From Candidatus Moranbacteria bacterium RIFOXYA12_FULL_35_19 (GTDB lineage: Bacteria > Patescibacteriota > Minisyncoccia > Moranbacterales > UBA2206), in the NCBI GenBank assembly GCA_001784805.1, contig MFSE01000013.1:1-55764 (forward strand): DNA of 55,764 nucleotides, written 5' to 3'. This document shows positions 1 through 55,764 of this stretch, piece after piece. Every line of letters begins with the position of its first letter. Positions within the stretch are counted from its first letter, which is position 1. The translations under genes and the position numbers were made by a program. Below the pieces are notes generated by a model, which made no database searches, had not been told where the DNA came from, and worked only from the letters and a program-made list of their open reading frames with translations.

Positions 1-1450
1 AATTAAATAGAAATGTCATACCTTTGCGTTTAGTTAAAATGTCATACTTGTGGAAATTTATGAATTATGGACTAATTGTCTTTGTTCGAATTGAGCCGAT
101 ATTTGTTTTCTCCAAGGATGATTAGCGGGTGGCATCCAAGGAGCTTTGCTCGGAGTGAGAGCAACTAATTTAGTCTTAATCTTTTCCGGTCTGGCAGGTA
201 ATTTTTTAAAATTCAAATACTTTTCTTTTTTGCTTAAATGAATCGATCCATCTAATCTTTCTTCAATTAAAACTAGATCTTTTTTGTAAACTGTGGTGGG
301 TTGAATTTCATCTAGTTGGTACCAAATGTTTTTAAACTGCACAGTAAAATCATTTTTAATTTGTCTTTGGGATTGGATAGAGAATATCTTATCTAGATTA
401 GTTTGGTCGTGTTGAGTTAATGGTTTATGCAAATTAGTATCTTTGGTTGGGACTACAGAAAATCTATTATTAAAATCCTGAATAAATGTTTCTTCTAAAA
501 ATTCATTGGCTGTTTTAGTATCGCTGATATTTTGGAGTCTCAATTCTTTGACTAATCTATCTTGCAAGGTTTCAAATAGTCTTTCAATTCTTCCTTTGGC
601 TTGGGGTGAATGAGCACTAATCAAATTGATATCTAAATCATTGCAGGCTCTTTGAAATTGAGTGAGTAATTCGTGATTATCGGTGGCATTTTTGTGATTC
701 ACCTTGTAGGTACTGAATTTATCGAGATAAATCGCTACGGGCTTGTTTTTAGCTTGGAGGTAGTCTTTCCAGAAGTTAAAGACTTCTACCACACCTTCGT
801 TTTTGCCAAAATTTAGTTTAGTGATTTTTCCGGTGGCGTCATCAATGGAAGCCAGGAGACAAACCTCCTTATTCCCATTTCTTTTTTCAAGCCATTTATG
901 ATAACTGCCATCAAACTGTTGCATTTCTCCATAACATTCTTTTCTTTCCCGCCAAGCTCGATGTTGTTGGTTTTGTTTTCTCTTTTTTGTTTTGAAAAAT
1001 TCTTCTTCAATCATTAAGTTTCTAATGGTGGTTACTCCCAGATTGATTTTATGAATCTCCATCAGTTTTTCTGTAGCTAGTGTTGGTCCGAAATCTGAAT
1101 AGTTTTTCTTGATTATTTTTTTAACTTTCCTCTTTAGTTTTTCTTCAATTTTGTTGTGGCTTACTTTGCCTCTCAGTTTATGGATAATTCCTTGGGTGCC
1201 GTCCTTAATCACACTAGATTTTAGTCTTTTGGTTTGTCTTATAGAAAGATGTAGTTGCTTGGAAGCATCAGTGCCATTGATCTTTTCAGCGATTAAATTG
1301 TTAATGATTGTGAGTCTCTCCGCTTCTTTATTTGTCATAGTGATTATGGATTGTTCCATTGTATTGGGTCTTAATAATTAACCCAATATTTTAGCAGGTA
1401 TGACATTTTAATAAAACGCTACTATGACATTACTACTTATTTATGACACA
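1..1450 (-). mobile_element. Insertion sequence, ISNCY-like; outer left boundary may lie beyond the window edge
   Basis: One rve/DDE transposase ORF bracketed by inverted copies of AAATGTCATAC. Copies lie at 11-22 and 36-49, with the reverse complement GGTATGACATTT at 1397-1408. Degenerate TATGACA copies lie at 1423-1429 and 1442-1448. Confidence 0.6.
58..1359 (-). CDS. DDE (rve-type) transposase, ISNCY-family-like
   Basis: 433 aa. N-terminal HTH region, then catalytic-core-like segments SIDDATGK, YLDKFSTY and AHSPQAKGRIERLFETLQDRLVKELRL, typical of integrase-core transposases. Confidence 0.7.
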   Translation of the reverse strand: MEQSIITMTNKEAERLTIINNLIAEKINGTDASKQLHLSIRQTKRLKSSVIKDGTQGIIHKLRGKVSHNKIEEKLKRKVKKIIKKNYSDFGPTLATEKLMEIHKINLGVTTIRNLMIEEEFFKTKKRKQNQQHRAWRERKECYGEMQQFDGSYHKWLEKRNGNKEVCLLASIDDATGKITKLNFGKNEGVVEVFNFWKDYLQAKNKPVAIYLDKFSTYKVNHKNATDNHELLTQFQRACNDLDINLISAHSPQAKGRIERLFETLQDRLVKELRLQNISDTKTANEFLEETFIQDFNNRFSVVPTKDTNLHKPLTQHDQTNLDKIFSIQSQRQIKNDFTVQFKNIWYQLDEIQPTTVYKKDLVLIEERLDGSIHLSKKEKYLNFKKLPARPEKIKTKLVALTPSKAPWMPPANHPWRKQISAQFEQRQLVHNS

Positions 1451-1468
1451 CCAAAATTATCCCCAGCT

Positions 1469-1582
1469 TTATCCCCCACCACTTTTTTTATTATTATTCA
1501 ATTAAATTCAGTTGGCTAATTGAAAAATTTAAGTTTATAATTTTCATATAAACATCCGCAAACAAAAAGTGGTGGGGGATAA
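1469..1582. repeat. Perfect 19-bp inverted repeat with a 76-nt structured spacer
   Basis: TTATCCCCCACCACTTTTT (1469-1487) is the exact reverse complement of AAAAAGTGGTGGGGGATAA (1564-1582). The spacer holds an inner hairpin TTCAATTA/TAATTGAA. Confidence 0.7.
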
Positions 1583-1622
1583 ATTTGATAATCTGGCGAT
1601 AATCTTGTAGATTAGATGATAT

Positions 1623-1710
1623 GGAAGCGTGCCAGAGTGGCCGAATGGGGCGGTTTCGAAAACCGCTGTCGCCTCACCGGCGACCAGAGGTTCGAATCCT
1701 CTCGCTTCCG
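1623..1710 (+). tRNA. tRNA-Ser (anticodon CGA)
   Basis: Hand-folded cloverleaf. Acceptor GGAAGCG/CGCTTCC, anticodon stem GCGGT/ACCGC with loop TTCGAAA, long variable arm, T-loop TTCGAAT. Confidence 0.85.
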
Positions 1711-1768
1711 CCGCCTTTACATTGACCCTATTAAATGCTAGCCTAAAAGAAGTTAGTTTTATAAAATC

Positions 1769-2296
1769 ATGCTTACTATCGAAAATTTTATCCAAAATAA
1801 TTTATTTGTCATAACCTCCGTTTTTTCCGGTCTTTTTTTGGTTTTTCTTTTTTGGCTAATTTTTCTTCAAATCCAGCTTGCTAAAATAAAGAAAAAGGCT
1901 AAAACTTTTTTCGCAGAAAGTTCCATAAAAAACATCGAGGAACTTATTATCGGCCATTCCAAAAGTCTAAAAATTCTCGACAAGGATATTCAGGAACTTT
2001 ATACCATCTCCAATCAAATCAATAATTTGGCTTTTCGCGGATTCCACAAATTCGGTCTTATCCGTTTCAACCCTTTCAAAGATGTCGGGGGCGATCAAAG
2101 TTTTTCCTTAGCTTTGCTCAATGGAAAAAATGACGGTATTGTCCTTTCTTCTCTTTTTACTCGCGAAGGAACTAGGATTTATTCCAAAACAATAGTTTCC
2201 GGCCTTTCAGAAAAATATCCTCTCACCGATGAAGAAAAAGAAGCGATAAAAAAAGCTCTCCTGCCACCAAAAATTAAAAAAAATGATAAATCTTAA
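1769..2296 (+). CDS. DUF4446-family membrane-anchored protein
   Basis: N-terminal TM helix. Core GLIRFNPFKDVGGDQSFSLALLNGKNDGIVLSSLFTREGTRIYSK matches my recollection of the DUF4446 signature. Confidence 0.55.
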   Translation: MLTIENFIQNNLFVITSVFSGLFLVFLFWLIFLQIQLAKIKKKAKTFFAESSIKNIEELIIGHSKSLKILDKDIQELYTISNQINNLAFRGFHKFGLIRFNPFKDVGGDQSFSLALLNGKNDGIVLSSLFTREGTRIYSKTIVSGLSEKYPLTDEEKEAIKKALLPPKIKKNDKS

Positions 2297-2320
2297 TAAA
2301 ATTTACATCTCTCAAACTAA

Positions 2321-4096
2321 ATGATCAATGAAACTTCCAAAAAAATATCTCTCCCGCAAGCCATCACTGTTAAAAAATTCAGTGAGGTTTTGAAAATGCC
2401 TCTCAACGCAATTATCACTGAACTGATGAAAAACGGAATTTTAGCCACTATTAATGAAAAAATTGATTTTGAAACAGCATCAATCATTGCTCAAGATTTA
2501 GGTTTTGAAGTTTCTGAAGAAGCAGTAGATCTTGGAGAAAAAATGACTTTAGAAAAACTTAATGAAGAAATAAAAAAAGAAAAAGAATCCACCGATGTTT
2601 TGAAAAGTCGTCCGCCGATAGTTACAATTTTGGGTCATGTTGATCACGGAAAAACTACCCTTCTGGACACTATCCGAAAAACTAATGTTGCCGCCAAAGA
2701 ATCTGGCGGAATCACCCAACATATAAGTGCATACCAAGTCAAGAAAAAAGGTCAACTCATTACTTTTGTTGACACTCCAGGGCACGAAGCTTTCAGCGCT
2801 ATGCGCGAACGAGGCGTGAGCATTGCTGATATCGCTGTCCTTGTTGTGGCCGCTGATGACGGAGTACGCCCGCAAACCAGAGAAGTTATTGAATATCTTT
2901 TAGCCAAAAAAATTCCCACTGTTGTCGCGATAAATAAAATTGATAAACCGGAAATAAATATTCAAAGAGTAAAACAAGAATTGGCTGATGCCGGAATAGT
3001 TCTGGAAGAATGGGGCGGACAAGTGCTCTCGGCCAAAATCAGTGCCAAACAAAATATTGGCATCGATGATCTTTTGGATAATATTCTCCTCATCGCTGAA
3101 GTGGAAGATTTTCGTGCTAATTATAAACGCGATCCACTCGGTATTGTTTTGGAATCACATCTTGATCCGCAAAAAGGACCTGTGGCAACTGTTCTTATTA
3201 AAACCGGCACCCTCAAAGAAGGTCAGGATATCATTGCCGGTTCCGACCGTGGCCGGATAAAAAGAATTGAAGATTTTCGAGGAAACCGGATTTCTGAAGC
3301 CACTCCAGGAATGCCCATAAGTATCATTGGACTCCATCACACTCCCAACTCTAATGATATTTTGCAAACAGCTCCAGAAAAAACCCAGAGCAAATCTCAT
3401 TCTCAAGGGGGGCTTTTACAACAATCGCCGGAAGAATCTTTTAGCTCGCAAAAAATGATGCGTTCAATCGCTTCAGAAAAAATAAAAAGATTGAATATTA
3501 TTTTAAAATCGGATGTCCAAGGTTCACTGGAAGCTATCGGTCAAATTTTAGGCGAGATAAAATCCGAAGAAGTAGCCATTGATTATATAAAAACCGGTGT
3601 CGGAAACATCACCGAATCCGATGTCCGTTTGGCAGGAAGTTCCAATGCAATTATCTACGGATTCAATGTGGAAACTACGCCTGTTGCCAAAAGAATGTCC
3701 GAGACATCTAAAACAGAAGTCAAGAATTATAAAATTATTTACGAGCTCGTGGAAGATATTAAAAATAAACTTATCGCAATGCTTCCGCCAATTATCGAAC
3801 GAACTGACTTTGGAAAAATGAAAGTCTTGGCGCTTTTCAAAACCGGCCGTGGCGATATGATTATCGGCGGAAAAATATTAAGCGGAAAAATGTCCAACAA
3901 ATCTCTTATCGAAGTAATGCGCGGTGAAGCTGTCATCGGCCAAGGAAAACTCAATAATCTTCAAGAAAATAAAGTTGATGTGGATGAAGTTACTAGCGGA
4001 AAAGAATGTGGCATTACCTTTTTAGGCAATACCAAAATAAAAGAAGGTGATGTGCTTTTAAGTTATAAGGAAGAGGTGAAGAAAAGAACACTCTAA
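2321..4096 (+). CDS. infB: Translation initiation factor IF-2
   Basis: GTPase motifs GHVDHGKTTLLD, DTPGHEAF and NKID, plus the C-terminal IF-2 domains. Confidence 0.95.
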   Translation: MINETSKKISLPQAITVKKFSEVLKMPLNAIITELMKNGILATINEKIDFETASIIAQDLGFEVSEEAVDLGEKMTLEKLNEEIKKEKESTDVLKSRPPIVTILGHVDHGKTTLLDTIRKTNVAAKESGGITQHISAYQVKKKGQLITFVDTPGHEAFSAMRERGVSIADIAVLVVAADDGVRPQTREVIEYLLAKKIPTVVAINKIDKPEINIQRVKQELADAGIVLEEWGGQVLSAKISAKQNIGIDDLLDNILLIAEVEDFRANYKRDPLGIVLESHLDPQKGPVATVLIKTGTLKEGQDIIAGSDRGRIKRIEDFRGNRISEATPGMPISIIGLHHTPNSNDILQTAPEKTQSKSHSQGGLLQQSPEESFSSQKMMRSIASEKIKRLNIILKSDVQGSLEAIGQILGEIKSEEVAIDYIKTGVGNITESDVRLAGSSNAIIYGFNVETTPVAKRMSETSKTEVKNYKIIYELVEDIKNKLIAMLPPIIERTDFGKMKVLALFKTGRGDMIIGGKILSGKMSNKSLIEVMRGEAVIGQGKLNNLQENKVDVDEVTSGKECGITFLGNTKIKEGDVLLSYKEEVKKRTL

Positions 4097-4099
4097 AAA

Positions 4100-4212
4100 A
4101 ATTTCCAATTCACAATTTTCAATTTTCAGTGAATGATCAATTTTCAATTTTTAATATCTTTGGTTTGAAAATTTTTAACTTGAAAATTTATTGAAAATTG
4201 AAACTTGAAAAT
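4100..4212. repeat. Intergenic word-hairpin, TTTTCAA/TTGAAAA family
   Basis: CAATTTTCAATTTTCAG and related words face TTGAAAATTGAAACTTGAAAATT between infB and rbfA. Confidence 0.6.
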
Positions 4213-4213
4213 T

Positions 4214-4552
4214 ATGAATAATCGAATTGTTAAAATAAACGAACTCATAAAAAAACATACCAACGACATTATCCTCAAAGACCTCTCTCTAAAAGACGGG
4301 GTTTTTATTACTATCGCCAAAGTTGACACAACTCCCGATCTTCGCTATACTCGGGTGTTTGTTAGTATTTTCCCAGAAAAAGAAATTTCTTATGCTATGA
4401 AAACTTTAGAAAAAGAAATTTTCCAAATTCAAGGAATACTCAACAAAAAATTATCTATGCGACCACTGCCCAAAATCGAATTCCGACTTGATCTAACAGA
4501 ATCTAAGGCGGATGAGATAGAGAAATTGCTAAAAAATATAGAGAGCAATTAG
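4214..4552 (+). CDS. rbfA: Ribosome-binding factor A
   Basis: RbfA-like length and sequence (RYTRVFVSIFPEKE) in the conserved position after infB. ATG at 4214 preferred over the upstream TTG at 4205. Confidence 0.85.
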   Translation: MNNRIVKINELIKKHTNDIILKDLSLKDGVFITIAKVDTTPDLRYTRVFVSIFPEKEISYAMKTLEKEIFQIQGILNKKLSMRPLPKIEFRLDLTESKADEIEKLLKNIESN

Positions 4553-4650
4553 AAAGTAGTTTTTAGAAATTGGAAAATAGTTCAGGAAAACAGAAATTAG
4601 AGATTGGATTATTTCAATTTTCTATTTTCTAATTTCTTGAACTAATATCT
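4553..4650. repeat. Intergenic word-hairpin, TTCTAATTTC family, copy 1
   Basis: Shares GGAAAATAG, AGTTCAGGA and TTCTAATTTC (4627-4636) with copies at 11214-11335 and 50004-50105. Confidence 0.6.
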
Positions 4651-4694
4651 TTTTTCTTTATCACTTTTTTCTACTTTCGATTTTATTTATATAT

Positions 4695-5654
4695 ATGTCC
4701 AAATACACCCAAGAATTCAACACTCTCAATTATGTTATAAATGAATCTAGTGAGATTCTTCTTTTCGCTCATTCCCGTCCTGACTCCGACACAATCGGAT
4801 CGGTTTTAGCTTTACGAGAATATATTTTGGCTTTAGGAAAAAATGTTGCCATAGCTTGCGCCGATCCATATCCAGATTATCTTAAAGATTTAGCGCCGGA
4901 TTATTTTGAATTTCCCGATCATTTAGATTTAGAAAAATATAATCTAATAATCGCCACCGACAGCGTGGAAAGAGGTTTTCAAAAATTTTACCCTGTCTTC
5001 AAAGAAAATCAAATCGTCGCTCTTCTCGATCATCACCCCGACATCACGCTAAAAGGCGACATCAATATTATTGATCCAAAATATTCCTCTGTCTGCGAAA
5101 TTATTTATGATTTTTTTGAATTTAATAAAATCAAACTCTCTCGATCCATCGCTACCTTTCTTATGTTAGGAATTTTAGGCGATACCGGAAATTTTCAACA
5201 TTCCAACACTACTTCCAGAGTGTTAGAAATAGCTTCTGTTCTTATGAAAAAAGGTGCCCCGATAACTAAAATCATTAGCATTGCTTTTTCTAATAAAAAT
5301 ATTTCCGCTCTCAAACTTTGGGGCAAAGCTTTTGAAAAAGCTCGCATCAATCCAGAAAATGGGATGATCGCTTCCTTTATTTCCGAAAAAGAACTGGCGG
5401 AATGCGGAGGAAATTTGGAAGATATCGCTCAAGTCTCAACTATCCTAAATTCCGTCCCCGGCACAAAATTTGCATTAGTTTTATCCGAAAGAGGCGACGG
5501 AATTATCAAGGGAAGTTTGCGTTCCGAAGAATATAAAGGCGTCGATGTCTCCCGCATCGCCGCCCAGTTCGGTGGTGGCGGCCACCGCCTCGCCTCCGGC
5601 TTTGAAATCAAAGGCAAAGTTGTCGAGACAGCCGAAGGCTGGCAAGTGGTATAA
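4695..5654 (+). CDS. nrnA: DHH/DHHA1 phosphoesterase, NrnA-like oligoribonuclease/pAp phosphatase
   Basis: DHH-type N-terminus (HSRPDSDTIGS, DHH) and the C-terminal GGGGHRLASG motif. Confidence 0.8.
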   Translation: MSKYTQEFNTLNYVINESSEILLFAHSRPDSDTIGSVLALREYILALGKNVAIACADPYPDYLKDLAPDYFEFPDHLDLEKYNLIIATDSVERGFQKFYPVFKENQIVALLDHHPDITLKGDINIIDPKYSSVCEIIYDFFEFNKIKLSRSIATFLMLGILGDTGNFQHSNTTSRVLEIASVLMKKGAPITKIISIAFSNKNISALKLWGKAFEKARINPENGMIASFISEKELAECGGNLEDIAQVSTILNSVPGTKFALVLSERGDGIIKGSLRSEEYKGVDVSRIAAQFGGGGHRLASGFEIKGKVVETAEGWQVV

Positions 5655-5751
5655 AATTTTCAATTTTCAATATTTTTTTAAAATTATATTAACTTTGTAT
5701 TGAAATTTAGTCTTGCGAAACGCTCTCCTGAAAAATTTTTGCATTTTTAAT

Positions 5752-5880
5752 CCACCCTATAAAATAAAGAATTATAAATTAAGATTTTTGAGCGTTAAAA
5801 ATTTACTCATCAGTTCCCAAGGGGAGTTAGTAAATTTAGCGAGAAAATCGAAAATTTATTTCTTTATTTTATTAGGGTGG
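5752..5880. repeat. Nested inverted-repeat element in the 328-bp nrnA-nfo spacer
   Basis: CCACCCTATAAAATAAAGAA (5752-5771) faces TTCTTTATTTTATTAGGGTGG (5860-5880), with an inner hairpin AAATTTACT/AGTAAATTT. A separate perfect 13-bp hairpin TTACTTTTCTTTG-AGG-CAAAGAAAAGTAA lies at 5893-5921. Confidence 0.6.
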
Positions 5881-5982
5881 CCACTTTCTTTTGTTACTTT
5901 TCTTTGAGGCAAAGAAAAGTAAAGGGAGAATATTTTCTTGGCTCGAAAGAAAAAGTAAGGCAAAGTATGCTAAAATAATCTC

Positions 5983-6807
5983 ATGAATATCGGTTGTCAT
6001 GTCTCAATCGCCGGAGGAATTTTTGAAGCTCCTAAGAGAGCTTCTGATTTAGGCTGCGAATGTATGCAAATTTTCACCCGCTCCCCGCAAGGTGGCAAGG
6101 CCCCCGAACTAACTCCAGAAGTTGTGAAAAAATTCAAAGCAGAAATGAAAAAATATTCGCTTGAAAATTTTTACATTCATACACCATATTATATCAACTT
6201 TGCTTCGGAAAATAATCGCATTCGTTACGGGTCCGTGAGTGTGGTGCGAGATGAATTGGAACGAGGAAATCTCATTGGCGCAAAATATGTCATGACCCAT
6301 CTTGGCACTGCCAAAGATTTGGGGCAAAAAGAAGCCATTGCCAAAACCATCGAGATGCTTCAAAAAACTTTAGAAGATTACTCTGGAAAAACTAAATTAA
6401 TTTTAGAAAACAGTGCTGGCGCCGGAGAAATTATCGGCGATGATTTGTCAGAATTAGCAGAAATTATCAAAGGCGTCAATTCAAAATCTATTGCTGGCAT
6501 TTGTCTCGACACCCAACATTCTTTTGCCTCCGGTTATGATTGGCGAGATTTTGAAAAAACCCTAGCCAGAATTGACAGTGAAATTGGTCTTAAAAATATA
6601 AAACTATTCCACGTCAACGACAGCCTCACTGAATGCGGATCTAATAAAGACCGCCACGCCCACATCGGCGAAGGCTTGATTGGAAATGAGGCTTTCAAAA
6701 ACATTGTCGCCTTTGCCAAAAAAAATAACATTGATATGATTCTCGAGACCGAACATGATCGCGTTTCAGATGACATAAATCTTCTAAAAAAATTCCGTGA
6801 TAAATAA
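5983..6807 (+). CDS. nfo: Deoxyribonuclease IV (endonuclease IV)
   Basis: TIM-barrel AP endonuclease motifs IHTPYYINFAS, CLDTQHSFASGYD, HVNDS, DRHAHIGEG and ILETE. Confidence 0.9.
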   Translation: MNIGCHVSIAGGIFEAPKRASDLGCECMQIFTRSPQGGKAPELTPEVVKKFKAEMKKYSLENFYIHTPYYINFASENNRIRYGSVSVVRDELERGNLIGAKYVMTHLGTAKDLGQKEAIAKTIEMLQKTLEDYSGKTKLILENSAGAGEIIGDDLSELAEIIKGVNSKSIAGICLDTQHSFASGYDWRDFEKTLARIDSEIGLKNIKLFHVNDSLTECGSNKDRHAHIGEGLIGNEAFKNIVAFAKKNNIDMILETEHDRVSDDINLLKKFRDK

Positions 6808-6810
6808 TCT

Positions 6811-6927
6811 TTCCACGACCGCATCATCCGAAACGAAACCGAATTAAACAAAATCAGAGAATATATTTTATCTAATCCACGAATGTGGGAACGCGATAGA
6901 AATAATTCAGAAAATATTTTGATGTAA
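6811..6927 (+). pseudogene. C-terminal relic of an IS200/RAYT-like (Y1) transposase
   Basis: Translates to FHDRIIRNETELNKIREYILSNPRMWERDRNNSENILM*. This resembles the conserved tail of COG1943-type transposases. No N-terminal part or start codon is present. It begins one codon after the nfo stop, in the same frame. Confidence 0.55.
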
Positions 6928-6936
6928 AATAAAAAC

Positions 6937-6964
6937 CGGCAGGCACCACGATGGGCGCCTGCCG
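6937..6964. terminator. GC-rich hairpin between convergent genes
   Basis: CGGCAGGC-ACCACGATGGGC-GCCTGCCG, an 8-bp stem preceded by an A-run. It is part of a 34-nt repeat that recurs at 9310-9343. Confidence 0.55.
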
Positions 6965-7043
6965 AATTTGCAAAATTAAATATAATGAGCGGGAAATGTC
7001 CATAAATTTTTCTTTGCTGATACGCAAAGAACATCTTCCAAAG

Positions 7044-7232
7044 TTAGTGTTTTTGAACATAAAATATCCACACTTCAGGATATGTTCCGCAATAAATAAC
7101 CTGCCGATGGGTAATAACGATTTTATCTCTCTGTTTCCGTAGCCACTCATTAGCCTCTTTAATCACAAAATCCTCCGCTGTTTGTCCCGCTTTTAAATAT
7201 ATACTTGAAGTAAAATATTTTATTCGCTCCAT
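7044..7232 (-). CDS. Small hypothetical protein (62 aa)
   Basis: Good SD (AGAGAGGTGA) about 6 nt upstream of the ATG. No family recognised. Confidence 0.5.
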   Translation of the reverse strand: MERIKYFTSSIYLKAGQTAEDFVIKEANEWLRKQRDKIVITHRQVIYCGTYPEVWIFYVQKH

Positions 7233-7388
7233 TGCTCACCTCTCTTTTGTTAAGTTGTTAAGTTTCATTCATCTTTTTATCATAACAACCAATTATACGC
7301 CAAAATCAACAAAGTGTCAATAATTCTAGATTTCAAATTGATATTTTGTTATATTTGGCTAATATAAAGCAATATAATTTAATTAGTG

Positions 7389-7417
7389 TTGACATTTCTA
7401 CCGTCATTTGATATAAT
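7389..7417 (+). promoter_or_regulatory. Sigma-70-like promoter of the TrmB paralog
   Basis: TTGACA (7389-7394), 17-nt spacer, TATAAT (7412-7417). The ATG is at 7427, so the leader is at most a few nt. Confidence 0.6.
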
Positions 7418-7426
7418 TGAGATAAT

Positions 7427-8281
7427 ATGAGCCTAGAAAATAACCTAAAATCAATTGGATTAGAAGAAAAAGAAGCGCAAGTCTATCTCGCTACTCTTGA
7501 ACTTGGACCAACAAACATTCAAAATCTAGCCAAGAAAGCTGGGATCAAGCGTAGCACTGTCTATGAGATACTACGAAATCTCAAAAACCAAGGCCTTATT
7601 TCCGAAGCTATGCAAGGAAAAAGAAAACTAATCATCGCTTCTTCACCTGACAAACTCAAAAGGAATATCAAAGAAAAAGAAAATTTACTAAATCAAATTT
7701 TGCCAGAGCTAAAATCACTCGACAACGCCGGACCGATCAAACCAAAAATCACTTATTATGAAGGCAGAGAAGGACTTCGCGAAATTTACATGATTGCGCT
7801 GGAAGCGAAAAACAAAAGAGCGGATTGGGTTTCACCTATTCAATCCGTCGTAGAAACAGTTGGAGAAGATTTTTTGGAAAAATATGTCGAAACAAAAAAA
7901 AGAATGGGTTATTGGATTCGTTCCCTTCACATCACTAGTCGCCAAGTATCCACCTACAAATATCTTGATCCAATAACTTTCAAAAAAACTTTGCGTGATG
8001 TTAGATTTTCACCGCAAGACATAGACATTCCAAACACAATTGCAATGTGGGATAATAAGGTAGCTATCATCAGCACTCAAAAAGAAGGTTTTGGATTTAT
8101 AATCGAAAGCAAAGATTTTTCAATCTCAATGAAAATGTTTTACGAATTACTTTGGAACATCAGTAAACCCTATGGCGATATGAATTTTGAGAACAAAAAT
8201 AAAAACGAGGAGAATAAATCCAGCACTATTAACAAAGTGCTGGGCAAGGACGACGACCTAGATTATTGGGCGAAGCAATAA
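7427..8281 (+). CDS. TrmB-family transcriptional regulator, paralog 1
   Basis: N-terminal wHTH EKEAQVYLATLELGPTNIQNLAKKAGIKRSTVYEILRNLKNQGLI plus a TrmB-like C-terminal domain. Confidence 0.8.
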   Translation: MSLENNLKSIGLEEKEAQVYLATLELGPTNIQNLAKKAGIKRSTVYEILRNLKNQGLISEAMQGKRKLIIASSPDKLKRNIKEKENLLNQILPELKSLDNAGPIKPKITYYEGREGLREIYMIALEAKNKRADWVSPIQSVVETVGEDFLEKYVETKKRMGYWIRSLHITSRQVSTYKYLDPITFKKTLRDVRFSPQDIDIPNTIAMWDNKVAIISTQKEGFGFIIESKDFSISMKMFYELLWNISKPYGDMNFENKNKNEENKSSTINKVLGKDDDLDYWAKQ

Positions 8282-8303
8282 AAAAATATTTCAAATAAAA
8301 TTC

Positions 8304-8335
8304 AACAGGAATAATAATTAATTCCTGTTTTTTTA
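8304..8335 (+). terminator. Rho-independent terminator
   Basis: AACAGGAAT-loop-ATTCCTGTT followed by a T-run. Confidence 0.7.
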
Positions 8336-8436
8336 TTCCGACTACTATTTCTTATTTATATCTTCTCCTTTTTTTATTCATACCTCCTTCTTATATAATC
8401 CATCCTAAGATAATCTCATTGTTTATCGCTACACAT

Positions 8437-8483
8437 CACTCTCACATTTGTGCATATGCACATTTTTGAGAATAGTGCTATAA
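8437..8483 (+). promoter_or_regulatory. TGCATATGCA palindrome motif, copy 1 (putative operator)
   Basis: CTCACATTTGTGCATATGCACATTTTTGAGA with a 14-bp perfect palindrome TGTGCATATGCACA. It overlaps a TATAAT-like box (GCTATAAT). Confidence 0.5.
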
Positions 8484-8545
8484 TATACTCATCAAACAAA
8501 TCTATTAAAATTTAATATAACTTTATACAATTTAATATAAACTAG

Positions 8546-8590
8546 CTCTCATTTTTGTGCATATGCATAATTTTGAGACAATAACACAAA
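8546..8590 (+). promoter_or_regulatory. TGCATATGCA palindrome motif, copy 2 (putative operator)
   Basis: CTCTCATTTTTGTGCATATGCATAATTTTGAGA, a direct repeat of copy 1, just upstream of the ATG at 8595. Confidence 0.5.
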
Positions 8591-8594
8591 TAAT

Positions 8595-9206
8595 ATGGTT
8601 AATAATAAACAAAGCTTAAAAGAATTATTTGAAAATAAATTTTTGTATAATGATAGTATGAGCGCTACTGCTTCTAAATTTCTATTGGCTTTTTTAGCAG
8701 TTGGACCGCTCCTAGTTGTTGGGGCCGTGCTTCCCGGAATTATCTCTGCTACAAATTCGATAAAACAATCAAAAAAATATTCCGAGCCAAAATTCCAGAA
8801 TGCCTACAGAAATCTTCGCCACCGAAAACTAATTGAAATTATCCACGAGAAGAATGGCAAAATCAGAGTTCAGCTTACCAACAAAGGTCAAAAGCGCATT
8901 AAAGATTTTTATTTTGAAAATTTGCAACTGTCAAAACCAAAAAGGTGGGACGGCAAATGGCGAGTTTTGATTTTTGATATTCCAACCAAACCCCAAATAT
9001 ATAATCAGGCGCGAAATGCTTTGCGAAACAAAATCAAAGATCTCGGATTCTACCAAATGCAAAAAAGCGCTTGGATTTGTCCTTATGAATGCGAAGATGA
9101 AATCCTTTTTGTAGCGGAAATTTTCCAAGTACAAAAACACATCGAAATTCTCACCGTCGAAAAACTTCTACACGAAGAAAAAATCAGAAAGTATTTTAGA
9201 TTATAA
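8595..9206 (+). CDS. PaaX-like regulator with an N-terminal hydrophobic segment
   Basis: WDGKWRVLIFDIPTKPQIYNQARNALRNKIKDLGFYQMQKSAWICP matches the PaaX-like / Cas2-fold core. N-terminal LLAFLAVGPLLVVGAVLPGII looks like a TM helix. Confidence 0.55.
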   Translation: MVNNKQSLKELFENKFLYNDSMSATASKFLLAFLAVGPLLVVGAVLPGIISATNSIKQSKKYSEPKFQNAYRNLRHRKLIEIIHEKNGKIRVQLTNKGQKRIKDFYFENLQLSKPKRWDGKWRVLIFDIPTKPQIYNQARNALRNKIKDLGFYQMQKSAWICPYECEDEILFVAEIFQVQKHIEILTVEKLLHEEKIRKYFRL

Positions 9207-9242
9207 TCACTTTCTATGCATATGCACAATATTGATTATTGC
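9207..9242 (+). promoter_or_regulatory. TGCATATGCA palindrome motif, copy 3
   Basis: TCACTTTCTATGCATATGCACAATATTGATTATT directly after the PaaX-like stop. Near-identical to copy 4 at 26957-26993. Confidence 0.45.
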
Positions 9243-9345
9243 GAATTATTTTAGTGATGCGTAGTTGTTAATATTTTTGTTAATAATATCGCATCATAAA
9301 AACTTTCTCAAAATAAAAATCGGCAGGCACCACGATGGGCACCAA

Positions 9346-10095
9346 TTATTTTGAATTCTTTGATTGTTTTTTCCTCCAAAGATATTCAAAAATTTCTTTC
9401 ATAGCCAAAGATATCTTTTTGTTTTTAATCAACACTCCAGTTGGTTTTTTTTCATCAAAAGCAACTATCGAAACTTTGTCACCATAAATATTTATTTCGA
9501 TATTTAAATCACGAAAAAGATTAATGAATTTCATTTCTCGAAGCATTTTTTTGACACTTTTAATTTCTCGCTCGCCATCTTCGCTTTTTGGCAAAAGGCT
9601 TTTCACTTTAATCTGATGCTTGATCCTTTGTGGAAAATATTCATTTCTGAAAAAATCTCCCAATGTGCTATAGGCGCTGGCATAATCACAAATAGAATAT
9701 ATAATTTTTTCTTTATTGTCTCTCCAAGAATCATGATATAAATTTTTTACACTTTCTGAACCATTAAAATATTTCATTTCTGAAATAAGAGATTCAGAAT
9801 TAGTATTCTTTTGATTACCAATCCAACCCGCCAATTCTTGATTCTCTTTTTGCATATCACTTTCTCTTCTTTTAGCCCAAAGTAAAAAATCTTGTTTCGA
9901 GATTGGCTGATAAACAGTTTTATTCTCGCTCTTAATCCCAGAAACTAATCCTTTTTCAATTAATTTCTCAATAATTGGATAAAGCGTTGTTCGATTTATC
10001 AATGTCTCTCGGGATAATTCATGCACTGAGCCATTTTGCATTTTGTACAACCCCGCTAAAACTTTCTTTTCTTTTTCGGAAATAAAATTATTCAT
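9346..10095 (-). CDS. TrmB-family transcriptional regulator, paralog 2
   Basis: wHTH LAGLYKMQNGSVHELSRETLINRTTLYPIIEKLIEKGLV. ATG at 10095 preferred because the ORF-track TTG at 10119 lies inside the promoter (TTGACT 10129-10124, TATATT 10107-10102 on the minus strand). Confidence 0.75.
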   Translation of the reverse strand: MNNFISEKEKKVLAGLYKMQNGSVHELSRETLINRTTLYPIIEKLIEKGLVSGIKSENKTVYQPISKQDFLLWAKRRESDMQKENQELAGWIGNQKNTNSESLISEMKYFNGSESVKNLYHDSWRDNKEKIIYSICDYASAYSTLGDFFRNEYFPQRIKHQIKVKSLLPKSEDGEREIKSVKKMLREMKFINLFRDLNIEINIYGDKVSIVAFDEKKPTGVLIKNKKISLAMKEIFEYLWRKKQSKNSK

Positions 10096-10225
10096 ACCTT
10101 CAATATACTCTTTTGTCAAAATTAGTCAACACTTTGACATATTATCAATCTTAAGTTATATTTAACTGTTCCTTAATGTGGGAGTTAGAGATGTTCTTTA
10201 AAAATTTATTACCAAGGAGGGCGTT

Positions 10226-10567
10226 ATGATTATAATAAAAAAAGTAACCTATGCATTTTTTTATCTTGGATTTTTTTTTGTAGTATTTCATGGAGATCCA
10301 GCACCCAAATATTGGTATATGTTAATAAGTGCCACATTTGTGATTCAAATATTTCTTTTCGACTGTACCGGACAACCCATCCCCTTAGAAAATATGCGTC
10401 CATTTTGTATTTATGAGGTGATTGGAACTATTGCAAATATTATCATTGTTAAAAGTAAGCGTAGCTCTTCCGCAGTACTTAACGATACAACACACAATTT
10501 TCAAGAAGGTGAACGATTTAAGATTTCACTTTGGGGAAAATTTATTCTACTTAGTCCTGAAAAATAG
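10226..10567 (+). CDS. Hypothetical membrane protein
   Basis: Strong SD (AAGGAGGG) before the ATG and two predicted hydrophobic helices. Confidence 0.5.
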   Translation: MIIIKKVTYAFFYLGFFFVVFHGDPAPKYWYMLISATFVIQIFLFDCTGQPIPLENMRPFCIYEVIGTIANIIIVKSKRSSSAVLNDTTHNFQEGERFKISLWGKFILLSPEK

Positions 10568-10688
10568 GGCTTACATCCCAACTATCAAAAAACAGGATGC
10601 AAGAAAATTCTTGCCCCTGTTTTTATTTTTTACAATATTTTCATTAATATGTTATATTTTATATACTTTCTAATATATTAATTCTTTT

Positions 10689-11213
10689 ATGCCAAAAATC
10701 GCAATCACATCCGACATCCACAACAATGAAGTCAATCTCCAAAAGGTTTTGGATTTTTGCGCTGACAAAAAAATTGAGACGATTATTTGTTGCGGGGATT
10801 TAGCATCAAAAGAAACTTTGGATTTTATGAATGATAATTTTTCGGGAAATATTCTTTATACTTATGGCAATGCTGATTATGACGATCTACGCGACCTCGA
10901 AAATGAGAAAAAATATCGCAACACCTACATTTTCAAAAAATTCGGCGAAGCAATTATTGAGAAAAAAAATATTGCCTTTATACATTATCCGCAGGAAGCC
11001 AAAGGATTGGCGCAAACTGGAAAATATGATTTTGTTTTCTATGGCCACACCCACAAACCCTGGGTTGAAAAAATCAAAGCCGACGCCAATCAGAGAGAAT
11101 GTACTTTGCTAAACCCCGGTACAACCGCTGGCGAAATATATCCCCCAACTTTTGCTGTTTGGGAAACAGATATGGATAAATTTGAACTAATCAGAATACA
11201 TAATTTAAAATAA
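10689..11213 (+). CDS. YfcE/MJ0936-family metallophosphoesterase
   Basis: Motifs SDIHNN, CCGDL, GNADY and YGHTHKPW. Confidence 0.8.
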   Translation: MPKIAITSDIHNNEVNLQKVLDFCADKKIETIICCGDLASKETLDFMNDNFSGNILYTYGNADYDDLRDLENEKKYRNTYIFKKFGEAIIEKKNIAFIHYPQEAKGLAQTGKYDFVFYGHTHKPWVEKIKADANQRECTLLNPGTTAGEIYPPTFAVWETDMDKFELIRIHNLK

Positions 11214-11335
11214 GTCAAAAGGAAAATAGATAATAGCTCAAGAAAAAAGATAATAGAAAGAAGATTTAGTTATTCTAATTTCTATTTTCCAATTTCCTAA
11301 ACTATTTTCCAATTTCTAATTAACAATTTTCTACA
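11214..11335. repeat. Intergenic word-hairpin, TTCTAATTTC family, copy 2
   Basis: GGAAAATAGATAATAGCTCAAGAAAAAAGATAATAG faces TTCTAATTTCTATTTTCCAATTTCC. TTCTAATTTC lies at 11273-11282. Confidence 0.6.
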
Positions 11336-11338
11336 ATT

Positions 11339-11923
11339 ATGTCCAAACAAACCCTTCTTGAAAAATTAAATAAAAAAATGCTCGCTTGCCAAAAGTGTAC
11401 TTTACGCGTAACTTGTCATCAAGTCGTCCCAGGCGAAGGATCGGCTAACGCTAAAATTATGTTTATCGGCGAAGGCCCAGGGAAAAAAGAAGATGAACTC
11501 GGTCGTCCTTTTGTCGGTTCGGCCGGAAAATTTCTGGACGAAATGCTAGAAATAATAAATCTCAAACGCGAAGACATATACATCGCCAATGTGGTCAAAT
11601 GTCGCCCGCCCGAAAATCGTGATCCACTTCCACAAGAAGCAATCGCTTGCTGGCCCTGGCTACTCGAACAAATAAAAATAATTCAACCAAAATTGATCGT
11701 CACACTTGGTCGCCATTCCATGGAAAGATTCCTTCCTAACCAGAAGATTTCCCAAATGCACGGAACACTTGTGATAAAAACCGTTCCAGAAATTGGGCGT
11801 CAGAATTTCTATACACTCTACCACCCTGCCGCCGCGCTCTACAATGGCTCCATGCGCGAAACTTTGATTGCCGACTTCAAAAAAATTCCAAAGGTTTTGG
11901 AAAAAATTGAAAATATAAAATAG
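11339..11923 (+). CDS. Uracil-DNA glycosylase, family 4
   Basis: CQKC..C cluster, GEGPGKKEDELGRPFVGSAGKFL and HPAAALY motifs. Confidence 0.85.
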   Translation: MSKQTLLEKLNKKMLACQKCTLRVTCHQVVPGEGSANAKIMFIGEGPGKKEDELGRPFVGSAGKFLDEMLEIINLKREDIYIANVVKCRPPENRDPLPQEAIACWPWLLEQIKIIQPKLIVTLGRHSMERFLPNQKISQMHGTLVIKTVPEIGRQNFYTLYHPAAALYNGSMRETLIADFKKIPKVLEKIENIK

Positions 11924-11973
11924 AAAAAGCGCCTAGTCGAAACTAAACGCTTTTCGAAAATATAGTCCGTTGA

Positions 11974-12567
11974 CTATTTTTTTTCTTTTAAATTCATTTT
12001 TATAAAGTCCAATATTTTAATAAAATCTGAAAGCATATCTTTTCGCAACGCTGGCAATCTCATTAAGAATTGCTGGAGATTTACTCCTTCCTCCAACAAT
12101 CTATTAAGAAAAATAATTGCTCTCTCCTCAGATCTTTTCACCATGCAATCAAAAAAATACCAAGGAGCCTTTTCTTTTACATACTCTTCGCTTTCCAGCT
12201 CGTCGGCAGTAAAAAATTCCGAATTGTTAACGATAAACCGGAGAATTTCTGCCCGTCTCTTAATTGATTCAGGATTATTCTGTAAAAAATTAACTTCCAG
12301 CTTGCTTTTGAGAACAACAAACAATTCGTCAGTTTTTATTTTTGTTGAATACAAAAAAAAGAAGAAACTTTGAATTTGTCCAAGATTGAGTTCTTCGATA
12401 TTTTCAGCAATCTCAATCATCCAGCATTTTATTTCATCGATCTCTGCCCCTTCCGAAAGTTCTTTTCTAATTTTATAGGCAAATAAAATTGCTGGTGTTT
12501 GCCCCTCCCTATCTTCTGATTGATCTTCGGTTAATACCCTATAAAGTTCGTTATTTTCATTAATCAT
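11974..12567 (-). CDS. Hypothetical protein
   Basis: 197-aa ORF with an SD (AAGGAGGACAGC) before the ATG. No family recognised. Confidence 0.5.
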   Translation of the reverse strand: MINENNELYRVLTEDQSEDREGQTPAILFAYKIRKELSEGAEIDEIKCWMIEIAENIEELNLGQIQSFFFFLYSTKIKTDELFVVLKSKLEVNFLQNNPESIKRRAEILRFIVNNSEFFTADELESEEYVKEKAPWYFFDCMVKRSEERAIIFLNRLLEEGVNLQQFLMRLPALRKDMLSDFIKILDFIKMNLKEKK

Positions 12568-12673
12568 GCTGTCCTCCTTATATTTTCCTGTATTATTAAG
12601 TTTTTAAATTGCAATCCTTAGAATTCTCCTTAAAAATAGCCTACACCTAGAAAAATAAATTAGCAAGTAATCA

Positions 12674-12695
12674 AAATCGCCTCATCGGCGATTTT
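12674..12695. terminator. Hairpin AAAATCGCC-TCATC-GGCGATTTT
   Basis: Its GCCTCATCGGC core is the same as in the coding-region cassettes at 35670-35690 and 36762-36782. Flanked by A/T runs. Confidence 0.55.
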
Positions 12696-12699
12696 GTTA

Positions 12700-13116
12700 C
12701 TATATAGTCTTCAAAAATTCCTCAACATTTTCATATCTCTCTTTAAATATTAAATACAAACTTTCTGGTTTTTCTAGTTTGCCAATTAAAATTAACGGCT
12801 TTCCTAATCCATAAGCAATTCCTGCTTCAATATGCACTGAATTTCCAGCGGGTAAAAGTACGATAACCCTATCAGCATTTTTTAGTCCTTCCAAATCAGT
12901 TTCAAAAACTTCTCTAAAATATTCGTCTTCCAAAAAATTTTCCACTTTCTCAAAGGCTTTCATTTGTTCTTCTGGATGCGCTTCAGGGTTTTTGGGATCA
13001 GCTGGTTTTTCGCAAAAATTATAGCAAGTCTTACCTCTTTTTTCTAATTCTTCCACTAAATATTCTACCGCGTCTTTATTCCTAAATTTTGATAGGATAG
13101 TATAATCTGTTTTCAT
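12700..13116 (-). CDS. Nucleoside 2-deoxyribosyltransferase-like protein
   Basis: ADRVIVLLPAGNSVHIEAGIAYGLGKPLILI resembles the NDT-family catalytic Glu region. Start moved to the ATG at 13116 because the ORF-track extension overlaps a tRNA. Confidence 0.5.
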   Translation of the reverse strand: MKTDYTILSKFRNKDAVEYLVEELEKRGKTCYNFCEKPADPKNPEAHPEEQMKAFEKVENFLEDEYFREVFETDLEGLKNADRVIVLLPAGNSVHIEAGIAYGLGKPLILIGKLEKPESLYLIFKERYENVEEFLKTI

Positions 13117-13130
13117 ATATTTAATCACTG

Positions 13131-13214
13131 TGGGCAAGGAGGGACTCGAACCCTCAATCCGCGAACGGAGCGACATTTTAAGTGTCGTGCGTATACCAAT
13201 TCCGCCACTCGCCC
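13131..13214 (-). tRNA. tRNA-Leu (anticodon TAA)
   Basis: Hand fold. Acceptor GGGCGAG/CTTGCCC, anticodon stem CGACA/TGTCG with loop CTTAAAA, long variable arm, T-loop TTCGAGT. Confidence 0.85.
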
Positions 13215-13219
13215 AAAAA

Positions 13220-13702
13220 TTATTTTCTTTTTATATTCCTGCCTCTATGTGTTGGTTTCAAGCTATGACAATTGGGACAAAGTACCCGTAAATTTTTTAT
13301 TCTATTATCCTTGCTATCCCCATTGATATGATCAAGCTCCAATGGCAATCTGCCATCTTTTGAAACTTTATGCCAACCACATTCTTCGCAAAATTTAGAT
13401 TTTAGTTTTGCTTCAAATAATCTTTTCTTTAATTTATAACTTTGAAAATAACTATTCTTAACTAAAATATCTTTTAACTCTATCCTAGGCTTTCCAACTA
13501 TATGCAACCCCTTGCTCCAACCCATACCTCTGAAATGTGCCGTATTTATTTTATAAAATTCAATATATTTTTTTGTTTGCGAATAATTTCCACCCGCCTC
13601 TCTCAATCCCAATTTAGATAATACCTGCCTTATACTTGTACTATTTTTAGCAGCTTCCCTTAGTTGATTCTCCGTCCATGTTCTTTTTTTGTTTGTTTTC
13701 AT
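13220..13702 (-). CDS. HNH endonuclease
   Basis: C-terminal CEECG...ELDHINGDSKDNRIKNLRVLCPNCH. It ends 5 nt from tRNA-Leu(TAA). Confidence 0.8.
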   Translation of the reverse strand: MKTNKKRTWTENQLREAAKNSTSIRQVLSKLGLREAGGNYSQTKKYIEFYKINTAHFRGMGWSKGLHIVGKPRIELKDILVKNSYFQSYKLKKRLFEAKLKSKFCEECGWHKVSKDGRLPLELDHINGDSKDNRIKNLRVLCPNCHSLKPTHRGRNIKRK

Positions 13703-13838
13703 ATTTATGGTAGGCTCGTTTTATATATCATACTTCAAGTATACCATAAATAATACAAACAACAATTCTTTGAGGTCGCGTCCGGAATTTTTATCTGGCA
13801 TAGTCAGAGAACCGGAGTAAAGGGTTTTGTCTCGCTAC

Positions 13839-13869
13839 GCGAGATCTGGCATAGCCAGACAGACCTACC
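13839..13869. repeat. Tandem mini-hairpins (TCTCGC-TAC-GCGAGA, TCTGGC-ATA-GCCAGA)
   Basis: GTCTCGCTACGCGAGATCTGGCATAGCCAGAC. Related to the 34-bp palindrome at 14243-14276. A further copy TCTGGCATAGTCAGAGA lies at 13794-13810. Confidence 0.65.
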
Positions 13870-13882
13870 TTCTTTCCCCTTG

Positions 13883-13953
13883 AGGTCCGAGGCGGAATTG
13901 AACCGCCGTACAGGGTTTTGCAGACCCTTGCCTAACCGCTCGGCCATCGGACC
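13883..13953 (-). tRNA. tRNA-Cys (anticodon GCA)
   Basis: Hand fold. Acceptor GGTCCGA/TCGGACC, anticodon stem AGGGT/ACCCT with loop CTGCAAA, T-loop TTCAATT. Confidence 0.85.
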
Positions 13954-13958
13954 AAATA

Positions 13959-14213
13959 TTATTTTTCTAAAGAATATTTTAATCTTTCTTTCAATAAATC
14001 TCTTTGTTGATGAGTTTTTAAAAAATATTCTCTTTCTGTAGCATCTTTCTTGTCTTTATAGGCCTCGTAATAAACTAGAATAAAAGGCACTCGAGATTTA
14101 GTTGATTTTACCGTCCCCTTATTATGATCTTCAAATCTTTTCCTTAAATCCGTCGAGTATCCTATATAAATATTTTTGTCTTTTTTACTCTGCAAAACAT
14201 AAACATAATACAT
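13959..14213 (-). CDS. GIY-YIG nuclease family protein
   Basis: MYYVYVLQSKKDKNIYIGYSTDLRKRFEDHN, a classic GIY-(10-11)-YIG N-terminus. 84 aa. Confidence 0.85.
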   Translation of the reverse strand: MYYVYVLQSKKDKNIYIGYSTDLRKRFEDHNKGTVKSTKSRVPFILVYYEAYKDKKDATEREYFLKTHQQRDLLKERLKYSLEK

Positions 14214-14242
14214 AAGATAAACATTAAATTATATGAGGATTC

Positions 14243-14276
14243 GGTCTGGCTACGCCAGATCTGGCGTAGCCAGACC
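14243..14276. repeat. Perfect 34-bp palindrome
   Basis: GGTCTGGCTACGCCAGA|TCTGGCGTAGCCAGACC. Each half is itself a 6-bp-stem hairpin. Confidence 0.8.
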
Positions 14277-14390
14277 ACACGACCATTACTATATTATATA
14301 GTATCAAAGGCTATATTTACAGTCAACTCAATTGACTCCTCTAAAAACAAATTTTGTATTTTAATTCGGCCCCTAAGGAAAATCATAACA

Positions 14391-14420
14391 AAAACCCTTC
14401 TCTTACGAAAAGGGTTTTTG
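14391..14420. terminator. Bidirectional terminator hairpin
   Basis: AAACCCTT-loop-AAGGGTTT with A/T runs on both sides, downstream of the 14445-14993 gene. Confidence 0.65.
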
Positions 14421-14444
14421 TCTTCTATTAAAAATCTTTATTTT

Positions 14445-14993
14445 TTAGAGGATTACTTCCGCTTCAAGATTTCGTCTGCCGAAAGCGAAAGCTTCTTTTT
14501 TGGTTTTCATATAGATGTCAACGTGATTTCCTTTGATGGCGCCTCCGCGGTCCTGGCAAACATAAGTTCCCATTCCAGAAATTTTAATTTTAGTTCCCAT
14601 TGGAAATTGAGGCGGACAAGCAATGGTTTCGTTTTCCTTGACCATAAGTCCGGAAGCAGTGATCCCATCTGACTTTCCACATTCATCAGCTGCAGCCGTA
14701 TAAGCCGAAGCATTGATAGTGAATTTTCCTTTAGGATACACAGCTAATTTTCTTTTCTCGGCATATCTTTCCAAGGCTTTTTCTCTTTCAGGAGAAATTT
14801 TATTTTCTTTTTCAATAAATCCTTCGAATGCTTCGTCCTTTTCGGCATAAGCCAGAAGGGTATTTTTATTTGAAAAAATATCTAAATTTGTTTTTGTTTC
14901 ATTAGATTCTACCGCTTCCACTGCCATTGCCGTATTTGAAAAAAATATGGTCAAGGCAATCAAAAGCGCAAAAGATACACTAATGATACGCAT
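14445..14993 (-). CDS. Secreted 3D-domain protein (MltA/RlpA-like fold)
   Basis: Signal peptide MRIISVSFALLIALTIFFSNTAMA. C-terminal SAYTAAADECGKSDGITASG...CQDRGGAIKGNHVDIY. Confidence 0.75.
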   Translation of the reverse strand: MRIISVSFALLIALTIFFSNTAMAVEAVESNETKTNLDIFSNKNTLLAYAEKDEAFEGFIEKENKISPEREKALERYAEKRKLAVYPKGKFTINASAYTAAADECGKSDGITASGLMVKENETIACPPQFPMGTKIKISGMGTYVCQDRGGAIKGNHVDIYMKTKKEAFAFGRRNLEAEVIL

Positions 14994-15108
14994 AATAATA
15001 TGTTAATTTACTCTAGGCTAACTAAAAAAGCTTTCAAACGCTTATTTTAATTAACTTGAGAGTATAGCAGATTTTTTCCATCTCGTCAATAGTCAAAAGA
15101 GATTATTT

Positions 15109-15205
15109 GGCTTATTTAAGCCATTTATATTTTCAGCTAAACTTTTTTAGGCTTATATAAAACAAAATAAGCCTTTTGGGCTTATTTTTGCTTTTTGGCT
15201 TATTT
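15109..15205. repeat. Four direct copies of GGCTTAT(T/A)T
   Basis: Copies start at 15109, 15150, 15179 and 15197. The second sits in the hairpin AGGCTTAT-ATAAAACAAA-ATAAGCCT. Confidence 0.6.
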
Positions 15206-15210
15206 AAAGT

Positions 15211-16479
15211 CTATTTATTTCCAGACAACAAAGAATTTATAATCCCCTCGTCTTGGCAAGTATATTTATTACTAGCACTATAAGATCTTCTTTTGGAGCC
15301 ATAACAGCCTCCGTTGTCCTTATTTAAGGTTGCCATCATCGGCATCAAAAATCCCATATCCTTAGAAACAAAATAATTATACAAATATTTGAGCGTTTCG
15401 GTTCTTTTGGTTTTATTCATTCGAGCATATACACTCATATCGTCAAAAAGCAGTCCACTCCAATCTAAATGAAGTAGTACATTATTGGCTTTAGAAGCAT
15501 ACTTTTCATGCCAAAGAAGCGCCCAGCAACTTTGCAAATGACTCCAACACGGGCCATTTTCAATTACCCCATCTTCACCAATTCCCACTCCGCCTTCAAT
15601 ATAATCAAACATTTTAAGATATTTTTCGTCTGTAATATTGCCGGTTTGTGCCCCAATCACAATTTCAATCCCTTTTTCCTTGGCATAACTACGCATTTCA
15701 TCCAACACCTTTTTCATTTTGGATTTATCTAAATCAGAGGAATCTTGAAAATAAACCTGCCCAAAAAGAAAACTTTGAATACCAATATCCATCGCTTCAT
15801 GCGTAATGTGCTTTAGATATTCGCGATATTCTTTCTCTCCGACATTGGGCTTACAAGTATGTTCCCCCCAAACATTTTCCGAATTATCTCGACACATCTC
15901 GGAAAAATCAAATTCTTTTCCGCCTTCTTCAAAAGATTTTTCTCCTCTCTTGATTGCCTCCGCGATAAACATACCATAAATTATTCCGGGTTTTTTTATT
16001 TTTGCCATAATTTCTGTGGCTTTTTGAAAATCCGGCGTATCCAGCCAAGTTTCCAGCGCCCGATGAAGATATTGACAATTGGATCGATTGATCATTGCCA
16101 CCGCTTCTTTGGTATCCCCACCATACTCGGAAAGAATTCCGTCCGCCACACAACCTTGTTTTTTTATTTTCTCCATTGAAATTGGTCCGGGTTTATAAAC
16201 ATATTCGTATTTGGGCTTGGGCGGTTCTTCCTTTGGAATGCTTTTGATAATTCTTTTTGGAATATCCACTAAAACAGGCTCGATCCTAGAAAGCTGATCA
16301 GATTTTTTTAAAATTAAACCAACTAAAAATACTGCCGGAATAAGAAAAATAATCACGCCAAAAAACAACCCCACTTTTTTAGTTTTCAAAAAAATCCAAA
16401 CTCGCCCCCAAAAAGGTTGGTAATATTCTATTTTTTTAATTTTATTTTCCGGAATAAACATACCTCTTATATTATACAT
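15211..16479 (-). CDS. Membrane-anchored hypothetical protein with a Cys-rich extracytoplasmic domain
   Basis: One TM helix (VGLFFGVIIFLIPAVFLVGLIL), then about 340 aa with 8 Cys. No family recognised. Confidence 0.5.
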   Translation of the reverse strand: MYNIRGMFIPENKIKKIEYYQPFWGRVWIFLKTKKVGLFFGVIIFLIPAVFLVGLILKKSDQLSRIEPVLVDIPKRIIKSIPKEEPPKPKYEYVYKPGPISMEKIKKQGCVADGILSEYGGDTKEAVAMINRSNCQYLHRALETWLDTPDFQKATEIMAKIKKPGIIYGMFIAEAIKRGEKSFEEGGKEFDFSEMCRDNSENVWGEHTCKPNVGEKEYREYLKHITHEAMDIGIQSFLFGQVYFQDSSDLDKSKMKKVLDEMRSYAKEKGIEIVIGAQTGNITDEKYLKMFDYIEGGVGIGEDGVIENGPCWSHLQSCWALLWHEKYASKANNVLLHLDWSGLLFDDMSVYARMNKTKRTETLKYLYNYFVSKDMGFLMPMMATLNKDNGGCYGSKRRSYSASNKYTCQDEGIINSLLSGNK

Positions 16480-16495
16480 CCAAATTGAAATTGTG

Positions 16496-16599
16496 GCATT
16501 TAGGACTTACGCGTTTGCTGTTTTAGACACTGGATGTCTCGCGACCGTAACAGCCGAAAGACATCCAGTGTCTACAAACGCGCAAGTCCTAGTATTGCC
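16496..16599. repeat. Long bulged hairpin (about 104 nt) in a divergent promoter region
   Basis: TAGGACTTACGCGTTTG pairs with CAAACGCGCAAGTCCTA, and TAGACACTGGATGTCT pairs with AGACATCCAGTGTCTA. A 6-nt bulge and a 19-nt loop are present. Confidence 0.7.
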
Positions 16600-16668
16600 G
16601 AAAAATAACCCTTGTGCTAAGATTAACTTTGTTGCTTAAGTAATTAATAATTTTAAAAATAAAAACCA

Positions 16669-17022
16669 ATGCGAGACATTCAAGAAATTTGGAGTGAAAT
16701 TGAAAAACTAAAAATTGAACAAAAGGAAATTAGGAAAGATTACAAAGAAACGCTAGAAGGCACAGATAATTATGAAAAAACAGTCGAGGAAGCTAAAATT
16801 CTTCGCGAAAAGAAAAAACAAATCGAATCAATTGTTCAAGAAAGAATGGGCCTGCGATACAATCGCTTTGAAGAGATAAAGAATAAAATTTCCGAACTGC
16901 AAGAAATGCTCACTGATGTAGCCATGACCAATCTTATGGACGGCAAAACGATTTCAATAAAAGATCAGAATCAAAATGAATATGAACCAATTTATAGAAT
17001 AACTTTCAAAAAACGAACCTAG
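16669..17022 (+). CDS. Hypothetical coiled-coil protein
   Basis: 117-aa charged, heptad-like sequence. No family recognised. Confidence 0.45.
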   Translation: MRDIQEIWSEIEKLKIEQKEIRKDYKETLEGTDNYEKTVEEAKILREKKKQIESIVQERMGLRYNRFEEIKNKISELQEMLTDVAMTNLMDGKTISIKDQNQNEYEPIYRITFKKRT

Positions 17023-17033
17023 TTGTTCTCTTT

Positions 17034-17072
17034 AAAAAAACCGCTAGCTATCCAGTAGTCTAGCGGTTTTGT
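17034..17072. terminator. Bidirectional terminator
   Basis: CCGCTAG-loop-CTAGCGG flanked by an A-run and a T-run, between convergent genes. Confidence 0.7.
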
Positions 17073-17092
17073 ATTTTCGAAATTTATTTTTA

Positions 17093-18064
17093 TTATTTTT
17101 TATCGGATAACTTTTGAAAAATTCTTTTTCCAATCAGATAAAAAATCCAAATTATTAGCAAGAATACCGCTAGCGACGGAAGAGTAACAATCACAAAGCG
17201 AATCAGTCCATCAACAAGATCCTGCAAACTTTCGATCAATTCACTGAAAGATTTTTTGATCACTTGAATTGGACGCCAATCATTGCTCACAGGCGCAATC
17301 TCGATATCCTCGCTTACATCAATGGTAATGGTGGACATATTTGTTTGCGAATTCATAAGGCGGATTCGCCCTTCCAGTCTTTCAATTTCTCCCCGCACCC
17401 TAGCAATTTGTTGCGTGACTTTCAAAACATCTTCAATTTCGCCGGCTCTTTCCAAAATTTTCACAAAACTTTCTTCTTCCGCTTTCTTATTTTTCACTTG
17501 AATTTGGAGATCAGAATATTGTTCCGTCACATCCTGCCCGCTAGTTGATTCTGAAATAACTTGGGTAGCGGTTTCTTTTATTTTTACAATAGTATCTTCA
17601 AATTTTTCAACCGGCACCTTGACCGTGAGGCTTCCGCTTTTTTGTCCTTTCACTCTTTCAAAAAAATCCGTAGAAAAAACTTCCCCTCCTTGTTTTTTCA
17701 CAATTTCAGAAATCTTTTGCACCGCCGTTTCTGTTTTTTCCACTTTCAAACTAAGATTTCCATTTTTAATTATTTTTTTATCCGTCGGAATTGGACTTTC
17801 CACAGCACTCTCGGAAAAATTTTCTTCCATCATCATTTGGGGCGAATCAGGAGTGAAATCATCCGCCATTGGGTTTGCCAAACCCATCGAACCGTCAAAA
17901 CCTTTACTAGAAATACCCGCTGTATTGAAATTTGACGAAGATTTTCTCAAAACATTATTCGTTTTTCCCGTAAACAAATTAAACACTCCCCACAAAAAAA
18001 CCACTGCAATAATTATCCCAATAATTGTTAAAACTTTTTTCGCTTTTTCATTTAATGTAATCAT
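17093..18064 (-). CDS. DUF4349-domain membrane protein
   Basis: N- and C-terminal TM helices. The central region (KIIKNGNLSLKVEKTETAVQKI...SGSLTVKVPVEKFEDT...DVTEQYSDLQ) matches the DUF4349 layout. Confidence 0.6.
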   Translation of the reverse strand: MITLNEKAKKVLTIIGIIIAVVFLWGVFNLFTGKTNNVLRKSSSNFNTAGISSKGFDGSMGLANPMADDFTPDSPQMMMEENFSESAVESPIPTDKKIIKNGNLSLKVEKTETAVQKISEIVKKQGGEVFSTDFFERVKGQKSGSLTVKVPVEKFEDTIVKIKETATQVISESTSGQDVTEQYSDLQIQVKNKKAEEESFVKILERAGEIEDVLKVTQQIARVRGEIERLEGRIRLMNSQTNMSTITIDVSEDIEIAPVSNDWRPIQVIKKSFSELIESLQDLVDGLIRFVIVTLPSLAVFLLIIWIFYLIGKRIFQKLSDKK

Positions 18065-18153
18065 TTTATTTTTTTAATTTTTACAACTCCATAATAGCAT
18101 CTTTTTATGGAAAATAAAATCCCCACAACCATTACAGGGATTTTTTATATTCT

Positions 18154-18227
<74 letters not shown>

Positions 18228-18233
18228 TAATTA

Positions 18234-18320
18234 GTTTGTAAAGTTGAAAGTTATAAAGTTTGTAAAGTAAATTTCCGCATTATAAGCTTTATGAACTTTA
18301 TAACTTTATAAACTTTCAAC
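18234..18320. repeat. Word-hairpin, CTTTATAA family, copy 1
   Basis: GTTGAAAGTTATAAAGT faces ACTTTATAACTTTATAAACTTTCAAC. It fills the tRNA-Gly/tRNA-Phe spacer and shares about 30 nt with 42899-42927. Confidence 0.65.
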
Positions 18321-18326
18321 TCATTG

Positions 18327-18401
<75 letters not shown>

Positions 18402-18409
18402 TAAAAATT

Positions 18410-19069
18410 CTAATATGAACTAAAAACTCCTTTTGCCCAACCAGATATTTTCAAAAATAATTCCGTATCACAAATATAAATATCGAACACTCCAAATGGC
18501 AATGTGTCTTTTTTATTCTTGCTAGATATATTTGTTTTTCTGTAAGTTTTAAAGAATTTTTTCAGTGGTATGTCCGCTATAGACGACCAATACTTTTCAG
18601 CTTTTTTATGATCCAGATGTGGATGAATATGAATATATCCTCTAAATTTTTCTTCTGACACATTGCAAACTCTTCGGAAAAAAGCCATCATTATTTTTAT
18701 CATTTCAGGATCACCATTGGAAAATCTTACCAATCCGCGTTGCGTTTTTCCACCCTCCGCCCAATACAGCATTATCCCCATTAGCCACAATTCTTTTTGT
18801 GATATTTTTCCAATCTGTTTTTCTGCTTTATCTAAAATAATTTGTCGCTTACCTTTTTCATTTTTCAATCTAGTCTGTCTTCTTTTTTCAACAACTTTTA
18901 TACTAGATACTTTTTTTGATAAAGCCTCAATTTGATCTAAATTTAATTCAATATTACGAACCCATATACTAACACTGCTCTTAGCAACACCGATCTTTTT
19001 GGCAATTTCCTTTATCGACAATCCCTTCTTTCGCAATCTTATCGAATCTTCCTTTTCTTTTTTTAACAT
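18410..19069 (-). CDS. HTH protein, possible LAGLIDADG-type homing endonuclease
   Basis: N-terminal resolvase-like HTH (GLSIKEIAKKIGVAKSSVSIW). WLMGIMLYWAEGGK resembles a LAGLIDADG motif. Sits between tRNA-Val and tRNA-Phe. Confidence 0.35.
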   Translation of the reverse strand: MLKKEKEDSIRLRKKGLSIKEIAKKIGVAKSSVSIWVRNIELNLDQIEALSKKVSSIKVVEKRRQTRLKNEKGKRQIILDKAEKQIGKISQKELWLMGIMLYWAEGGKTQRGLVRFSNGDPEMIKIMMAFFRRVCNVSEEKFRGYIHIHPHLDHKKAEKYWSSIADIPLKKFFKTYRKTNISSKNKKDTLPFGVFDIYICDTELFLKISGWAKGVFSSY

Positions 19070-19128
19070 AATCGAACTATTAAACTATTTACATAGTAAT
19101 TATAAATCACTAGTTCGATTTTAACAAG

Positions 19129-19201
19129 TGGATCCTGCAGGGCTCGAACCTGCGACATCTTCGATGTAAGCGAAGCGCTCTACCAACTGAGCTAAGGATC
19201 C
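19129..19201 (-). tRNA. tRNA-Val (anticodon TAC)
   Basis: Hand fold. Acceptor GGATCCT/AGGATCC, stem CTTCG/CGAAG, loop CTTACAT. Confidence 0.85.
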
Positions 19202-19209
19202 AAAATTCG

Positions 19210-19294
19210 TGCGAACGAGAGGACTCGAACCTCCAAGAAGTTGCCTTCATTAGCACCTCAAGCTAACGCGTATACCAAATTCCGCCACGTTCGC
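19210..19294 (-). tRNA. tRNA-Leu (anticodon GAG)
   Basis: Hand fold. Acceptor GCGAACG/CGTTCGC, stem TTAGC/GCTAA, loop TTGAGGT, long variable arm. Confidence 0.85.
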
Positions 19295-19376
19295 TTTTTC
19301 TTTATCTATTAATTCCTCGCCTTAATTTGACGAAATATTTCATCGAGTTGAAGCGGGCACTATACAAGCACAGAAA

Positions 19377-19823
19377 TTATTTCTTTTCTTCTTTCTTAAT
19401 TTCTTCTTTATCTTCTGTGTCATTCTGTTTTACTTCAGTGTTCTTCTGTGTATCTTCCTCTTTGATAAATTCCTTAATTTCCTTATATTTCATCCGGCTC
19501 TGTTTAGTGGTCAGCTCTCGAATATAATATAATTTTGCTCGGCGAACTTTCGCTTGCTTGATTAGTTTTATCTTTTCAACATTTTTAGAAAGAATTGGAA
19601 TAATCATTTCCACGCCAACTTCATGGGAAACTTTTCGCACTGTAAGCGTCGGAGAAGAACTTTGTTTTCCCTTCACAGCCAACACCAGACCCTTAAATAT
19701 CTGGACTCTTTCTTTTCCACCTTCTTTGATTTTGAGATAAACTTCCACCACATCTCCCGCCTTAAAATCAATCTTTTTGTTGCTTCTTAGATTTTTGTTG
19801 AATTCGATTGTTTTCTTATCCAT
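19377..19823 (-). CDS. rplS: 50S ribosomal protein L19 with a K/E-rich C-terminal tail
   Basis: FKAGDVVEVYLKIKEGGKERVQIFKGLVLAVKG...TVRKVSHEVGVE core. About 35 extra C-terminal residues. Confidence 0.9.
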   Translation of the reverse strand: MDKKTIEFNKNLRSNKKIDFKAGDVVEVYLKIKEGGKERVQIFKGLVLAVKGKQSSSPTLTVRKVSHEVGVEMIIPILSKNVEKIKLIKQAKVRRAKLYYIRELTTKQSRMKYKEIKEFIKEEDTQKNTEVKQNDTEDKEEIKKEEKK

Positions 19824-19840
19824 ATCTTTAAATATGTATT

Positions 19841-19903
19841 ATTCGCATGAGCAATTCGCATGAGCCGATTCGTAGCCGGCTATTCGCATACTGCCATTCG
19901 CAT
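19841..19903. repeat. Four copies of ATTCGCAT upstream of rplS
   Basis: ATTCGCAT at 19841, 19854, 19882 and 19896, flanking the AGCC/GGCT hairpin GCCGATTCGTAGCCGGC. Confidence 0.6.
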
Positions 19904-20026
19904 ACTTATTATAACAAATTATATCTTAAATAAAAAATTATCCCAATAAATTGAGAATTTAGGCTAATTTTAAAACTATTTTAGCTTTTTTATCTTAGCT
20001 TTTTATTGATGTTTAGTCAAGCCTCG

Positions 20027-20959
20027 CTATAAAATATGAGCCTTGAAATCATCTGGCAACTCAATTTCGAATTTAAAATTCTGACCGTTTAAATTAAATT
20101 CGATCTTTTTAGCGCAAAGCAAATGTCGAACAATATTTTCTTTTGCTTTCATATTTTTTAGCCGATATTTTTCATCTCCTAAAATTGAATGACCAATCGA
20201 AGAAAGATGAATTCTAATTTGATGCATTCGACCAGTTTTCGGTTTTACTTCTACTAATGAATAGTTTTCAAATTCTTGCAATACTTTATATTCTGTCACG
20301 GCTTCACGAATTTTAGTTTTCGTTTTTGCTCTGGCTATTGTTTGTTTTTTATAATCTGCTGATCGCGCCAATGGCGCATCAATCAAACCTTTTTTATTTT
20401 CCAATTTTCCATACACTAAAGCCCAATATGTTTTTTGAATTTCTCGATTTTTAAATTTACTTTTAAGCACTTCAAATGTTTTTTGATTTCTCGCGACAAG
20501 CATTATCCCGCTAGTATCCTTGTCCAACCGATGCACTATCCCGGGACGATTTTCTGGTTCATCTCCGACTTTTTTTATTTCCGGAAATTTATAAATTAAA
20601 CCATTAACCAAAGTGTCTTGTTCTTTTTTTGCACTCGGATGAACTTGCAACCCCGCCGGTTTATTTATCACAATAATATTTTCATCTTTGTAGATTATTT
20701 CAAATTTAATTTTAGAGCTTGAAATTATTTCTTTTTGTTTCATGCTATATGTTTCATGTTTCATGACTTCAATCGCATCATTCTCTTTTAAAATATAGCT
20801 CGGTTTAACTGTTTTATTATTCACGGTGATATTCCCCGATTTAATATTTCTAATAATTTCCCCGCGGGTAATTTTTTCATCATTCAAAAAAAATCCCTGC
20901 ATTAGGAATCTATCAACTCTTTGACCTGAATTTTCTTTTGTTATAATTATTTTTTTCAT
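20027..20959 (-). CDS. rluD: RluA-family 23S rRNA pseudouridine synthase (RluD-like)
   Basis: S4 domain, then HRLDKDTSGIMLVAR and GRMHQIRIHL motifs. Start set to the ATG at 20959 because the ORF-track extension overlaps tRNA genes. Confidence 0.85.
   Translation of the reverse strand: MKKIIITKENSGQRVDRFLMQGFFLNDEKITRGEIIRNIKSGNITVNNKTVKPSYILKENDAIEVMKHETYSMKQKEIISSSKIKFEIIYKDENIIVINKPAGLQVHPSAKKEQDTLVNGLIYKFPEIKKVGDEPENRPGIVHRLDKDTSGIMLVARNQKTFEVLKSKFKNREIQKTYWALVYGKLENKKGLIDAPLARSADYKKQTIARAKTKTKIREAVTEYKVLQEFENYSLVEVKPKTGRMHQIRIHLSSIGHSILGDEKYRLKNMKAKENIVRHLLCAKKIEFNLNGQNFKFEIELPDDFKAHIL
20737..20767. repeat. CATG-word element inside rluD
   Basis: GTTTCATGCTATATGTTTCATGTTTCATGAC encodes KHETYSMKQ. 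Near-copy of the intergenic 27200-27232. Confidence 0.6.
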
Positions 20960-20962
20960 TTG

Positions 20963-21046
20963 TGCCCAGAAGAGGACTCGAACCTCCAATCCCTTGCGAG
21001 AACCAGTTCCTAAGACTGGCGCGTATACCAATTCCGCCATCTGGGC
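20963..21046 (-). tRNA. tRNA-Leu (anticodon TAG)
   Basis: Hand fold. Acceptor GCCCAGA/TCTGGGC, stem CCAGT/ACTGG, loop CTTAGGA, long variable arm. Confidence 0.85.
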
Positions 21047-21065
21047 AAATTTATTCAATTTTTTC

Positions 21066-21125
21066 TCAATCCCTTGCGGGAATCCCGCCTTGGCGGGACG
21101 CGTATACCAATTCCGCCACCAAGGC
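21066..21125 (-). pseudogene. Decayed tRNA-Leu fragment (CAA-like), lacking T-arm and 3' acceptor
   Basis: The 5' part GCCTTGGTGGCGGAATTGGTATACGCG matches its neighbour's D-arm region exactly. The anticodon hairpin TCCCG-CCAAGG-CGGGA has a 6-nt loop. The variable arm is then followed by an A/T run instead of a T-arm. Confidence 0.6.
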
Positions 21126-21142
21126 AAATATTTTAAACCCAG

Positions 21143-21224
21143 TGCCGATGGTGGGACTTGAACCCACAAACCTTGCGGCACACGAACCTGAATCGTGCGT
21201 GTTTGCCAATTTCACCACATCGGC
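21143..21224 (-). tRNA. tRNA-Leu (anticodon CAG)
   Basis: Hand fold. Acceptor GCCGATG/CATCGGC, stem CACGA/TCGTG, loop TTCAGGT, long variable arm. Confidence 0.85.
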
Positions 21225-21230
21225 TAATTT

Positions 21231-21524
21231 TTATTCCAATATTACTTTTAATCTTTTCACTTCTTCCGCTAGCACTCCTTCATTTTCATATTCACCATGA
21301 TGGCGCGTGTCATCGCCATAAGTTTCCTTTTTGGCATCTAAATGAATGCTGATTGTCATATTCGCTCCATTTACCTTAACATACATATGAAATCGCGGAT
21401 AGCCTGAAGCTGAAAATGGACGCACGAAACTCATTTCCTCGCCGGCTTGTCTTTGAAAAATATATCCCGCTCGACGAAGCAGATTAGCTGGGCTACTGGA
21501 AATGTTTTTAATTTCTAATATCAT
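21231..21524 (-). CDS. Hypothetical protein (97 aa)
   Basis: ORF abutting tRNA-Leu(CAG). No family recognised. Confidence 0.45.
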   Translation of the reverse strand: MILEIKNISSSPANLLRRAGYIFQRQAGEEMSFVRPFSASGYPRFHMYVKVNGANMTISIHLDAKKETYGDDTRHHGEYENEGVLAEEVKRLKVILE

Positions 21525-21529
21525 ATTTT

Positions 21530-21604
21530 TACTAATTACTAATCAAATACTAATATACTAATCTACAAATTATTCGTATATTCGTACAAGATTAGTAATT
21601 AGTA
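21530..21604. repeat. Word-hairpin, ACTAAT family
   Basis: TACTAATTACTAATC (21530-21544) is the exact reverse complement of GATTAGTAATTAGTA (21590-21604). Confidence 0.7.
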
Positions 21605-21608
21605 AAGA

Positions 21609-22475
21609 TTAACTTAATTTATCAGCAAAATCTTTTGCCGACTTCACAGTATTTTTAAGTAATTCAACAACCGTCATCGGCCCTACTCCACCGGGCACAG
21701 GCGTAATTGCGCTGGCAATTTTGGAAACTTCCGAAAAATCCACATCGCCCACCAATTTTCCCTCGTTGTTTCGATTCATTCCAACATCCACAACAGCTGC
21801 TCCTTGTTTTACCATATCCGCCGTAATTAGTCCAGCATGCCCCACTGCCGAAATCAAGATATCCGCCCCTAAGCATTTTTCTTTCAAATTTTTTGTTTTG
21901 GAATTACAAACGGTCACTGTCGCGCCAGCGTTTATCATCATTAATGCCAAGGGTTTTCCTACAATATTACTTCGCCCAACAATCACCACATCTTTGCCAA
22001 TTATTTCAATTTCAGATCTTTTTAAAATTTCCAAAATTCCTGCCGGCGTGCAAGGTAAAAAAAATTCTTGGCCTAAACCTAAAAATATTTTCCCGATATT
22101 TTCCGGATGGAAACAGTCTACATCTTTTTTGAGATCGATCGCCAAAATTATTTTTTCTTTGTCAATATGTTTTGGCAATGGCAATTGAACCAAAATTCCA
22201 CTAATTGTTTCATCTTTATTTAATTTTGTGATTAATTTTATTATTTCTTCTTGGGATATTTTTTCTTCCAACTCATACACTTCCGAACTAATTCCAACTT
22301 CTTCACAAGCTCGTTTTTTATTTTTTACATAAATTTTAGAAGCACTGTCTTCCCCCACAATTATCACTGCGAGCCCTGGCACGATTCCTTTTTCTTTTAA
22401 CCTTAAAACTTCAGATTTGATTTCTGTTTTCAGTTCTTGGGCTATTTTTTTCCCATCCAATATTTTAGTATCCAT
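21609..22475 (-). CDS. folD: Bifunctional methylene-THF dehydrogenase/methenyl-THF cyclohydrolase
   Basis: Full-length FolD-like sequence (GLAVIIVGEDSASKIYVKNK, LVQLPLP, TPVPGGVGPMT). Confidence 0.9.
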   Translation of the reverse strand: MDTKILDGKKIAQELKTEIKSEVLRLKEKGIVPGLAVIIVGEDSASKIYVKNKKRACEEVGISSEVYELEEKISQEEIIKLITKLNKDETISGILVQLPLPKHIDKEKIILAIDLKKDVDCFHPENIGKIFLGLGQEFFLPCTPAGILEILKRSEIEIIGKDVVIVGRSNIVGKPLALMMINAGATVTVCNSKTKNLKEKCLGADILISAVGHAGLITADMVKQGAAVVDVGMNRNNEGKLVGDVDFSEVSKIASAITPVPGGVGPMTVVELLKNTVKSAKDFADKLS

Positions 22476-22495
22476 ATGCAGTTTATTAATTTTAA

Positions 22496-22536
22496 TTTCG
22501 TACTTTCGTATTTCGTTTATTTCGTATTTCGTAAAA
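22496..22536. repeat. TTTCGTA-word repeat (half element)
   Basis: TTTCGTACTTTCGTATTTCGTTTATTTCGTATTTCGTAAAA. Same word family as 41713-42174, 44998-45085 and 48101-48147. Confidence 0.6.
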
Positions 22537-23196
22537 CTAAATTATTTCATCCTTAACTTTTTTTAATATTTGCACCGCTTTTTCATCTTCGCGAAGTTCT
22601 TGAATTAATTTTATTATTTCTTCTAATTTGTTTGATATTTTTTGTTTGCTTAAAAATATTTTTATCGTTTTATCATTTGGCTTTACTTCAATATACTTAG
22701 CTACTATTGCATACCATAAATTAAATGTTTCTGGCAAAATATCTGTATTAACCTTAGCAAATGGAGCATGATTGAAATAGCTCACTATTTTTTCCCAATT
22801 ATTATATTCCTCATAAACAAGCTCGTCTTCTAACAATTTTGCCGCTAAACCTCTAGTATAGCCTACCTCATTTAAAGAATAAAAGCTATATTTATTCAAA
22901 ATTTCCTCTCTCTTCATATCACAATATAAATGAAACTTCCAGCCGGCCTCAAAAGAAGTTAGCCCAGAAAAATTCAAATCCAAAACAGGAAAATAAAGGT
23001 GAGTATCTTTTCTTTTTATATTTTTATCAATCCGCCGAATATCCGGAAAAACACAACCCAAAATAAACTCGTCCCGATTGATTTTACTCGTCGGCACCAA
23101 AAGCGTTTTCTCATCTTCCAAATCATTAAGACCCTCCGAATCCAATCGGTCAAAATATTTCTTTGCATAAACAATGTGCGCAATTTGTGAAGCCAT
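22537..23196 (-). CDS. Hypothetical protein (219 aa)
   Basis: Long ORF with no confident family call. Confidence 0.45.
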   Translation of the reverse strand: MASQIAHIVYAKKYFDRLDSEGLNDLEDEKTLLVPTSKINRDEFILGCVFPDIRRIDKNIKRKDTHLYFPVLDLNFSGLTSFEAGWKFHLYCDMKREEILNKYSFYSLNEVGYTRGLAAKLLEDELVYEEYNNWEKIVSYFNHAPFAKVNTDILPETFNLWYAIVAKYIEVKPNDKTIKIFLSKQKISNKLEEIIKLIQELREDEKAVQILKKVKDEII

Positions 23197-23203
23197 GTTT
23201 TTA

Positions 23204-23968
23204 TTATAGCTTTTCTGGTAAAATATTCCAGAGCAAATTAAAGGTTAGTTTTTGAAGCTCAACCAATTCTTTGGATTCTATGATAATCGCCATTTTTTCT
23301 TCCCAAGAAACAATCAGCATTTTGTTGTTATAAATATTTACTTCCGGCGAAAAAGTCATTTCACTTTCTGGCAAAAATCGCGTTTCTCTCATTTCTTCTT
23401 GATTATGCTTTGAGCGTTCAATTGACAATTCATTCTGGGGAATAATAGCCCTGATAAAAATTTTATTTTTTGTTCTTCTAGCATAGTATTCCGGAAAAAA
23501 ATTCGGCAGTCCCTTGTGCATTGTTTCAACATTAGCATAAGCAAAAATAATTCCTTTTGAATTCAAAGTGTCTTCATAGGCTTCTCGCATGCCCTTTTCT
23601 CCTTCAAAAAATTGGATTTTTGGCTTGGCAGTATAGATATTTTGAAGAGAAATAAGTTGTGGTAAAAGTTCGGTGACTTTTTGTTTTTGTTTTTCGATTT
23701 CCTTGTCTTTTTCTTCTTTTTCTCGATCTAAATATGTTAAAAGATGTTTTGGCTCAAGCGCATTGAAAAAAGTCGAGGCGCCTTTTTTATATTTACTAAT
23801 CAACCCTTTTTGAAGCAAAACATCACAAATATCATAAATAGTCGTCCGATTAAGACCTGTTTTCCGAGATATTTCTTTGGCTTTCGCCGAACCCAACTCG
23901 ACAAGAGCCAAATATATCACTGTCTCTTTTTCAGAGAAGTTTAGTTGATTTAGGAGATTTTTTATCAT
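23204..23968 (-). CDS. TrmB-family transcriptional regulator, paralog 3
   Basis: wHTH EKETVIYLALVELGSAKAKEISRKTGLNRTTIYDICDVLLQKGLI. ATG at 23968 preferred because a TTGACA-17-TATACT promoter (24025-23997, minus strand) overlaps the upstream ATG. Confidence 0.75.
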   Translation of the reverse strand: MIKNLLNQLNFSEKETVIYLALVELGSAKAKEISRKTGLNRTTIYDICDVLLQKGLISKYKKGASTFFNALEPKHLLTYLDREKEEKDKEIEKQKQKVTELLPQLISLQNIYTAKPKIQFFEGEKGMREAYEDTLNSKGIIFAYANVETMHKGLPNFFPEYYARRTKNKIFIRAIIPQNELSIERSKHNQEEMRETRFLPESEMTFSPEVNIYNNKMLIVSWEEKMAIIIESKELVELQKLTFNLLWNILPEKL

Positions 23969-24148
23969 TTGTTGTGGAAAATATTTCGACACTTTTAGTA
24001 TATCAAACAAAGACTAGATTGTCAATTTCATAAAATAACCAGTCCACCAATAAACATCCTATCGCAACCTAATATATACTATTTTATTATGATAAAAATA
24101 AGTTTATCATAATAAAAAATAAATCATTTGAAAAAGAGGAGGAGGAAA

Positions 24149-24409
24149 ATGAAAAAAATATTTCCAAAAATAAGGGCCCTTTTGCCTTGCAGAAGAACGG
24201 TGAAATATTTTATCTTTGTCTTATTTATGACAATGACAATATTTCTCGGTCCAATATTTATTCCCGAGGGCTTAGTGTTTTTCGCAATTATATTCCCCGT
24301 AGTTAGCCCTTTTCTCTTACTATTTGGTTGGCCATGTGTTATAGCCAACTGGAAAGACCCGTCTGGCTGGGATAAGGAGGCCAGCCCTGGAAAATCAGTT
24401 GTTAAATAA
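24149..24409 (+). CDS. Small membrane protein (86 aa)
   Basis: Strong SD (GAGGAGGAGG) before the ATG at 24149 and two hydrophobic helices. Confidence 0.55.
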   Translation: MKKIFPKIRALLPCRRTVKYFIFVLFMTMTIFLGPIFIPEGLVFFAIIFPVVSPFLLLFGWPCVIANWKDPSGWDKEASPGKSVVK

Positions 24410-24462
24410 AATAGTAACAAGGCAGATCGCCCACGCGCGCTCTGCCTTTTAAAATAATTAAG

Positions 24463-24495
24463 AAAGCCACAAAAAAATTTAATTTTGTGGCTTTT
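24463..24495. terminator. Bidirectional terminator
   Basis: AAAGCCACAAAA-loop-TTTTGTGGCTTT. A second hairpin GGCAGA...TCTGCC-TTTT lies at 24421-24450. Confidence 0.7.
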
Positions 24496-24507
24496 CTCAC
24501 GATCTTC

Positions 24508-24810
24508 TTACTCTTTTTTTTCTTTTTCTTCTTTTTCAAAAAATCCTGTTTTCGTACGGTGCACATAGACAAATGCTAAGTAAGACAACGAGAACATCAA
24601 TAAAGAAACTGTTTCTGCTAGTAAAAGCAAATCTGCCTTTAAAAACATACACCCTGAAATTAATGCTAAAATCGTTCCAGTCAAGAAGGAGAATCTAACA
24701 CCCCTAAACGACTTTTTAGCACAGAAGAAAATAACACTGGCAACTACTAACGAATAAATAATAACAATCACAATCTGAATGATTATTGTTCCACTAGTAA
24801 TTTGCATCAT
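24508..24810 (-). CDS. Small membrane protein (100 aa)
   Basis: SD AAGGAGG upstream and three hydrophobic helices. Confidence 0.55.
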   Translation of the reverse strand: MMQITSGTIIIQIVIVIIYSLVVASVIFFCAKKSFRGVRFSFLTGTILALISGCMFLKADLLLLAETVSLLMFSLSYLAFVYVHRTKTGFFEKEEKEKKE

Positions 24811-24999
24811 CTGCCTCCTTTAAATTGATATGTTTTTAAAAAACCTTCTTCAAAAAAAGTCTAGCGCACTTCTTATTTATTGTCAAGTTTTTTCGTCTGT
24901 TTTTTGTTTAATATAAGCCTACATTTACTATTTTGTGGAATTATATTGACACAATTAAAATTTTATATTAAACTAGGAGTATAAATAACTCTCATAAAT

Positions 25000-25830
25000 A
25001 TGAATAACAAATTAGAAGAATTGGGTTTTAATAAAAAAGAAGCCCGAGTGTATATGGCTCTCTTAGAATCAGGACCGGCTCCTGTTTCTAAAATTGCACG
25101 CTTAGCAAAAATAAACAGAACGACTGGTTATGATATCTTAGAAAGATTAGTAGGGAAAAAACTAGTTAGACCCTCAAAGAAATCGGGAAAAATTGTTTAT
25201 ATAGCTGAAAATCCAGAAAATATTCAAAAACTCTTAGAAGAAGAGGCAAATAATTATTTAAGAATGTCAAAAAAAGCTTGTGAATTATTGCCGAATTTAA
25301 AATCTTTGTATCTTGAGATTGAAAACAAGCCGATTGTCAAATTTTATGAAGGATTAGAAGGCTTAAAATCACTTTATGAAGATAGTTTAACTAGTAGCGA
25401 AGAAATTCGTTCCTATACTTCAACTACTGACTTAAATGAAGTTCTGGGAAAATATGCGGAAGACTATTTTAGTAGAAGATCCTCGAAAAATATTTCTATT
25501 CGATCCATTGTACCAGTAGCTGAATACGGAATTAAGTTAAAACGTAATGGTCCAAAATTAAAGCGCTATGTTAAGCTTGTTCCTTCAGACCGCTTTGGCT
25601 TTTCGCCAGAAATCTATATTTATGATAACAAACTAACCGTTATGTCTTTACGAGAACGTTTTGGAGTTTATATTGAGAGCAAGGAAATATCTGAAGCGCT
25701 AAAAAAATCTTATGAACTTGCATGGGAACAAGCTGATAAATATGATAGAAAAATTGAAGAAGATATAAAAGCTGGCAAAGAAATTACCTTAACAAAAAAC
25801 GGTAAGCTTTATAAAAAATCCTTACAGTAA
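25000..25830 (+). CDS. TrmB-family transcriptional regulator, paralog 4
   Basis: wHTH KKEARVYMALLESGPAPVSKIARLAKINRTTGYDILERLVGKKLV. Confidence 0.8.
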   Translation: MNNKLEELGFNKKEARVYMALLESGPAPVSKIARLAKINRTTGYDILERLVGKKLVRPSKKSGKIVYIAENPENIQKLLEEEANNYLRMSKKACELLPNLKSLYLEIENKPIVKFYEGLEGLKSLYEDSLTSSEEIRSYTSTTDLNEVLGKYAEDYFSRRSSKNISIRSIVPVAEYGIKLKRNGPKLKRYVKLVPSDRFGFSPEIYIYDNKLTVMSLRERFGVYIESKEISEALKKSYELAWEQADKYDRKIEEDIKAGKEITLTKNGKLYKKSLQ

Positions 25831-25857
25831 CATTTCACTCCACCCAATATTTCTTCA

Positions 25858-26322
25858 TTAATTCTTTTTCAAGATTTTTTTAGCTTCTTTCAAAAAATCC
25901 CCTGCACTTTCCAACATACTTTCAGTTCCGGTTTTGTCAAAATCGCCATAATAATCAGCATTTTCGCGAAGAGATTTTCCCAGTTGAAGTGCTTCTAAGA
26001 ATTTATAACTCAAAATATTTTCTGAAATATACAAAGACTTTAAGGCCTCCATCAAACAAAAATGACTTTTCTCGCGATAACCTTTTTTATAAATCAAAGC
26101 TCTGGCCGTATGAAACATTGAATAATAAGTTTGGATTGTGCTCCATTTATAATTCTTTTGCACAAAACTATCTTGGGCTATTTTCAAATCTTCCTTGGCT
26201 AAATCCAATTCTTTCGAAACTAACTGTCTGGCTTTGGAAAATGTTTTTATTTTTCCTCTCTCTAAACATTTTTCAAATTCCCTAGTCTTCATTTTTTTCC
26301 CAAAGCACTCTGCCTTTTTCAA
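25858..26322 (-). CDS. HEPN-domain protein (toxin-like partner of MNT)
   Basis: Helical HEPN-like sequence (AKEDLKIAQDSF...YYSMFHTARALIYKKGYREKSH...LRENADY). It overlaps the upstream MNT gene. The start could instead be the ATG at 26292. Confidence 0.65.
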   Translation of the reverse strand: MKKAECFGKKMKTREFEKCLERGKIKTFSKARQLVSKELDLAKEDLKIAQDSFVQKNYKWSTIQTYYSMFHTARALIYKKGYREKSHFCLMEALKSLYISENILSYKFLEALQLGKSLRENADYYGDFDKTGTESMLESAGDFLKEAKKILKKN

Positions 26323-26818
26323 TCTCTTGAAAAAGCAAGGGCTTATTTTTATTAATTTTTATCATTTCAATAGGAGTTTTTGCAATTAGTTGAATTTTTT
26401 CCACAAAAAAAGAATTATTTATTATTTTTCTGACATTTTTCAAATTGTTTGTGAGAATAAAAAGATCAATATCACTGTCTTTCTTGTTGGTTCCGCTGGC
26501 AAATGATCCAAATAAAATAATTTTTATACTTTCCAGTCTTAATTTTTCCACCAAAGGCTCAAGCGCCAAAATATTCAAAAGAATTTTCATCTCCCGAATT
26601 AAATTGTTTTTAACATCAGCCCTGTAAAGAGAGCTTCTGCCAATTTTTCTGTGACTTATCAATTTATTTCTAACTAAAAGATGCAACGCTAAATTAACCG
26701 CCGATTTCTTGACACCTGTTTTTTTGGAAATTTCTTTTTCTTGAAATTCTTCTCCGACATTTTCGCATATAAAAGCTAATATCTTTTGTTGAGAAGTAGT
26801 AAAAAATAGCTCTTTCAT
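26282..26818 (-). CDS. wHTH plus minimal nucleotidyltransferase (MNT) protein
   Basis: LFGSFASGTNKKDSDIDLFILT is the GSxxxG...SDxDL signature. An N-terminal wHTH is present. Confidence 0.75.
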   Translation of the reverse strand: MKELFFTTSQQKILAFICENVGEEFQEKEISKKTGVKKSAVNLALHLLVRNKLISHRKIGRSSLYRADVKNNLIREMKILLNILALEPLVEKLRLESIKIILFGSFASGTNKKDSDIDLFILTNNLKNVRKIINNSFFVEKIQLIAKTPIEMIKINKNKPLLFQEIEKGRVLWEKNED

Positions 26819-26852
26819 GGTTTTATATTATATTCCATTATTTTGGATATAT

Positions 26853-26868
26853 TTCCATTATAATGGAA
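26853..26868. promoter_or_regulatory. Perfect 16-bp palindrome upstream of the MNT/HEPN operon (putative operator)
   Basis: TTCCATTA|TAATGGAA, plus an extra half-site TTCCATTA at 26833-26840. Confidence 0.5.
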
Positions 26869-26956
26869 CATAGCAAATATGTCAACTATTCCGCGCGCTC
26901 TGCCTTTTTTATTTTGCATTTTTATTTTATACCCTAGTTTTCAACAACATCCCTTG

Positions 26957-26993
26957 TCTCACTTTTATGCATATGCACAAAGCTGATTATTCT
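26957..26993 (+). promoter_or_regulatory. TGCATATGCA palindrome motif, copy 4
   Basis: TCTCACTTTTATGCATATGCACAAAGCTGATTATT. Closely matches copy 3 at 9207-9242. Confidence 0.45.
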
Positions 26994-27199
26994 AATTTTT
27001 TTGGAAATACTTCAATTATCTCGGAAAGAATATCGTACACTCTTACTCTCTCATTAAAGTTGAGCTTTTTGAAAAGCTTAGGCTCCACCCTAAAGCTCAA
27101 CTTTTTTACTTATCTACTCACATGACTATTGCACAGCATATTATAGAAAAGTCAGGACTATTTGATATTATAGTAAAGAATAGTCTTTTTTTGTTTTTT

Positions 27200-27232
27200 G
27201 TTTTATGCTATATGCTTCATGCTACATGTTTT
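27200..27232. repeat. CATG-word element, intergenic copy
   Basis: GTTTTATGCTATATGCTTCATGCTACATGTTTT, next to the TrmB stop codon. Confidence 0.55.
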
Positions 27233-27976
27233 TTATATCGCCACACTATTCCAAATCATATCAAAAATTGCCTTTTGCGCTTCGGCAAATTCGTGCGATT
27301 GGATAATAAAGCCTAATTTTTCCTCTTTCGTCGAAATCATCGCTACCTTGTCATCATAAATACAAACATATGGCTTGATAATAATTTCTTCTGGTACAAA
27401 CCGCACCTCGCGAAGTTCTTTGGCATGAATGATACCAGCTTCTCTTTCGGGTTTATATTTAAAAGAACGCAACGCTTGACTCTTGATTCCAGTCTTAATT
27501 CTTCTTTCTACAAAATCATCCACAAATTCCTTGCCCATCAACTCTTCCAAGTTAAAATCTGAAAGATAATATCTTTCTTTTTTCTCTTTATTGGTAAGAG
27601 CGTCTTCAAAAAGTTTTTTCATCCCACTGATATTTCGATAAATTTTAATTTCTGGTTGATAAATACCTGCGCCAAAAATATTTTTTAATTCAGGAATTGA
27701 ATATTGAATGATTTTTTTTCTTTCTTCTAGCAAATTATTCAGGCTAATTTCAGGATCTTCTGCTACGTAGAACTTTTTATTATCCAAAATAATTTGAACT
27801 ACCAAATTTTTTCCAAGCAAAGAATCCAAGCAATGATAAACGGTTGTTCTTTTGACTTCTGCCAATCTAGCAATCTGAGCCACAGTCGCTTTTTTGAGCT
27901 TTAAAAGAGCCAAATAAATGTCTTTTTCTTTGCCCAAAATACCTAAATATTCAAAATTTTTATCTAAATTTTCCAT
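27233..27976 (-). CDS. TrmB-family transcriptional regulator, paralog 5
   Basis: wHTH KEKDIYLALLKLKKATVAQIARLAEVKRTTVYHCLDSLLGKNLV. Confidence 0.8.
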   Translation of the reverse strand: MENLDKNFEYLGILGKEKDIYLALLKLKKATVAQIARLAEVKRTTVYHCLDSLLGKNLVVQIILDNKKFYVAEDPEISLNNLLEERKKIIQYSIPELKNIFGAGIYQPEIKIYRNISGMKKLFEDALTNKEKKERYYLSDFNLEELMGKEFVDDFVERRIKTGIKSQALRSFKYKPEREAGIIHAKELREVRFVPEEIIIKPYVCIYDDKVAMISTKEEKLGFIIQSHEFAEAQKAIFDMIWNSVAI

Positions 27977-28080
27977 TACATTTTACTTTTTGTCGACATT
28001 TATGGTTGTTATTTATATTCTATATTATCCCTTAAATAAAGTCAATATGCCTTATTTTTATATCAAGATAACCCTATTCA

Positions 28081-28109
28081 TTGACAATTTTGCAATTTTA
28101 GAGTATACT
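28081..28109 (+). promoter_or_regulatory. Sigma-70-like promoter
   Basis: TTGACA (28081-28086), 17-nt spacer, TATACT (28104-28109). Confidence 0.55.
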
Positions 28110-28191
28110 ACACTGTTACGATGAAATTGGTTCATCAGTAACAATAAAAAAAACGAGTTCGTTGAAAATTGAATAATAAAGGAGAGGGGAA

Positions 28192-28545
28192 ATGACAAAT
28201 AAAACATGTTTGAGTGTTTTAGTTTTAACGGACAACATTCACGCCAATAATTTAAAAGAGGAATTAGAGTTCCTCATTAATAGAAACAATGGGGCTACTT
28301 GTACGAGTAACGCAGAAAATCCTCCGGAGGTCGTGGTAATAATAAATTACATGGGAGGCTATAAATATTACGTAGAAGATTTCCATCCTAAAGAAAAGAT
28401 TATCGTATTTGATTTATGTGCCAGAGGACCCTTTCGAGTAAAAAATATTCCATCGAATGTTGTTGTAAACTATTGCATTGAAGAAGTAATGACCACGCTA
28501 TACAATATTTATCTAAAAAAGATAGTTATAAAAAGGGGTGAGTGA
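28192..28545 (+). CDS. Hypothetical protein (117 aa)
   Basis: SD AAAGGAGAGGGG before the ATG. Terminator hairpin at 28563-28600. Confidence 0.5.
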   Translation: MTNKTCLSVLVLTDNIHANNLKEELEFLINRNNGATCTSNAENPPEVVVIINYMGGYKYYVEDFHPKEKIIVFDLCARGPFRVKNIPSNVVVNYCIEEVMTTLYNIYLKKIVIKRGE

Positions 28546-28669
28546 ATAAGGAGTATTAACCAAAGGCAGTTGATCAAACCTGATCACTGCCTTTTTTCTT
28601 TTTTATTGTATTAAATTTCAAATCTTTAACTGAACACAGTTTCCGCCTCTTTTTATTTTCAAAAACTTA

Positions 28670-29464
28670 TTACATTTTTTCTGCAACTATTATTTGAAAA
28701 AATGGTGTTTTATATTCATCCGGATATTCGTTTTTTAATTCTTCTGGGGCAGTAATTTCCCTAAACTCAACAATCCTTAATCCTGCTTTTGCAAAAGCAT
28801 TTATATATTCACCCAGTGTTCGATGTTTGTGTTGAATAATCGTTTTTGATCCATCTTGTGAATTCAAAGTTATTTTTATTTGAAAATGTTCTTTATACCC
28901 TCCCTCTTTTACCGCTTCCCTAGTTGTGTCTTTTGTGTGATGCATATATTCAGTTACCGCATGAGGGTCAAGTGCAATAATTTGTCCTCCTTTTATTATT
29001 TTTTCACTAGCTTTTTTCAAAATTTCTGACATATTTTCAACTGGATCAATGTTATGAAGCACGAAAGAAAAAATCCCTTTTTCAAATAGTTCCTCTTTTA
29101 TTTCTGAAATTTCATCTATCTTCATTAGATCACTTTGAAAATATCTAATCCCTTGAGACAATGCCTCCTCTTCTTTTTTTGCTCTGTTCAACATGCCTTC
29201 CGATCTTTCTATTCCAGTTACCGAAGCTCCATTTTTTGCTAAAATTCTTGCCATATTCCCAGGACCTGAACCTAAATCTAAAATTTTCTTATTTTGCACT
29301 TCGCCAATAGTTTTAACGAATTCTTTTTCTACTACTTCTTTTTCAAAACCAGACCATTCATAAGATGAAGCCATTTTGTCCCATTGTTTTTCAATTTGTT
29401 CAGAAACCATTTCACTTTTTTGAGGAACACTATTTGTATCGATAAAACTTTTTTCACTAGGCAT
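28670..29464 (-). CDS. Class I SAM-dependent methyltransferase
   Basis: Motif I ILDLGSGPGNMARIL, then the acidic loop VTGIERSEGM. Confidence 0.8.
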   Translation of the reverse strand: MPSEKSFIDTNSVPQKSEMVSEQIEKQWDKMASSYEWSGFEKEVVEKEFVKTIGEVQNKKILDLGSGPGNMARILAKNGASVTGIERSEGMLNRAKKEEEALSQGIRYFQSDLMKIDEISEIKEELFEKGIFSFVLHNIDPVENMSEILKKASEKIIKGGQIIALDPHAVTEYMHHTKDTTREAVKEGGYKEHFQIKITLNSQDGSKTIIQHKHRTLGEYINAFAKAGLRIVEFREITAPEELKNEYPDEYKTPFFQIIVAEKM

Positions 29465-29535
29465 ATTTATAATGTTAATTTGTTAATAATAATTATGTGT
29501 TTTATTCCACCCAATATTTTTTCTTCCTCAAAAAA

Positions 29536-29829
29536 TTATTTTTCAACAATAAATTTTCCTTGGCTAATATCTTTGAGAAGATCCAATGTTGCTTTAACGG
29601 AAGAATTCTCTGTGTTTTTCATGGTCAGCCTATCGCCGAATTTATTTTGTAGTGGAGTCAAAAATTCATCTCCCCAAGAAGGCGTGAAAGTGTTGACTCC
29701 TTCAAAGTCAATTTCAATTTTTTCATTTTCACCAACTGAATTCAAGACAGGCTGAAAAGCCGCCAAAGCTTCCTTGCCGGCTTGGCGCGAAATCAAAGTA
29801 GTTCCAAATTTTTTTAGTTGTATAATCAT
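29536..29829 (-). CDS. STAS-like DUF4325 protein
   Basis: 97 aa. ISRQAGKEA...IEIDFEGVNTFTPSWGDEF matches the DUF4325 pattern. Confidence 0.6.
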   Translation of the reverse strand: MIIQLKKFGTTLISRQAGKEALAAFQPVLNSVGENEKIEIDFEGVNTFTPSWGDEFLTPLQNKFGDRLTMKNTENSSVKATLDLLKDISQGKFIVEK

Positions 29830-29833
29830 AAAG

Positions 29834-30580
29834 TTAGCTTAAAAAATTTATCAAAACCAAACATCCATTCAAAACCTCCGCCTGTTTTTCAATTGGCAAA
29901 TCGACATCTCCTTTTTTAAGTTCCAATTTTGCCGAACCAGTTTGAAATGAAATTCGCATATCATTAGCCACGATAACTTTTCTCACAAACTTCAATCCAT
30001 TTCCCCTGGCTTCAGGCGCTCGCCCAGAAATAATTTCAGAAAAAGCAACCTCTAAAGCTTGTTCATCTGAAACTAAATCAGGCTTCACTCTTTTTAGAGT
30101 TTTAAAAATTCCCTGTCCGCGATCTGCCAAAACGACTTCTCTTTTCTTTATATCATAACCAAAAAACACTCCAGGAACATCTCGCCAATTTCCTAAATTA
30201 TGATCAAAAGAATTATTGCCAATTTCCCCAACAATAGCAGATAATAAGGGATATAATTCACTTAATCCATCGATTTGGCGCAAATTATTTTCAAATCTCA
30301 TCAATCGTGTTTGAAAAATCAAACTATTAGTACAATAAAATAATGCTTCCGGTTCTTTTGAATCAGGATTTGAGACCCATTCTTTTGCATCCCTGAAAAG
30401 ATTTGAAGCTGAAATTATAGATTGATTGATAAAACTTTCGACATCGCTTTCCCTATAAAAGCGCTTTCCACTTTTTCTAATTGCTAAAAAACGCCCTTTT
30501 TTATCCCAACGGCGCAAAGTATCAATAGAAACTCCTATTTTTTTGGCTGTTTCGCCAATAGATATCAATTTTAGGCTCAT
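29834..30580 (-). CDS. MerR-type HTH fused to a GHKL (histidine-kinase-like) ATPase domain
   Basis: N-terminus ISIGETAKKIGVSIDTLRRWDKKG. C-terminus EIGNNSFDH...LADRGQGI...GNGLKFV has N, G1 and G2-like boxes. Confidence 0.55.
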   Translation of the reverse strand: MSLKLISIGETAKKIGVSIDTLRRWDKKGRFLAIRKSGKRFYRESDVESFINQSIISASNLFRDAKEWVSNPDSKEPEALFYCTNSLIFQTRLMRFENNLRQIDGLSELYPLLSAIVGEIGNNSFDHNLGNWRDVPGVFFGYDIKKREVVLADRGQGIFKTLKRVKPDLVSDEQALEVAFSEIISGRAPEARGNGLKFVRKVIVANDMRISFQTGSAKLELKKGDVDLPIEKQAEVLNGCLVLINFLS

Positions 30581-30625
30581 TTTAGGTATTTTTTTACTAT
30601 AACACTATTTTAGCACATATTCTAC

Positions 30626-30665
30626 ACCTATGCAAGTAGTTATTATACCTATGCATACCTATGCA
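30626..30665. promoter_or_regulatory. Three direct copies of ACCTATGCA upstream of the MerR-GHKL gene
   Basis: Copies at 30626-30634, 30647-30655 and 30657-30665. Confidence 0.5.
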
Positions 30666-30683
30666 GATAGTGGCCTAACCTGG

Positions 30684-32264
30684 CTATTCTACCCAATACT
30701 TCTTCTTCATTAATTCTTCCTCCTCTTTTTTTTCTTCTTCAATTTTTTTCTTAGCCATCACGCGAAGATCGTTAAGATCTTTTTTATTTAAAGCTTTCGC
30801 CAAATTTAATAAATCTTTTTTATTATTCAGTTTTTGATCATCAATCACCTCGGCTAGCATCACATCCAAGATTGCCCCGATTTTTGGTCCGGGTTGGATT
30901 TTTAAATCTTGAATTAGATCATTGCCATTAATTGCAAGCTGTTTAACTGAAATGGCATCATGCGAAACTTTTTCTACCATGAATTTGAAATGGCGCAGTT
31001 TGTATGGCACGGCTTTGGCCACGCCTGAACCCAACCGATCAGCAATTCGTACATCGATTAAATCATTGATATTTTCCACGCCAACTTTTTGCACTACCCG
31101 ACGCACACCTGATTCACCCACTTCATCTATGTTGTAGTAGAACATATGATTTTTCACAAGCATCACAGTTTTCTCAATAATTTTCCGAGGATATTTCATC
31201 CGTTCCAAAATTTTCTCCACCATTTTTGCCCCAACATATTCGTGCGAATAGAAAGTTGCCATTTCTCCCTCGCCTCTTTTTGATTTCGGTTTTCCAATGT
31301 CATGCAAAAATGAAGCCAAGCGCACTTCCAATTTTTCTGACGGACATTTTTCCAAACTTGCAAGAAGATGGGCATAAACCGTATTGTATGGTCCAAAATA
31401 ATGATGACGGTTTTGTTTCACGCCAATAGTTCCCAAAATTTCAGGAATAAAATAATCGATCAATTTTGTTTCCATTAAAAGTTCCACGCCCTTGCTTGGA
31501 TTTTTTGAAAGAATTATTTTATCAAATTCATCTCTAATTCTTTCGATTGAAACATATTTTAGATTTTTAGCATTTTTCTTAATCGCCTCGAAAGTTTTTT
31601 CTTCAATCTCCCATTCGCCTTCCCCCTTCTCCTTTATAAGGAGAGGGTTGCCCGCCTGCCGGCGAGGCAGGAGGTGAGGTGTATTTCTTCCGAGCTGAAC
31701 AGCGAAACGGATCGCTCTCATCATCCGAAGCGCATCCTCATCAAATCTTTCCCCCGCCTCCCCCACCGCGCGAATTATTTTATTCTTAAGATCTTTTTGC
31801 CCGCTGAACAAATCGATAATTTCATATTTGTTTTTTGTTTCATATTTCATGTTATATGTTACATGAATTGCCATAGCATTCACCGTAAAATCTCTTCTCG
31901 AAAGATCTTCTTCCAAAGTTTTGGCAAATTTCACCTCGTCTGGATGACGCTTGTCAGAATATTTTGATTCAATGCGATATGTCGTTATTTCCACATTCGG
32001 CCCATCCCAATCTTTTTCTTCTACGCCCTCAATATATTTCAAAGGCAACATCACTGTCCCAAAATCATTTTCATATTTCCCATCCGGAAAAATTTTCAAA
32101 ATCTCTTTCGGCTTCGCATTAGTCGCCACATCCCAATCCTTCGGATCCGCTCCCAATAATAAATCCCTCACACATCCACCCACCACAAACGCCTCAAAAC
32201 CAGCCCCTTCGAGCTTTCCAATAACTTCTATTATATAATGTGGAAATTCTATTTTTTTAGTCAT
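30684..32264 (-). CDS. cca: CCA-adding tRNA nucleotidyltransferase with HD domain
   Basis: GGCVRDLLLG and RRDFTVNA head-domain motifs, then an HD domain (FLHDIGK). 12 of the 13 tRNA genes here lack an encoded CCA. Confidence 0.85.
   Translation of the reverse strand: MTKKIEFPHYIIEVIGKLEGAGFEAFVVGGCVRDLLLGADPKDWDVATNAKPKEILKIFPDGKYENDFGTVMLPLKYIEGVEEKDWDGPNVEITTYRIESKYSDKRHPDEVKFAKTLEEDLSRRDFTVNAMAIHVTYNMKYETKNKYEIIDLFSGQKDLKNKIIRAVGEAGERFDEDALRMMRAIRFAVQLGRNTPHLLPRRQAGNPLLIKEKGEGEWEIEEKTFEAIKKNAKNLKYVSIERIRDEFDKIILSKNPSKGVELLMETKLIDYFIPEILGTIGVKQNRHHYFGPYNTVYAHLLASLEKCPSEKLEVRLASFLHDIGKPKSKRGEGEMATFYSHEYVGAKMVEKILERMKYPRKIIEKTVMLVKNHMFYYNIDEVGESGVRRVVQKVGVENINDLIDVRIADRLGSGVAKAVPYKLRHFKFMVEKVSHDAISVKQLAINGNDLIQDLKIQPGPKIGAILDVMLAEVIDDQKLNNKKDLLNLAKALNKKDLNDLRVMAKKKIEEEKKEEEELMKKKYWVE
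31619..31683. repeat. GC-rich palindromic module block inside cca
   Basis: CCCCTTCTCCTTTATAAGGAGAGGG + CCCGCCTGCCGGCGAGGCAGG + AGGTGAGGT, the same modules as at 36087-36162. Encodes TPHLLPRRQAGNPLLIKEKGEG on the minus strand. Confidence 0.7.
31838..31868. repeat. CATG-word element inside cca
   Basis: GTTTCATATTTCATGTTATATGTTACATGAA encodes HVTYNMKYET. Confidence 0.55.
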
Positions 32265-32328
32265 AAATTTCTACCTTTATAATATCTTCTATATCATATT
32301 TTCGCAAATATTTAAGAAAATATAAAAA

Positions 32329-32360
32329 GAGCCAAGTTTGTGTGATAACAAACTTGGCTC
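32329..32360 (-). terminator. Rho-independent terminator
   Basis: 13-bp stem GAGCCAAGTTTGT/ACAAACTTGGCTC, followed by a T-run on the minus strand. Confidence 0.7.
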
Positions 32361-32384
32361 AAACTTTAGTGGTTAGCGAGTTTT

Positions 32385-32921
32385 CTAGGCCGACTCGCTT
32401 TCGGCCTTACTTCGTTTTTTAAACACCTCCTTTAATTTCTGAGTAAAAAGAACTTCGTCCCCAACATAAACAATTTCACTTCCAACAGGAACACAACGCT
32501 GCTTAATTTTTCTTATTAAATCCTCCAATTCTTTTCTTAGAGAAAAGTCGTCAAAAAATTTTTCTACTCCTCCTGGATAATATTGGAGATCTTCCATCAT
32601 ATAAAATTCCTCTTTTTCCAAAAGAGCTTCGAGGATTTCTTTATCGAAAACTCGTTTTTGTTCCAATCTGCAGAAATCAAACACTACCACTGGGAGATAT
32701 TTAATCGTCAACAAAACATCTTCCTTCGTTACCTCTTTTTCAGGCCAAAGAATTGGTAAATCCCCAACACCAATAAGAGATCTGCCCATATCAGGAGCTC
32801 CATTGGGGTAATATCCGACTTTTTTAAAAAACCCCTGAATTTCGTTCCAAGGAACCGGGAGTTCCTTATAGGATTTTATGGCCTCTATAATTCTTTCTCT
32901 TGTTTTATCATCCATTTTCAT
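32385..32921 (-). CDS. Hypothetical protein (178 aa)
   Basis: SD AAAGGAGAGATG context. No family recognised. Confidence 0.5.
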   Translation of the reverse strand: MKMDDKTRERIIEAIKSYKELPVPWNEIQGFFKKVGYYPNGAPDMGRSLIGVGDLPILWPEKEVTKEDVLLTIKYLPVVVFDFCRLEQKRVFDKEILEALLEKEEFYMMEDLQYYPGGVEKFFDDFSLRKELEDLIRKIKQRCVPVGSEIVYVGDEVLFTQKLKEVFKKRSKAESESA

Positions 32922-33130
32922 CTCTCCTTTTTTATTAAATTTTCAAAGATCTCTGTTAAGCCTCCAATTGACCTATTCAATTTTTTAGCTTAACAAAAGA
33001 GTATAGCATACTATTTTTATTTTGTCAACCCTTTTTGATGATAATCTTGTATTATTTTGATATTTTGCTTTATATTAGCCTAAATATTAAATAATTAAGC
33101 AAAGATTTATTTGCTATTTTTCTTCCCTTG

Positions 33131-33139
33131 TGCTATAAT
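33131..33139 (+). promoter_or_regulatory. Extended -10 box, leaderless arrangement
   Basis: TGCTATAAT ends 6 nt before the ATG at 33146. Shares TATAATTGAG with the promoter at 7412-7421. Confidence 0.5.
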
Positions 33140-33145
33140 TGAGCC

Positions 33146-33889
33146 ATGATAAAAAACATTTTCAAAAAACAGCTGATTAGTCTTGGTTTTAGTGATCACG
33201 AGGCGGATATCTATCTAGTTCTACTAGAAAATGGACATTCTTCGACTGGACCAATTATCAAAAAAACTAATTTGCATCGAAATATCGTCTATGAAACACT
33301 AAATAAGTTAGTTAACAAGAAATTTGTTTCTGAATCTAATCAACGAGGCATAAAACACTACAAAGCTCTCAATCCAGAAAAAATATTGCATCATAAAGAA
33401 GAACAATTCAATCTTGCTCAAAATCTAATCCCCCAACTTAAGGATTTACAAACTAAAGAAAAAGTTGAGGTAGTTTTATATGAAGGTTTAAGCGGTTTTC
33501 AGACAGCTCTTAAAAACGCAATTGATAGAATTGCTCCCAATCAAAATATATTGGTTTTAGCAACTGGAGGAGAATTTTTTTACAAAAATATTGGCAATGC
33601 TCTTAAATATTACGACAAAAAAAGAAAAGAGAAAAAAATCAATATCAAAATGATTTATCAATCTTCCAAAAACGAAAGCCTGGCAAAAACTACACGCCTT
33701 AGACCACTTATGGAAGTTAAATATATTGAATCTCCTTTTTTGCCAATTTCTGAAATTGAAATTATGGAAAATACAATTTTAATGCAAATTTATTCTGATC
33801 CTCCCGTGGTAATTGAAATATCCAGCAAAGAAGTCGCTGATAGTTATAGAAATCACTTTACTGATCTTTGGGAGAAAGCTAAAAAATAA
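33146..33889 (+). CDS. TrmB-family transcriptional regulator, paralog 6
   Basis: wHTH DHEADIYLVLLENGHSSTGPIIKKTNLHRNIVYETLNKLVNKKFV. Confidence 0.75.
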   Translation: MIKNIFKKQLISLGFSDHEADIYLVLLENGHSSTGPIIKKTNLHRNIVYETLNKLVNKKFVSESNQRGIKHYKALNPEKILHHKEEQFNLAQNLIPQLKDLQTKEKVEVVLYEGLSGFQTALKNAIDRIAPNQNILVLATGGEFFYKNIGNALKYYDKKRKEKKINIKMIYQSSKNESLAKTTRLRPLMEVKYIESPFLPISEIEIMENTILMQIYSDPPVVIEISSKEVADSYRNHFTDLWEKAKK

Positions 33890-33945
33890 TTCCTTTTAAA
33901 ATCACAAAAAAAATCACTACTTAGTGATTTTTTTTATTTGTTTTG

Positions 33946-34017
33946 TGTCCCCAGTATGAATCGAACATACATCTATCCCTTAGGACGGGACTGTTCTATC
34001 CGTTGAACTATGGGGAC
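33946..34017 (-). tRNA. tRNA-Arg (anticodon CCT)
   Basis: Hand fold. Acceptor GTCCCCA/TGGGGAC, stem GTCCC/GGGAT, loop GTCCTAA, T-loop TTCGATT. Confidence 0.8.
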
Positions 34018-34033
34018 AATTCATTAACTAAAA

Positions 34034-34642
34034 TTAAAATTTTTCAACCAAATCGGGATACTTTTCCAAAGCTTCTTGTTTCAGAAATTTAGCCTGCTTA
34101 TAATATTCATATCTTTTACCATATATCCCTTTCATCAATTCTTCTTTTGAATTTTGGTATTCTTCATATTTTTTTGCAGTGTTTTGTTGCTTGATTTCAT
34201 CTAAAAAATATTGGATGTCCCCTTCGAAAGAAAAAGGCTCTGGATATTTATTAAGAAAATTTTCCGCATCTCTCGCATTAAGCTTCTCATAATCATTTGC
34301 ATTCTTTAAAACAAGATAGGCTACCATTTTTTCCATTTGTTTGTTTCCTAAAATTTTAGTAAATATTTCAGCTGGTTCATCCGGATTTACAGGCGCCTTG
34401 ATACAGAGTAATAATTCTCTAAAATCATCTTCCATAATCTCTCCTTTAGCAATTTTTTCAATAATCTCATTTCTGATTTCATCTTTTACACGAAATATTT
34501 TTTCTTCTAAAATTTCTGGTTTTCTTTCTTTAAGGTAAGCAATTATTTTATTTTGTTGTCTAATATTAGGTCTTTCGCTTTTTTTATCTTCTTCGCTTTT
34601 GTGAGTAGTTGTTATCGCCTCAAAACCTGGGTTATTAAGCAT
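34034..34642 (-). CDS. Hypothetical protein
   Basis: Charged helical protein. ATG at 34642 preferred to avoid overlap with the upstream ORF. Confidence 0.45.
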   Translation of the reverse strand: MLNNPGFEAITTTHKSEEDKKSERPNIRQQNKIIAYLKERKPEILEEKIFRVKDEIRNEIIEKIAKGEIMEDDFRELLLCIKAPVNPDEPAEIFTKILGNKQMEKMVAYLVLKNANDYEKLNARDAENFLNKYPEPFSFEGDIQYFLDEIKQQNTAKKYEEYQNSKEELMKGIYGKRYEYYKQAKFLKQEALEKYPDLVEKF

Positions 34643-34673
34643 AGTTTTAAATTTAATAATTATTATTAAAAAA

Positions 34674-34943
34674 TTATTTTCTACTTTTTCCAAAACCGGA
34701 TTTCATCGCTACAAATGTTCCCACAGCAATTCCTAGTGAATATACTGTTATCGCTAAAAAACTTCTTTCGGTGTCTAGTCTTGTGAGTATATCATAAAAG
34801 ACTCCCAAGCTTATCATAGAAGTAAAAAAAGAAAAAGCTGAAGCTAAAAACGGCCGATCAGTCGCGACATACTTGACATTGAGCGTCCAAAAAAGATCCT
34901 GTGCCACTCCGATTAGAAAATAAATTACAAAATAGATGTTCAT
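34674..34943 (-). CDS. Small membrane protein (possibly DUF5698/UPF0316-like)
   Basis: 89 aa with three hydrophobic helices. Family assignment is weak. Confidence 0.4.
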   Translation of the reverse strand: MNIYFVIYFLIGVAQDLFWTLNVKYVATDRPFLASAFSFFTSMISLGVFYDILTRLDTERSFLAITVYSLGIAVGTFVAMKSGFGKSRK

Positions 34944-35077
34944 TTACCCTGTTAAATAAAATTTAAATCTCTTTTAAAGAAATTAGTTTTATTTTTATAA
35001 ATAATTATATTTTTCTAAAAACATTCATCCCTATTTATTTAAATTTAAAAATTATTTAACAGGGTGAATTTTTTTAG

Positions 35078-35148
35078 TGGACCTATGGAGAATTGAACTC
35101 CAGATTGATCCATGCCATGGATCCGTAATACCACTTTACTATAGGCCC
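35078..35148 (-). tRNA. tRNA-Ala (anticodon GGC)
   Basis: Hand fold. Acceptor GGGCCTA/TAGGTCC with the G3:U70 identity pair, stem GATCC/GGATC, loop ATGGCAT. Confidence 0.85.
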
Positions 35149-35234
35149 AACATATTTCACACTAAGCTAATCATATTTTATTTACTTCACTTGGTCAATG
35201 GTTTTTTTTCAAATTTACGCTATAATCAACATAT

Positions 35235-37115
35235 ATGATGAGTTTAATTTCTAAATTTTGGAATAATTTCAAAAATCAACCAGACATTTGGTTCTTTTTT
35301 GGGTTTTTATTAACTTTTACGCTAAGTATTAGGAAAGTAGTGTTATACTTTCTAATCCAAGGAACTTTCAATGAATATTCCGGAGTATTTATCTACCTTT
35401 CAGATGTTTTTCTAATTTTAACTCTAGTTTTCTGGTTTATATCTATATTATGCAATGATTTTACTGTTTTGTCAAGGTATAGGTTGTGGATAAGTAGTGC
35501 TTTCCACAAGTTATACATATTTTTACCCCTATTTTTAGTTTTTCTTTCTTTTATATCAATATTATGGTCACCCAATCAGTCAATAGCACTTTTTCGATCA
35601 TTCAAGCTTTTGGAGTTTTATTTACTATATATTTATATTATTTTTAGATTTGCTCCACAATTGTTCCACCCGCCTCATCGGCGGACAAACGTGGAACAAA
35701 ATACACCTCATCCTAACCTTCTCCTTATTAAGGAGAAGGAACTTGCCCCCCTCTCCTTTATAAGGAGAGGGGCTGGGGGTGAGGTAGAAATTGTTCCACG
35801 TGGAACATTTAATGCTTTCTCTTGGATTATAATACTATCCGGTCTCTTTCAAGCCACAATTGGCATAATTCAATTTTTCCTGCAAACATCTGTTGGTCTT
35901 TTTTTCCTTAAAGAAAGCCTAATTTCACCAAACATCCTCGGGGTCGCCAAAATAATCTTAAATGGAGAAATATATATCCGCGCCTATGGCCTTATGCCAC
36001 ATCCTAATGTTTTGGGTGGATTATTGCTATTTTCTATTATTATCACATTATTATATAAAAAAATGTTCCACGTGGAACATCAACTGCCCCCCTCTCCTTT
36101 ACAAGGAGAGGGGCAGGGGGTGAGGTTAAGCGATGTTCCACGCCCGTCTGCCGGCGAGGCAGATGGAACAATTAAAGAAAAATATTATTCTATGCTAAAT
36201 TGTTCCACGTGGAACAATTGGATAATTGAAAATAATTGGTTTTTTAGGCTCATATTAGCTATTCAAATTTTAGCGCTAATTTTAACATTCTCAAAATCAG
36301 CCATAATTGGGCTATTAATTGCTTTAGCTTATATAATTGTTCCATGTGGAACATTCAATATTCCCTTCTTCTTTATAAGGAGAAGGGCTGGGGATGAGGT
36401 ATGCGATTGTTCCATGTGGAACATTTTTGGGCGGGTGGAACATTTGAAATTAATAATACTCTCGATCTTAATTATTTTAGTATCTATATTTATCATAATC
36501 AAACCCAATTTGAACTCTTTATTTTTTAACTCCTTCGATGAGCGCGTATTTTATCTAAATGTTCCACGTGGAACATTTGGGAGTGATCCAGTCTTAGGAA
36601 TTGGCGCAGGACAATCAGTTATAATGATGCAAAAATTTTATTCTCAAACTTTAGAATTCTGGCAATATCAGCCTATTCATAATGTTTTTCTGCTAATATT
36701 TAGCGAACTAGGATTGCTTGGGTTGGGATTATTTGTTTGGTGGTTATGGAAATTGTTCCACCCGCCTCATCGGCGGACAAGCGTGGAACAATTTAAAAAT
36801 TCACCTCATCCTAACCTTCTCCTTATTAAGGAGAAGGAACTTGCCCCCCTCTCCTTTATAAGGAGAGGGGCAGGGGGTGAGGTTAAAATTGTTCCACGTG
36901 GAACAATAGAAAATAATGACTACATATTACACAATAATAATACATATTTGTCAAGTGCTATATTTTCTCGATATTTTACCGGAATTCTTTTAGGCCTCAT
37001 TTTTATTATGCTTTTTGACCATTATATCTGGGATATCCAACAGGGAAGCCTCCTATTTTGGCTAACTGCCAGCTTTGTTGCTGGGATATGCAAAAAATAT
37101 TCCCTTCATAATTAA
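35235..37115 (+). CDS. O-antigen ligase/polymerase-like (Wzy_C) membrane protein with five in-frame repeat blocks
   Basis: Many TM helices. FSKSAIIGLLIALAYI, GIGAGQ and HNVFLLIFSELGLLGLGLF resemble O-antigen ligase family motifs. The ORF stays open across all repeat blocks. Confidence 0.6.
   Translation: MMSLISKFWNNFKNQPDIWFFFGFLLTFTLSIRKVVLYFLIQGTFNEYSGVFIYLSDVFLILTLVFWFISILCNDFTVLSRYRLWISSAFHKLYIFLPLFLVFLSFISILWSPNQSIALFRSFKLLEFYLLYIYIIFRFAPQLFHPPHRRTNVEQNTPHPNLLLIKEKELAPLSFIRRGAGGEVEIVPRGTFNAFSWIIILSGLFQATIGIIQFFLQTSVGLFFLKESLISPNILGVAKIILNGEIYIRAYGLMPHPNVLGGLLLFSIIITLLYKKMFHVEHQLPPSPLQGEGQGVRLSDVPRPSAGEADGTIKEKYYSMLNCSTWNNWIIENNWFFRLILAIQILALILTFSKSAIIGLLIALAYIIVPCGTFNIPFFFIRRRAGDEVCDCSMWNIFGRVEHLKLIILSILIILVSIFIIIKPNLNSLFFNSFDERVFYLNVPRGTFGSDPVLGIGAGQSVIMMQKFYSQTLEFWQYQPIHNVFLLIFSELGLLGLGLFVWWLWKLFHPPHRRTSVEQFKNSPHPNLLLIKEKELAPLSFIRRGAGGEVKIVPRGTIENNDYILHNNNTYLSSAIFSRYFTGILLGLIFIMLFDHYIWDIQQGSLLFWLTASFVAGICKKYSLHN
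35661..35807 (+). repeat. Composite palindromic element A1 (147 nt, 49 codons)
   Basis: GTTCCAC[21-nt hairpin]GTGGAAC, then CCTTCTCCTTATTAAGGAGAAGG, CCCCTCTCCTTTATAAGGAGAGGGG, GGGGGTGAGGT and TGTTCCACGTGGAACA. Confidence 0.85.
36063..36218 (+). repeat. Composite palindromic element B
   Basis: ATGTTCCACGTGGAACAT, then CCCCCCTCTCCTTTACAAGGAGAGGGGCAGGGGGTGAGGT, then GTTCCAC[GCCCGTCTGCCGGCGAGGCAG]ATGGAAC, then ATTGTTCCACGTGGAACAAT. Confidence 0.85.
36338..36442 (+). repeat. Composite palindromic element C
   Basis: Two TGTTCCATGTGGAACA palindromes flank CCCTTCTTCTTTATAAGGAGAAGGGCTGGGGATGAGGT. An inverted half-copy GGGCGGGTGGAACA follows. Confidence 0.8.
36558..36577 (+). repeat. Solo palindrome AATGTTCCACGTGGAACATT
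   Basis: 20-bp perfect palindrome encoding NVPRGTF. Confidence 0.8.
36753..36905 (+). repeat. Composite palindromic element A2 (153 nt, 51 codons)
   Basis: Near-identical to A1. It differs by a few substitutions and one 6-nt indel. Confidence 0.85.
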
Positions 37116-37275
37116 TGATTTGCTATCGACAGTAAACAGTAAACCACAAAATTATCCAATTGTTAAAAATCATAAAAAATGCTATCCTAAAATTAGAATA
37201 AAACGACATATTCATATATAAACGATATGTAAAATAAAATTATTCTACTAAGCTATAATTATTAAACTAAAAAAT

Positions 37276-37530
37276 ATGGAAAAACCACCAATCGAAAGTG
37301 TAGAAGACGCTTTTAAAAAATATCATGCTAAAGTCAAAGCGTTACTTGACAATAAATATGATGAGCAAAAAGTAAATGGATGCATGTCACTTCAGGCGCC
37401 TGGAGAACTTGAAAAAATATATAATGAGTTAAAGATGTCTTTGGAAAATGCGCAAAATGAAAAAGAAAAGGATGATGCAAGAAATACATGGCTTGAAAAG
37501 TATGATGTGATGAAAGACATTACTTACTAA
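37276..37530 (+). CDS. Hypothetical protein (84 aa)
   Basis: ORF followed by the 12-bp-stem hairpin GAAAATTGACAC/GTGTCAATTTTC at 37574-37614. Confidence 0.45.
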   Translation: MEKPPIESVEDAFKKYHAKVKALLDNKYDEQKVNGCMSLQAPGELEKIYNELKMSLENAQNEKEKDDARNTWLEKYDVMKDITY

Positions 37531-37695
37531 ATCGTAAAAAAAATACATCTCTTGGTATGGCATATTCGGCTCAGAAAATTGACACAACTATATTTCAAAG
37601 AAGTGTCAATTTTCTTTGCCCAAAATCTCGCACCAAAAGTCAGTTAATCAAAGTTTAAAATATTTTATAACAAATAAAACCAACCAACAATTAAT

Positions 37696-38019
37696 ATGAT
37701 GCACTATTTACCTTTTATTATTCTATTCGTTGGTGGCTCAATTCTTACTATAGGCGATATACTCATGAAAAAATGGGTCGTCAATAACAGTATTCCATTG
37801 TTCATAACCGGGCTTGGAATCTATTTGGTCGGCTTAATTTTTCTTGCTATTAGCTTCAAATATAAAAATATTGCTGTCGCTTCTACCATTTTCGTTATTT
37901 TTAATATTATCACATTATCAATTGTCAGTTGGTTTTATTTTAAGGAAACATTAACGCCATTCCAGCTTATTGGCATTGCTCTCGGTATTAGTTCAATTTT
38001 ATTCCTAGAACTTGCCTGA
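37696..38019 (+). CDS. Small 4-TM transporter-like protein (SMR/EamA-like)
   Basis: 107 aa with four hydrophobic helices, in the size and layout of the DMT/SMR superfamily. Confidence 0.45.
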   Translation: MMHYLPFIILFVGGSILTIGDILMKKWVVNNSIPLFITGLGIYLVGLIFLAISFKYKNIAVASTIFVIFNIITLSIVSWFYFKETLTPFQLIGIALGISSILFLELA

Positions 38020-38097
38020 CATTTATCATCGTGCTTTTCTTAAAATTCAACAGCAAGGCATATTTGGTTCAAGAACTTTGCACCTTGTGATAAAAAT

Positions 38098-38667
38098 ATG
38101 AAAGGATTAATGACTTACGAAGATTATCAATTACTTCTCAAAGGAGAATTGGGCAAATATTATGAGGGTCGGTGGGAATATTTTAAAGAAGTCATAGAGA
38201 TCATTAAAAATGAAGAAATTAAATCTGTCTTGGAAATTGGTCCTGCTCAAGAACCAATTGTCAAAAATTGTGATGTAATGGTAAAGCCAGAAGATGATAT
38301 GTGGGGAAGGCCGAAAAATGTTTTTTTTCAAAAAGAATATTTGCACGATGCGACTGAAAAACCTTGGCCGATAAAAGATAAACGATATGACTTACTCATA
38401 GCTCTTCAGGTTTGGGAACATTTGGACAATAAACAAAGCAGGGCTTTCCGAGAAGTAATGCGAGTGTCAAAAATGGCCATACTTAGTTTTCCATATTTAT
38501 GGGATTGTCCAAAAGATAGTAGGAATTATCCAGCCCATCATCTGCTAGACGAAGAGCTTATTAATGATTGGACATTGAATATTAAACCAGAAAAGATTAT
38601 TAGAATCCCAAGAACTGGTCCGGAAGTGAGTAAGGGCTCAAGAATAATATATTTTTGGAAGTTTTAA
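38098..38667 (+). CDS. Putative SAM-dependent methyltransferase-like protein
   Basis: VLEIGPAQEP (motif I-like) and LLIALQVWEHLDN (motif post-II-like). Weak call. Confidence 0.4.
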   Translation: MKGLMTYEDYQLLLKGELGKYYEGRWEYFKEVIEIIKNEEIKSVLEIGPAQEPIVKNCDVMVKPEDDMWGRPKNVFFQKEYLHDATEKPWPIKDKRYDLLIALQVWEHLDNKQSRAFREVMRVSKMAILSFPYLWDCPKDSRNYPAHHLLDEELINDWTLNIKPEKIIRIPRTGPEVSKGSRIIYFWKF

Positions 38668-38721
38668 AAAAAAAGAAAACTTGAGTATAAATCATAACGA
38701 ATATTTAAAAAGGAGGTCGCC

Positions 38722-38892
38722 ATGTTCCAAGTACCCGAGTATGTAGCAACTTGCAAAAAGTGTAAGAATGAATTTCCGGCATATGATGAAAATGCCATCA
38801 AGTGTCCTGGTTGCGGGGCATTACTTACACCCAAACCTTTAAAAAAAGACTGGCCGGAACTGCGGCCGGAGGATGATTTTAAACTTTATTAG
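38722..38892 (+). CDS. Zinc-ribbon microprotein (56 aa), not in the ORF track
   Basis: MFQVPEYVATCKKCKNEFPAYDENAIKCPGCGALL... has CxxC-14-CxxC. SD AAAGGAGG lies 6 nt upstream. Confidence 0.55.
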   Translation: MFQVPEYVATCKKCKNEFPAYDENAIKCPGCGALLTPKPLKKDWPELRPEDDFKLY

Positions 38893-38970
38893 TTTTTTCT
38901 TTTTCCTCACAAAAAAATCCTACGCCTTGGAAACTTCAGGTGTAGGATTTTTGATTTGTGAAAAATATTT

Positions 38971-41439
38971 TTACAGAACTGTTGAAGCCGAAACTTTGTC
39001 ACCAGTTTGCGGGCGCATAACGCGCACGCCTTGGGTGGCTCGGCCGAGAACGGAAACGGAAGAAAGGGGAATGCGGATGATTTGGCCTTTTTCGGAAGTG
39101 AGAATTAGATCAGTATCAAGCGCATCCATATTGATGATAGTGGCACCGATAATTTTTCCGGTTTTGGAAGTGACCGAGGCAGTTTTTATTCCGGAACCAC
39201 CGCGCTTTTGGACTTTGTAATATTTCAAATCTGATCTTTTTCCAAAACCATTTTCCGAAATTGTGAGAAGTTGGTTGCCTTTTTGATTTTTGAAAACTAC
39301 ATCCATTCCCACAACAGCGTCATCTTTTTTGAGTTTGATTCCACGCACTCCGGCTGCGTTTCGTCCCATTGAACGAACATCCGATTCGCGAAAACGGATC
39401 GCTTGACCATTTCTTGTGGTGATAACTATTTCATCTGTTCCCGTAGTCGCATCCACCCAACCAAGCGTATCACCTTTTTCCAATTTTATCGCAATGAGTC
39501 CTGAACGACGAACATTTTCAAATTCATCCAAAGTAGTTTTCTTGACCGTGCCCATTGCTGTCGTCATTAGAAGATATTTATAAGCATCATCTTTATTGAA
39601 AGCGATGATAGCTGTGACAGATTCTTCTTGAGAAAGAGAAAGGAAATTGACAATCGATTGACCCTTGGCAATGCGAGTCGATTCCGGAATTTCATAGGCT
39701 TTAGTTTGAAAAACTTTTCCAGAATTTGTGAAAAATAAAAGATTGTCGTGCGTCATCACGCCTAACATTTTTTGAATTTCATCGCCTTCGCGCGTTGTCG
39801 CCCCAATCACTCCTTTGCCTCCGCGTTTTTGAACTTTGTAGGCACTCGGATTCATTCTTTTGACATAACCATCTTTGGAAAGAGTGATGATGGCTTCTTC
39901 ATTAGGCACTAAATCTTCTTGCCGAAATTCTCCCACACCAGATTTTATCACTTTGGTTCTTCTTTCATCACCATATTTTTCTTTAACACGAGCTAATTCA
40001 TCTTTGATAATAGAAAATATTTTTTTCTCGCTTTTTAGAATGGCTTCAAGCTGGGCAATCAGTTTTATTTTTTCTGCTAATTCGTCTTCAATTTTCTTTC
40101 GTTCCAATCCGGCCAAAGTTTGCAATTTCATTTCCAAAATAGCCGTGGCTTGCTTTTCTGACAGTTTGAATTTTTTCATCAAATTCTTATGCGCCTCTTC
40201 TTTAGTAGGAGATTTTTTGATTGTTTCAATTACCGCGTCAATATGATCTAGCGCAATTTTCAATCCTTCCAAAATATGCGCTCGATCCCGCGCTTTTTCT
40301 AAATCAAATTTAGTTCTACGAATTATTACAATTTTTCGATGTGCCACATATTCTTCCAAGATTGTTTTTAGATTCAAAACTTTTGGCTCAATACCATTGA
40401 CTAATGCCAGCATATTGACCCCGAAATTTTTCTGCAGATCAGTGAGAGAATAAAGTTTATTCAAAACTTTTTGCGGATAGGCATCCTTTTTCAAATCCAC
40501 CACGATTCGCACACCTTCCTTGTCTGATTCATCGCGTAAATCTTTTATGCCAACAATTTTTCCATCGCGAACTAAATTGGCCATAGTTTCAATTAGCGTG
40601 GCCTTGTTGGTAGCATAAGTTATTTCGCTAATTACTATTTGAAAAGTTCCAGTTTTGCTTTCTACAATATCCGCTTTGCCCCGCGTCAAAATTTTTCCGC
40701 GACCGGTTTTATACGCTTCGACAATATCCTTTTTATTGTAAATTATTCCACCCGTTGGAAAATCCGGTCCTTTGATAAATTCTGAAAGTTCTTCAATAGA
40801 AATTTCCGGATTATCAATCAAACCATTTATGCCGTCTACCAATTCAGAAAGATTGTGTGGAGGAATGTTAGTTGCCATTCCCACGGCAATTCCCATTGAA
40901 CCGTTTAATAATAATTGCGGAAGTCCAGCGGGAAGCACTGTTGGTTCTTTGTGTTGGCCGTCAAAATTAGGCACAAAATCCACTGTATTTTTTTCAATGT
41001 CAATTAGCATTTCTTCTGCCATTTGGGAAAGTTTAGCTTCCGTATAACGATAAGCCGCCGCGCCGTCGCCGTCCATTGAACCAAAGTTTCCTTGACCTTT
41101 GACCATTGGATAGCGCAAAGAAAAATCTTGCGCCATACGCACCATCGAATCATAAACGGCCACATCGCCATGTGGATGATATTTCCCGAGTACTTCTCCC
41201 ACCACAGTGGCTGATTTTCGAAATTTGGCGCTGGCACGAAGACCTGACTGCCACATTGAATAGAGAATTCGACGATGCACCGGTTTCAATCCATCGCGAA
41301 CATCAGGCAAAGCTCGCGAAACAATCACGCTCATCGCATAATCCAAATAGGATTGCTGAATTTCTAAAGTAATCTCTCTTGATTGAATATTTTTATCTAT
41401 ATTATTTATTTCTTCTGGCATATTATTTTTATAAGGCAC
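38971..41439 (-). CDS. gyrA: DNA gyrase subunit A
   Basis: [31 protein letters not shown] and AAAYRYTE (active-site Tyr region), plus C-terminal beta-pinwheel repeats. Confidence 0.95.
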
Positions 41440-41452
41440 TAAAAAATTAAAC

Positions 41453-41713
41453 TTATTTTTCTAATAAACTTTTCATTTGCTTGGTTGCGTCTTGAATAGA
41501 TTCCTTTTGAACGCTCAAATCTTCTATCACTTGGCTATTTAAAATATTTTCTTTTTCCAAATCATCCGTATTTTCAAATTGAGCAGAAAAAGAAATCATC
41601 CAAATTATCAAAATAAAAACCATTCCAAAAGCCGTGAGTCCCCATGCCCAACGCAAGCGGACATGTTCCGGCTGTCTTCTAATTTCTTCTATTTTATCAA
41701 ATATATTCATCAT
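41453..41713 (-). CDS. Small membrane protein (86 aa)
   Basis: One TM helix ([21 protein letters not shown]). Lies immediately upstream of gyrA. Confidence 0.5.
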
Positions 41714-41747
41714 TTACGAACTACGAAATGAGCGAAATACGAAAATT
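41713..41747. repeat. TACGAAA-word hairpin arm (left arm around the GxxExxY gene)
   Basis: TTTACGAACTACGAAATGAGCGAAATACGAAAATT. Its terminal 15 nt are the exact reverse complement of 42160-42174. Confidence 0.7.
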
Positions 41748-42132
41748 AATCTAAATTTACTACTCTTTTGTATCTCACGCCTTCGCTAGTAAAAGTAATT
41801 ATTATACCTAATCTTAGATTTGTAGCTTTGAGATATTTATACAATTGATTAATATCCTTACTAGAAATAAAATTTCTTTGTTTTATTTCTAAAATAATTT
41901 TATTAAATATTAGAAAATCAAAAATATAAATTCCTAAATCTTCTTCTTTATATTTAACTTTATACCTTAATTGTTCTTTAAATTCAAAACCATTATCCGT
42001 GAACTCTTTAGCTAGAGCTTTTTGAAAAAAATTCTCTTTATGCCCAAATCCTAATTTCTTAAATACTCTAAAAACCACTCCCATTATTCGATAACATTCT
42101 TCGGCATATATTAAATTCTTTTTTGTTTTCAT
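41746..42132 (-). CDS. GxxExxY-family protein (PD-(D/E)XK nuclease fold)
   Basis: LGFGHKENFFQKALAKEF (GxxExxF variant) and DFLIFNKIILEIKQ (D...ExK). Confidence 0.7.
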   Translation of the reverse strand: MKTKKNLIYAEECYRIMGVVFRVFKKLGFGHKENFFQKALAKEFTDNGFEFKEQLRYKVKYKEEDLGIYIFDFLIFNKIILEIKQRNFISSKDINQLYKYLKATNLRLGIIITFTSEGVRYKRVVNLD

Positions 42133-42140
42133 TTTTTATT

Positions 42141-42174
42141 TTTCGTAATTTCGTATTTTTTCGTAGTTCGTAAA
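42141..42174. repeat. TTTCGTA-word hairpin arm (right arm around the GxxExxY gene)
   Basis: TTTCGTAATTTCGTATTTTTTCGTAGTTCGTAAA. Confidence 0.7.
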
Positions 42175-42183
42175 TTTTAAATT

Positions 42184-42846
42184 TTATTCGATGTCCATAA
42201 TCACAACTGACATTTCTTTTTCTTCTAGGTCTTTCTTTTTTATGTTAATTTTAGAAACTTTTTCTTTGGGACAACTGCCAATTTCACTACAAAATTTCTT
42301 TTCGTCATCAACCTCAACTGTTGAGCCTTTTATCTTATAATGCATTGGAATAATCATTTTTGGTTCAATTTTTTTGATTATATCCACTGCCTTTTCTCCG
42401 TCAATCGTATAATTTCTTCCGCCAATCGGTACCATTAAAATATCAATGCCGTTTATTTTTTCCAATTGTTTTTCTGATAAATCAGTTCCCAAATCGCCCA
42501 AATGGCAAACTCGCAAATCTTCCGATTCTAAAACAAAAATAGTATTCGTTCCGCGTTCCGTGCCTTCTTTGTTATCATGAAAAGAAGTAATTCCAATAAC
42601 ATTGACGCCCTTGGCGCTATATTCCCCTGGGATATCAATCACATACGGCTCGCCTTTAAGCGCAGAAACATTATTATGATCAGCGTGATTGTGACTTACC
42701 AAAACTAAATCCGCTTGTCCTTGCGGAGGACGAAGACCGACTGACTTGTCAAACGGATCAAAAAAAACCACCACATCTTCCCGCCCGCGCCCCGCTGGCT
42801 TGGTAGTGATCTTAAAGCAAGAATGGCCATAATATTGAATAAGCAT
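42184..42846 (-). CDS. MBL-fold metal-dependent hydrolase (UPF0173-like)
   Basis: MLIQYYGHSCFKI and LVSHNHADHNN motifs. Confidence 0.8.
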   Translation of the reverse strand: MLIQYYGHSCFKITTKPAGRGREDVVVFFDPFDKSVGLRPPQGQADLVLVSHNHADHNNVSALKGEPYVIDIPGEYSAKGVNVIGITSFHDNKEGTERGTNTIFVLESEDLRVCHLGDLGTDLSEKQLEKINGIDILMVPIGGRNYTIDGEKAVDIIKKIEPKMIIPMHYKIKGSTVEVDDEKKFCSEIGSCPKEKVSKINIKKKDLEEKEMSVVIMDIE

Positions 42847-42852
42847 AGGTGA

Positions 42853-42936
42853 GTTGAAAGTTTGTAAAGTATAAAGTCTATAAAGCTACTTGAATAACTT
42901 TATGAACTTTATTAACTTTATAAACTTTATAAACTT
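42853..42936. repeat. Word-hairpin, CTTTATAA family, copy 2
   Basis: GTTGAAAGTTTGTAAAGTATAAAG faces CTTTATGAACTTTATTAACTTTATAAACTTT. Confidence 0.65.
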
Positions 42937-43083
42937 TTTTAACTATTCTAGTCTAGCATCTAAAAAGACACTTGTCGAGGTTGCTTTTTGTAAAATTATG
43001 CGCTAGGATTTCGAGAAAGGAGAAAATAGGGAGAATTGAACATTAACAGCTTAATACTACTGATTAACATAAGGGAGAATTAA

Positions 43084-43290
43084 ATGGAAAAACAACAAAA
43101 GAAAACCACTAGGCAGGAACAATTAGGAATAATGCTTGCTGATAGCATTATTGAAGTTGCTCATCAAACTTATAATGCTTCTAGAGGAAAAGCAATAATA
43201 GAAGCATGCATAAAAAGACTCCAAGAAAGAATGCCAGAAATCCAACCAAAAAAAGCTACTCTGCAATACAAGAAAGCGCGCTATGGCTAA
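43084..43290 (+). CDS. Hypothetical small protein (68 aa)
   Basis: SD AAGGGAGA before the ATG. Confidence 0.45.
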   Translation: MEKQQKKTTRQEQLGIMLADSIIEVAHQTYNASRGKAIIEACIKRLQERMPEIQPKKATLQYKKARYG

Positions 43291-43321
43291 AATTACCTCA
43301 TAACTTTAAAGGAGACGAATC

Positions 43322-43657
43322 ATGAAAAAACCGGCAATCATGGTAAGATTGGGAGTAACCACCCACAAAAAACTGGTCGAATTGATTAAAAAAAATGCAG
43401 GAGGAGGACGGGAAATCAGTATACTTAAACATACTAATGATACCACCCTCATTATCATCACAAACTATTATCATAAACCGGCGCTTCGAGAGACCATCTG
43501 CGTAAAAGATACTATTATTTACGCATCAGAGATGATTGGCTTTCTTACTAATCTCTTGCTCAAAGCTAATCTGGCATTCGTTTATGAGCCAGAGCTTGAG
43601 ATGCAGGATTATCTTCAAGAACTGATCCGGAATTTCACTTTAAATCGTCAGCCTTAA
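43322..43657 (+). CDS. Hypothetical protein (111 aa)
   Basis: SD AAAGGAGA before the ATG. Confidence 0.45.
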   Translation: MKKPAIMVRLGVTTHKKLVELIKKNAGGGREISILKHTNDTTLIIITNYYHKPALRETICVKDTIIYASEMIGFLTNLLLKANLAFVYEPELEMQDYLQELIRNFTLNRQP

Positions 43658-43856
43658 ATCATCAACAATACATTGCCCTTTTCAAGCTCGGAATGCTACA
43701 CAGCGTTTCGGGCTTTTTTATTTCCCAAATTATTTGACTAATAAGCTAATTAACGCTAATTTAATCTTAGGTAGTTTCCAAGGAGGAAATCAACGATTTG
43801 GGGATTTTTTAAGTAGTTCGTTAACAATTAGAACTTCATACTAAAGGAGGTGCGTT

Positions 43857-44009
43857 ATGAAGTATTGGTGTAAAAAACATAAGAGATCAGTTTCAGCCAA
43901 AAAAGCTAGCACTAAATGTTTATTACACAATGCCCATACTAGGTGCAAGCATCTTGTCAAAAAAAGAGCTTGCAAAAAAAATCTTAGAGATGAAAGGATA
44001 AAATCATGA
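43857..44009 (+). CDS. Lys/Cys/His-rich microprotein (50 aa), not in the ORF track
   Basis: MKYWCKKHKRSVSAKKASTKCLLHNAHTRCKHLVKKRACKKNLRDERIKS. SD AAAGGAGG lies 6 nt upstream. Its stop overlaps the next start (ATGA). Confidence 0.5.
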   Translation: MKYWCKKHKRSVSAKKASTKCLLHNAHTRCKHLVKKRACKKNLRDERIKS

Positions 44010-44761
44010 AACCTGTAATTATTTTGCCGTATGATGGTTATGAAAGTGCTGAAAAACTCGTGATCAGCTGTGCGAATTTCTTCAAAACAGCTTTTGCCAC
44101 GCAACTCGTAGCCTTTATTAAATTAAATGATGCTCTTCATTTCCGAAAAGTGGGGCCGGAAATATTGGCAATGCTTTCCGAAGTCAAACCTACCAGTGTT
44201 CGATATTTCATTGACCTCAAGATTCCGGATGTTTTACAGACAGACAAAAATATCCTACGTCATTATGTAGAATTCAAGCCGGCAATTGTGACTGTATCAT
44301 CTATTGTCGCCTCCAAATCTCTGATGGCAGTAAAGGAAATTCTTCCGGAAACAAAGATTGCTCTCGTTGACACATTAACTGACATACCAGAAGATGAATG
44401 CCTAAAGCGATACGGTATACCACCGCTCGAAAAAATTTCAAAAGCCCTATCCGATTTCGATGAGCTTCTCAAGAACGATAACCCCATTGAAATGGTGGTC
44501 TGCAGTCCACGGGAAACCAAAGAACTTAAAAGGCGTTTCTCACAATATGAATTTGTTAACGCCGGAATACGAAGTCGTCATATGGCCAAAGATCATCAGG
44601 AAAGAATAACCAGTGCATACGATGCATTAAAAAACGGCGCCGATTGGCTTGTGATGGGAACCCAAATCGAAAAAGGCAATCCCAAGGGTGGCATTTCTCC
44701 GGAAGAAAGCCAAAAAATTACACTGGAAGAAATTGAACAGTACTTTAAGGAAAAATTATAA
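44006..44761 (+). CDS. Orotidine-5'-phosphate-decarboxylase-family protein, divergent
   Basis: IKLNDALHF...FIDLKIPDVLQTD (DxKxxD) and NAGIRSRH...DALKNGADWLVMGTQI follow the OMPDC layout. GTQI replaces the usual GR(P/A)I. Confidence 0.55.
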   Translation: MKPVIILPYDGYESAEKLVISCANFFKTAFATQLVAFIKLNDALHFRKVGPEILAMLSEVKPTSVRYFIDLKIPDVLQTDKNILRHYVEFKPAIVTVSSIVASKSLMAVKEILPETKIALVDTLTDIPEDECLKRYGIPPLEKISKALSDFDELLKNDNPIEMVVCSPRETKELKRRFSQYEFVNAGIRSRHMAKDHQERITSAYDALKNGADWLVMGTQIEKGNPKGGISPEESQKITLEEIEQYFKEKL

Positions 44762-44786
44762 ACCATATCATACAACGATTATATCC

Positions 44787-44830
44787 AACCAGCGCCCTCA
44801 CAAAAGGAGGAGAAATGCGCTGGTTTTTTT
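44787..44830 (+). terminator. Rho-independent terminator
   Basis: AACCAGCGC-loop-GCGCTGGTT followed by T7. Confidence 0.75.
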
Positions 44831-44842
44831 ATACCCCAAAAT

Positions 44843-44871
44843 TTGACACAATCCTAATTCTAAACTACAAT
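44843..44871 (+). promoter_or_regulatory. Sigma-70-like promoter, about 220 nt upstream of rpsA
   Basis: TTGACA (44843-44848), 17-nt spacer, TACAAT (44866-44871). Confidence 0.55.
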
Positions 44872-44997
44872 GACTTTACGGTTAATTATTAAGAAAAATG
44901 AATAGGGGATGGTTTAATCCCTGTTTATACCCAGCTTAGGCTGTGGATAAAGTCTTAATAATTTCCTTTAATTGAGGGAATTTTTATTTTTTTAATC

Positions 44998-45085
44998 TTT
45001 ACGAACTACGAAATGACCGAAATACGAAACATTTAAAATACCTTTCGTACTTTCGTATTTAGTATTTATTTCGTAGTTCGTAAAC
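44998..45085. repeat. Complete TACGAAA/TTTCGTA word-hairpin (empty version)
   Basis: TTTACGAACTACGAAATGACCGAAATACGAAAC, a loop of about 12 nt, then TTTCGTACTTTCGTATTTAGTATTTATTTCGTAGTTCGTAAAC. Ends 9 nt before the rpsA ATG. Confidence 0.75.
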
Positions 45086-45093
45086 AAAATATT

Positions 45094-46479
45094 ATGTCAG
45101 ACATTTTAGACAATCTTGCCAAAGAAGTTGATAAAATTTCGCAAGAAGAAGTAAATTTAAACAAAAAAAACTCTAATAAAGAAACTCTACCGGCTGATTT
45201 GCCGGAAGATGATTCTTTGATGAGCCAGTTAATGGCGAAAAGTTCTCTAAAATTTCCAGAAGTAGGCGACACAACCTCTGGAAAAGTTATTTTTGTTTCT
45301 TCTAATGAAATATATCTCGATCTTAACCCTTTTGGAACAGGCGTAGTGCTTGGAAAAGAGATAAAAGACGGACTGGGAACAGGTAAACTTAAAATCGGAG
45401 ATACTGTAAATGCTACTATCATTGATACAGAAAATGAAGATGGCTATATTGAACTTTCTATTCGAGAAGCTTCTTGTGAAAAAGCTTGGGATGATTTGGA
45501 AAGCAAACGCGACACCCAAGAAAAAGTTTTCGTTAAGGTTCTTAGCGCTAACAAAGGTGGTCTTTTAGCTGAAGTCAATGGCATTTCTGGTTTTTTGCCA
45601 GTTTCACAATTATCCAGCAAAAATTATCCGCGAGTGGAAGATGGCGATAAAAATAAAATTCTCAATTTACTCAAAAAATTAATTGGCCAAGAATTGGAAG
45701 TGCGCATAATTGATGCCAACCGAGAATCAGAAAAACTTATCGTGAGCGAAAAAGCGGCTCAAAGTGAACGCGATATGGAAGTTATTTCCGCTTTAAATGT
45801 CGGCGACACAGTGAGTGGAGAAATTAGTGGGGTAGTTGATTTTGGTGCTTTTCTTAAATTTTCTCTCAAAGAAAATGAAGGAGAAAGAAAGTTGGAAGGT
45901 TTAGTACATATTTCAGAATTAGCTTGGCAGTTGATTGAAGATCCACGAACAATTGTAAAAGTTGGCGATAAAGTCAAAGCAAAAATAATTGCTATCGATG
46001 GAGACAAGATTTCCCTTTCCATCCGCGCTCTGCAAGAAGATCCTTGGTCTGAAATTTCCGCTAAATATAAAAAAGGTGATCTAGTTATAGGAACAGTCAA
46101 CAAAATAAATCACTTTGGAGCATTTGTCTATCTAGACAAAGACATTCATGGCTTGGCGCATATTAGCGAGATGTCAGAAATGTATCCTGGCAAAAGTTTG
46201 AATGAATTAATAAAAGTTGGAGAAAAATATAATTGGGAAATTCTTTCTATCGAACCAAAAGAACATCGGATGGGACTTGTGCTAGCGAAGGATAAAAAGA
46301 AACAGAAAAATACAGAAGAAAAACAGAATGACACAGAGGTTAAGGAAGTGAAAGAAAAAAAGGAGAAAGTAGAAAAGTCCGCCTCTGCTAAAGCTACGGC
46401 GGATAAGAAAGAAGTTAAGAGTAAAGCTAAAAAGAAACCAGCCTCCGCAAAAGCTACGGCTGGCAAGGAAGAAAAATAA
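45094..46479 (+). CDS. rpsA: 30S ribosomal protein S1 (four S1 domains) with a K/E/A-rich tail
   Basis: Repeated S1 OB-fold segments (GDTTSGKV, GISGFLPVSQL, GDTVSGEISGVVDFGAFLKF, GLVHISEL, GDLVIGTVNKINHFGAFVYL, GLAHISEM). Confidence 0.85.
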   Translation: MSDILDNLAKEVDKISQEEVNLNKKNSNKETLPADLPEDDSLMSQLMAKSSLKFPEVGDTTSGKVIFVSSNEIYLDLNPFGTGVVLGKEIKDGLGTGKLKIGDTVNATIIDTENEDGYIELSIREASCEKAWDDLESKRDTQEKVFVKVLSANKGGLLAEVNGISGFLPVSQLSSKNYPRVEDGDKNKILNLLKKLIGQELEVRIIDANRESEKLIVSEKAAQSERDMEVISALNVGDTVSGEISGVVDFGAFLKFSLKENEGERKLEGLVHISELAWQLIEDPRTIVKVGDKVKAKIIAIDGDKISLSIRALQEDPWSEISAKYKKGDLVIGTVNKINHFGAFVYLDKDIHGLAHISEMSEMYPGKSLNELIKVGEKYNWEILSIEPKEHRMGLVLAKDKKKQKNTEEKQNDTEVKEVKEKKEKVEKSASAKATADKKEVKSKAKKKPASAKATAGKEEK

Positions 46480-46489
46480 AAACATTTTT

Positions 46490-47053
46490 ATGTCTAATAT
46501 TTTTATTATTTCCGGACCATCAGGCGCCGGAGAAGATAGCGTGATTGAAGGATTGAAAAAATATTTTGAAATTGAAAGAATAATCACAACAACAACTAGA
46601 CAAATGCGTTCGGGAGAATCTCAAGGACATCCTTATTATTTCATTTCGAAAGAAGAATTTATTACTAAACGCGACAAAGGAGAATTTGTTGAATGGGCCG
46701 AGCAGTATAATGGAAATTTTTATGGCGTTTCAAAAGAAGAAATTGAAAGGGTTAAAAATTCAGGGAAAATCGGAACTTGGAAGATTGAATGGAAAGGAGT
46801 TATCACCGCTAAAAAAATATATCCAGAAATAAAAGCAATTTTTATTACCGTTCCAGACTTAAAAATTCTTGAAGACAGGATTCGCCGACGCGATGGAGTT
46901 TCGGATGAATATATAAAAGAAAGAATGGAATATACGAAAGAATGGATGAAGCACGAAGATATTTATGATTATAAGGTCGTAAACGAAGAAGGCAAACTCG
47001 ACGAAACGGTTCAAAAAGTGGCGGAAATTATAAAAGAAAATTTACATATCTAG
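46490..47053 (+). CDS. gmk: Guanylate kinase homolog with a non-canonical P-loop
   Basis: Gmk-like throughout (TTTRQMRSGESQGHPYYF, EWAEQYNGNFYGV), but Walker A reads GPSGAGEDS instead of GPSG(A/V)GK(S/T). Confidence 0.7.
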   Translation: MSNIFIISGPSGAGEDSVIEGLKKYFEIERIITTTTRQMRSGESQGHPYYFISKEEFITKRDKGEFVEWAEQYNGNFYGVSKEEIERVKNSGKIGTWKIEWKGVITAKKIYPEIKAIFITVPDLKILEDRIRRRDGVSDEYIKERMEYTKEWMKHEDIYDYKVVNEEGKLDETVQKVAEIIKENLHI

Positions 47054-47102
47054 ACTCTAAGTGTCTAGAAAAGTTTAAGCGCCGTTAGACACTTAGAGTC
47101 TA
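47051..47102. repeat. Perfect 17-bp-arm hairpin overlapping the gmk stop
   Basis: TAGACTCTAAGTGTCTA (47051-47067) pairs with TAGACACTTAGAGTCTA (47086-47102). Confidence 0.75.
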
Positions 47103-47117
47103 AGCGACAAAATTTAG

Positions 47118-48083
47118 ATGTCTAACTTAATCAAAAAAGTTCAGAATATAATCTTTCAAAATAATCTCTTTGACCGCGGAGCAAAAATAATTTTGGCGGT
47201 TTCTGGCGGACCAGACAGTGTTTGCATGCTTGATATTTTTTCGCGTCTACAAAAAAAATATTCACTAGAACTTATTATCGCGCATGTGAATTATAATTTG
47301 CGTGGAAATGATAGTAAAAAAGATGCCGAATTCGTGCAGAAATTAGCGGAAAAATATAATCTAGAAATTTTTGCTTTGGATTTGGTAGAGACGAGGCATG
47401 CCTCGTCTCTACGCGACGGGAAAAATATTTCGGAAAATTATCTGCGCGAAATTCGTTATGATTTTTTTGAAAAACTTCGCATGGAAAATAATTTTGATGC
47501 TATCGCTGTCGCACATAACGCCGATGATCAAGTAGAAACATTTTTAATGCGCATTATTCGTGGCAGTGGAATGTCAGGACTTTCTGCGATGAAATTTAAG
47601 AATGAAAAAATAATTCGACCGTTGCTTTCAATTAGTCGCCAAGAAATTTTGCAGTATTTGAAAATCAACAAGCTGAAATATCGCACAGATAAAACGAATG
47701 CACAGAATTTATTTCTTAGAAACAAGATTCGAAACAACCTTATTCCGCTTTTGGAAAAAAATTTCAATTCTAAAATCAAAGAAACTATTTTTGATTCTTT
47801 GATTTCAATTTCGCAGGATTCCGATTATCTTGAAAAGACTGCTCTAAAAAATTCAAATAGTTTAGAAATCAAAAAACTAGAAAAACTACATCCGGCAATT
47901 CTTCGAAGAGTCTTACGCAATAATTTAAAAAACATAAAAGGAGATTTGAAAAATATCAGTGCTAATAGCATTGAAGAAATCATAAAAATCATAAAAAGCA
48001 CGAAAAACAAAACCCAAACTGTAATAATGTTAGGGTTGAAAATTATTCGAAAGAATGATAAAATCGTAATTAGTAAATTGTAA
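47118..48083 (+). CDS. tilS: tRNA(Ile)-lysidine synthetase
   Basis: PP-loop ILAVSGGPDSVCML and the HNADDQVETFLMRIIRGSG motif. Confidence 0.9.
   Translation: MSNLIKKVQNIIFQNNLFDRGAKIILAVSGGPDSVCMLDIFSRLQKKYSLELIIAHVNYNLRGNDSKKDAEFVQKLAEKYNLEIFALDLVETRHASSLRDGKNISENYLREIRYDFFEKLRMENNFDAIAVAHNADDQVETFLMRIIRGSGMSGLSAMKFKNEKIIRPLLSISRQEILQYLKINKLKYRTDKTNAQNLFLRNKIRNNLIPLLEKNFNSKIKETIFDSLISISQDSDYLEKTALKNSNSLEIKKLEKLHPAILRRVLRNNLKNIKGDLKNISANSIEEIIKIIKSTKNKTQTVIMLGLKIIRKNDKIVISKL
47385..47412. repeat. Perfect 28-bp GC-rich palindrome inside tilS
   Basis: GTAGAGACGAGGCA|TGCCTCGTCTCTAC encodes VETRHASSLR. Confidence 0.8.
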
Positions 48084-48100
48084 ATCGTAATTTGGAATAA

Positions 48101-48147
48101 TTCGAACTTTCGTATTTTCGTAATTTCGTTTTATTCGTAGTTCGTAA
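48101..48147. repeat. TTTCGTA-word repeat (half element) upstream of ftsH
   Basis: TTCGAACTTTCGTATTTTCGTAATTTCGTTTTATTCGTAGTTCGTAA. Confidence 0.6.
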
Positions 48148-48149
48148 TT

Positions 48150-50003
48150 ATGCAGAAGCTATTCAAAAACATCGGCATTGTCATCTTAATCTTCCTTTTT
48201 ATTTCCGGAATTTTCGTTCTTTACGGCAGTCCAACTGTTAAACCTGATGTTATTTCTCTTTCCACGCTAGCTCAACAAGTAAACGAAGGAAAGGTTAAAG
48301 AGATAAAAGTTGACACAAATAATCTTGATATCACGCTTAGCGACGGAAAAAAGGAAAAATCCACCAAGGAAACTAGCGCTGGAATAGTAGAAACACTCAA
48401 AAATTATGGAGTTGACAGCGCAAAAATTCAAAATGTAAGCATCGATATCCAAAGCGAATCAGGTATGACTTTTTGGCTAGGAACAATTCTGCCTTTTCTT
48501 TTGCCATTTCTTTTGGTCGGCGCTTTTATTTGGTTTATGTTCCGCCAAGCCCAACGAGGAAATAATCAGGCGTTATCATTTGGCTCTTCCCGCGCTCGCA
48601 TGACTGATCCAAAAAATAAAAATCAAAAAATTACCTTCAAAGATGTGGCTGGATCCAAAGAAGCTAAGGAAGAATTATGTGAAATTGTAGAATTTCTAAA
48701 AAATCCGAAAAAATTCTTGAATCTTGGGGCTAAAATTCCTAAAGGTGTTCTTTTACTTGGTTCTCCTGGAACTGGAAAAACTTTGATTGCCAAAGCAGTA
48801 GCCGGTGAAGCTAATGTACCATTTTTCAATATTAGTGGTTCAGAATTTGTAGAAATGTTTGTAGGCGTCGGAGCTTCACGAGTGCGCGATCTCTTCAAAC
48901 AAGCCAAGAAAAACTCACCCGCGATCATTTTCATTGATGAAATTGACGCGGTCGGAAGACATCGTGGTGCGGGGCTAGGTGGAGGACACGACGAAAGAGA
49001 ACAAACCCTAAATCAAATTCTGGTAGAAATGGATGGCTTTGACACCAACACCAATGTAATTATTATTGCTGCCACCAACCGTCCTGATGTACTTGATCCG
49101 GCGCTTCTTCGCCCTGGAAGATTTGACCGCCGAGTAACGATGGATTTGCCAGACATTGCTGAACGAGAAGAAATTTTAAAATTACATTCTAAAAATAAAC
49201 CCTTGGCCAAAGAAGCTGATTTGAAAAAAATCGCTCAAAGAACTCCTGGTTTTTCCGGCGCCGATCTTTCTAATCTTCTCAATGAAAGCGCTATTTTGAC
49301 TGCTCGAAGAAATAAAAAAATAATTTCTATGGACGAGCTCACCGAATCGATTGAAAAAGTTATCCTTGGCCCAGAACGAAGAAGTCGAAGAATTGATGAA
49401 GAAGAAAAGAAAATTATTGCTTACCATGAAGCGGGACATGCACTTTTGGCCGCCACTCTCAAAAACGCTGATCCCGTCCAAAAAATTTCTATCATTTCTC
49501 GTGGGTCAGCCGGTGGATATACTTTCAGCACCCCAGAAAAAGATAAGACTTTACATTCGAGAAATTATTTTATCGATGAACTTTCCGTTTTGCTTGGAGG
49601 ATATGTGAGTGAAAAATTGACTTTTGGCGATGTGACTACTGGAGCTTCTAATGATTTAGAAAGAGCCACAAATATGTCGCGAAGCTTGGTCACTCGCTAT
49701 GGAATGAGCGAGCTTGGACCACGTACTTTTGGGCACAAAGAAGAATTAGTTTTCCTTGGCAAGGAAATGCATGAAGAAAAAAATTATTCCGAAAAAACTG
49801 CCCAGGATATTGACCGCCAAGTTTCTCTTTTTATCGAAAATGCTTATCAAGTTGCTAAAAATATTTTGCAAGACAAAAAAGAATTGCTGGAAAAACTTTC
49901 CGCCACTCTTTTAGAAAAAGAAACAATTGAACAAGAAGAATTTAATGAAATTGTGGGGATAATTAAGAAAGAAGCAATAAGTGAAAAAGAAAATGGAAAT
50001 TAG
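48150..50003 (+). CDS. ftsH: ATP-dependent zinc metalloprotease FtsH
   Basis: Two N-terminal TM helices, Walker A GSPGTGKT, Walker [32 protein letters not shown], zinc motif HEAGHA. Confidence 0.95.
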
Positions 50004-50105
50004 CTCAAGAGAATAGATGATAGAAAAAAGAAAATTATTTATTCTTTTTTCTAATCTCAAATTTCTTGAACCATTTTCTAATTTCCAATAACTATTTTCT
50101 AAAAA
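50004..50105. repeat. Intergenic word-hairpin, TTCTAATTTC family, copy 3
   Basis: AGCTCAAGAGAATAGATGATAGAAAAAAG faces TTTCTTGAACCATTTTCTAATTTCC. TTCTAATTTC lies at 50076-50085. Confidence 0.6.
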
Positions 50106-50106
50106 T

Positions 50107-51084
50107 ATGCTTAAAATAAATTACCTAGACATTATCAAAAAAGCTTGGGCAATCACTTGGAAAAATCGCTATTTATGGTGGTTTGGATTTTTTGTGGCCT
50201 TAGGTGGCGGAGGAAGCGCCAATTATTTTTTCAATTCAGATGATGAGAAAAAATTAAATCCGGCGCAAAATGAAAAAATTCTAGAATTTTTTTCTCAAAA
50301 TATGTCTTGGATTATAACTTTTATAATCATCGCTTTTTTACTCTTGATTATTTTTTCTATTCTAAACATTATCGGCCGAGGCGCGCTTATCACTTCGATT
50401 GAAAAAAATTCCCAAGGGCAAATCGCTAATTTCAAATCCGGTTGGAACTCTGGCAAGAAAAACTTTTGGAAAATATTTTATATCAATATTTTCTTGAGTC
50501 TTTTTATTTTTTTCACTCTCATTGTTCTTGTCGCTCCTTTGGCAGTTTTATTTCTGAATAAAAATTATATTATTGGCGGAGTTTTGTCTTTTTTGGCGGT
50601 TATTATTTTTATTCCTCTGGTAATTTTAGTTTCCTATCTAAGAATTTATAGCTATCTTTATGCTGTTTTAGGAAAATTAAATTTCTGGCCAGCCTTAGAA
50701 AACGCTTACAAACTTTTTGCCAAAAATATTTGGCCCAGTATTATCTTAAGTTTGATTTTTATCCCACTAAGTTTTGTTTTTATGCTGGTTATTTTTACTG
50801 TTTTACTTATATTATTTTTCATTTTTCTCCTTCTTAGCGGAATTGTTTTTTGGCTATTTGGAAAAATTACCGCCATTATTATCGGCGCCATTGGAATAAC
50901 AATCTTTCTATTAATCTTACTTTTTCTTCAAAGTATCTACGCTGTTTTTTCCCAAAGCATTTGGATTCTTTTTTTCCATGAAATCGCAACGCCTAAAATT
51001 CCCGAAGAAATTGTTGCTACCGAAACCACAACTGAACCACTCCAAAAACCAATGCCAGTAATTGAAGTGAGGAAAGAGAATTAA
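50107..51084 (+). CDS. Polytopic membrane protein, unknown function
   Basis: 325 aa with about 6 hydrophobic helices. Confidence 0.5.
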   Translation: MLKINYLDIIKKAWAITWKNRYLWWFGFFVALGGGGSANYFFNSDDEKKLNPAQNEKILEFFSQNMSWIITFIIIAFLLLIIFSILNIIGRGALITSIEKNSQGQIANFKSGWNSGKKNFWKIFYINIFLSLFIFFTLIVLVAPLAVLFLNKNYIIGGVLSFLAVIIFIPLVILVSYLRIYSYLYAVLGKLNFWPALENAYKLFAKNIWPSIILSLIFIPLSFVFMLVIFTVLLILFFIFLLLSGIVFWLFGKITAIIIGAIGITIFLLILLFLQSIYAVFSQSIWILFFHEIATPKIPEEIVATETTTEPLQKPMPVIEVRKEN

Positions 51085-51091
51085 ATTTTAA

Positions 51092-51155
51092 TTGTCATCC
51101 TGAATTCATTTCAGGATCTACTAAACAAGATGCTGAAATAAATTCAGCATGACAA
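51092..51155. repeat. REP-like double hairpin
   Basis: TTGTCATCCTGAATTCATTTCAGGATC faces GATGCTGAAATAAATTCAGCATGACAA. Each arm is itself a hairpin (CCTGAA/TTCAGG, GCTGAA/TTCAGC). Confidence 0.7.
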
Positions 51156-51177
51156 AACTATATTATTCTAGAAGCCT

Positions 51178-51212
51178 AAAACCGCCCCGATTCAATCGAG
51201 GCGGTTTTTTTT
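51178..51212 (+). terminator. Rho-independent terminator
   Basis: AAACCGCC-loop-GGCGGTTT followed by T8. Confidence 0.75.
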
Positions 51213-51213
51213 G

Positions 51214-51285
51214 TGGGACTGACAGGATTCGAACCTGTGACCAGGCGATTATGAGTCGCTCGCTCTACCACTGAGCTACAGTCCC
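51214..51285 (-). tRNA. tRNA with anticodon CAT (elongator Met or lysidine-modified Ile2)
   Basis: Hand fold. Acceptor GGGACTG/CAGTCCC, loop CTCATAA, T-loop TTCGAAT. No initiator features (no C1:A72 mismatch, no GGG/CCC in the anticodon stem). Confidence 0.8.
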
Positions 51286-51296
51286 TATATTTGTTG

Positions 51297-51370
51297 TGGG
51301 TATTACTGGACTCGAACCAGTGACCTTCACAATGTCAATGTGACGCTCTAACCAGCTGAGCTAAACACCC
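51297..51370 (-). tRNA. tRNA-Val (anticodon GAC)
   Basis: Hand fold. Acceptor GGGTGTT/AATACCC, stem TCACA/TGTGA, loop TTGACAT. Confidence 0.85.
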
Positions 51371-51410
51371 GGCATAACATCTCTCATACTATTTCAAAAA
51401 AAACAATTGG

Positions 51411-52355
51411 TCAATCTTTTTTCCTTCTTCTGGCGTGAAATGCTTTATGCACTTCTTTGAGATGTGGGTTAGTAACATGGGTATAAATTTGGGTGGTGTT
51501 GATTGAAGCGTGGCCAAGCATCGCTTGTACTGAACGAATATCCGCTCCGTTCATCAAAAGATCGGTAGCAAAAGAATGGCGAAGAGTGTGCGGATGGACA
51601 TCTTTTACAATCCCAGCCTTCAGCGCATAATATTTAACAATTCGTTGAATAGAACGGGGAGTAAGACGCAAATTATCATCGTCTTTTGTATTTTTATTTT
51701 TCTTCTTAAATTTCGCCAAACCCTTCACATCCCGCACAAACAACGCCGGATCAATATCTTCTCTTTTTTTGAGATATTCTTCTAATGATTTTTTGGCTGT
51801 ATCAGAGATAAAAACTACCCGAATTTTGTTGCCCTTGCCTCGCACACTCAATTCTCCACTTTTGAGATTAAGTTTATCCCGATTGATATTAGTTAGCTCT
51901 GAAACTCGGAGTCCTGCCGAGAAAAGCAATTCCATAATTGCCCGGTCACGCAAAGATTTGAAATTTACTCCGCCAGCCGATTCCAAAATCCTCTCCACTT
52001 CGCTGTTTTCCAAAAAATCTACCTCTCGCTCCGGAGTTTTGCCAATCTCCACTTTTTCTGCCTGAAGAGTTTTCACATCCCTCTTGGCTAAATACTTTAA
52101 AAAACATCTTAACGCAATAATATAATAATTTTGAGTTATTTTCTTTAGATTTTGACCTTTTTCATCGGAAAATCGATTGAGATACAATCTAAAATTTCTG
52201 ACCAAATCATCATTAATATCCTTGGGATTGCTAATTTTTGCCCAAAGCAAAAATTTATCCAAATAACGACCATAATTTTCAATGGTTTTGGGCGAGCGCT
52301 GTTTTTCCACTTCCAAATATTCCAAAAATTGAGTTTTTAGCTCTTCGAGCTTCAT
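51411..52355 (-). CDS. xerC: Tyrosine site-specific recombinase, XerC/XerD type
   Basis: N-terminal SAM-like domain. C-terminal GLRVSEL, HPHTLRHSFATDLL and LGHASINTTQIYTHV. Confidence 0.85.
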   Translation of the reverse strand: MKLEELKTQFLEYLEVEKQRSPKTIENYGRYLDKFLLWAKISNPKDINDDLVRNFRLYLNRFSDEKGQNLKKITQNYYIIALRCFLKYLAKRDVKTLQAEKVEIGKTPEREVDFLENSEVERILESAGGVNFKSLRDRAIMELLFSAGLRVSELTNINRDKLNLKSGELSVRGKGNKIRVVFISDTAKKSLEEYLKKREDIDPALFVRDVKGLAKFKKKNKNTKDDDNLRLTPRSIQRIVKYYALKAGIVKDVHPHTLRHSFATDLLMNGADIRSVQAMLGHASINTTQIYTHVTNPHLKEVHKAFHARRRKKD

Positions 52356-52841
52356 ACTAATTATTGCAAATGTTAAAACAAATTCATTCGAATTCTTATT
52401 TGTTTTGCCATTCGCGACTTATTTGCATCAATTATACCCTAAAAACTCCGTTTGACAAAAAGACCTTGGCAAGCTATACTGTTTTGGAAGTAAATATTAG
52501 GGTTTTGAAAGATAAATTGCCTTATAATAAGGCTTTTTAAAATCAAAACCACAAGAAAGACTAATCCTATTAGTAAACTAATAGCATTATTTAGAAGATT
52601 ATTCAGCCGAAAAAATATAGGAAATATAAGAAGCCTCGTTCGCAACAAACAGAGAATTGTCGCCAATTTTATCAAAGAGCGTCGCACGATCAAAATTCTC
52701 CATCTGTTTCGAAATTACTCTGCTTTTGCTGTTGTCGTATCCAGCGCCTTCTTAGTTTCTGCTACTAATCTAGCCGCAGGACGAGAGTCCAGTGGTTTTT
52801 TATTTGGCTATTTTGGAGAAAATGAAAACTACGAAAACCCC

Positions 52842-53735
52842 TTGAAAGATATGATGTTTTTAAAAACAGCGGAAAAAACCAGCGTTGCTGTGGGCGATTT
52901 GATTCAAGCCAAAAATCTTCCGCGCTCCAAAGATATCGCCTTTGAAAAAAATGACACTTCTTTCATAATCCAGGGACGAGCCTTGGTGGCTGGGAATAGC
53001 CCCGTCAAAAAAGATCCTCAAGAAGACGGTGGGGTTATTATCTATGAAGTAAAACAAGGTGATACGATTAGCGCCATTGCCGATGCCAATAATATTTCTA
53101 TTAATACCATTTTATGGTCTAATGAATTGGATAATGTCGACTCCATTCGACCAGGAGATAAAATATTTATTCTGCCAGTATCCGGCCTTGAATATAAAGT
53201 TAAATCGGGAGATACTATTGAAAAAATTGCCTCTGAATATAAGGCGGATAAAAATAAAATCATTGCTTTCAATAATTTGCCAGCTAATGGCGAGTTAGAA
53301 ACTGACCAAAAAATTATTATTCCTGACGGAAAAAAAGAAGTGCCAATTCCACCTTCCAGTTCATTTAATATCGCCCAAAGACCTTATGAATCCTTCTCGA
53401 GTGGAAAAGTTTTAGACGGCAAAGCCAGTACGGGACACCGCTTTCCTTATGGTTACTGCACTTGGTATGTGGCGCAAAAAAGATATGTGCCTTGGGGTGG
53501 AAACGCTGGTACCTGGCTCTATCATGCCAAGGCCGCTGGATATTCTACTGGCAAAACTCCGCGTGTTGGAGCCATTATGGTTTCTTCCGAATCTTGGTGG
53601 GGTCATGTCGCTATCGTAGAAAAAGTTTCTGGCGGAAATATTACTGTTTCCGAAATGAATTATGTTAAGTTTGCCAAAAAAAGCACCCGCACACTAAGTT
53701 CAAAATCACGCGTAATCAAAGGCTTCATTTATTAA
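52842..53735 (+). CDS. Peptidoglycan hydrolase with two LysM domains and a CHAP domain; 5' end uncertain
   Basis: LysM segments YEVKQGDTISAIADANNISINTIL and YKVKSGDTIEKIASEYKADKNKII. CHAP segment FPYGYCTWYVAQKR...WGHVAIVEKV. The frame is open back to 52509. Confidence 0.75.
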   Translation: MKDMMFLKTAEKTSVAVGDLIQAKNLPRSKDIAFEKNDTSFIIQGRALVAGNSPVKKDPQEDGGVIIYEVKQGDTISAIADANNISINTILWSNELDNVDSIRPGDKIFILPVSGLEYKVKSGDTIEKIASEYKADKNKIIAFNNLPANGELETDQKIIIPDGKKEVPIPPSSSFNIAQRPYESFSSGKVLDGKASTGHRFPYGYCTWYVAQKRYVPWGGNAGTWLYHAKAAGYSTGKTPRVGAIMVSSESWWGHVAIVEKVSGGNITVSEMNYVKFAKKSTRTLSSKSRVIKGFIY

Positions 53736-53738
53736 GTC

Positions 53739-55764
53739 TTATATTTTCTTAATTGGTGCAATTGAAGCGGAAAGTTTTTTAAGTCCTGATTTAGAAAATG
53801 CTACAGTGATTATATCCCCCGCGCTGGCGACAATCAAGCCATCACCAAAAACCTCGTGTCGCACTCTATCGCCATCCTTAAAACATGAGACATGAAGCAT
53901 GAAGCATGAAACATCTTTTTCTAAAACTTGTTTATTTTCACTACTTTTATTCTTGCTACATGTTTCATGCCTGCCTGTCCGGTAGGCAGGTTTCATGTTA
54001 TATGACTTCAGTAAGTGCGGTGGTATATCGTCCAGAAATCGACTTGGCGCATTAATTTGAGTAGAACCAAAAATATTTCTCATACGAGTAAAAAGCAAAT
54101 AAACTTTTTCCATTGCCCGAGTTACCCCGACATACATCAGCCGTCTTTCTTCTTCCATTTCACCGTCATCTAACATACTTCGGGAATGGGGCAAAATTCC
54201 TTCTTCCAACCCCGCGATAAAAACAATCTTAAATTCCAAACCTTTCGCGCTATGAAGCGTCATAAGATGTACTGCATCTTTCGCTTGGTCAATATTATCC
54301 GTATCAGAAACCAAAGCTACTTCTTCTAGAAATAATCTTAAACCCTCATTACTTTCATACTCGCTATATTTTTTGGCGACCGTCAAAAGTTCGCGTACAT
54401 TTTCATTTCTCATTTCTCCTTCCTCCGTTCCATCCATCAGAAATTTTTCATATCCTGATTCGCTATAAACTTTTTGAATGAAATCCGTAAGAATCAATTT
54501 TTCTTTAAGTTCACTCATTCTCTTAATAAATTCTGAAAACTTAACTATCGCATCAATTTTAGAAATTTGTATTTTATTTTTTGGAACCTGCCTGCCGGTA
54601 GGCAAAGTTTGATCATTAGAATTTGAAAATTCATTGGAAATTGCGAGGCCACAAGATATTAAATCTAAATTATTACTCCTAGCTATATTAATCCATTTTC
54701 CCAAAGTAATATCCCCGACGCCTCGCCTCGGTTCATTAATTATTCTTTCCAACGAAGTTTCGTCATTGAAATTGTTAATCAAACGCAAATAAGCAATTAT
54801 ATCTTTAATTTCTTTTCTTTGATAAAATTTCACTCCACCAATAATTCGGTAGGGAATAGAATTTCTAAGCATTGCTTCCTCAATCATCCGTGATTGCGCA
54901 TTGGTGCGATACAGCACCACAAAATCGGAAAACTTTAGTTTTCCGTCCTGAGCGCTTGCCTGCCGATGAGGCAGGAAAGCGAAGGACCCCATCCTATTAC
55001 CGCATAACTTCTTTATTTCACTTACGATAAACTGCGCTTCTTCTTTTTCATCTTCCGCTTCAAAGCTAAATAGCAAATGTCCGCTCTTATTATCCGTCCA
55101 AATTTTTTTGTCTTTGCGATTGATATTTTTAGAAATCACGCCATAAGCCGCGTCCAAAATGTTCTGCGTGGAACGATAATTTTGTTCGAGTTTTATTATT
55201 TTTGCCTCGGGATAATCTTTTTCAAAATCTAAAATATTTTGAATGTTGGCTCCGCGCCATGAATAAATTCCTTGCCAGTCATCGCCCACCACGCACAGAT
55301 TTTTATATTTTTGCGATAATAATTTTACCAAAAGATATTGCGCATAATTAGTATCTTGATATTCATCCACCATAATATATTGGAAAAAGTTTTGATATTT
55401 TTCCAAAACTTCTGGAAATTTTTGAAAAATCTTAACTGTGATCATCAAAATATCATCAAAGTCCAAAGCGTCTTGTTCCTTCAATTTTTTCTGGTAATTT
55501 AAATATATTTTTGCCACCATTTCTTCAAAATATCCGCCCACTCCCGCTAAAAAATCTTCTGGCCCAATTAGTTCATTTTTTGCTTTGGAAATTGCACCTA
55601 AGATTGTTTTAGGTTTAAATTGATCAATATTTATTTCCATTTCTTTCATCACTTTTTTTATCAGCGCTAATTGATCTTGATCATCAAAAATATTAAAGGA
55701 ACTTTCGTATCCCACCTTCTCAATTTCCCGCCTTAAAATTTTCACACAAATAGAATGAAAAGTC
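53739..55764 (-). CDS. pcrA: UvrD/PcrA-family ATP-dependent DNA helicase; 5' end beyond the window
   Basis: MVDEYQDTNYAQY, NYRSTQNIL, MTLHSAKGLEF and YVGVTRA motifs. The Walker A region is absent because the ORF runs to the window edge. Confidence 0.9.
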   Translation of the reverse strand, partial: TFHSICVKILRREIEKVGYESSFNIFDDQDQLALIKKVMKEMEINIDQFKPKTILGAISKAKNELIGPEDFLAGVGGYFEEMVAKIYLNYQKKLKEQDALDFDDILMITVKIFQKFPEVLEKYQNFFQYIMVDEYQDTNYAQYLLVKLLSQKYKNLCVVGDDWQGIYSWRGANIQNILDFEKDYPEAKIIKLEQNYRSTQNILDAAYGVISKNINRKDKKIWTDNKSGHLLFSFEAEDEKEEAQFIVSEIKKLCGNRMGSFAFLPHRQASAQDGKLKFSDFVVLYRTNAQSRMIEEAMLRNSIPYRIIGGVKFYQRKEIKDIIAYLRLINNFNDETSLERIINEPRRGVGDITLGKWINIARSNNLDLISCGLAISNEFSNSNDQTLPTGRQVPKNKIQISKIDAIVKFSEFIKRMSELKEKLILTDFIQKVYSESGYEKFLMDGTEEGEMRNENVRELLTVAKKYSEYESNEGLRLFLEEVALVSDTDNIDQAKDAVHLMTLHSAKGLEFKIVFIAGLEEGILPHSRSMLDDGEMEEERRLMYVGVTRAMEKVYLLFTRMRNIFGSTQINAPSRFLDDIPPHLLKSYNMKPAYRTGRHETCSKNKSSENKQVLEKDVSCFMLHVSCFKDGDRVRHEVFGDGLIVASAGDIITVAFSKSGLKKLSASIAPIKKI
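53880..54010. repeat. CATG-word inverted repeat with an embedded 21-nt GC hairpin, inside the helicase gene
   Basis: AAAACATGAGACATGAAGCATGAAGCATGAAACATC (53880-53914) faces GCTACATGTTTCATG[CCTGCCTGTCCGGTAGGCAGG]TTTCATGTTATATGACTTC (53955-54010). Confidence 0.75.
54945..54987. repeat. GC-rich layered hairpin inside the helicase gene
   Basis: GTCCTGAGCGCTTG-CCTGCC-GATGA-GGCAGG-AAAGCGAAGGAC encodes GSFAFLPHRQASAQD. A degenerate copy lies at 54587-54607 (LPTGRQV). Confidence 0.7.

Follow-up and report, generated by a model that had tools for sequence, protein, structure and literature searches.

The window (the whole 55,764-nt stretch of DNA analysed) contains at 30684-32264 on the minus strand the gene cca for a class II CCA-adding enzyme with HD domain (526 aa; ORF and Pfam: PolyA_pol, 7e-35; PolyA_pol_RNAbd, HD and tRNA_NucTran2_2). 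The protein is 85-88% identical to its Moranbacteria homologues, with invariant catalytic columns, and is intact apart from a segment of 26 codons, R193-W218 (RNTPHLLPRRQAGNPLLIKEKGEGEW), at 31611-31688 on the minus strand, which was delimited by DNA comparison of empty and filled sites. The block is an insertion; it stands in place of the single F of the empty alleles, with a net gain of 75 nt. It consists of a hairpin-forming repeat of ca. 75 bases, in frame, with the module order H1-H3-tail (CCTTCTCCTTTATAAGGAGAGGG + TTGCCCGCCTGCCGGCGAGGCAGGA + GGTGAGGT). H1 (31624-31647, repeat family D1) is the hairpin CCCTTCTCCTT-TAT-AAGGAGAGGG; H3 (31650-31671, from module comparison) is the small GC hairpin CCGCCTGCCGGCGAGGCAGG (31652-31671), stem CCTGCC/GGCAGG, loop GGCGA; the G-rich tail (31671-31685, plus strand, from its copies) is made up of GAGGTGAGGT (31671-31680) plus GTATT, full form GGTGAGGT. 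The tail is the non-palindromic end and sets the orientation of the element. The DNA fold of 31610-31695 gave z = -3.7. An earlier note had described these modules at 31619-31683 together with the minus-strand translation (...RFAVQLGRNTPHLLPRRQAGNPLLIKEKGEGEWEIEE), and both descriptions were found to be accurate; the predicted insert-derived peptide of CCA is LPRRQAGNPLLIK. Assemblers can be confused by palindromes; an assembly artefact, or a decaying cca pseudogene, is nevertheless scarcely credible, since an identical protein was found in an independent ENA assembly (P0001), orthologous H1 inserts were found in NCBI and ENA assemblies of other samples, and the ORF is unbroken, every Pfam domain being present and the catalytic residues invariant.

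The insert is located directly after the motif-D helix (RFAVQL). The block had been placed after RFAVQLG, at a usually short connection, and the solved enzymes 6ibp and 1miv agree with this: residues 192-213 of CCA are unmatched there and the chain runs on without gap. Structure prediction had been proposed as a check for a surface loop; AlphaFold2 puts a loop at this place, residues 194-213 with pLDDT < 50 between flanks of > 90, and the loop is predicted to be disordered. We infer a surface loop of ca. 25 residues, translated and dispensable to the enzyme.

Alleles of the cca site in relatives: the empty site of L001 and L002 reads CTG GGT TTC AAA ATT (LG-F); L003 and L004 carry H1 and tail only (+54 nt); the window carries a further 21 nt (H3) and is otherwise identical to the L003/L004 insert. 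Comparison of these alleles shows an apparent stepwise filling of the site, from empty to H1 + tail (+54 nt) and then to addition of H3 (+21 nt); H3 may have been gained by gene conversion as an allelic three-part variant, not by separate insertion. Protein-level conservation of the segment, which according to the earlier note would speak against an insert, was not observed: 46 of 104 scorable close CCA homologues have none, and insert-bearing alleles are mixed among insert-free ones on the tree. The closest relatives, P0007 and P0008 (88% identical), are without insert. A second, independent H1 insertion was found at another cca loop in L003 (EEPHPNPLLIKERE), and in sister lineages the content of the cca site is swapped for unrelated repeats.

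Most of the other module copies in the window lie in a Wzy_C (O-antigen-ligase-like) ORF of 626 aa at 35235-37115 on the plus strand (ORF, Pfam). H1 and tail have 6 further copies in the window and H3 has 3 to 5, where chance alone would give about 0. The 7 H1 sites are 31626, 35718, 35750, 36091, 36365, 36816 and 36848, with 14 matches on both strands at <= 2 mismatches, 0.00 expected (100 shuffles). The H3 19-mer agrees with 36144-36162 at 18/19 positions (0.00 expected). The tail has 5 window copies against 0.76 expected, and 5 was reached in 0/100 shuffles. The modules had been claimed to be common to cca and the ligase-like gene; the copies of H1, H3 and tail, each above chance, bear this out. 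Their sequences identify the modules as members of a palindromic repeat family with dispersed copies.

The arrangement of the copies in the Wzy_C ORF (all plus strand) is as follows. At 35698-35785 there is a composite palindrome of an inverted unit, ACCTCATCC-H1 (35698-35739), a 6-nt spacer and H1-GGGGTGAGGT (35743-35785); DNA fold -43 kcal/mol, z = -10.5. A second composite palindrome, inverted plus direct unit, is found at 36796-36883 (families D4, D1, D3; 96% identical to 35698-35807). The H1-tail unit at 36084-36126 has the loop TAC where TAA would be a stop in this frame, codons TTA CAA (PPSPLQGEGQGV); within 36084-36170 H1-tail is followed by H3 inside a split GTTCCAC/GTGGAAC palindrome, an order different from that in cca. 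A diverged H1-tail unit (CCTTCTTCTTTATAAGGAGAAGG ... GGATGAGGT) lies at 36358-36400. At 36755-36790 the H2 palindrome AATTGTTCCAC/GTGGAACAATT is split at its centre by a 21-nt hairpin of H3 type (CCGCCTCATCGGCGGACAAGC), and H2 split by H3 was also found at 35663-35698 and 36135-36170. At the equivalent of 36755-36790 the H2 palindrome is uninterrupted in orthologue L125, and larger nested palindromes are present in L001 and L003. New modules are thus placed at the exact centres of older palindromes. Aligned Wzy_C orthologues (442-666 aa) vary in module content, at fixed loops.

Outside this gene, a hairpin of H3 type (CCTGCC-GATGA-GGCAGG, 54957-54977), nested in two outer stems and read LPHRQAS, lies inside a UvrD/PcrA-like ORF (53739-55745, minus strand) with a related hairpin at 53970-53990; the small hairpins form a recurring family, CYGCC-TCATC-GGCRG, in both orientations. 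Growth of the 'P-nucleotide' type by hairpin opening was considered for the small hairpins and rejected, since their sequence does not repeat the flanks in inverted form and since they make up a recurring family. Rfam searches of the whole window (gathering thresholds) and of 35600-36950 (E-value) gave tRNAs and sub-threshold generic hairpins only.

The cca copy had been said to read opposite to the ligase-like gene. On the plus strand it is indeed oriented like the copies at 35743, 36084 and 36841, while the strand translated in cca is the minus strand; the peptide NLLLIKEKE at 35716-35742 was likewise given correctly. The likeness of the LLIKEK-type peptides in both genes is real. Its attribution to hairpin symmetry alone could not be upheld: NTPHPNLLLIKEKE is encoded by an inverted, tail-first copy (35698-35739), whose element orientation and frame therefore agree with those in cca (AAT ACA CCT CAY ...), so that no backward reading of one orientation is involved; moreover, the resemblance reaches into the non-palindromic tail, for which hairpin symmetry provides no explanation.

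The net insert sizes measured (54, 21 and 21 nt) are all multiples of three, and the inserts are free of stops in the host frame. In other genes the H1/tail unit is used in both orientations and two reading frames, and only two stop-free frames per orientation were observed; in the one copy that stands in a stop-containing frame (36084), the loop TAA is changed to CAA. On these grounds the inserts are most probably translated and form a disordered loop, which parallels Rickettsia palindromic elements. Excision of the block from mRNA or protein, or its skipping by the ribosome, has a precedent in mitochondria of the yeast Magnusiomyces, where short inserts at 81 positions disrupt 12/15 protein-coding genes and are bypassed in translation (PMC5009743). 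Here it is very improbable: removal or skipping would need neither frame nor stop constraint, hence both constraints count against it, no Rfam intron or ribozyme match was obtained, and an intein would be far longer than this block. Maintenance of the insert as useful, by an RNA or DNA structure in cca (attenuation, an effect on mRNA stability, or ribosome pausing at the SD-like AAGGAGA/GGTGAGG within the gene) or by a peptide loop with a function, is consistent with the stable fold (z = -3.7), the SD-like sequences and the occurrence of the H1 insert in several lineages (window, L003, L004). It is improbable in view of the insert's absence from P0007, P0008 and 46/104 homologues, the unrelated repeats at the site in sister lineages and the predicted disorder of the loop; other genes translate identical DNA in different frames, so that selection acts on no particular peptide.

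More than 119 matches to the H1 pattern were obtained from many phyla; the flanks ACCTCACCC and GGGTGAGGT, which were not selected for, are present in nearly all. Unit size 37-75 nt; parts: a hairpin with pyrimidine and purine arms (H1), an optional H3 and the G-rich tail (GGGTGAGGT). A near-identical unit was found in Cyanobacteria, Bacteroidota, Ignavibacteria, Leptospirales and CPR (CPR and at least 6 other phyla), and many of the matches come from Nostoc, Calothrix and Rivularia, where they are embedded in longer inverted repeats. In CPR about 12 copies fall within ORFs, namely those of UvrA, UvrC, UvrD, GltX, IF-2, PurL, FemAB-like and Wzy proteins. The CPR host genes include uvrA, uvrC, uvrD, gltX, infB and purL. 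It is a new observation that the unit is nearly unchanged across phyla, intergenic outside CPR and inside housekeeping genes in CPR; the cross-phylum likeness could in part be due to the universal SD/anti-SD sequence, not to common descent. The literature search gave no match for the insert peptides and no account of in-frame palindromic repeats in CPR.

The cca block is read, with a probability of about 0.7, as one copy of a tiny non-coding repeat that forms hairpins, inserted in frame and tolerated. Alternatively, the cca copy could have come from the ligase-like gene ca. 4 kb away, or from another allele in the population, through ectopic gene conversion or recombination; the site would then be a cassette-like variable loop that exchanges its content by homologous recombination. 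Insert alleles do share a frame SGN...xW around different contents (H1 type, AT-rich CAAAT repeats, CAAGAAACA repeats), the tree shows F-type and W-type alleles intermingled, and cca has the Wzy_C gene as a neighbour in all relatives examined. As the origin of the copy this is nevertheless unlikely: it accounts for spread from allele to allele, not for the origin of the insert; a second cca loop gained an H1 unit independently; and numerous unlinked genes, as well as other phyla, carry the unit, so that a mechanism of dispersal is required in any case.

Link to DUF559 genes, first set (119 loci chosen by hairpin pattern): a DUF559 gene was present in 7/119 loci (E = 1e-32 to 1e-37 against Pfam PF04480), with units abutting or bracketing the gene in 4 of the 7. 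All-against-all clustering of the ORFs of these loci gave DUF559 as the only family recurring across phyla, and no transposase family was among the clustered ORFs. Second set (80 metagenome loci chosen by protein similarity alone): a hairpin or tail was found <= 200 nt from the DUF559 gene in 71/80 loci; hairpin density fell from 13.3 per kb close to the gene to 0.68 per kb at a distance (20-fold enrichment), and tail density from 1.20 to 0.11 per kb. Exact complementarity of >= 12 nt between the upstream and downstream flanks of the same gene was found in 21/72 loci, compared with 6/354 shuffled pairs. The parts follow in the order hairpin-tail, 5-60 nt, ATG...stop, tail'-hairpin. The unit beside the gene in L145 has the three-part form of cca (CCTTCTCCTCCTAGGAGAAGG + TGCCCGCCTCGGGC + GGATGAGGT), and the traits of the flanking units (hairpin, optional GC hairpin, G-rich tail facing C-rich tail') were all found in the cca block. 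The unit is thereby shown to be a characteristic flank of small DUF559 (Vsr-like PD-(D/E)xK) endonuclease genes; this is new, and no paper joining DUF559 to such repeats or palindromes was found.

The nearest solved relatives of the DUF559 proteins include 3hrl (E = 9e-34), a structural-genomics DUF559 protein, and 3r3p (E = 4e-5), which is I-Bth0305I, a Vsr-like homing endonuclease and proven selfish nuclease encoded in a phage group I intron (PMC3424549). The flanked genes and these two proteins fall into one Vsr/DUF559 clade; unlike I-Bth0305I, the flanked genes are free-standing, code for ca. 115 aa and are flanked by hairpins, and their nuclease activity is putative.

The hairpins may, on the other hand, be mobile or self-propagating with a mover other than DUF559: a RAYT/IS200-like HUH enzyme, IS630 or similar, or replication and repair errors at palindromes. 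DUF559 genes would then insert preferentially in hairpins or use them as terminator or ribosome-binding signals. Several observations favour such a mover or speak against DUF559. The orientation of the flanks is mixed (mostly inverted; direct in L130 and L153; tails outward in L085), and in L085 the DUF559 gene stands at the centre of a composite palindrome, like other nested modules. In many cases the tail precedes the DUF559 start codon by 5-25 nt, and it resembles a Shine-Dalgarno sequence; at this position the hairpins could be expression signals of DUF559 and not recombination sites. By tblastn no DUF559 gene, and likewise no uvrA or uvrC, was found in the 55.8-kb window; contig L046 of a sister genome has a DUF559 gene, its flanking hairpin being of CTCCCC type, not of the CTCTCC type of cca. 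An IS630-type DDE_3 transposase is found near cca in L126. The enrichment in loci picked by protein similarity only, the greater complementarity between flanks of one gene than between those of different loci, the lack of a second recurring protein family in the 119 hairpin loci and the absence of the GTAG/CGTC tags of RAYT-type REPs argue against another mover and make it doubtful. Inspection of ca. 120 copies by eye gave neither consistent target-site duplications nor consistent GTAG/CGTC tags, and no defined cleavage site was identified; outer inverted arms ACCTCACCC/GGGTGAGGT are present, and empty and filled sites are too diverged to fix the junctions.

Among known systems, the SDRs of Nostoc, reportedly described by Elhai and co-workers in 2008, are said to be apparently mobile repeats of 21-27 nt in heterocystous cyanobacteria, nested in other repeats and occasionally in genes. 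The very small size and the cyanobacterial nesting of the present units are similar, SDRs being compared by description only. We know of no report of a nuclease partner, a cross-phylum range or invasion of CPR genes for SDRs. Mobile palindromes of organelles include GC clusters and double-hairpin elements. Repetitive hairpin-forming elements of sponges (available text of PMC2800124) and Volvox palindromes (available text of PMC2670323) are further examples, and the likeness lies in short hairpin repeats spreading in AT-rich compact genomes. In Magnusiomyces the inserts are also inside protein-coding genes (PMC5009743); there, in the organelle, ribosomes bypass inserts that break the frame; the present inserts keep the frame and are free of stops. 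The block thus differs from translational bypass as in Magnusiomyces and T4 gene 60; it belongs to no intron, intein or Rfam family, 26 codons being too short for an intein.

Rickettsia palindromic elements (RPEs; Ogata et al. 2000), according to the summaries in PMC10969869 and PMC3733652, are ca. 100-150 bp long, confined to Rickettsia and have one conserved peptide per family. They resemble the present units as palindromic selfish repeats in frame in unrelated housekeeping genes of a reduced genome, with extra segments at fold-compatible positions that are translated (here presumably so); the cca unit is, like RPEs, a palindromic repeat within the ORF of a functional gene. Size, taxon and single frame are different: the units are 37-75 nt long, occur in CPR and at least 6 other phyla, are modular (H1, H3, tail), can be read in either orientation with two frames for each, show nesting at palindrome centres and are associated with nuclease genes. 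REP/REPIN sequences with RAYT genes, including intragenic REPs, have been reported (PMC3116915, PMC3337134, PMC2817692, PMC3733652). The units agree with them as imperfect palindromes of 20-40 nt in many copies, often in inverted doublets (in the window, 35698-35785 and 36796-36883), with a small enzyme gene flanked by repeats and occasional copies in ORFs, notably uvrA and other repair genes. Unlike REPs, they have no GTAG/CGTC tag (PMC3733652), their ends being ACCTCACCC and GGGTGAGGT followed by variable bases; the partner is a DUF559 (PF04480) nuclease, not an HUH/Y1 transposase; and the repeat is nearly the same across phyla, not species-specific, and mostly genic in CPR. No Y1 transposase was found next to the repeats, only DUF559 being recurrently adjacent (window ORFs partly Pfam-scanned). 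Compared with MITEs, the candidate autonomous partner (DUF559) is not an IS transposase.

Derivation of the solo units from DUF559 elements, their spread in trans by the nuclease and subsequent filtering by selection is proposed by analogy and tentatively, at somewhat less than even odds. By this proposal, solo units would be gene-less derivatives or end-copies of DUF559 elements, as REP are to RAYT; the nuclease would act in trans on extruded hairpins, repair or copying would then spread the units, and purifying selection would leave just in-frame, stop-free copies in permissive loops. A broader version, held a little more loosely still, is that H1, H3 and tail are the ends of a pan-bacterial class of minimal selfish elements with a DUF559 gene. 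Such an element would consist of a nuclease gene of ca. 115 codons (DUF559, Vsr-like PD-(D/E)xK) bracketed by hairpin-plus-tail repeats; its gene-less copies would be REPIN-like and would have as targets the tips of palindromes already present, which would produce 'Russian-doll' nesting; in CPR, with its gene-dense genomes, they would persist mainly as in-frame translated loops of essential proteins.

An essential tRNA-maturation enzyme of a CPR bacterium carries ca. 25 residues of probably translated 'junk', made in two steps out of a dispersed hairpin repeat, and CPR housekeeping proteins (UvrA, UvrC, UvrD, GltX, IF-2, PurL, CCA) are peppered with this repeat, which bears on gene calling, alignments, phylogenies and structure prediction in these lineages. 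The insert sites are a natural map of permissive loops, and nesting at palindrome centres suggests a concrete target-site rule. DUF559, a very large and long-unexplained family, becomes directly testable through its association with near-identical units, and the question is raised whether the repeats are spread or maintained by DUF559 acting as a nuclease specific for hairpins or cruciforms. If true, the minimal-element reading would give the DUF559 family a function and would provide a second, nuclease-based analogue of the REP/RAYT system.

The class II CCA-adding enzyme gene cca (30684-32264, minus strand, 526 aa; PolyA_pol head, RNA-binding neck, HD domain and tRNA_NucTran2_2, complete for the class) lies in AT-rich DNA (window G+C ca. 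34%), and the top matches of its product were Moranbacteria MAG proteins. The block in this gene was read from the window and agreed with the sequence in the earlier note, as did the peptide translations quoted there; it consists of the hairpin H1 (31624-31647; CCCTTCTCCTT-TAT-AAGGAGAGGG), the small hairpin H3 (within 31650-31671; CCTGCC-GGCGA-GGCAGG) and the tail (31671-31680; GAGGTGAGGT). All three modules recur above chance, and their proposed sharing with the ligase gene was borne out: H1, 7 sites in the window (0.00 expected); H3 19-mer, a second copy at 36144-36162 with 1 mismatch (0.00 expected); tail, 5 copies (0.76 expected). Copies of H1 and tail beyond cca are all inside a single gene, the Wzy_C/O-antigen-ligase-like ORF 35235-37115 (plus strand). 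Folded as single-stranded DNA, the cca block gave z = -3.7 (better than 200 of 200 shuffles); the composites of the ligase gene (inverted unit plus direct unit) folded far more strongly, z = -10.5 and -7.4.

The insert was scored in 33 aligned Moranbacteria CCA enzymes and by a pattern scan of 120 homologues, and conservation of the segment as protein, against which the earlier note had staked its reading, was looked for. The insert was absent from 46 of the 120 (...RFxVQLGF-xIEEKT uninterrupted); 58 had 2-80 additional residues at exactly this point, W always last, and 16 were unscorable by the pattern. The empty DNA site, CTG GGT TTC AAA ATT, was found in L001 and L002, two fetched loci whose protein (P0007) is 88% identical to that of the window. 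Loci L003 and L004 (proteins P0005 and P0003) carry 54 nt more than the empty site, arranged tail'-H1, where tail' is the reverse-complement, C-rich side: GGA AAT ACA CCT CAC CCC AAC CCT CTC CTT ATA AAG GAG AGG GGG GAA GGC GAA TGG. The window allele differs from this sequence by 21 additional nt (CCCGCCTGCCGGCGAGGCAGG), placed between H1 and tail. The block in cca arose by insertion, is one copy of a modular and dispersed palindromic repeat, and was assembled in at least two steps. Sister lineages (L125, L126, L127) hold quite different AT-rich repeats between identical flanks (GGA AAT ... TGG), and in a neighbour-joining tree built with the insert columns removed, empty and filled alleles were interleaved; this implies a fast turnover of the cca site, through repeated insertion, recombination between alleles or a combination of the two. 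In L003 an H1 unit was gained independently by another cca loop, at about residue 140 (EEPHPNPLLIKERE).

In other Moranbacteria, three CCA loops (alignment columns 120-200, 260-320 and 370-460) are filled with AT-rich repeats, e.g., of the CAAAT type in the L125/L126/L127 group, giving NKSQITNNKQISNSKSQIQ and FQISNFKFQ; a second repeat class therefore invades the same loops. These repeats resemble the intergenic AT-rich families D2 and D11 of the window. AT-rich TTTCGTA-type repeats (TTTCGTATTTCGTTTATTTCGTA; families D9, D19, I9 and I10) were found in both orientations at 22497-22535, 41713-41744, 42141-42174, 44998-45084 and 48101-48148. In the related Moraniibacteriota genome L126, positions 1-3006, ca. 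3-6 kb from cca, hold RVT_1 reverse transcriptase, bAvd and IS630-type DDE_3 transposase genes; RVT_1 together with bAvd suggests a diversity-generating retroelement.

The insert sits in a loop absent from many relatives. A phmmer search against the PDB left a break in the match between query residues 191 and 214: nothing in 6ibp or 1miv pairs with residues 192-213, and both of these chains are continuous at that point. AlphaFold2, run on the 33-sequence alignment (mean pLDDT 80.5, pTM 0.73), addressed the question of a surface loop raised in the earlier note: the motif-D helix (179-190) and the helices after it were predicted with pLDDT >90, residues 194-213 had pLDDT <50 and were without secondary structure, and pLDDT was low as well at the other insertion hot spot, residues 139-144. 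The model supports a tolerated surface loop.

Since the tail, unlike H1, is not palindromic, it sets the orientation of a unit. In plus-strand sense the cca unit runs H1-H3-tail, and the ligase units at 35743, 36084, 36358 and 36841 share this orientation; since cca lies on the opposite strand, its unit is read tail-first. The inverted ligase copies (35698-35739 and 36796-36837; ACCTCATCC-H1) are likewise read tail-first, and for this reason NTPH...LLIKEK appears in one shared frame: cca, AAT ACA CCT CAC ... AAC CCT CTC CTT ATA AAG GAG AAG; ligase, AAT ACA CCT CAT CCT AAC CTT CTC CTT ATT AAG GAG AAG. Hairpin symmetry, to which the LLIKEK likeness had been ascribed, is thus a partial cause; the tail-first inverted copies are needed too.

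All measurable net insert sizes are multiples of three (cca, 54 and 21 nt; ligase gene, 21 nt, window vs L125). The H1 loop TTTATAA holds TAA in one of three frames; apart from the copy at 36084, the units of the window and of ca. 12 CPR ORFs are read, in either orientation, in the two open frames only (tail-first peptides: TPHPNPLLIKERG and SPQPSPYKGEG; H1-first peptide: PLSFIRRGAGGEV). This sole closed-frame copy has TAC for TAT, giving codons TTA CAA (PPSPLQGEGQG). The insert is constrained as coding sequence. Short inserted blocks are bypassed in Magnusiomyces mitochondrial genes (PMC5009743); splicing or bypass of the cca block is very unlikely in view of the sizes, the open frames and the stop loss at 36084, because such constraints would not exist if the block were removed. 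We infer that the insert loop is translated and neutral. An Rfam scan matched no family to the block.

The ligase gene also carries the palindrome H2 (AATTGTTCCAC|GTGGAACAATT; 14-22 nt; 7 intact and 3 split copies), whose 10 sites (AATTGTTCCACGTGGAACAATT; 35663-36904) are read in each of the three frames (VPRGT, CSTWN, FHVEH); both in the window and in four relatives (L001, L003, L004, L125), H2 is restricted to this gene. Nesting was tested by orthologue comparison at one ligase-gene site: L125, H2 uninterrupted; window and L004, a 21-nt H3-type hairpin (CCGCCTCATCGGCGGACAAGC and CTGCCTCATCGGCAGACGAGC) precisely at the H2 centre; L001 and L003, at the same centre, a hairpin with a further H2 in its own loop. 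The composite 35698-35785 reads tail'-H1-6 nt-H1-tail. Another H3-type hairpin lies at the centre of nested stems in the UvrD/PcrA-like helicase ORF (53739-55745, minus strand) at 54957-54977, read in frame as LPHRQAS. Modules nest at palindrome centres; from the orthologue comparison and the composites, new modules therefore arise at the tips of existing palindromes, which points to a structure-directed mechanism (hairpin or cruciform). The helicase ORF has a second in-frame H3-type hairpin at 53970-53990 (PAYRTGRH); the same loop of the L031 orthologue contains another kind of hairpin repeat (HPELVSKS...IPDQVRNDK) as well as an insertion resembling an intein.

A scan with the H1 pattern (one genome per species) matched at least 119 stretches, and the family crosses phyla. 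Among the matches listed were many Nostoc, Calothrix and Rivularia genomes, Bacteroidota, Ignavibacteria, Leptospirales, Dehalococcoidia, Gastranaerophilales, Zixibacteria and, within CPR, Moran-, Nomura-, Uhr-, Falkow- and Saccharibacteria. Nearly all listed matches had ACCTCACCC upstream and/or GGGTGAGGT downstream, though these lay outside the search pattern; a small GC hairpin (e.g., GTGTCCGATAGGACG or GTGCCCGAAGGGCG) often stood between H1 and tail, and this three-part form, common among them, is that of cca. The paired arms of H1 are anti-SD-like (CCTCCTT or CTCTCCTT) on one side and SD-like (AAGGAGG or AAGGAGAG) on the other, which may help to explain the similarity across phyla. Listed non-CPR copies were intergenic or at gene ends; at loci with CPR record titles, 10 of 16 were inside ORFs >150 aa. 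The hosts (those at two further low-G+C loci, L047 and L124, included) were FemAB-like enzymes, UvrA, UvrC, UvrD, GltX, IF-2, PurL, a PHP-domain protein and Wzy. Short arrays of tandemly repeated H1/tail units, separated by a fixed spacer, occur in cyanobacterial L115 (80-330; period ca. 114 nt) and L036 (1-120). CPR housekeeping genes (L019, FemAB-like ORF; L031, UvrD) also carry in-frame inserts of a different peptide family of hairpin origin (CHPELVSGSS...MPKQVRHDK), which indicates that this behaviour is common to several hairpin repeat families unrelated to one another.

ORF clustering over the 119 loci gave a single family recurrent across phyla, DUF559 (Pfam PF04480, E = 1e-32 to 1e-37; 7 loci by tblastn), of the Vsr clade of PD-(D/E)xK nucleases; solved relatives are 3hrl (uncharacterised Neisseria protein) and 3r3p (homing endonuclease I-Bth0305I). 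The gene lies within a composite in L085 (ACCTCACC-H1-[gene]-H1-GGTGAGGT) and is bracketed in L044 (H1-GGTGAGGT, gene, ACCTCACC-H1); a composite ends just upstream of it in L035 and L117, and variant hairpins immediately precede its ATG in L046, a sister Moranbacteria contig. In an independent set of 80 metagenome loci, chosen by DUF559 protein alignment alone, a pyrimidine-arm hairpin or tail motif lay within 200 nt of the gene in 71; densities per kb were 13.3 near the gene vs 0.68 elsewhere in the same loci for hairpins, and 1.20 vs 0.11 for tails. The usual upstream layout was hairpin, optional small hairpin, G-rich tail, 5-60 nt, ATG; downstream, stop, 10-40 nt, C-rich tail', optional small hairpin, hairpin. 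Exact inverted-repeat matches of at least 12 nt joined the flanks of one gene at 21 of 72 loci (shuffled pairs, 6 of 354), and L145 and L148 of this set showed the CTCTCC/GGGTGAGGT subtype of the window. The H1/tail family is the typical flank of DUF559 genes. In many cases the Shine-Dalgarno-like tail precedes the start codon by 5-25 nt.

By analogy with REPINs and RAYTs, solo units would be derivatives of DUF559 elements, the nuclease presumably acting on extruded hairpins. Several points speak against DUF559 as mobiliser: the window (55.8 kb) is without a DUF559 gene, flank orientation around these genes varies and no target duplication is definable. Alternatively, the hairpins may serve DUF559 genes as expression signals or as favoured landing sites. 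In the window, the 84-aa ORF 13959-14213 (minus strand) has a perfect GC-rich palindrome of 34 nt (14243-14276; GGTCTGGCTACGCCAGATCTGGCGTAGCCAGACC) at 30 nt upstream. The ORF resembles GIY-YIG nucleases by eye and on that resemblance would be another small nuclease gene adjoining a palindrome; small ORFs with precomputed GIY-YIG (PF01541) matches occur also in L003 and L004.

The cca block behaves like Rickettsia palindromic elements (PMC10969869) and intragenic REPs (PMC3733652) but lacks what defines the two in sequence, size, peptide and tag. The H1/tail family may in part coincide with the cyanobacterial SDRs (Elhai 2008). The DUF559 layout resembles that of REP/RAYT, a gene between its own repeats, but the enzyme class differs; a literature search found no paper tying DUF559 to repeats, and there is a substantial chance that the association is a new system.

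Follow-up and report, generated by a model that had tools for sequence, protein, structure and literature searches.

Seven 16-bp palindromes in the 55,764-nt window (the whole stretch of DNA analysed here) are probably parS sites, that is, predicted loading sites for ParB/Spo0J, and together they would make up the chromosomal centromere of this Moranbacteria-type (CPR/Patescibacteria) bacterium. We give this reading a probability of about three in four. The sites are identical in sequence to parS, confined to one gene, conserved across 80 species, and constrained at the DNA level; binding by ParB and a role in segregation are predicted by analogy with ParABS systems elsewhere. What is unusual is the location: the entire cluster is contained within the coding region of a single conserved Wzy_C gene, in segments that encode the loops between helices.

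parS sequences in the Wzy_C-like gene

All of the sites are hosted by a 626-aa ORF for a polytopic membrane protein (positions 35235 to 37115, plus strand; 1,881 nt including the stop codon), which matched the Pfam family Wzy_C (PF04932) with an E value of 4.3e-8 and a score of 33.5 bits against a cut-off of 31.7 bits. This above-threshold match and the hydrophobic helices bear out the O-antigen-ligase-like identity proposed in the initial annotation. The ORF is a member of the Wzy_C/O-antigen ligase family, and any enzymatic activity is putative.

Five blocks of 147, 156, 105, 20, and 153 nt are found in frame in the ORF, which stays open, and they sum to 581 nt (30.9% of its length, against an earlier estimate of roughly 30%). 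Blocks 1 and 5, previously described as near-identical composites of 147 and 153 nt with a 6-nt indel, do differ by one such indel and a few substitutions. Their similarity begins exactly at AATTGTTCCAC and stops at GTGGAACA, and block 1 seems to have arisen recently from block 5 by intragenic copying or gene conversion, with parS sequence bounding both. The DNA of block 1 folds at -46 kcal/mol (z = -10.9 versus shuffles). All blocks are located between the hydrophobic segments of the protein, in agreement with the original proposal that they correspond to loops, and they match non-helical stretches with pLDDT values of <50 (residues 139 to 191, 279 to 332, 370 to 403, and 507 to 572) in an AlphaFold model of low confidence (mean pLDDT, 49). 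Eight contigs from NCBI, ENA, and JGI assemblies carry the identical 626-aa protein, and this recurrence in three sources contradicts an assembly artefact. An Rfam gathering scan of the window returned tRNAs only, and an E-value scan of the Wzy_C-like gene gave only sub-threshold miRNA-type hairpin noise.

The palindrome GTTCCAYGTGGAAC occurs seven times in the window (positions 35793, 36065, 36202, 36339, 36409, 36561, and 36891), each time within the Wzy_C-like ORF, compared with 0.01 copies expected in a shuffled window. The earlier counts of seven intact and three interrupted palindromes were correct, and the 14-nt palindrome is present as described; however, the unit is longer, as every intact copy is a full 16-mer, TGTTCCA(C/T)GTGGAACA, and TGTTCCACGTGGAACA lies within the extended sequence AAwTGTTCCACGTGGAACAwTT. 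Five of the seven sites, to which no strand is assigned, are exactly TGTTCCACGTGGAACA: parS 1 (35792 to 35807; read as IVPRGT), parS 2 (36064 to 36079; MFHVEH), parS 3 (36201 to 36216; CSTWN), parS 6 (36560 to 36575; NVPRGT), and parS 7 (36890 to 36905; IVPRGT). The other two, parS 4 (36338 to 36353; IVPCGT) and parS 5 (36408 to 36423; CSMWN), are TGTTCCATGTGGAACA, with one central base different, and an orphan right half-site, GTGGAACA, is located 3' of parS 5 (36435 to 36442). The position of parS 6 is conserved in orthologues (VPRGT, VSRGT, or VSRET); the 20-nt block, formerly regarded as a solo copy, is not an insert, and the NVPRGT that it encodes falls at a position that roughly half of the orthologues retain.

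Three further copies are split. At 35662 to 35698, a 21-nt GC-rich mini-hairpin, CCGCCTCATCGGCGGACAAAC (35670 to 35690), lies between the half-sites TGTTCCAC and GTGGAACA, and the region at 36754 to 36790 is a copy of this site with one substitution in the insert. The site at 36134 to 36170 is both split and degenerate, with TGTTCCAC followed by a GC-rich hairpin (GCCCGTCTGCCGGCGAGGCAGA) and then by TGGAACA. The two CAT variants (parS 4 and 5) and the split sites are putative ParB-binding sites. The rest of the 55.7-kb window contained no further match to the 16-mer, even at 2 mismatches.

The sequence TGTTCCACGTGGAACA is that of parS2/parS3 of P. aeruginosa (PMC4368675, Table 1), to which the five perfect sites, parS 1 among them, are therefore identical. 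The parS of P. putida is the same 16-mer, that of M. xanthus is TGTTCCACGTGGAACG, and the general parS consensus is TGTTNCACGTGAAACA (PMC7022226, Table 1). All seven palindromes in the window fit this consensus. In none of its frames does the palindrome contain a stop codon, and it is thus readable as VPRGT, CSTWN, or FHVE(H/Q).

Constraint on the sites across orthologous loci

The comparison set consisted of 80 orthologous loci from different Moranbacteria/Parcubacteria species, picked by peptide patterns unrelated to the palindrome. Sites were present in every copy of the Wzy_C-like gene, at 2 to 18 per gene. In total, 649 sites were found in 135 kb of this gene versus 10 in 1.167 Mb of flanking sequence, where the only two exact matches were both at the gene edges. 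Split sites followed the same distribution (37 within the Wzy_C-like genes, none in the flanks). In 78 of the 80 loci, the ORF remains intact. Its orthologues vary in block content and length, and gene length increases with site number by ~11.6 aa per site (r = 0.65).

Among 666 sites from 81 loci, 546 (82%) are exactly GTTCCACGTGGAAC, although the host proteins are down to about 30 to 40% identical. The flanking T and A, both outside the search pattern, are each 99% conserved, and the sole common variable position is the "N" of the consensus (C, 89%; T, 11%). Across loci, each of the three frames is used (289, 161, and 203 sites), and the palindrome gives the peptides VPRGT, CSTWN, and FHVE at loop positions that are conserved among orthologues. 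Synonymous codons are frozen inside the motifs: Arg is encoded by CGT in 99% of cases, while elsewhere AGA leads at 35% and CGT is outside the top four, and the corresponding values inside and outside the motifs are 99% and 37% for Pro CCA, 100% and 38% for Gly GGA, 100% and 22% for Asn AAC, and 94% and 24% for Phe TTC. The use of three frames, the conserved loop positions, and the frozen codons indicate selection on the DNA and not on the peptide. Comparison with orthologues, which the initial annotation had proposed as a check, showed the palindrome to be kept in the same loops, as DNA in three frames and not as a protein domain.

GC-rich hairpins and alternative explanations

A second layer of repeats consists of GGAGA-type hairpins with an ACCTCA...TGAGGT outer stem and of 21-nt CTGCC...GGCAG-type mini-hairpins. 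In the Wzy_C-like gene, a composite element on the plus strand (35705 to 35785) comprises ACCTCATCC, two GGAGA-type hairpins (CCTTCTCCTTATTAAGGAGAAGG and CCCCTCTCCTTTATAAGGAGAGGGG), and then GGGTGAGGT; its second copy (36803 to 36883, plus strand) is 96% identical to it over 110 nt. Also on the plus strand are a single GGAGA-type hairpin with a GGGTGAGGT tail (36089 to 36126) and a diverged one (CCTTCTTCTTTATAAGGAGAAGG) with a GGATGAGGT tail (36364 to 36400). Some hairpins sit exactly at parS centres, where they split the palindrome.

The same hairpin family is found in frame in the CCA-adding-enzyme gene (30684 to 32264, minus strand), where the copy at 31622 to 31680 (minus strand) encodes the peptide NTPHLLPRRQAGNPLLIKEKGEGE and contains a nested 21-nt CTGCC...GGCAG mini-hairpin at ~31650 to 31671. 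The mini-hairpin CTGCCGATGAGGCAG lies in frame in a UvrD-like gene (54960 to 54974, minus strand; peptide FLPHRQAS). In other species too, the GGAGA hairpin with its GGTGAGGT tail and the 21-nt mini-hairpin occur in frame in these two genes. Copies in the CCA-enzyme gene were identified in the window, twice in locus L005, and in L007/L008, L078, and L024; copies in UvrD were identified in the window and in L089, and a further Wzy_C gene (L101) and some intergenic positions also hold copies. In an alignment, ~40 of 51 CCA-enzyme orthologues had no insert at that site, the inserts being 54 to 75 nt long; compared with its nearest relatives, the window copy shows a clean nested 21-nt insertion, and no target-site duplication is evident at the CCA insertion. 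Since the hairpins are in frame in CCA-enzyme and UvrD genes and most orthologues are without them, their behaviour is similar to that of Rickettsia palindromic elements (RPEs).

The GC-rich hairpins are thus a layer separate from parS and behave like RPE/MITE-type repeats that insert in frame and nest. As in RPEs and intragenic MITE/REP-type repeats (PMC10969869), the GGAGA-type and 21-nt hairpins are palindromic, repeated in frame in unrelated genes, missing from most orthologues, and nested. However, the hairpin modules are 21 to 60 nt long versus about 100 to 150 nt for RPEs, few copies of them are present in the sequence covered here, neither terminal inverted repeats nor target-site duplications were identified, and the dominant palindrome, the 16-mer, is outside the hairpin family. 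The 31-aa peptide of the hairpin composite had only 2 matches among 1.84 billion representatives, suggesting that the composite may be lineage-restricted or too short to trace.

The initial annotation compared all of the repeats to RPEs. For the GC-rich hairpins, with their several unrelated loci, the comparison holds. It does not hold for the 14/16-mer, which is absent from the rest of the window and nearly absent from the 1.17 Mb of flanks in 80 genomes and hence is not a dispersed selfish repeat; as its sequence is the canonical ParB-binding parS (PMC4368675, PMC7022226), the core of that interpretation fails. The broader proposal that every block, the 14-mer included, is a selfish mobile palindrome inserting in frame has in its favour the known RPE precedent (PMC10969869), the near-identical 147- and 153-nt composites of blocks 1 and 5, the differences in block content and length among orthologues, and the hairpins in genes whose orthologues are without them. 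We nevertheless consider it quite unlikely, as the 14/16-mer is limited to one gene in the window and the 80 other genomes, keeps conserved loop positions in proteins that are about 30 to 50% identical, and is identical to a universal protein-binding site, and as selfish elements would be expected to disperse and decay, in contrast to the 82% invariance seen across species. The palindrome could instead be the target of another DNA-binding protein, such as a transcription regulator (several genes for TrmB-family proteins lie nearby), a restriction-modification enzyme, or an uptake-signal receptor. Many TrmB-type HTH proteins are encoded in the window and no ParB was located in the inspected Moranbacteria sequence, but operators sit in promoters and not in 2 to 18 copies in one ORF, whereas restriction-modification and uptake sequences are scattered genome-wide. 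Chromosomal ParB is the only family known to recognise exactly TGTTCCACGTGGAACA, and it is encoded in related CPR lineages; we regard a different binding protein as very improbable.

Function at the RNA level, with mRNA hairpins after each transmembrane segment pausing the ribosome or stabilising the transcript and so aiding membrane insertion, would agree with the position of the sites in loop-coding segments after hydrophobic helices, with the very stable folds of the blocks, and with the pairing retained in the symmetric variant GTTTCACGTGAAAC. Such hairpins should display compensatory changes, yet 546 of 666 sites share one exact sequence, and the flanking T and A, which look unpaired, are 99% fixed; in addition, other Wzy_C paralogues of the same genomes have none, no Rfam family matched, and identity to parS would be a coincidence. 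We therefore see little likelihood in this explanation. Least probable of all, and close to negligible, is that the repeats are a functional peptide motif or that the gene is a pseudogene or misassembled. NVPRGT does occupy a conserved position in the family, but the same DNA encodes three unrelated peptides in three frames with frozen codons, 78 of 80 species keep the ORF intact, and the identical protein was assembled independently in eight contigs from three sources.

Partition genes, genomic position, and a possible centromere

Searches by phmmer with Spo0J and Soj sequences gave no match to ParB or ParA in the window or in the 80 loci with their ±10-kb flanks. The same Spo0J query recovered 119 ParB ORFs in a metagenome scan, which makes the ParB negative for the window and the 80 loci meaningful. 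The dnaA neighbourhoods of three relatives contained neither ParB nor ParA, and they had no parS site up to 10 kb from dnaA, even in the two further Wzy_C paralogues located there; the Moranbacteria sequence inspected amounts to a few neighbourhoods. The 120 best homologues of a ParB from Parcubacteria included no named Moranbacteria. Scanning a metagenome for a GERRxRA codon pattern, together with cluster names and a homologue search, identified a parA-parB operon (with ParB_N and HTH_ParB domains) in the sister Parcubacteria (Paceibacterota and Minisyncoccales) and in Dojkabacteria, and these routes established ParB in those groups only. A DUF4446 gene, which follows parB in other bacteria, was considered as a pointer to ParB and rejected, as it is here without an upstream parB. 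Searches of the literature turned up no publication dealing with parS in CPR, Patescibacteria, or Moranbacteria.

The Wzy_C-like gene shows conserved synteny with gyrA, the CCA enzyme, FtsH, and others. It is located 2 kb from dnaA in locus L021 and ~55 and ~62 kb from dnaA on two long contigs, the latter distances being roughly 5 to 6% of a ~1-Mb genome. Neither dnaA nor a DnaA-box cluster is present in the window, and the turn in its GC skew at ~43 kb simply tracks gene orientation. An origin at the strand-switch region near 43 kb was considered, but no DnaA-box cluster is present there, and therefore no origin is claimed. The 433-aa gene at the left end of the window is found in multiple contexts, a search for the UvrD-like ORF returned no record, and, for the XerC-like protein, contigs end just past the right end of the window.

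In chromosomal parS clusters, such as those of P. aeruginosa (parS1 to parS4), M. xanthus (22 sites), and C. glutamicum (10 sites), the same 16-bp palindrome likewise occurs at several sites in one chromosomal region and is absent elsewhere (here, from the rest of the window and the flanks). An intragenic site also has a parallel in B. subtilis, where a parS lies inside spo0J and is presumably read as NVPRET, analogous to NVPRGT here. Unlike the known chromosomal parS sites, those described here crowd into ~1.2 to 2 kb of one ORF, reaching 18 in some genes, and occupy all three frames; a whole order-level clade retains both the host gene and the loop positions, the cluster is not beside parAB, and several sites are split by GC-rich hairpins. 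To our knowledge, no characterised chromosomal centromere is as dense as 18 sites per 2 kb. Dense repeat arrays are found in plasmid centromeres such as F sopC (twelve 43-bp repeats) and R1 parC, which are non-coding tandem repeats bound by plasmid-specific proteins. The cluster shares with them many close-set binding sites in one compact centromere, whereas its sites are canonical chromosomal parS sequences, irregularly spaced, and translated.

By analogy with ParABS elsewhere, ParB dimers would recognise each TGTTCCACGTGGAACA, and CTP-bound ParB would close into clamps and slide to adjacent DNA. ParA would then move the resulting partition complex, or the complex would load SMC, or both. The loops tolerate the parS-encoded peptides. 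Site number has grown and shrunk (2 to 18 per gene) with the ORF staying open. A point against a partition role is that, with up to 18 sites per 2 kb of transcribed and translated DNA, transcription and roadblocks formed by ParB might hinder one another.

More speculatively, and in our view improbably, the Wzy_C-like gene may have been co-opted as a "centromere gene". As its product is a polytopic membrane protein, transertion would tether the ParB-parS complex to the membrane. If so, the tether would explain why the cluster stays in one gene clade-wide and, in ultra-small cells, could stand in for the polar anchoring proteins of larger bacteria. As a further part of this reading, the 21-nt GC-rich mini-hairpins may be directed to palindrome centres and in this way tune the number of active parS sites.

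The cluster is the likely centromere of an uncultivated lineage (Moranbacteria, CPR), identified from sequence alone, and the Wzy_C-like gene would be a simple marker of the partition locus in fragmentary metagenome-assembled genomes. For annotation, it means that the odd peptides in such "O-antigen ligase" genes are by-products of DNA sites and not protein domains. As the hairpin layer shows, very small hairpin repeats in CPR genomes insert into housekeeping genes without breaking the reading frame, which is best known from Rickettsia. The finding raises the questions of how ParB would load and slide alongside transcription of the host gene and whether expression of a membrane protein may help to position a centromere. 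It is also a case of dual coding, in which a 16-bp protein-binding site has been kept 2 to 18 times in an ORF, in three frames, through the divergence of the proteins to about 30 to 40% identity; this makes the trade-off between DNA binding and protein coding directly measurable.

The palindrome array of the Wzy_C-like gene

The host gene of the repeats (35235 to 37115, plus strand) encodes a Wzy_C-like (O-antigen-ligase-like) membrane protein of 626 amino acids, which matched Pfam Wzy_C with a score just over the curated threshold. All seven intact copies of GTTCCAYGTGGAAC in the window lie within this ORF (shuffle expectation, 0.01), as do three interrupted copies (35662 to 35698, 36134 to 36170, and 36754 to 36790) and one orphan half-site. 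All intact copies extend to the full 16-mer TGTTCCACGTGGAACA (five perfect, two with a central C-to-T change), and no further match was found in the rest of the window with up to two mismatches allowed. The same perfect palindrome constitutes parS2/parS3 of P. aeruginosa (PMC4368675, Table 1). The P. putida parS is the same 16-mer, the M. xanthus site is TGTTCCACGTGGAACG, and the near-universal chromosomal parS consensus bound by ParB/Spo0J is TGTTNCACGTGAAACA (PMC7022226, Table 1; mechanism reviewed in PMC7333895); the window 16-mer fits this consensus. Judged on its sequence, clustering, and DNA-level constraint, the palindrome array is a parS cluster.

The initial annotation had reported the same numbers of intact and interrupted copies, and its description of the five in-frame repeat blocks also held. 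The blocks (147, 156, 105, 20, and 153 nt) sum to 30.9% of the ORF, compared with the earlier estimate of roughly 30%, and are placed between hydrophobic segments; in a low-confidence structure model they are non-helical (pLDDT < 50). Blocks 1 and 5 differ by one 6-nt indel, as described earlier, and a few substitutions. Both limits of their similarity fall in parS sequence, and in the alignment the nearest orthologue has the composite at block 5 only; this pattern points to recent copying or conversion within the gene. The identical 626-amino-acid protein is present on eight contigs from NCBI, ENA, and JGI data, and the repeats are therefore not the assembly artefact against which the annotation had cautioned. 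A tRNA gene (35078 to 35148) lies directly upstream of the host gene; 11 of the 13 tRNA genes in the window are located in 13131 to 21224 and 51214 to 51370, mostly on the minus strand.

Conservation of the sites as DNA

Homologues of the host protein (396 to 924 amino acids) were found in Candidatus Moranbacteria/Parcubacteria. Eighty orthologous loci from different species genomes were picked by two palindrome-independent peptide patterns, and parS-type 14-mers with no more than one mismatch were counted. Every orthologous gene carried 2 to 18 sites, giving 649 sites in 135 kb of gene sequence versus 10 in 1.167 Mb of flanks (~560-fold denser in the gene). Two of the flank sites are exact and lie at gene edges, and eight are mismatched; the chance expectation is ~0.5. 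The bases on either side of the 14-mer, T and A, which lay outside the search pattern, are each 99% conserved. Exact GTTCCACGTGGAAC accounted for 546 of 666 sites, the chief variable base being the "N" position of the consensus, and the extended site reads AAwTGTTCCACGTGGAACAwTT. No parS sites were found within 10 kb of dnaA in three relatives, despite two other Wzy_C paralogues there. In L097, L099, and L101 (loci from related genomes), these tandem paralogues lie in a polysaccharide gene cluster by rpmH-rnpA-yidC-jag-dnaA and, lacking parS sites, are a useful internal control; one L101 paralogue has an in-frame CTGCC...GGCAG mini-hairpin.

Of the 80 loci, 78 have the host gene as one intact ORF. 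The three translations of the palindrome, VPRGT, CSTWN, and FHVE(H/Q) (289, 161, and 203 sites of the respective type), recur in the same loops of the homologue alignment, occupying about six loop "slots." Synonymous positions are frozen within these motifs: CCA encodes 99% of Pro (37% elsewhere in the gene), GGA 100% of Gly (38%), AAC 100% of Asn (22%), TTC 94% of Phe (24%), and CGT 99% of Arg, whereas elsewhere AGA is the top Arg codon (35%) and CGT is outside the four commonest. Gene length correlates with site number (r = 0.65; ~11.6 amino acids per site; intercept, ~505 amino acids). The intact ORFs, three-frame use, and frozen codons show that the protein is maintained, but that conservation of the repeat acts on its DNA sequence.

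The use of three reading frames and the frozen codons contradict the idea that the palindrome encodes a peptide motif. A role as an mRNA hairpin is unlikely, since one exact sequence, identical to parS, is kept rather than covarying stems. The initial annotation had likened the whole repeat set to Rickettsia palindromic elements (RPEs). This analogy suits the minor GC-rich hairpins, found in frame elsewhere and absent from most orthologues of the CCA-adding enzyme gene, but not the dominant palindrome, whose restriction to one gene and conserved positions contradict a dispersed selfish element.

GC-rich hairpins and genes at the window ends

The GC-rich hairpins are a layer distinct from the parS palindrome and are of two kinds: a GGAGA type with the outer stem ACCTCA...TGAGGT and a mini-hairpin of ~21 nt (CTGCC...GGCAG or CCGCC...GGCGG). 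They occur in frame in the CCA gene of the window (31622 to 31680), in CCA genes of other species (L005, twice; L007/L008; L078; L024), in UvrD of the window organism, and in another Wzy_C paralogue (L101), and also at some intergenic positions. They behave like RPEs (PMC10969869), being in-frame inserts in several genes and missing from most CCA orthologues: the CCA insertion site is empty in ~40 of 51, and the insert of close relatives measures 54 nt. The window CCA gene (30684 to 32264, minus strand) has an in-frame insert of ~75 nt at about 31610 to 31690, composed of a GGAGA-type hairpin and a GC hairpin nested inside it as an extra clean 21-nt insertion. At the same site, close relatives L004, L006, and L015 have AT-rich low-complexity inserts of 39 to 69 nt, possibly decayed hairpin copies. 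The nested 21-mer, GCCCGCCTGCCGGCGAGGCAG, is also among the inserts splitting parS sites in orthologous Wzy genes. In these genes 37 sites are interrupted at the exact junction of CAC and GTG, for the most part by GC-rich hairpins 20 to 21 or 36 nt long; no split sites were found in 1.2 Mb of flanks.

The UvrD/PcrA-like gene (53739 to 55764, minus strand; also L089, 1232 to 3565) runs past the right window end and has two in-frame hairpin inserts (peptides FLPHRQAS and TPSPSPYKGEG); each of the independent assemblies ends ~1.2 kb past it. The contig also ends just beyond a 433-amino-acid ORF without a Pfam match (58 to 1359, minus strand). The identical protein is found in 35 sequence blocks of the collection and in at least three contexts (by HSP20 and an R-M/DndB cluster, by RecG, and by glycosyltransferase genes), and this is probably a mobile-element gene.

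Chromosomal context and the predicted ParB partner

Conserved neighbours among the 80 loci encode an MBL-fold protein (54 loci), the CCA enzyme (52), gyrA (46), S1 (45), TilS (40), and FtsH (36). The host gene is 2 kb from dnaA in L021 and ~55 kb and ~62 kb from it on two long contigs, the latter distances being roughly 5 to 6% of a ~1-Mb genome (PMC9530719). Neither dnaA nor a DnaA-box cluster was found in the window, and GC skew, which turns near 43 kb, tracks gene orientation. Both switch at 42846 to 44006, with minus-strand genes to the left and plus-strand genes to the right; this divergent MBL/S1 junction, syntenic in many relatives, contains small unannotated ORFs without a DnaA-box cluster. 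TrmB-family HTH paralogues (~250 to 285 amino acids each) are unusually numerous and scattered across the window (7427 to 8281, 9346 to 10119, 23204 to 24010, 25000 to 25830, 27233 to 27976, and 33146 to 33889), and genes like them border the dnaA regions of relatives.

No ParB or ParA genes were found in the window or in the Moranbacteria loci examined (80 loci and three dnaA regions), and on this ground there is a small probability that the palindrome is the target of another DNA-binding protein. The Spo0J query used for this search does work, because 119 ParB ORFs were retrieved with it in a scan of metagenomes. One falls in a cluster named ParB/RepB/Spo0J (Candidatus Paceibacterota/Minisyncoccales), another comes from Dojkabacteria, and two others have ParB_N, HTH_ParB, and ParB_C domains. 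Homologues of the Paceibacterota ParB have ParB_N and HTH_ParB, and a parA-parB operon is present on a 656-kb Paceibacterota contig. By these sequence matches, canonical ParB is present in sister Parcubacteria; for Moranbacteria it is a predicted partner only. A DUF4446 protein is encoded directly upstream of infB (1769 to 2296, plus strand); about a dozen AT-rich metagenome loci have the gene for its homologue directly following parB. No parB was found upstream of the DUF4446 gene in the window or other assemblies of the organism; the upstream genes encode a methyltransferase, a solute-binding protein, and T4SS pilins.

If the array acts as a parS cluster, the mechanism that established ParABS biology makes most likely is for ParB dimers to recognize the seven window sites, to close as CTP-dependent clamps, and to spread, after which the partition complex would be segregated by ParA and/or load SMC. 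The host gene would tolerate the sites because the palindrome is free of stop codons in all three frames and is confined to segments predicted to code for loops. Site number could drift via duplication, loss, and conversion, and small hairpin elements could later colonize the same permissive loops and palindrome centres. In the literature that could be searched, no account of parS from CPR/Patescibacteria was found. What is new here is that, throughout a whole CPR clade, parS forms a dense array within a single conserved membrane-protein ORF, that the cluster is read in three frames, and that some of its sites are split by hairpins.

Follow-up and report, generated by a model that had tools for sequence, protein, structure and literature searches.

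Why should a short palindrome, repeated within one bacterial membrane-protein gene, be split at its exact centre by small GC-rich hairpins? The question arises in the 55,764-nt stretch of Moranbacteria DNA that was analysed here as a whole (the window). The original prediction described 21-nt hairpins splitting three copies of a 14-bp host motif at the dyad and a fourth such hairpin in a helicase gene, and these sequences are exactly as it gave them; the related cores that it listed near 12679, 31651 and 54959 are present as well. The hairpin at 12679 is intergenic, has no demonstrated insertion and looks terminator-like by eye; a terminator at this hairpin was not called by the terminator scan. 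We consider it rather probable that two things are combined at this locus: an array of parS sites lies within a Wzy_C gene, and this array has been colonised by small mobile GC hairpins that favour the dyad.

We first take the host motif, which had been treated as a mere genomic palindrome. By its sequence, the 14-bp motif is parS, TGTTCCACGTGGAACA, the canonical centromere site to which ParB binds, and a literature search with the motif string returned ParB/parS papers exclusively. The parS sites of P. aeruginosa and P. putida are TGTTCCACGTGGAACA, that of M. xanthus is TGTTCCACGTGGAACG, and the 16-bp palindrome studied here fits the published parS consensus TGTTNCACGTGAAACA (PMC7022226; PMC3899335). 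Its extended consensus is AAWTGTTCCACGTGGAACAWTT, and the core consensus over 537 copies is T-GTTCCACGTGGAAC-A, a 16-mer in which the flanking T and A are invariant in 536/537 and 537/537 copies, respectively. This core equals the Pseudomonas ParB site at 16 of 16 bases and differs from the Myxococcus consensus at the last base alone. In one locus (L084), all 14 copies are the other canonical parS variant, GTTTCACGTGAAAC. Chromosomal parS/ParB (Spo0J) systems share the core, the GTTTCAC half-site variant and the occurrence of several clustered copies, as in the dense M. xanthus cluster of 22 sites in 3 kb (PMC7022226; PMC3899335). The present array differs from known parS in that every copy lies inside one open reading frame, in three frames and in Wzy_C loops, across 80 species.

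This confinement was measured in the Wzy genes and flanks of 80 related Moranbacteria and Parcubacteria genomes. The GTTYCACGTGRAAC site occurs 609 times in 137 kb of Wzy genes (80 species) and 0 times in 1.16 Mb of flanks, with a median of 7 parS per gene (range 1–18, 80 genes); all sites fall within the one gene. In the window, the eight unsplit copies (five exact, two with a one-base difference) and all three split copies are inside ORF 35235-37115, and the pattern GTTCCAC-N(0-30)-GTGGAAC has seven matches against 0.00 expected (100 shuffles). A dispersed mobile palindrome was contradicted by the 0 copies outside one gene at 80 loci, and the string search then gave parS. Could the palindrome instead be a gene-specific mobile or recombination site, such as a MITE end junction or a shufflon-like element, whose parS identity is coincidental? 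We regard this as very improbable. It would account for the lack of a nearby ParB gene, the nesting of the palindrome in other hairpins as if mobile, and the resemblance of parS-bounded modules to elements with terminal repeats; yet it leaves unexplained the complete match to the Pseudomonas site with its invariant flanking bases and the switch of a whole lineage to another known parS variant, it would lead us to expect copies in the flanks too, and a symmetric core gives a recombinase no direction. An inversion site was rejected on the same symmetry and on the flanks outside the modules, which encode transmembrane helices in one orientation; an unsystematic look noticed no rearranged assemblies.

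A metagenome scan with the 22-mer found mostly single sites in high-GC bacteria, some of which adjoin ParB genes; a ParB gene was present in 17 of 120 loci picked solely by this 22-mer, which speaks for the parS identity. Wzy genes were the only loci with six or more sites, a result that is confounded as a test of gene restriction because parS is universal. A scan of viral contigs gave chiefly single matches.

The window's entire array thus sits in one ORF, whose reading frame is open through every insert, and an identical 626-aa protein is encoded on nine contigs from NCBI, ENA and JGI assemblies (Table 1). All three frames are used in reading the parS copies (VPRGT, CSTWN, FHVEH), which fall in loop regions of the Wzy protein, and in the window the modules lie between its hydrophobic 19-mers. 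Among the 80 Wzy genes there are 41 occurrences of the variant GTTTCACGTGGAAC, from which the VSRGT version of the YLNV[PS]RGT motif would be translated. An example peptide predicted from an insert-bearing Wzy ORF is VPRPSAGEADGT. The gene contains two copies of a composite module of about 150 bp (parS with cassette, two GGAG-type hairpins, parS), one at 35659-35807 and the other at 36751-36905, which are 96% identical over 110 nt (families D4, D14). The filled sites at 35663 and 36755 are therefore not independent, because both belong to this duplicated module. The first of them has a predicted coaxial hairpin fold of -13.5 kcal/mol, and at 36135-36169 the right half-site has decayed to ATGGAAC. 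The nest of parS in a GC hairpin in parS, represented in the window by its right part, is complete in locus L010, and the spacing of parS, 12 nt and GTGGAAC occurs 27 times in related loci.

Table 1. Positions in the window of the Wzy_C gene, its parS sites and hairpin elements, and of cassettes in two other genes
Feature	Positions	Strand	Basis or remark
Wzy_C (O-antigen-ligase-like) membrane-protein ORF, 626 aa	35235..37115	+	ORF list; Pfam PF04932
parS split at dyad by 21-nt cassette CCGCCTCATCGGCGGACAAAC (35670-35690)	35663..35697	.	GTTCCAC[CCGCCTCATCGGCGGACAAAC]GTGGAAC
Inverted GGAG-type hairpin pair: H 35704-35739, G 35745-35785	35704..35785	+	families D1, D3
Intact parS, read VPRGT	35793..35806	.	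pattern match
Intact parS, read FHVEH	36065..36078	.	pattern match
G hairpin element	36086..36126	+	repeat family
parS split at dyad by 21-nt cassette GCCCGTCTGCCGGCGAGGCAG (36142-36162)	36135..36169	.	GTTCCAC[GCCCGTCTGCCGGCGAGGCAG]ATGGAAC
Intact parS, read CSTWN	36202..36215	.	pattern match
parS variant GTTCCATGTGGAAC	36339..36352	.	
Diverged G hairpin element	36361..36400	+	D3, 73% identity
parS variant (36409-36422), then ATTTTT-GGGCGG-GTGGAAC	36409..36441	.	right part of nest of parS in GC hairpin in parS
Solo parS within conserved YLNV[PS]RGT, all aligned homologues	36561..36574	.	
parS split by 21-nt cassette CCGCCTCATCGGCGGACAAGC (36762-36782)	36755..36789	.	equals 35663 site with one A->G
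Second copy of H+G hairpin pair	36802..36883	+	D4, 96% identity
Intact parS	36891..36904	.	pattern match
G element in CCA-adding enzyme gene (30684-32264, -), with nested 21-nt cassette GCCCGCCTGCCGGCGAGGCAG at 31650-31670	31619..31681	-	
21-nt cassette GCCTGCCTGTCCGGTAGGCAG in PcrA/UvrD helicase gene, between pre-existing tandem heptamers	53969..53989	-	
Likely additional 21-nt cassette in PcrA gene, encoding TLPTGRQVP	54583..54607 (approximate boundaries)	-	
21-nt cassette GCTTGCCTGCCGATGAGGCAG in PcrA gene, encoding ASLPHRQ, nested within outer ~18-aa insert	54954..54974	-	

We now turn to the inserts. In contrast to known parS arrays, a minority of these putative ParB-binding sites is split at the dyad by hairpins: with relaxed half-sites, 51 filled sites stand against 609 unsplit ones in the 80 genes. 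The prediction that inserts are always 21 nt long did not survive the larger sample, where lengths range from 20 to 47 nt and 21 nt accounts for 22 of the 51; the others are 20, 22, 30, 33, 34, 36, 39, 42, 45 and 47 nt, with 21 and 42 nt the commonest. Multiples of three make up 43 of the 51, the exceptions including two 20-nt inserts in L074 and two 22-nt inserts in L061. The predicted centring held throughout: in a scan of the 16-bp site over 81 sequences, GC-rich inserts occur at cut position 8 only (with an ambiguity of ±1) and 0 occur at other cuts. Thus, of the two outcomes that were to count against the prediction, variable lengths were found and off-centre inserts were not. Selective survival, and not targeting, could be part of the reason for such centring.

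These are true insertions, as had been supposed, since orthologous empty sites exist at the DNA level. At the Wzy site that follows WWLWK, L005 and L014 have an empty parS (L005 with the same flanks), and the window's 36755 site, L008 and L023 carry 21 additional nucleotides; at filled sites, the parS halves show neither duplication nor loss. At least eight distinct cassette families occupy parS dyads, all consisting of a 2-6-nt leader and a hairpin with a shared CYGCC/GGCRG stem. The cassettes have a modal length of 21 nt and folding z-scores of -3.5 to -6.6, and in folding calculations they stack coaxially on the parS stem, which has a free energy of -6.5 kcal/mol by itself and of -11.6 to -22.5 kcal/mol with the cassette. 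An origin of cassette C in the variable arms of class II tRNAs found no support in L007, where two look-alike sites lie outside the tRNAs called by ARAGORN.

Two further explanations bear on these properties. If the split sites were functional centromere variants, helical-turn spacing (21 bp for about two turns, 42 bp for about four) would have been selected through ParB half-site binding or through hairpin-tuned loading. Some ParBs do bind the half-sites GTTCCAC/GTTTCAC (PMC7022226), the two commonest lengths agree with such phasing, and both half-sites are perfect in 30 of the 51 filled sites. We nevertheless judge this decidedly unlikely: inserts of 30, 33, 36, 39 and 45 nt misfit helical phasing, the same cassettes occur in genes that have no parS, and imperfect half-sites are about 2.8-fold commoner at inserts than at unfilled sites (perfect to imperfect, 30:21 filled versus 537:136 unfilled). 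It is extremely unlikely that the GC hairpins arise in situ, by instability or repair at the palindrome centre rather than by copying. Their invariable centring and their self-complementarity, which extends the parS hairpin, are what such a process would give; it would not give identical 21-mers in five species and unrelated contexts, a CYGCC/GGCRG stem common to all families, the PcrA insertion at a non-palindromic site, or the same cassette at unrelated loci of one genome, as has been partly seen.

Cassettes outside the Wzy gene separate copying from local events. In the PcrA gene, the site at 53961-53997 reads TGTTTCATG[CCTGCCTGTCCGGTAGGCAGG]TTTCATG, and its cassette at 53969 appears as a 7-aa indel against four orthologues and as an exact 21-nt gap against the DNA of L327 and L328. 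The target is the junction of two direct heptamers, is non-palindromic, and already holds both heptamers when empty (AACATGAAA/CATGAAACAT); the insertion adds exactly 21 nt, with no target-site duplication of the kind expected of a MITE. The 54954 cassette likewise corresponds to a 7-aa indel in alignment with P0122 and P0136, and its outer insert is missing in P0131-P0134. In a protein alignment of a variable region, the candidate at 54583 seems to add about 7 aa compared with P0125/P0132. For the CCA-adding enzyme gene, orthologues exist in three states (empty, G element only, and G element plus 21 nt), and the cassette entered beside the G hairpin, not at its tip. Elements are therefore nested, as predicted, both here and in the L010 parS nest. 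At three loci, a Wzy parS site, PcrA and the CCA gene, insertion was clean: exactly 21 nt were added and no target was duplicated. Five species share the identical 21-mer GCCTGCCTGTCCGGTAGGCAG, which is found in either orientation and both within and outside parS.

These observations divide the earlier proposal that hairpin tips are targeted in a structure-specific manner. The dyad inserts agree with it, but tips are not the sole target, given the heptamer junction in PcrA and the position beside the hairpin in the CCA gene; a heptamer-junction rule is weakly sampled because the non-parS targets are few (about six). They also bear on whether one rare insertion into parS was followed by gene conversion alone among identical parS copies, with no mechanism that targets the dyad. 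The two near-identical filled sites of the window share the duplicated module, the 11-bp symmetric arms AAWTGTTCCAC/GTGGAACAWTT would supply homology on both sides, and their symmetry would explain the occurrence of both orientations (L052). Conversion alone is unlikely, however, because dyads in different species are filled by at least eight unrelated cassettes, 20-45 nt long, suggesting independent origins, because the same 21-mers have also entered non-parS sites (PcrA, CCA gene) whose orthologues are proven to be empty, and because the centring of each family's first event would go unexplained.

Under the combined reading of a parS array colonised by mobile hairpins, the centromere in Moranbacteria and related Parcubacteria would consist of 1-18 parS copies within one Wzy_C coding sequence, and the 21-nt inserts would represent a family of tiny GC-rich hairpin elements copied cleanly into new places. 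Their favoured target would be the exact parS dyad, and in other genes they also enter adjacent direct-heptamer junctions and the interior of further small hairpin elements. What these targets may share is a single-stranded tip or loop, of a palindrome or a slipped repeat, that is exposed in replication, and insertion could proceed by a structure-specific nick or a template switch. With its symmetric arms, a filled parS may then pass on its insert, or an entire parS-bounded module, to other parS copies by gene conversion; the duplication of the ~150-bp module within the gene was counted in favour of such conversion. Within ORFs, only stop-free inserts of 3n length would survive, and half-sites may decay because splitting would deprive parS of full-site ParB loading. 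A narrower version, in which this CPR centromere in a membrane-protein reading frame is colonised by 21-nt elements, among the smallest mobile elements described, that home to the ParB-bound parS dyad, is rather doubtful. Homing might follow ParB binding or the extrusion of a parS hairpin that exposes the dyad phosphodiester; if it does occur, inserts switch centromere sites off, and new parS units in the loops restore them.

Several known families of small repeats resemble the cassettes. Elhai et al. (2008, Genome Res 18:1484) reportedly found that the small dispersed repeats SDR1-8 of Nostocaceae lie within tandem heptamers and inside one another, and both features recur here, the heptamers in PcrA. 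According to PMC4390886 and PMC5861425, SDRs are reported in Nostocaceae only, and SDR5 inserts precisely in the HIP1 palindrome GCGATCGC, between nucleotides 3 and 4; the cassettes share the ~21-27-nt hairpin form and the precise insertion within a short over-represented palindrome. They differ from SDR5/HIP1 in using the exact dyad, in a host palindrome that is a site of known function confined to one gene, and in their mostly in-frame coding copies. We regard them as an analogue of SDRs and not as members, because the host is a CPR lineage, SDRs are reported in Nostocaceae only, and the likeness is one of description.

Rickettsia palindromic elements (RPEs), which are ~100-150 bp long, are said to be selfish and to lie in frame within genes of a reduced AT-rich genome, where the added peptide is tolerated (Ogata et al. 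2000, by report); we know of no reported targeting of a specific palindrome or centromere site by them. In-frame insertion is shared, whereas size (21-45 nt here) and lineage set the cassettes apart from RPEs. Yeast mitochondrial GC clusters, and the hairpin and double-hairpin elements of fungal, sponge and placozoan mitochondria, are likewise short, GC-rich and palindromic; they reside in AT-rich genomes, sometimes in frame in genes, and are often nested or arrayed. These elements are organellar and belong to other sequence families, and yeast GC clusters make short target duplications, in contrast to the PcrA insertion. REP/REPIN-RAYT systems also comprise short GC-rich hairpins of 20-40 nt in many copies. 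REPs are extragenic with GTAG/CGTC heads (PMC3733652); the cassettes are mostly intragenic, start with GCC and have no RAYT in the 55.8-kb window, which places them outside this group.

An ORF-embedded centromere array in at least 80 species, with its DNA kept in three frames, would be a case of cis-acting DNA placement in a compact genome. It would offer a ready marker of the segregation locus, and perhaps of the origin region, in uncultured CPR bacteria. The cassettes would provide a second, independent case of ~21-nt mobile elements that insert without duplication at one exact palindrome bond. How such tiny elements move has been a question since the cyanobacterial SDRs, and it is testable here because a protein that binds the target is known and natural pairs of empty and filled sites are plentiful.

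Literature searches on CPR with palindromic elements or ParB found nothing relevant. The original prediction had suggested looking for an associated nuclease or transposase. Among the scanned ORFs of the 55.8-kb window there is no RAYT/Y1 transposase, and the single HNH ORF has no visible tie to the cassettes. Searches for ParB, ParA and DnaA genes came up empty, both in the window and, at every one of the 80 loci, in the DNA up to 10 kb from the Wzy gene. An HMM for ParB, trained on the metagenome loci, had no match in the Moranbacteria flanks, and a search for a DnaA-box cluster found none. Proximity of the array to the origin is only suggested by two features of its surroundings, which a coding-strand bias could mimic: at the Wzy gene, the mean GC skew over the 80 loci changes from about -0.13 to +0.05, and gene orientation switches too.

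The four cassette-bearing sequences of the original prediction are all present in the window as described, and the 14-bp palindrome that it named as the host motif is real, although its sequence leads us to reinterpret it as a putative centromere site, parS. The pattern GTTCCAC-N(0-30)-GTGGAAC matches the window seven times, with 0.00 expected. There are eight unsplit 14-mer copies with up to two mismatches; seven lie inside a single open reading frame of the Wzy_C/O-antigen-ligase family, which also contains all three split copies, and the eighth, in the helicase gene with two mismatches, is probably a chance match. The split sites at 35663 and 36755 should not be counted as independent cases: each lies in one of the gene's two copies of a ~150-bp module. 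This Wzy frame is uninterrupted despite twelve or more GC-rich inserts. The source is a metagenome-assembled genome of Candidatus Moranbacteria (CPR/Patescibacteria), and nine contigs from separate assemblies (NCBI, ENA and JGI) encode the identical protein, which rules out an artefact of a single assembly.

A full-text literature string search with GTTCCACGTGGAAC returned only ParB/parS papers. The chromosomal centromere consensus is TGTTNCACGTGAAACA, with TGTTCCACGTGGAACA in P. aeruginosa and P. putida and TGTTCCACGTGGAACG in M. xanthus (PMC7022226, PMC3899335), and some ParBs bind the half-sites GTTCCAC or GTTTCAC by themselves (PMC7022226). The host motif has the sequence that defines parS. 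We compared Wzy homologues and their flanks of 10 kb per side in 80 species of Moranbacteria and relatives, where the exact 14-mer occurs 537 times in Wzy genes versus 0 times in 1.14 Mb of flanks, and sites with the Y/R consensus number 609 within Wzy genes (1 to 18 per gene, median 7) and 0 outside. Perfect copies overwhelmingly prevail: 537 match exactly, 81 differ at one base and 55 at two. The T on the 5′ side and the A on the 3′ side of the 14-mer are invariant, yielding a 16-bp parS, and the wider consensus is a 22-bp palindrome, AAWTGTTCCACGTGGAACAWTT. In one Wzy gene (L084:10198-11786), all 14 parS copies are the other canonical variant, GTTTCACGTGAAAC, and none is GTTCCACGTGGAAC; such a concerted, symmetric switch suggests co-evolution with the binding protein. 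Metagenome loci with at least six sites are Wzy genes, and a ParB gene lies within the fetched stretch in 17 of the 120 metagenome loci, which were picked by the 22-mer alone. One contig resembles Moranbacteria, its gyrA being 74% and its CCA enzyme 64% identical to those of the loci; it breaks off in tandem repeats of a ~186-bp unit with parS, five sites in about 250 bp (L315:13584-13836), and no Wzy match is visible up to the break.

In a protein alignment of Wzy homologues 40-70% identical, the motif falls at equivalent loop positions but in different reading frames (translated as VPRGT, CSTWN or FHVE[HQ]); the motif is therefore conserved at the DNA level. Its modules sit between hydrophobic segments of the protein. 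The gene order is also conserved, with the CCA enzyme (minus strand) followed by Wzy (plus strand) and gyrA, and at the Wzy gene the GC skew, taken as the mean over all 80 loci, changes from about -0.13 to +0.05, which is compatible with, but no proof of, an origin-proximal location. No gene for ParB, ParA or DnaA turned up in the window or in the 10-kb flanks of Wzy in any locus. Perfect DnaA boxes (TTATCCACA) occur only twice in the window. Published counts range from 1 to about 23 parS sites per genome, and M. xanthus has a dense cluster of 22 in 3 kb (PMC3899335); the literature searched gives no precedent for an array wholly within one conserved open reading frame.

To count filled sites, we required half-sites with at most two mismatches and a GC-rich insert, which gave 51 sites in 81 sequences. 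The predicted fixed insert length of 21 nt is refuted: it holds for 22 sites, and the others measure 20 nt (3 sites), 22 nt (2), 30 nt (7), 33 nt (3), 34 nt (2, both containing NN), 36 nt (1), 39 nt (1), 42 nt (6), 45 nt (3) and 47 nt (1), with 43 of the 51 lengths divisible by three. The predicted centring, on the other hand, is strengthened by a scan in which the 16-mer was cut at each position in turn: GC-rich inserts enter parS only at its dyad (position 8, to within ±1 because of shared bases). Apparent inserts at off-dyad cuts were AT-rich chance matches. The cassettes at dyads comprise at least eight unrelated sequence families, in both orientations, all with a CYGCC/GGCRG stem and a short leader. 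Folded as single strands, filled sites form one coaxial hairpin, with free energies of -11.6 to -22.5 kcal/mol versus -6.5 kcal/mol for an empty site. Half-sites are imperfect at 21/51 filled versus 136/673 unfilled sites, consistent with constraint being lost after the split. The cassette core at 35670 (CCGCCTCATCGGCGG) resembles the variable arm of the window's tRNA-Ser (CGCCTCACCGGCG) and two sites near tRNA genes in a related locus (L007:1243 and L007:20546); the likeness may either have arisen by chance convergence among stable GC hairpins or point to the cassette's origin.

Comparisons of orthologous DNA prove clean insertion in the Wzy, PcrA and CCA genes. At the Wzy position after WWLWK, parS is empty in L005 and L014, the former sharing the window's downstream hairpin module; in the window 21 nt are added between the same flanks, and L008 and L023 carry different 21-mers. 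The PcrA helicase gene reads AACATGAAA, CCTGCCTACCGGACAGGCAGG, CATGAAACAT in the window and AACATGAAA directly followed by CATGAAACAT in L327 and L328, a difference of exactly 21 nt at the junction of two pre-existing tandem heptamers; insertion thus proceeds without target duplication. Another exact 7-aa indel is nested within an older PcrA insert, and a second further one, in a variable region of the protein, is probable. For the CCA-adding enzyme, most orthologues have no insert; a ~60-nt GGAG-type hairpin element is present in L006, L008 and L009, and the window has this element together with exactly 21 nt more. The elements therefore nest, as predicted: in L010, a GC hairpin at the WWLWK dyad contains a complete second parS in its loop, and L006 and L012 have there a dyad palindrome whose 17-19-nt arms enclose a complete parS. 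The inserts are copied elements, the 21-mer GCCTGCCTGTCCGGTAGGCAG being identical across five species at parS, PcrA and one other site. Outside parS, cassettes also occur at tandem-heptamer junctions in L025 and L081 and in the middle of a different palindrome in L012. Within the Wzy gene, parS-bounded modules are themselves duplicated.

The cassettes behave like the small dispersed repeats (SDRs) of Nostocaceae, where SDR5 enters the HIP1 palindrome precisely between nucleotides 3 and 4 (PMC4390886, PMC5861425); they are set apart from that family by lineage, and the likeness is one of behaviour rather than of compared sequence. The definitions of REP/RAYT, MITE and RPE elements do not fit them. 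We propose that the target may be the single-stranded tip or loop that a palindrome or a slipped tandem repeat exposes on folding during replication. The symmetric 11-bp parS arms could enable spread by gene conversion, persistence in the frame would be limited to stop-free inserts of 3n length, and filled sites would lose full ParB loading. No insertion enzyme was recognised; the window's HNH frame, XerC-like recombinase and PD-(D/E)XK protein have no visible link to the cassettes.

Coordinates of features in the window
Feature	Position	Remark
Wzy gene	35235-37115 (+)	626 aa
Unsplit 14-mer match	55161	helicase gene
tRNA-Ser variable arm	1661-1691	
DnaA box	35485-35493	inside 5′ part of Wzy gene
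DnaA box	44942-44950	near 1.1-kb gene-poor stretch (42.85-44.0 kb) with another switch in gene orientation
GGAG-type elements	31619-31681, 35704-35785, 36086-36126, 36802-36883	
PcrA tandem heptamers	53870-53925	C-terminal region; also in L327
TTCGTA-type heptamer arrays	22497-22528, 42121-42174, 45044-45084, 48101-48148	intergenic, upstream of genes
CGGCAGGCACCACGATGGGC, full hairpin	6935-6966	GC-rich; 3′ of gene; A-run before, T-rich sequence after
CGGCAGGCACCACGATGGGC, truncated	9320-9343	
TrmB-family genes	7427-8281, 9346-10119, 23204-24010, 25000-25830, 27233-27976, 33146-33889	
Pseudouridine synthase	20027-21181	GTG start
tRNA-Leu genes	20962-21046, 21142-21224	
Palindrome GAGACGAGGCATGCCTCGTCTC	47388-47409	perfect, 22 bp, GC-rich; TilS-like gene

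The GGAG-type elements have the structure CCCCTCTCCTT-TATA-AAGGAGAGGGG with a GGGTGAGGT tail, in which a Shine-Dalgarno-like AAGGAG pairs with an anti-SD-like CTCCTT; they are translated in-frame in two genes, and 27 of 43 copies in related loci adjoin parS, with 16 elsewhere. In PcrA, (GCTTCAT)x4 encodes SCFMLHASCF and adjoins the (CATGAAA)x2 cassette target; the frame shifts with every heptamer, and the region is nonetheless conserved in orthologues. Some Moranbacteria have PcrA homologues about 370 aa longer (P0129, P0163, P0168, P0228 and P0230; 1096-1128 aa) with intein or Hint domains (PF14890, PF01079), which the window's PcrA lacks. In L008 and L009, a 44-nt GC hairpin directly adjoins a TTCGTA-type array. 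The pseudouridine synthase frame overlaps two tRNA-Leu genes, and its true start therefore lies further downstream. The six TrmB-family regulator paralogues lie within 27 kb, unusually dense for a small genome.

What the first reader, a model, noticed from the sequence alone, without database searches (positions are those of the whole stretch)
53880..54987. Helicase gene carries three separate repeat insertions
The three insertions are:
- 53880-54010, a CATG-word inverted repeat plus a 21-nt GC hairpin (about 45 codons: ..MKPAYRTGRHETCSKNK...VSCFMLHVSCFK..). It lies between the helicase core and the C-terminal GDRVRH..FG.G domain.
- 54587-54607, a degenerate CCTGCC hairpin (LPTGRQV).
- 54945-54987, a layered hairpin with a CCTGCC-GATGA-GGCAGG core (FLPHRQASAQ).
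All three are in frame. The peptides P-x-(R/G)-R-Q-(A/V) recur in cca (LPRRQAG) and in the ligase-like gene (RPSAGEADG, from the reverse reading).
Basis: partly seen in the sequence, partly recalled or inferred. Interest (0 to 1): 0.65.

Follow-up and report, generated by a model that had tools for sequence, protein, structure and literature searches.

The report
Hairpin repeats inserted in-frame in helicase
A PcrA/UvrD repair helicase of an uncultured groundwater bacterium (Candidatus Moranbacteria) carries short, multi-copy, hairpin-forming DNA repeats in three surface loops, apparently read through as extra amino acids; this resembles the "selfish DNA inside genes" known from Rickettsia, but is built from 17-21-base units that also occur in many other bacterial phyla.

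Summary
The gene at 53739..>55764 (- strand) is a PcrA/UvrD helicase of a Candidatus Moranbacteria genome (about 34% G+C).

- **Position.** All three segments lie where Geobacillus PcrA and most of 115 orthologs have short loops or a variable linker. These stretches are low-confidence coil in an AlphaFold model.
- **Insertion.** Each segment contains a CCTGCC...GGCAGG hairpin. Each hairpin is a clean 21-nt (7-codon) presence/absence difference against close orthologs.
- **Nesting.** Each hairpin sits inside an older repeat: a palindrome at site B, AATT-type "words" at site C, and a CATG-word inverted repeat at site D.
- **Other copies.** The same DNA modules recur in cca, in a Wzy_C-domain (O-antigen-ligase-like) gene and in intergenic DNA. 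They are read in different frames, so the recurring peptides are by-products of recurring DNA.
- **Wider distribution.** Some copies sit inside copies of themselves.

Best reading: REP/RPE-like palindromic repeats, translated and tolerated in permissive loops. How they spread is unknown. I rate this a new variant of a known kind. I found no description of it in the searchable literature.

The parts
53739..55764 (-). PcrA/UvrD-type SF1 helicase gene. The C-terminal 674 codons are in the window and the N-terminus runs off the window end. The cluster-representative full protein is P0001, 777 aa.
   Evidence: ORF. Pfam domains UvrD-helicase, UvrD_C and PcrA_UvrD_tudor. Match to 1pjr PcrA at E = 2.7e-169. 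Orthologs are named Candidatus Moranbacteria PcrA.
53882..53999 (-). Site D outer element: an inverted repeat built from CATG words. On the sense strand it reads ..CATATAACATGAAAC..CATGAAACATG.. on one arm and ..TTTCATGCTTCATGCTTCATG.. on the other. It forms most of the 2A-to-Tudor linker (SYNMK..HETCSKNK...SCFMLHVSCF).
   Evidence: The fold pairs the arms (z -4.67). The element is shared with L002, L005 and L006. Related CATG-word modules lie at 20724-20765, 27180-27221 and 31824-31865.
53970..53990 (-). Site D inner hairpin: a 21-nt unit, CCTGCCTACCGGACAGGCAGG on the sense strand, translated PAYRTGR. It is unique to this lineage, perfect, and probably the youngest of the three.
   Evidence: It is a precise 21-nt gap in L002, L005 and L006. 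Fold z is -5.02. The exact 21-mer has at least 120 hits in metagenome contigs and 15 stretches in viral contigs.
54587..54607 (-). Site C hairpin, degenerate: CTTTGCCTACCGGCAGGCAGG on the sense strand, translated (T)LPTGRQ(V).
   Evidence: It matches 18 of 20 bases of the common 20-mer. It is shared with L001/P0003. Other orthologs show a 7-aa gap here (P0012 NSNDQ-------ISENK).
54608..54645 (-). Site C outer element: AATT-type word repeat, translated ISNEFSNSNDQ. It is of the same kind as the word repeats upstream of gene starts at 4613, 11273 and 50042.
   Evidence: Repeat families D2 and D11. Orthologs carry variable numbers of FQFPISNEFSNSNDQ words.
54945..54987 (-). Site B layered hairpin. 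The outer palindrome is GGTCCTTCG..CGCTCAGGAC and the inner hairpin lies at its dyad centre. Together they add 17 aa (MGSFAFLPHRQASAQDG) upstream of the VLYRTNAQSR block.
   Evidence: Fold z is -3.87. L002 has the outer palindrome only. L007 and 91 of 115 orthologs have neither.
54959..54975 (-). Site B inner hairpin, CCTGCC-TCATC-GGCAGG on the sense strand, translated LPHRQ. The net insertion against L002 is 21 nt.
   Evidence: It is shared with L003, L004 and L006, which carry a C>T change that would be a G-U wobble in the mRNA.
31655..31671 (-). Copy of the same hairpin family in the cca (CCA-adding enzyme) gene, translated LPRRQ. It lies next to a CCCTCTCC..GGAGAGGG hairpin at 31619-31647.
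   Evidence: The Pfam head domain and RNA-binding domain hits are separated by the inserted stretch.
36135..36169 (+). Copy in the Wzy_C (O-antigen-ligase-like) gene: a 21-nt unit carrying TCTGCC-GGCGA-GGCAGA, inserted at the centre of a GTTCCACGTGGAAC palindrome.
   Evidence: Of 10 copies of the palindrome in this gene, 7 are empty and 3 are filled, each with exactly 21 nt.
6937..6964 (.). Intergenic hairpin using the same GGCAGG/CCTGCC stem, in the opposite arm order. An A-run and a short T-run flank it, so it resembles a terminator.

Best explanation
The three segments are copies of short, GC-rich, palindromic repeat modules. These are multi-copy DNA of the REP / Rickettsia-palindromic-element kind.

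My reading of how they got there and how they persist:
- They entered the helicase gene at the DNA level, in layers. Older repeats came first: a palindrome at site B, AATT words at site C and a CATG-word inverted repeat at site D.
- A 17-21-nt CCTGCC...GGCAGG hairpin then landed inside each older repeat, adding exactly 21 nt each time. It landed at the dyad centre of the host palindrome at site B and in a mini-hairpin loop at site D.
- Each addition is a multiple of three, is free of stop codons, and lies in a surface loop or an inter-domain linker. The additions are therefore simply translated as extra coil and tolerated. They are passengers, not functional helicase parts.
- Turnover is fast. 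Orthologs that are 80-88% identical carry different module families, or none, at the same loops.

Shown here: multi-copy DNA identity, precise presence/absence, loop positions, nesting, and use of different reading frames.

Inferred: that the inserts are translated, that they are neutral, and that spread is by a hairpin-recognising activity acting in trans that prefers single-stranded hairpin loops, including those of the element itself.
For: - **Gene identity and insert positions.**. Against PcrA 1pjr, site B is a 17-aa gap, site C lies in a variable loop aligned to PcrA ~435-456, and site D lies in the linker.
- **Ortholog lengths (115 orthologs).** Site B is bimodal: 91 have 5-9 aa and 24 have 17-29 aa. 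Sites C and D are highly variable.
- **DNA alignments.** The gaps fall exactly at the hairpins: 21 nt at sites B and D in the DNA alignments and a 7-aa gap at site C in the protein alignment. The outer repeats are present without the inner hairpin in L002, L005, L006 and P0012.
- **Structure model.** The insert stretches are coil with pLDDT below 50 (residues 359-377, 484-496, 664-729) between confident helices and strands.
- **Multi-copy and non-random.**
- **DNA, not peptide, is what recurs.** The same hairpin is read as LPHRQ/LPTGRQ and as PAYRTGR. GTTCCACGTGGAAC is read as VPRGT, FHVEH and CSTWN within one protein.
- **Centre-of-palindrome insertion.** Site B, L001 site B, and 3 of 10 GTTCCACGTGGAAC copies filled with exactly 21 nt.
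- **Self-nested copies.** L032, L048, L063, L099 and L317.
- **Flanks of copies elsewhere are enriched for palindromy.** A perfect complementary run of 6 or more occurs in 8% against 1.2% of controls. MFE of -20 or lower occurs in 22% against 5% (p = 1e-5).
- **Abundance of the specific sequence.** The exact 20-mer and 21-mer each give at least 120 hits across many phyla or metagenomes. Viral contigs give 12 to 35 stretches, against 0 for a hairpin with rearranged stems.
- **Compensated stem variants.** CCGCC-TCATC-GGCGG against CTGCC-TCATC-GGCAG, and TCTGCC..GGCAGA against CCTGCC..GGCAGG.
- **Mosaic states within a tight clade.** One element (HPELVSGSQEIPDQVRNDK) sits at two sites of one ortholog.
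- **Assembly.** Contigs from separate public runs reproduce the sequence.
Against: - No transposase or other mobilising enzyme was identified, and none was looked for genome-wide.
- No target-site duplications are visible.
- Only 5-6 CCTGCC-type copies lie in 55.8 kb, so this is not a high-copy element here.
- Translation of the inserts is inferred from frame preservation, not observed. The only RNA runs from the same site are tiny and hold none of the sequence, and no proteomics is available.
- Presence/absence among orthologs could partly reflect recombination between lineages or precise deletion rather than new insertion. P0002 lacks the site B hairpin although its nearest neighbours have it.
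- Nesting in other palindromes is significantly enriched, but it holds for only a minority (about 10-25%) of copies elsewhere.
- Recurrence of different elements at the same loops in separate lineages could mean targeting rather than mere tolerance.
Confidence: 0.7

Rival explanations
1. The inserts are kept because they are useful to the host. They might act as protein linkers or interaction loops of the helicase. Alternatively they might act as nucleic-acid signals inside the gene, for example as mRNA hairpins that pause ribosomes at domain boundaries or stabilise the transcript, or as DNA sites for a structuring or repair protein, as REP/BIME sites bind gyrase and IHF in E. coli.
For: - The same few loops and linkers are occupied again and again in different lineages.
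- Stems show compensated changes.
- Mismatches in intragenic copies are C>T on the sense strand, which would be G-U wobbles in mRNA.
- Hairpins of the same stem occur as terminator-like intergenic structures (L064).
Against: - 91 of 115 orthologs, and Geobacillus PcrA, lack the site B insert altogether.
- Different, unrelated module families occupy the same site in close relatives.
- The same DNA is read in different frames, so no peptide is conserved.
- Copies of the 20-mer inside long ORFs show no orientation bias relative to the ORF: 12 sense against 10 antisense.
- The site C copy is decaying.
Confidence: 0.12
2. The segments are not transposed. They arose in place in hypervariable loops through replication slippage (the words), snap-back or template-switch synthesis at quasi-palindromes (the inverted arms), and gene conversion between similar palindromes. 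The shared sequences would then reflect a common mutational process plus ectopic copying during repair of breaks at hairpin tips.
For: - The outer elements are tandem 4-8-nt words followed by their inverted complements (site D; the hairpin itself reads as (CCTG)n(CAGG)n).
- There are no target-site duplications.
- Additions sit at dyad centres, where hairpin-tip breakage would occur.
- Flanks next to the site B hairpin extend its stem (CTT..AAG) as if filled in symmetrically.
Against: - Identical asymmetric 20- and 21-mers (loops TACCGGCA and TACCGGACA) occur with unrelated flanks in at least 120 places each, across phyla or metagenomes, while a hairpin with rearranged stems occurs 0 times in viral contigs.
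- Self-nested copies are whole units that include the loop.
- The same composite (FQ[IF]PTLPTGRQVS) occurs at different sites of different orthologs.
- These observations require copying of a defined unit, not local growth.
Confidence: 0.12
3. The inserts are not part of the protein. They would be removed from the mRNA as a very small intron, or skipped by the ribosome (programmed translational bypassing, as I recall it for GC-rich elements in Magnusiomyces mitochondria).
For: They are GC-rich hairpins in an AT-rich gene, which is the look of bypass elements and of mitochondrial GC clusters.
Against: - Every insert seen in coding context is a multiple of three and stop-free in the host frame. 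There are six 21-nt units in the window, and 24 different site B alleles in orthologs. Removal before translation would not require this.
- No match to any Rfam family, intron families included, overlaps the inserts.
- No take-off or landing codon pairs were noticed on reading the flanks; no dedicated search was run.
Confidence: 0.03
4. The inserts are an assembly or sequencing artefact at palindromes.
For: Metagenome assemblies can mis-join at repeats. Read depth over the repeat segments is raised because other contigs share them.
Against: - Contigs from separate public runs give the identical sequence: an X1 contig spans the whole region and an X8 contig spans 53739-54948, both with 0 differences.
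- Orthologs from other studies share sites B and C with diverged flanks.
- The 20-mer occurs in cultured isolates such as Olivibacter oleidegradans CCM 7765.
Confidence: 0.01

Closest known systems
Rickettsia palindromic elements (RPEs; Ogata et al. 2000, as summarised in PMC10969869)
   Same: Both are palindromic repeats present many times in a small AT-rich genome. Both are inserted in-frame into unrelated housekeeping genes and are read as extra peptide at positions compatible with the protein fold.
   Different: - RPEs are about 150-bp units of ten families, described from Rickettsia species (PMC10969869).
- Here the units are 17-21 nt and stack into composites of 45-130 nt.
- They nest at the centres of other palindromes.
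- The host is a CPR bacterium.
- The core hairpin is shared with many other phyla and with viral contigs.
REP / BIME / REPIN elements mobilised by RAYT (Y1, IS200/IS605-like) transposases (from my own knowledge of the field)
   Same: Both are 20-40-nt imperfect GC-rich palindromes in many copies and in mosaic combinations with other motifs. In non-CPR genomes the 20-mer is mostly extragenic: 21% lie in ORFs of 150 codons or more, against 78% of random positions. The common variants contain GTAG in the loop region. This is a lead only.
   Different: In this genome 5 of 6 copies are inside genes. No inverted doublets (REPINs) are seen. No RAYT gene was searched for or found. As I recall, REP sequences are usually species-specific, whereas this hairpin is identical across phyla.
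IS1397/ISKpn1-type insertion into the loop of palindromic units (from my own knowledge)
   Same: It is a precedent for insertion aimed at the apex of a REP hairpin, which is the target preference inferred here.
   Different: Those are full insertion sequences that carry a transposase. Here the inserted object is itself only a 20-21-nt hairpin.
GC clusters of yeast mitochondria and 'byp' elements of Magnusiomyces mitochondria (from my own knowledge)
   Same: Both are short GC-rich palindromic mobile units in AT-rich genomes that sit inside protein-coding genes.
   Different: They occur in organelles. Byp elements are skipped by the ribosome and need not preserve the frame. Here all units preserve the frame and are stop-free.
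MITEs of prokaryotes (Correia, ERIC, BOX, RUP; PMC10969869)
   Same: Both are small non-autonomous repeats that sometimes make in-frame fusions. The site D CATG-word inverted repeat of about 120 nt has the size and shape of a MITE.
   Different: No target-site duplications and no parent insertion sequence are evident. The arms are made of tandem words rather than defined terminal inverted repeats.

Membership tests
PcrA/UvrD SF1 helicase (the host gene) | UvrD-type N- and C-terminal helicase domains with the conserved SF1 sequence blocks, plus the C-terminal Tudor domain | tested here: met
   Pfam UvrD-helicase 3.2e-56, UvrD_C 6e-75 and PcrA_UvrD_tudor 9.3e-08. End-to-end alignment to 1pjr at E = 2.7e-169, with the conserved blocks (TFHS, VDEYQDTN, YRTNAQSR, TLHSAKGLEF, VGVTRA) aligned.
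Rickettsia palindromic elements (RPE) | Palindromic repeat present in multiple copies, both in genes and between genes | tested here: met
Rickettsia palindromic elements (RPE) | In-frame insertion into unrelated housekeeping ORFs at positions compatible with the fold | tested here: met
   Helicase, cca and the Wzy_C gene. The inserts are in loop positions by the PDB alignment and by low-pLDDT coil in the model.
Rickettsia palindromic elements (RPE) | Unit of about 150 bp, belonging to one of the described Rickettsia RPE families | tested here: not met
   The units are 17-21 nt and the composites 45-130 nt. The host is Candidatus Moranbacteria. Sequence similarity to RPE consensus sequences was not tested because none was on hand.
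REP/REPIN-RAYT system | Imperfect GC-rich palindrome of 20-40 nt, repeated | tested here: met
REP/REPIN-RAYT system | Extragenic location | tested here: not met
   In the window 5 of 6 copies are intragenic. In non-CPR genomes most copies are extragenic.
REP/REPIN-RAYT system | Inverted doublets (REPINs) and an associated single-copy RAYT gene | not tested
   No doublets were noticed in the window's repeat and hairpin listings, which were not a dedicated doublet search. Only 10 of the window's ORFs of 100 aa or more, plus the helicase, were scanned against Pfam, and none was a Y1 transposase. The rest of the genome is not available here.
MITE | Terminal inverted repeats plus target-site duplication, related to a parent insertion sequence | tested here: not met
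   Inverted arms exist at site D. No direct duplication flanks any of the 21-nt units or the composites in the filled-versus-empty alignments. No parent insertion sequence was seen.
Self-splicing intron / intein / bypass element | Removal from the RNA or protein, so the frame need not be kept; recognisable catalytic RNA or intein domains | tested here: not met
   No match to any Rfam family overlaps the inserts. All units are multiples of 3 and stop-free. Inteins (PF14890) occur in other PcrA orthologs but not in this gene.

The most novel reading that the evidence does not exclude
The CCTG/CAGG hairpin (CCTGCCTGCCGGCAGGCAGG and its TACCGGCA and TACCGGACA loop variants) may be a 20-21-nt mobile unit. 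That would be far smaller than any element whose movement has been demonstrated, to my knowledge. In this reading an as-yet unidentified hairpin-recognising enzyme spreads it across many bacterial phyla and their phages, and it integrates preferentially into single-stranded loops of other palindromes, including its own. In gene-dense CPR genomes it would end up inside essential genes, where it builds new protein loops layer by layer.
Probability: 0.3. Interest if true: 0.85.

Novelty: new variant of a known kind. Interest (0 to 1): 0.62.

Why it matters
- **Selfish DNA in a streamlined genome.** Even the small genomes of CPR/Patescibacteria carry layers of repeat DNA inside essential genes. 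This inflates and diversifies protein loops on a timescale shorter than species divergence.
- **Practical consequences.** It affects annotation, homology search, protein length statistics and strain typing in metagenomes.
- **Protein evolution.** It offers a natural map of permissive insertion sites in PcrA/UvrD.
- **An open mechanistic question.** The core hairpin is shared by many phyla and by viral contigs, and it nests at palindrome centres, including in copies of itself. This raises a testable question: what activity copies a 20-nt hairpin into hairpin loops?
- **Literature.** I found no description of these sequences or of the peptides they encode in the searchable literature.

Tried and rejected
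- **Rfam.** The whole window at gathering threshold gave only tRNAs. The helicase region at E <= 1 gave nothing on the inserts. A sub-threshold RF03531 match at 54082-54180 falls in conserved helicase coding sequence, not in an insert.
- **RNA evidence.** The only RNA runs from the same site are 2-3 Mb SOLiD libraries that hold none of the sequence. Transcription or splicing could not be examined.
- **Orientation bias.** The 20-mer shows no bias relative to long ORFs: 12 sense against 10 antisense. This argues against a strand-specific RNA role.
- **Is the hairpin always at the apex of a larger palindrome?** Only partly. Immediate perfect flanking complementarity of 6 bp or more is 7-fold enriched but holds for about 8% of copies. 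Strongly structured flanks occur in 22% against 5% of controls. The count of base pairs spanning the insert was not significant (p = 0.065).
- **Literature.** Searches for CPR palindromic or in-frame repeats, for the DNA words and for the peptides found nothing relevant.
- **Considered and rejected.**
  - CRISPR repeat: no arrays. From memory, the CTGCC/GGCAG stem resembles the type I-F repeat hairpin, which I take to be coincidence.
  - Diversity-generating retroelement target: I noticed no template/variable repeat pair or reverse transcriptase, but ran no specific search.
  - Intein: absent from this gene.
  - Assembly artefact: rejected.
- **Lead not tested.** GTAG lies inside the loop of the common variants, and self-nested insertions can be written as lying immediately 5' of GTAG. 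This recalls the REP/RAYT signal, but the perfect-palindrome variant lacks it.
Full report
**What is there**

The finding lies in one uninterrupted minus-strand ORF, 53739..55745, which continues past the window end. It has Pfam UvrD-helicase, UvrD_C and PcrA_UvrD_tudor domains. It aligns end to end with Geobacillus PcrA (1pjr) at E = 2.7e-169. The nearest database proteins are PcrA of Candidatus Moranbacteria, a CPR/Patescibacteria lineage, at 64-86% identity. The window has about 34% G+C and comes from groundwater metagenomes. Contigs from separate public runs reproduce the region with no differences: one X1 contig covers all of it and one X8 contig covers 53739-54948. The sequence is therefore real.

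**Check of the observation**

- CCTGCC-N3-12-GGCAGG occurs 3 times in the window against 0.00 expected. Two of the three are in this gene.
- Site D: a perfect 21-nt hairpin lies at 53970-53990, inside CATG-word arms that pair over 53882-53999. DNA fold z is -4.67 for the whole element and -5.02 for the inner hairpin.
- Site B: 54945-54987 folds as a three-layer hairpin (z -3.87).
- Site C: 54587-54607 is not significant as a fold on its own (z -0.76).
- The copies in cca (31655-31671) and in the ligase-like gene (36147-36163) are confirmed.

**Are they insertions?**

- Against PcrA 1pjr, site B is a 17-aa gap between E342 and A343, just before the VLYRTNAQSR block. Site C lies in a variable stretch aligned to PcrA ~435-456, which I assign to domain 2B from memory. 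Site D lies in the linker to the Tudor domain.
- Among 115 orthologs, site B length is bimodal: 91 have 5-9 aa and 24 have 17-29 aa. At site C the modal length is 9 aa (range 7-46) and the query has 24. The site D linker ranges from 23 to 69 aa and the query has 41.
- An AlphaFold model (mean pLDDT 67.6, so moderate overall) shows the insert stretches as coil with pLDDT below 50. These are residues 359-377, 484-496 and 664-729 of the full protein, lying between confident helices and strands.
- At the DNA level the window differs from L002, L005 and L006 at site D by exactly 21 nt, the hairpin itself. It differs from L002 at site B by a net 21 nt. At site C other orthologs have a 7-aa gap.
- One correction: at site D only the 7 hairpin codons are a demonstrable insertion. 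The CATG-word inverted repeat is this lineage's version of a linker that is always present.

**Layering**

- Each hairpin sits inside an older repeat that exists without it in a relative.
- L002 has the outer palindrome GGTCCTTCGACTTCGCTCAGGAC at site B, and the window has the hairpin at its dyad centre.
- L002, L005 and L006 have CATGAAAC-ATGAAAC at site D, and the window has the hairpin between the two CATG words.
- L001 has a different outer hairpin at site B (the HPELVSGS family), again with a CCTG-type hairpin in its loop.
- The same rule holds in the Wzy_C-domain (O-antigen-ligase-like) gene. Of 10 copies of the palindrome GTTCCACGTGGAAC, 7 are empty and 3 carry exactly 21 nt at or next to the centre.
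- The three helicase hairpins form an age series:
  - Site D is unique to this lineage and perfect.
  - Site B is shared by a subclade and near-perfect.
  - Site C is shared and degenerate.

**DNA, not peptide, recurs**

- The hairpin is read as LPHRQ/LPTGRQ at sites B and C and in cca, as PAYRTGR at site D, and as SAGEAD in the ligase-like gene.
- GTTCCACGTGGAAC is read as VPRGT, FHVEH and CSTWN within one protein.
- The CATG-word module recurs in cca (TYNMKYETKNKY), at the N-terminus of a pseudouridine synthase and in intergenic DNA.
- The AATT words of site C are of the same kind as word repeats upstream of gene starts.
- The helicase's variable loops are thus filled with the genome's general repeat stock.

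**Turnover**

- Within a tight clade (80-88% identity) the states at the four or five sites are mosaic.
- At site B alone there are several states: the GNRxGSF..AQDGK palindrome with or without the hairpin, the HPELVSGSQEIPDQVRND family, the IKCPSE..GHLMST family, or nothing.
- One ortholog carries the same element at two sites.
- A fourth site, in the N-terminal part of the gene outside the window, and a fifth site, used in 6 orthologs, behave in the same way.

**Beyond this genome**

The order-of-magnitude expectation by chance is about one.
- The hosts include Bacteroidota (among them the cultured Olivibacter oleidegradans), Ignavibacteria, Chloroflexi, Planctomycetes, Omnitrophota, Nitrospirae and many CPR groups.
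- The site D 21-mer gives at least 120 hits in metagenome contigs.
- In viral contigs the perfect palindrome, the 20-mer and the 21-mer give 35, 12 and 15 stretches. A hairpin with rearranged stems gives none.
- Outside CPR the copies are mostly extragenic: 21% lie in ORFs of 150 codons or more, against 78% of random positions. In CPR contigs half are inside long ORFs.
- Flanks are enriched for palindromy. Several copies are nested in copies of themselves.
- One viral ORF whose C-terminal half looks like a cell-wall glucosaminidase (read by eye; no domain search was run) carries four or five in-frame LPTGQAG copies.
- Other hairpin families seen in the window, CCCTCTCC..GGAGAGGG and ATTCCGGA..TCCGGAAT, co-occur in these loci.

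**Interpretation**

- The best-supported reading is that these are REP/RPE-like palindromic repeat modules. They entered permissive loops of the helicase at the DNA level, preserve the frame, and are translated as coil.
- Mobility of a defined unit is supported by several lines:
  - identical asymmetric units with unrelated flanks;
  - precise filled and empty sites;
  - self-nesting;
  - the same composite at different sites.
- The mechanism of spread is not shown. I infer a hairpin-recognising activity acting in trans that prefers single-stranded hairpin loops. From my own knowledge, the precedents are RAYT/REP and insertion of IS1397 into REP loops.
- The rivals were weighed and are less well supported:
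  - a host-beneficial function;
  - origin in place by slippage and template switching;
  - removal before translation;
  - an artefact.

**Comparison with known systems and novelty**

- The closest known case is the Rickettsia palindromic elements, which are about 150 bp and inserted in-frame in many genes (PMC10969869).
- This case works the same way but is not a member of that family. The units are 17-21 nt, they nest, the host is a CPR bacterium, and the core hairpin is shared across phyla.
- It fits the size and shape of REP elements but not their extragenic location, and no RAYT gene was examined.
- Searches of the held literature found no description of these sequences.
- I rate it a new variant of a known kind, with moderate-to-high interest. 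Most of that interest comes from the cross-phylum, self-nesting hairpin rather than from the helicase itself.

Noticed in passing
window 35235-37115 (+): A 626-aa ORF with a Wzy_C (O-antigen ligase) domain is packed with in-frame palindromic modules. It holds 10 copies of GTTCCACGTGGAAC, of which 3 are filled with exactly 21 nt at the centre. It also holds several CCCCTCTCCTTTATAAGGAGAGGGG and CCTTCTCCTTATTAAGGAGAAGG hairpins, CACCTCATCC..GGGGTGAGG pairs, and a 110-nt composite present twice (35698-35807 and 36796-36905). All are stop-free, and the same palindrome is read in three frames.
   Followed up: partly
window 30684-32264 (-), modules at 31619-31671 and 31824-31865: The CCA-adding enzyme gene carries three modules in frame: a CCTGCC hairpin, a CCCTCTCC..GGAGAGGG hairpin (NTPHLLPRRQAGNPLLIKEKGEGE) and a CATG-word module (TYNMKYETKNKY). 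They lie inside or between the Pfam head and RNA-binding domains.
   Followed up: partly
Genome-contig loci L027-L146, metagenome loci from L159 on, viral loci L147-L158 and L279-L328: The 20- and 21-nt CCTG/CAGG hairpins occur in many bacterial phyla, in cultured Bacteroidota and in viral contigs. They are often embedded in tandem word repeats or at the apex of unrelated palindromes, including terminator-like stems (L064), and are sometimes nested in themselves (L032, L048, L063, L099, L221, L317).
   Followed up: partly
L317 2955-3974 (-), viral contig IMGVR_UViG_3300038551_000082: A viral ORF whose C-terminal half looks like a cell-wall glucosaminidase (read by eye; no domain search was run) has an N-terminal region with four to five in-frame LPTGQAG/LPVGRQG copies of the 21-mer. 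Two of them are self-nested. The contig holds 6 copies in 28.8 kb.
   Followed up: partly
window 22497-22528, 42141-42174, 45044-45084, 48101-48148: TTCGTA-type word repeats (TTCGTAATTTCGTATTT...) sit immediately upstream of gene starts, for example ftsH at 48150. The same words flank the 20/21-mer in other genomes (L118, L184, L239). They appear translated as ANDAN/IRRFEDSH-type peptides at the N-terminal insertion site of PcrA orthologs.
   Followed up: no
window 4613-4674, 11273-11334, 50042-50103: TTTCTAATTTCCAATTT word repeats lie just upstream of three + strand gene starts. They are the same kind of words as those forming the outer element of helicase site C.
   Followed up: no
window 13830-13859, 14243-14276, 43570-43593: Another hairpin family, TCTGGC-NNN-GCCAGA, includes a perfect 34-nt palindrome, GGTCTGGCTACGCCAGATCTGGCGTAGCCAGACC, in what appears to be intergenic DNA near tRNA-Cys.
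   Followed up: no
window 8439-8471, 8546-8578, 26956-26988: Three copies of a palindrome centred on TGTGCATATGCACA lie in intergenic DNA near two genes for TrmB-like regulators (7427..8281 by eye; 27233..27976 by Pfam). They may be operator sites.
   Followed up: no
PcrA orthologs P0009, P0043, P0047, P0107, P0109: Some Moranbacteria PcrA orthologs are 1096-1128 aa and carry intein domains (PF14890). The same gene therefore hosts inteins in some lineages and palindromic repeats in others.
   Followed up: no
full-length protein P0001 residues about 78-100 (outside the window), and orthologs at alignment A1 columns 650-690: There is a fourth insertion site near the N-terminus. In this lineage it reads DANDLTPSPSPYKGEG, from the CCCTCTCC..GGAGAGGG hairpin family. 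A fifth site, after TVAKKY, is used in 6 orthologs (PASTREDDRS..STRGG).
   Followed up: partly
window 54082-54180 (-): There is a sub-threshold Rfam match to RF03531, a Clostridioides difficile sRNA 'included into helicase gene' (42.9 bits against a gathering score of 65.2). It most likely reflects conserved helicase coding sequence.
   Followed up: no
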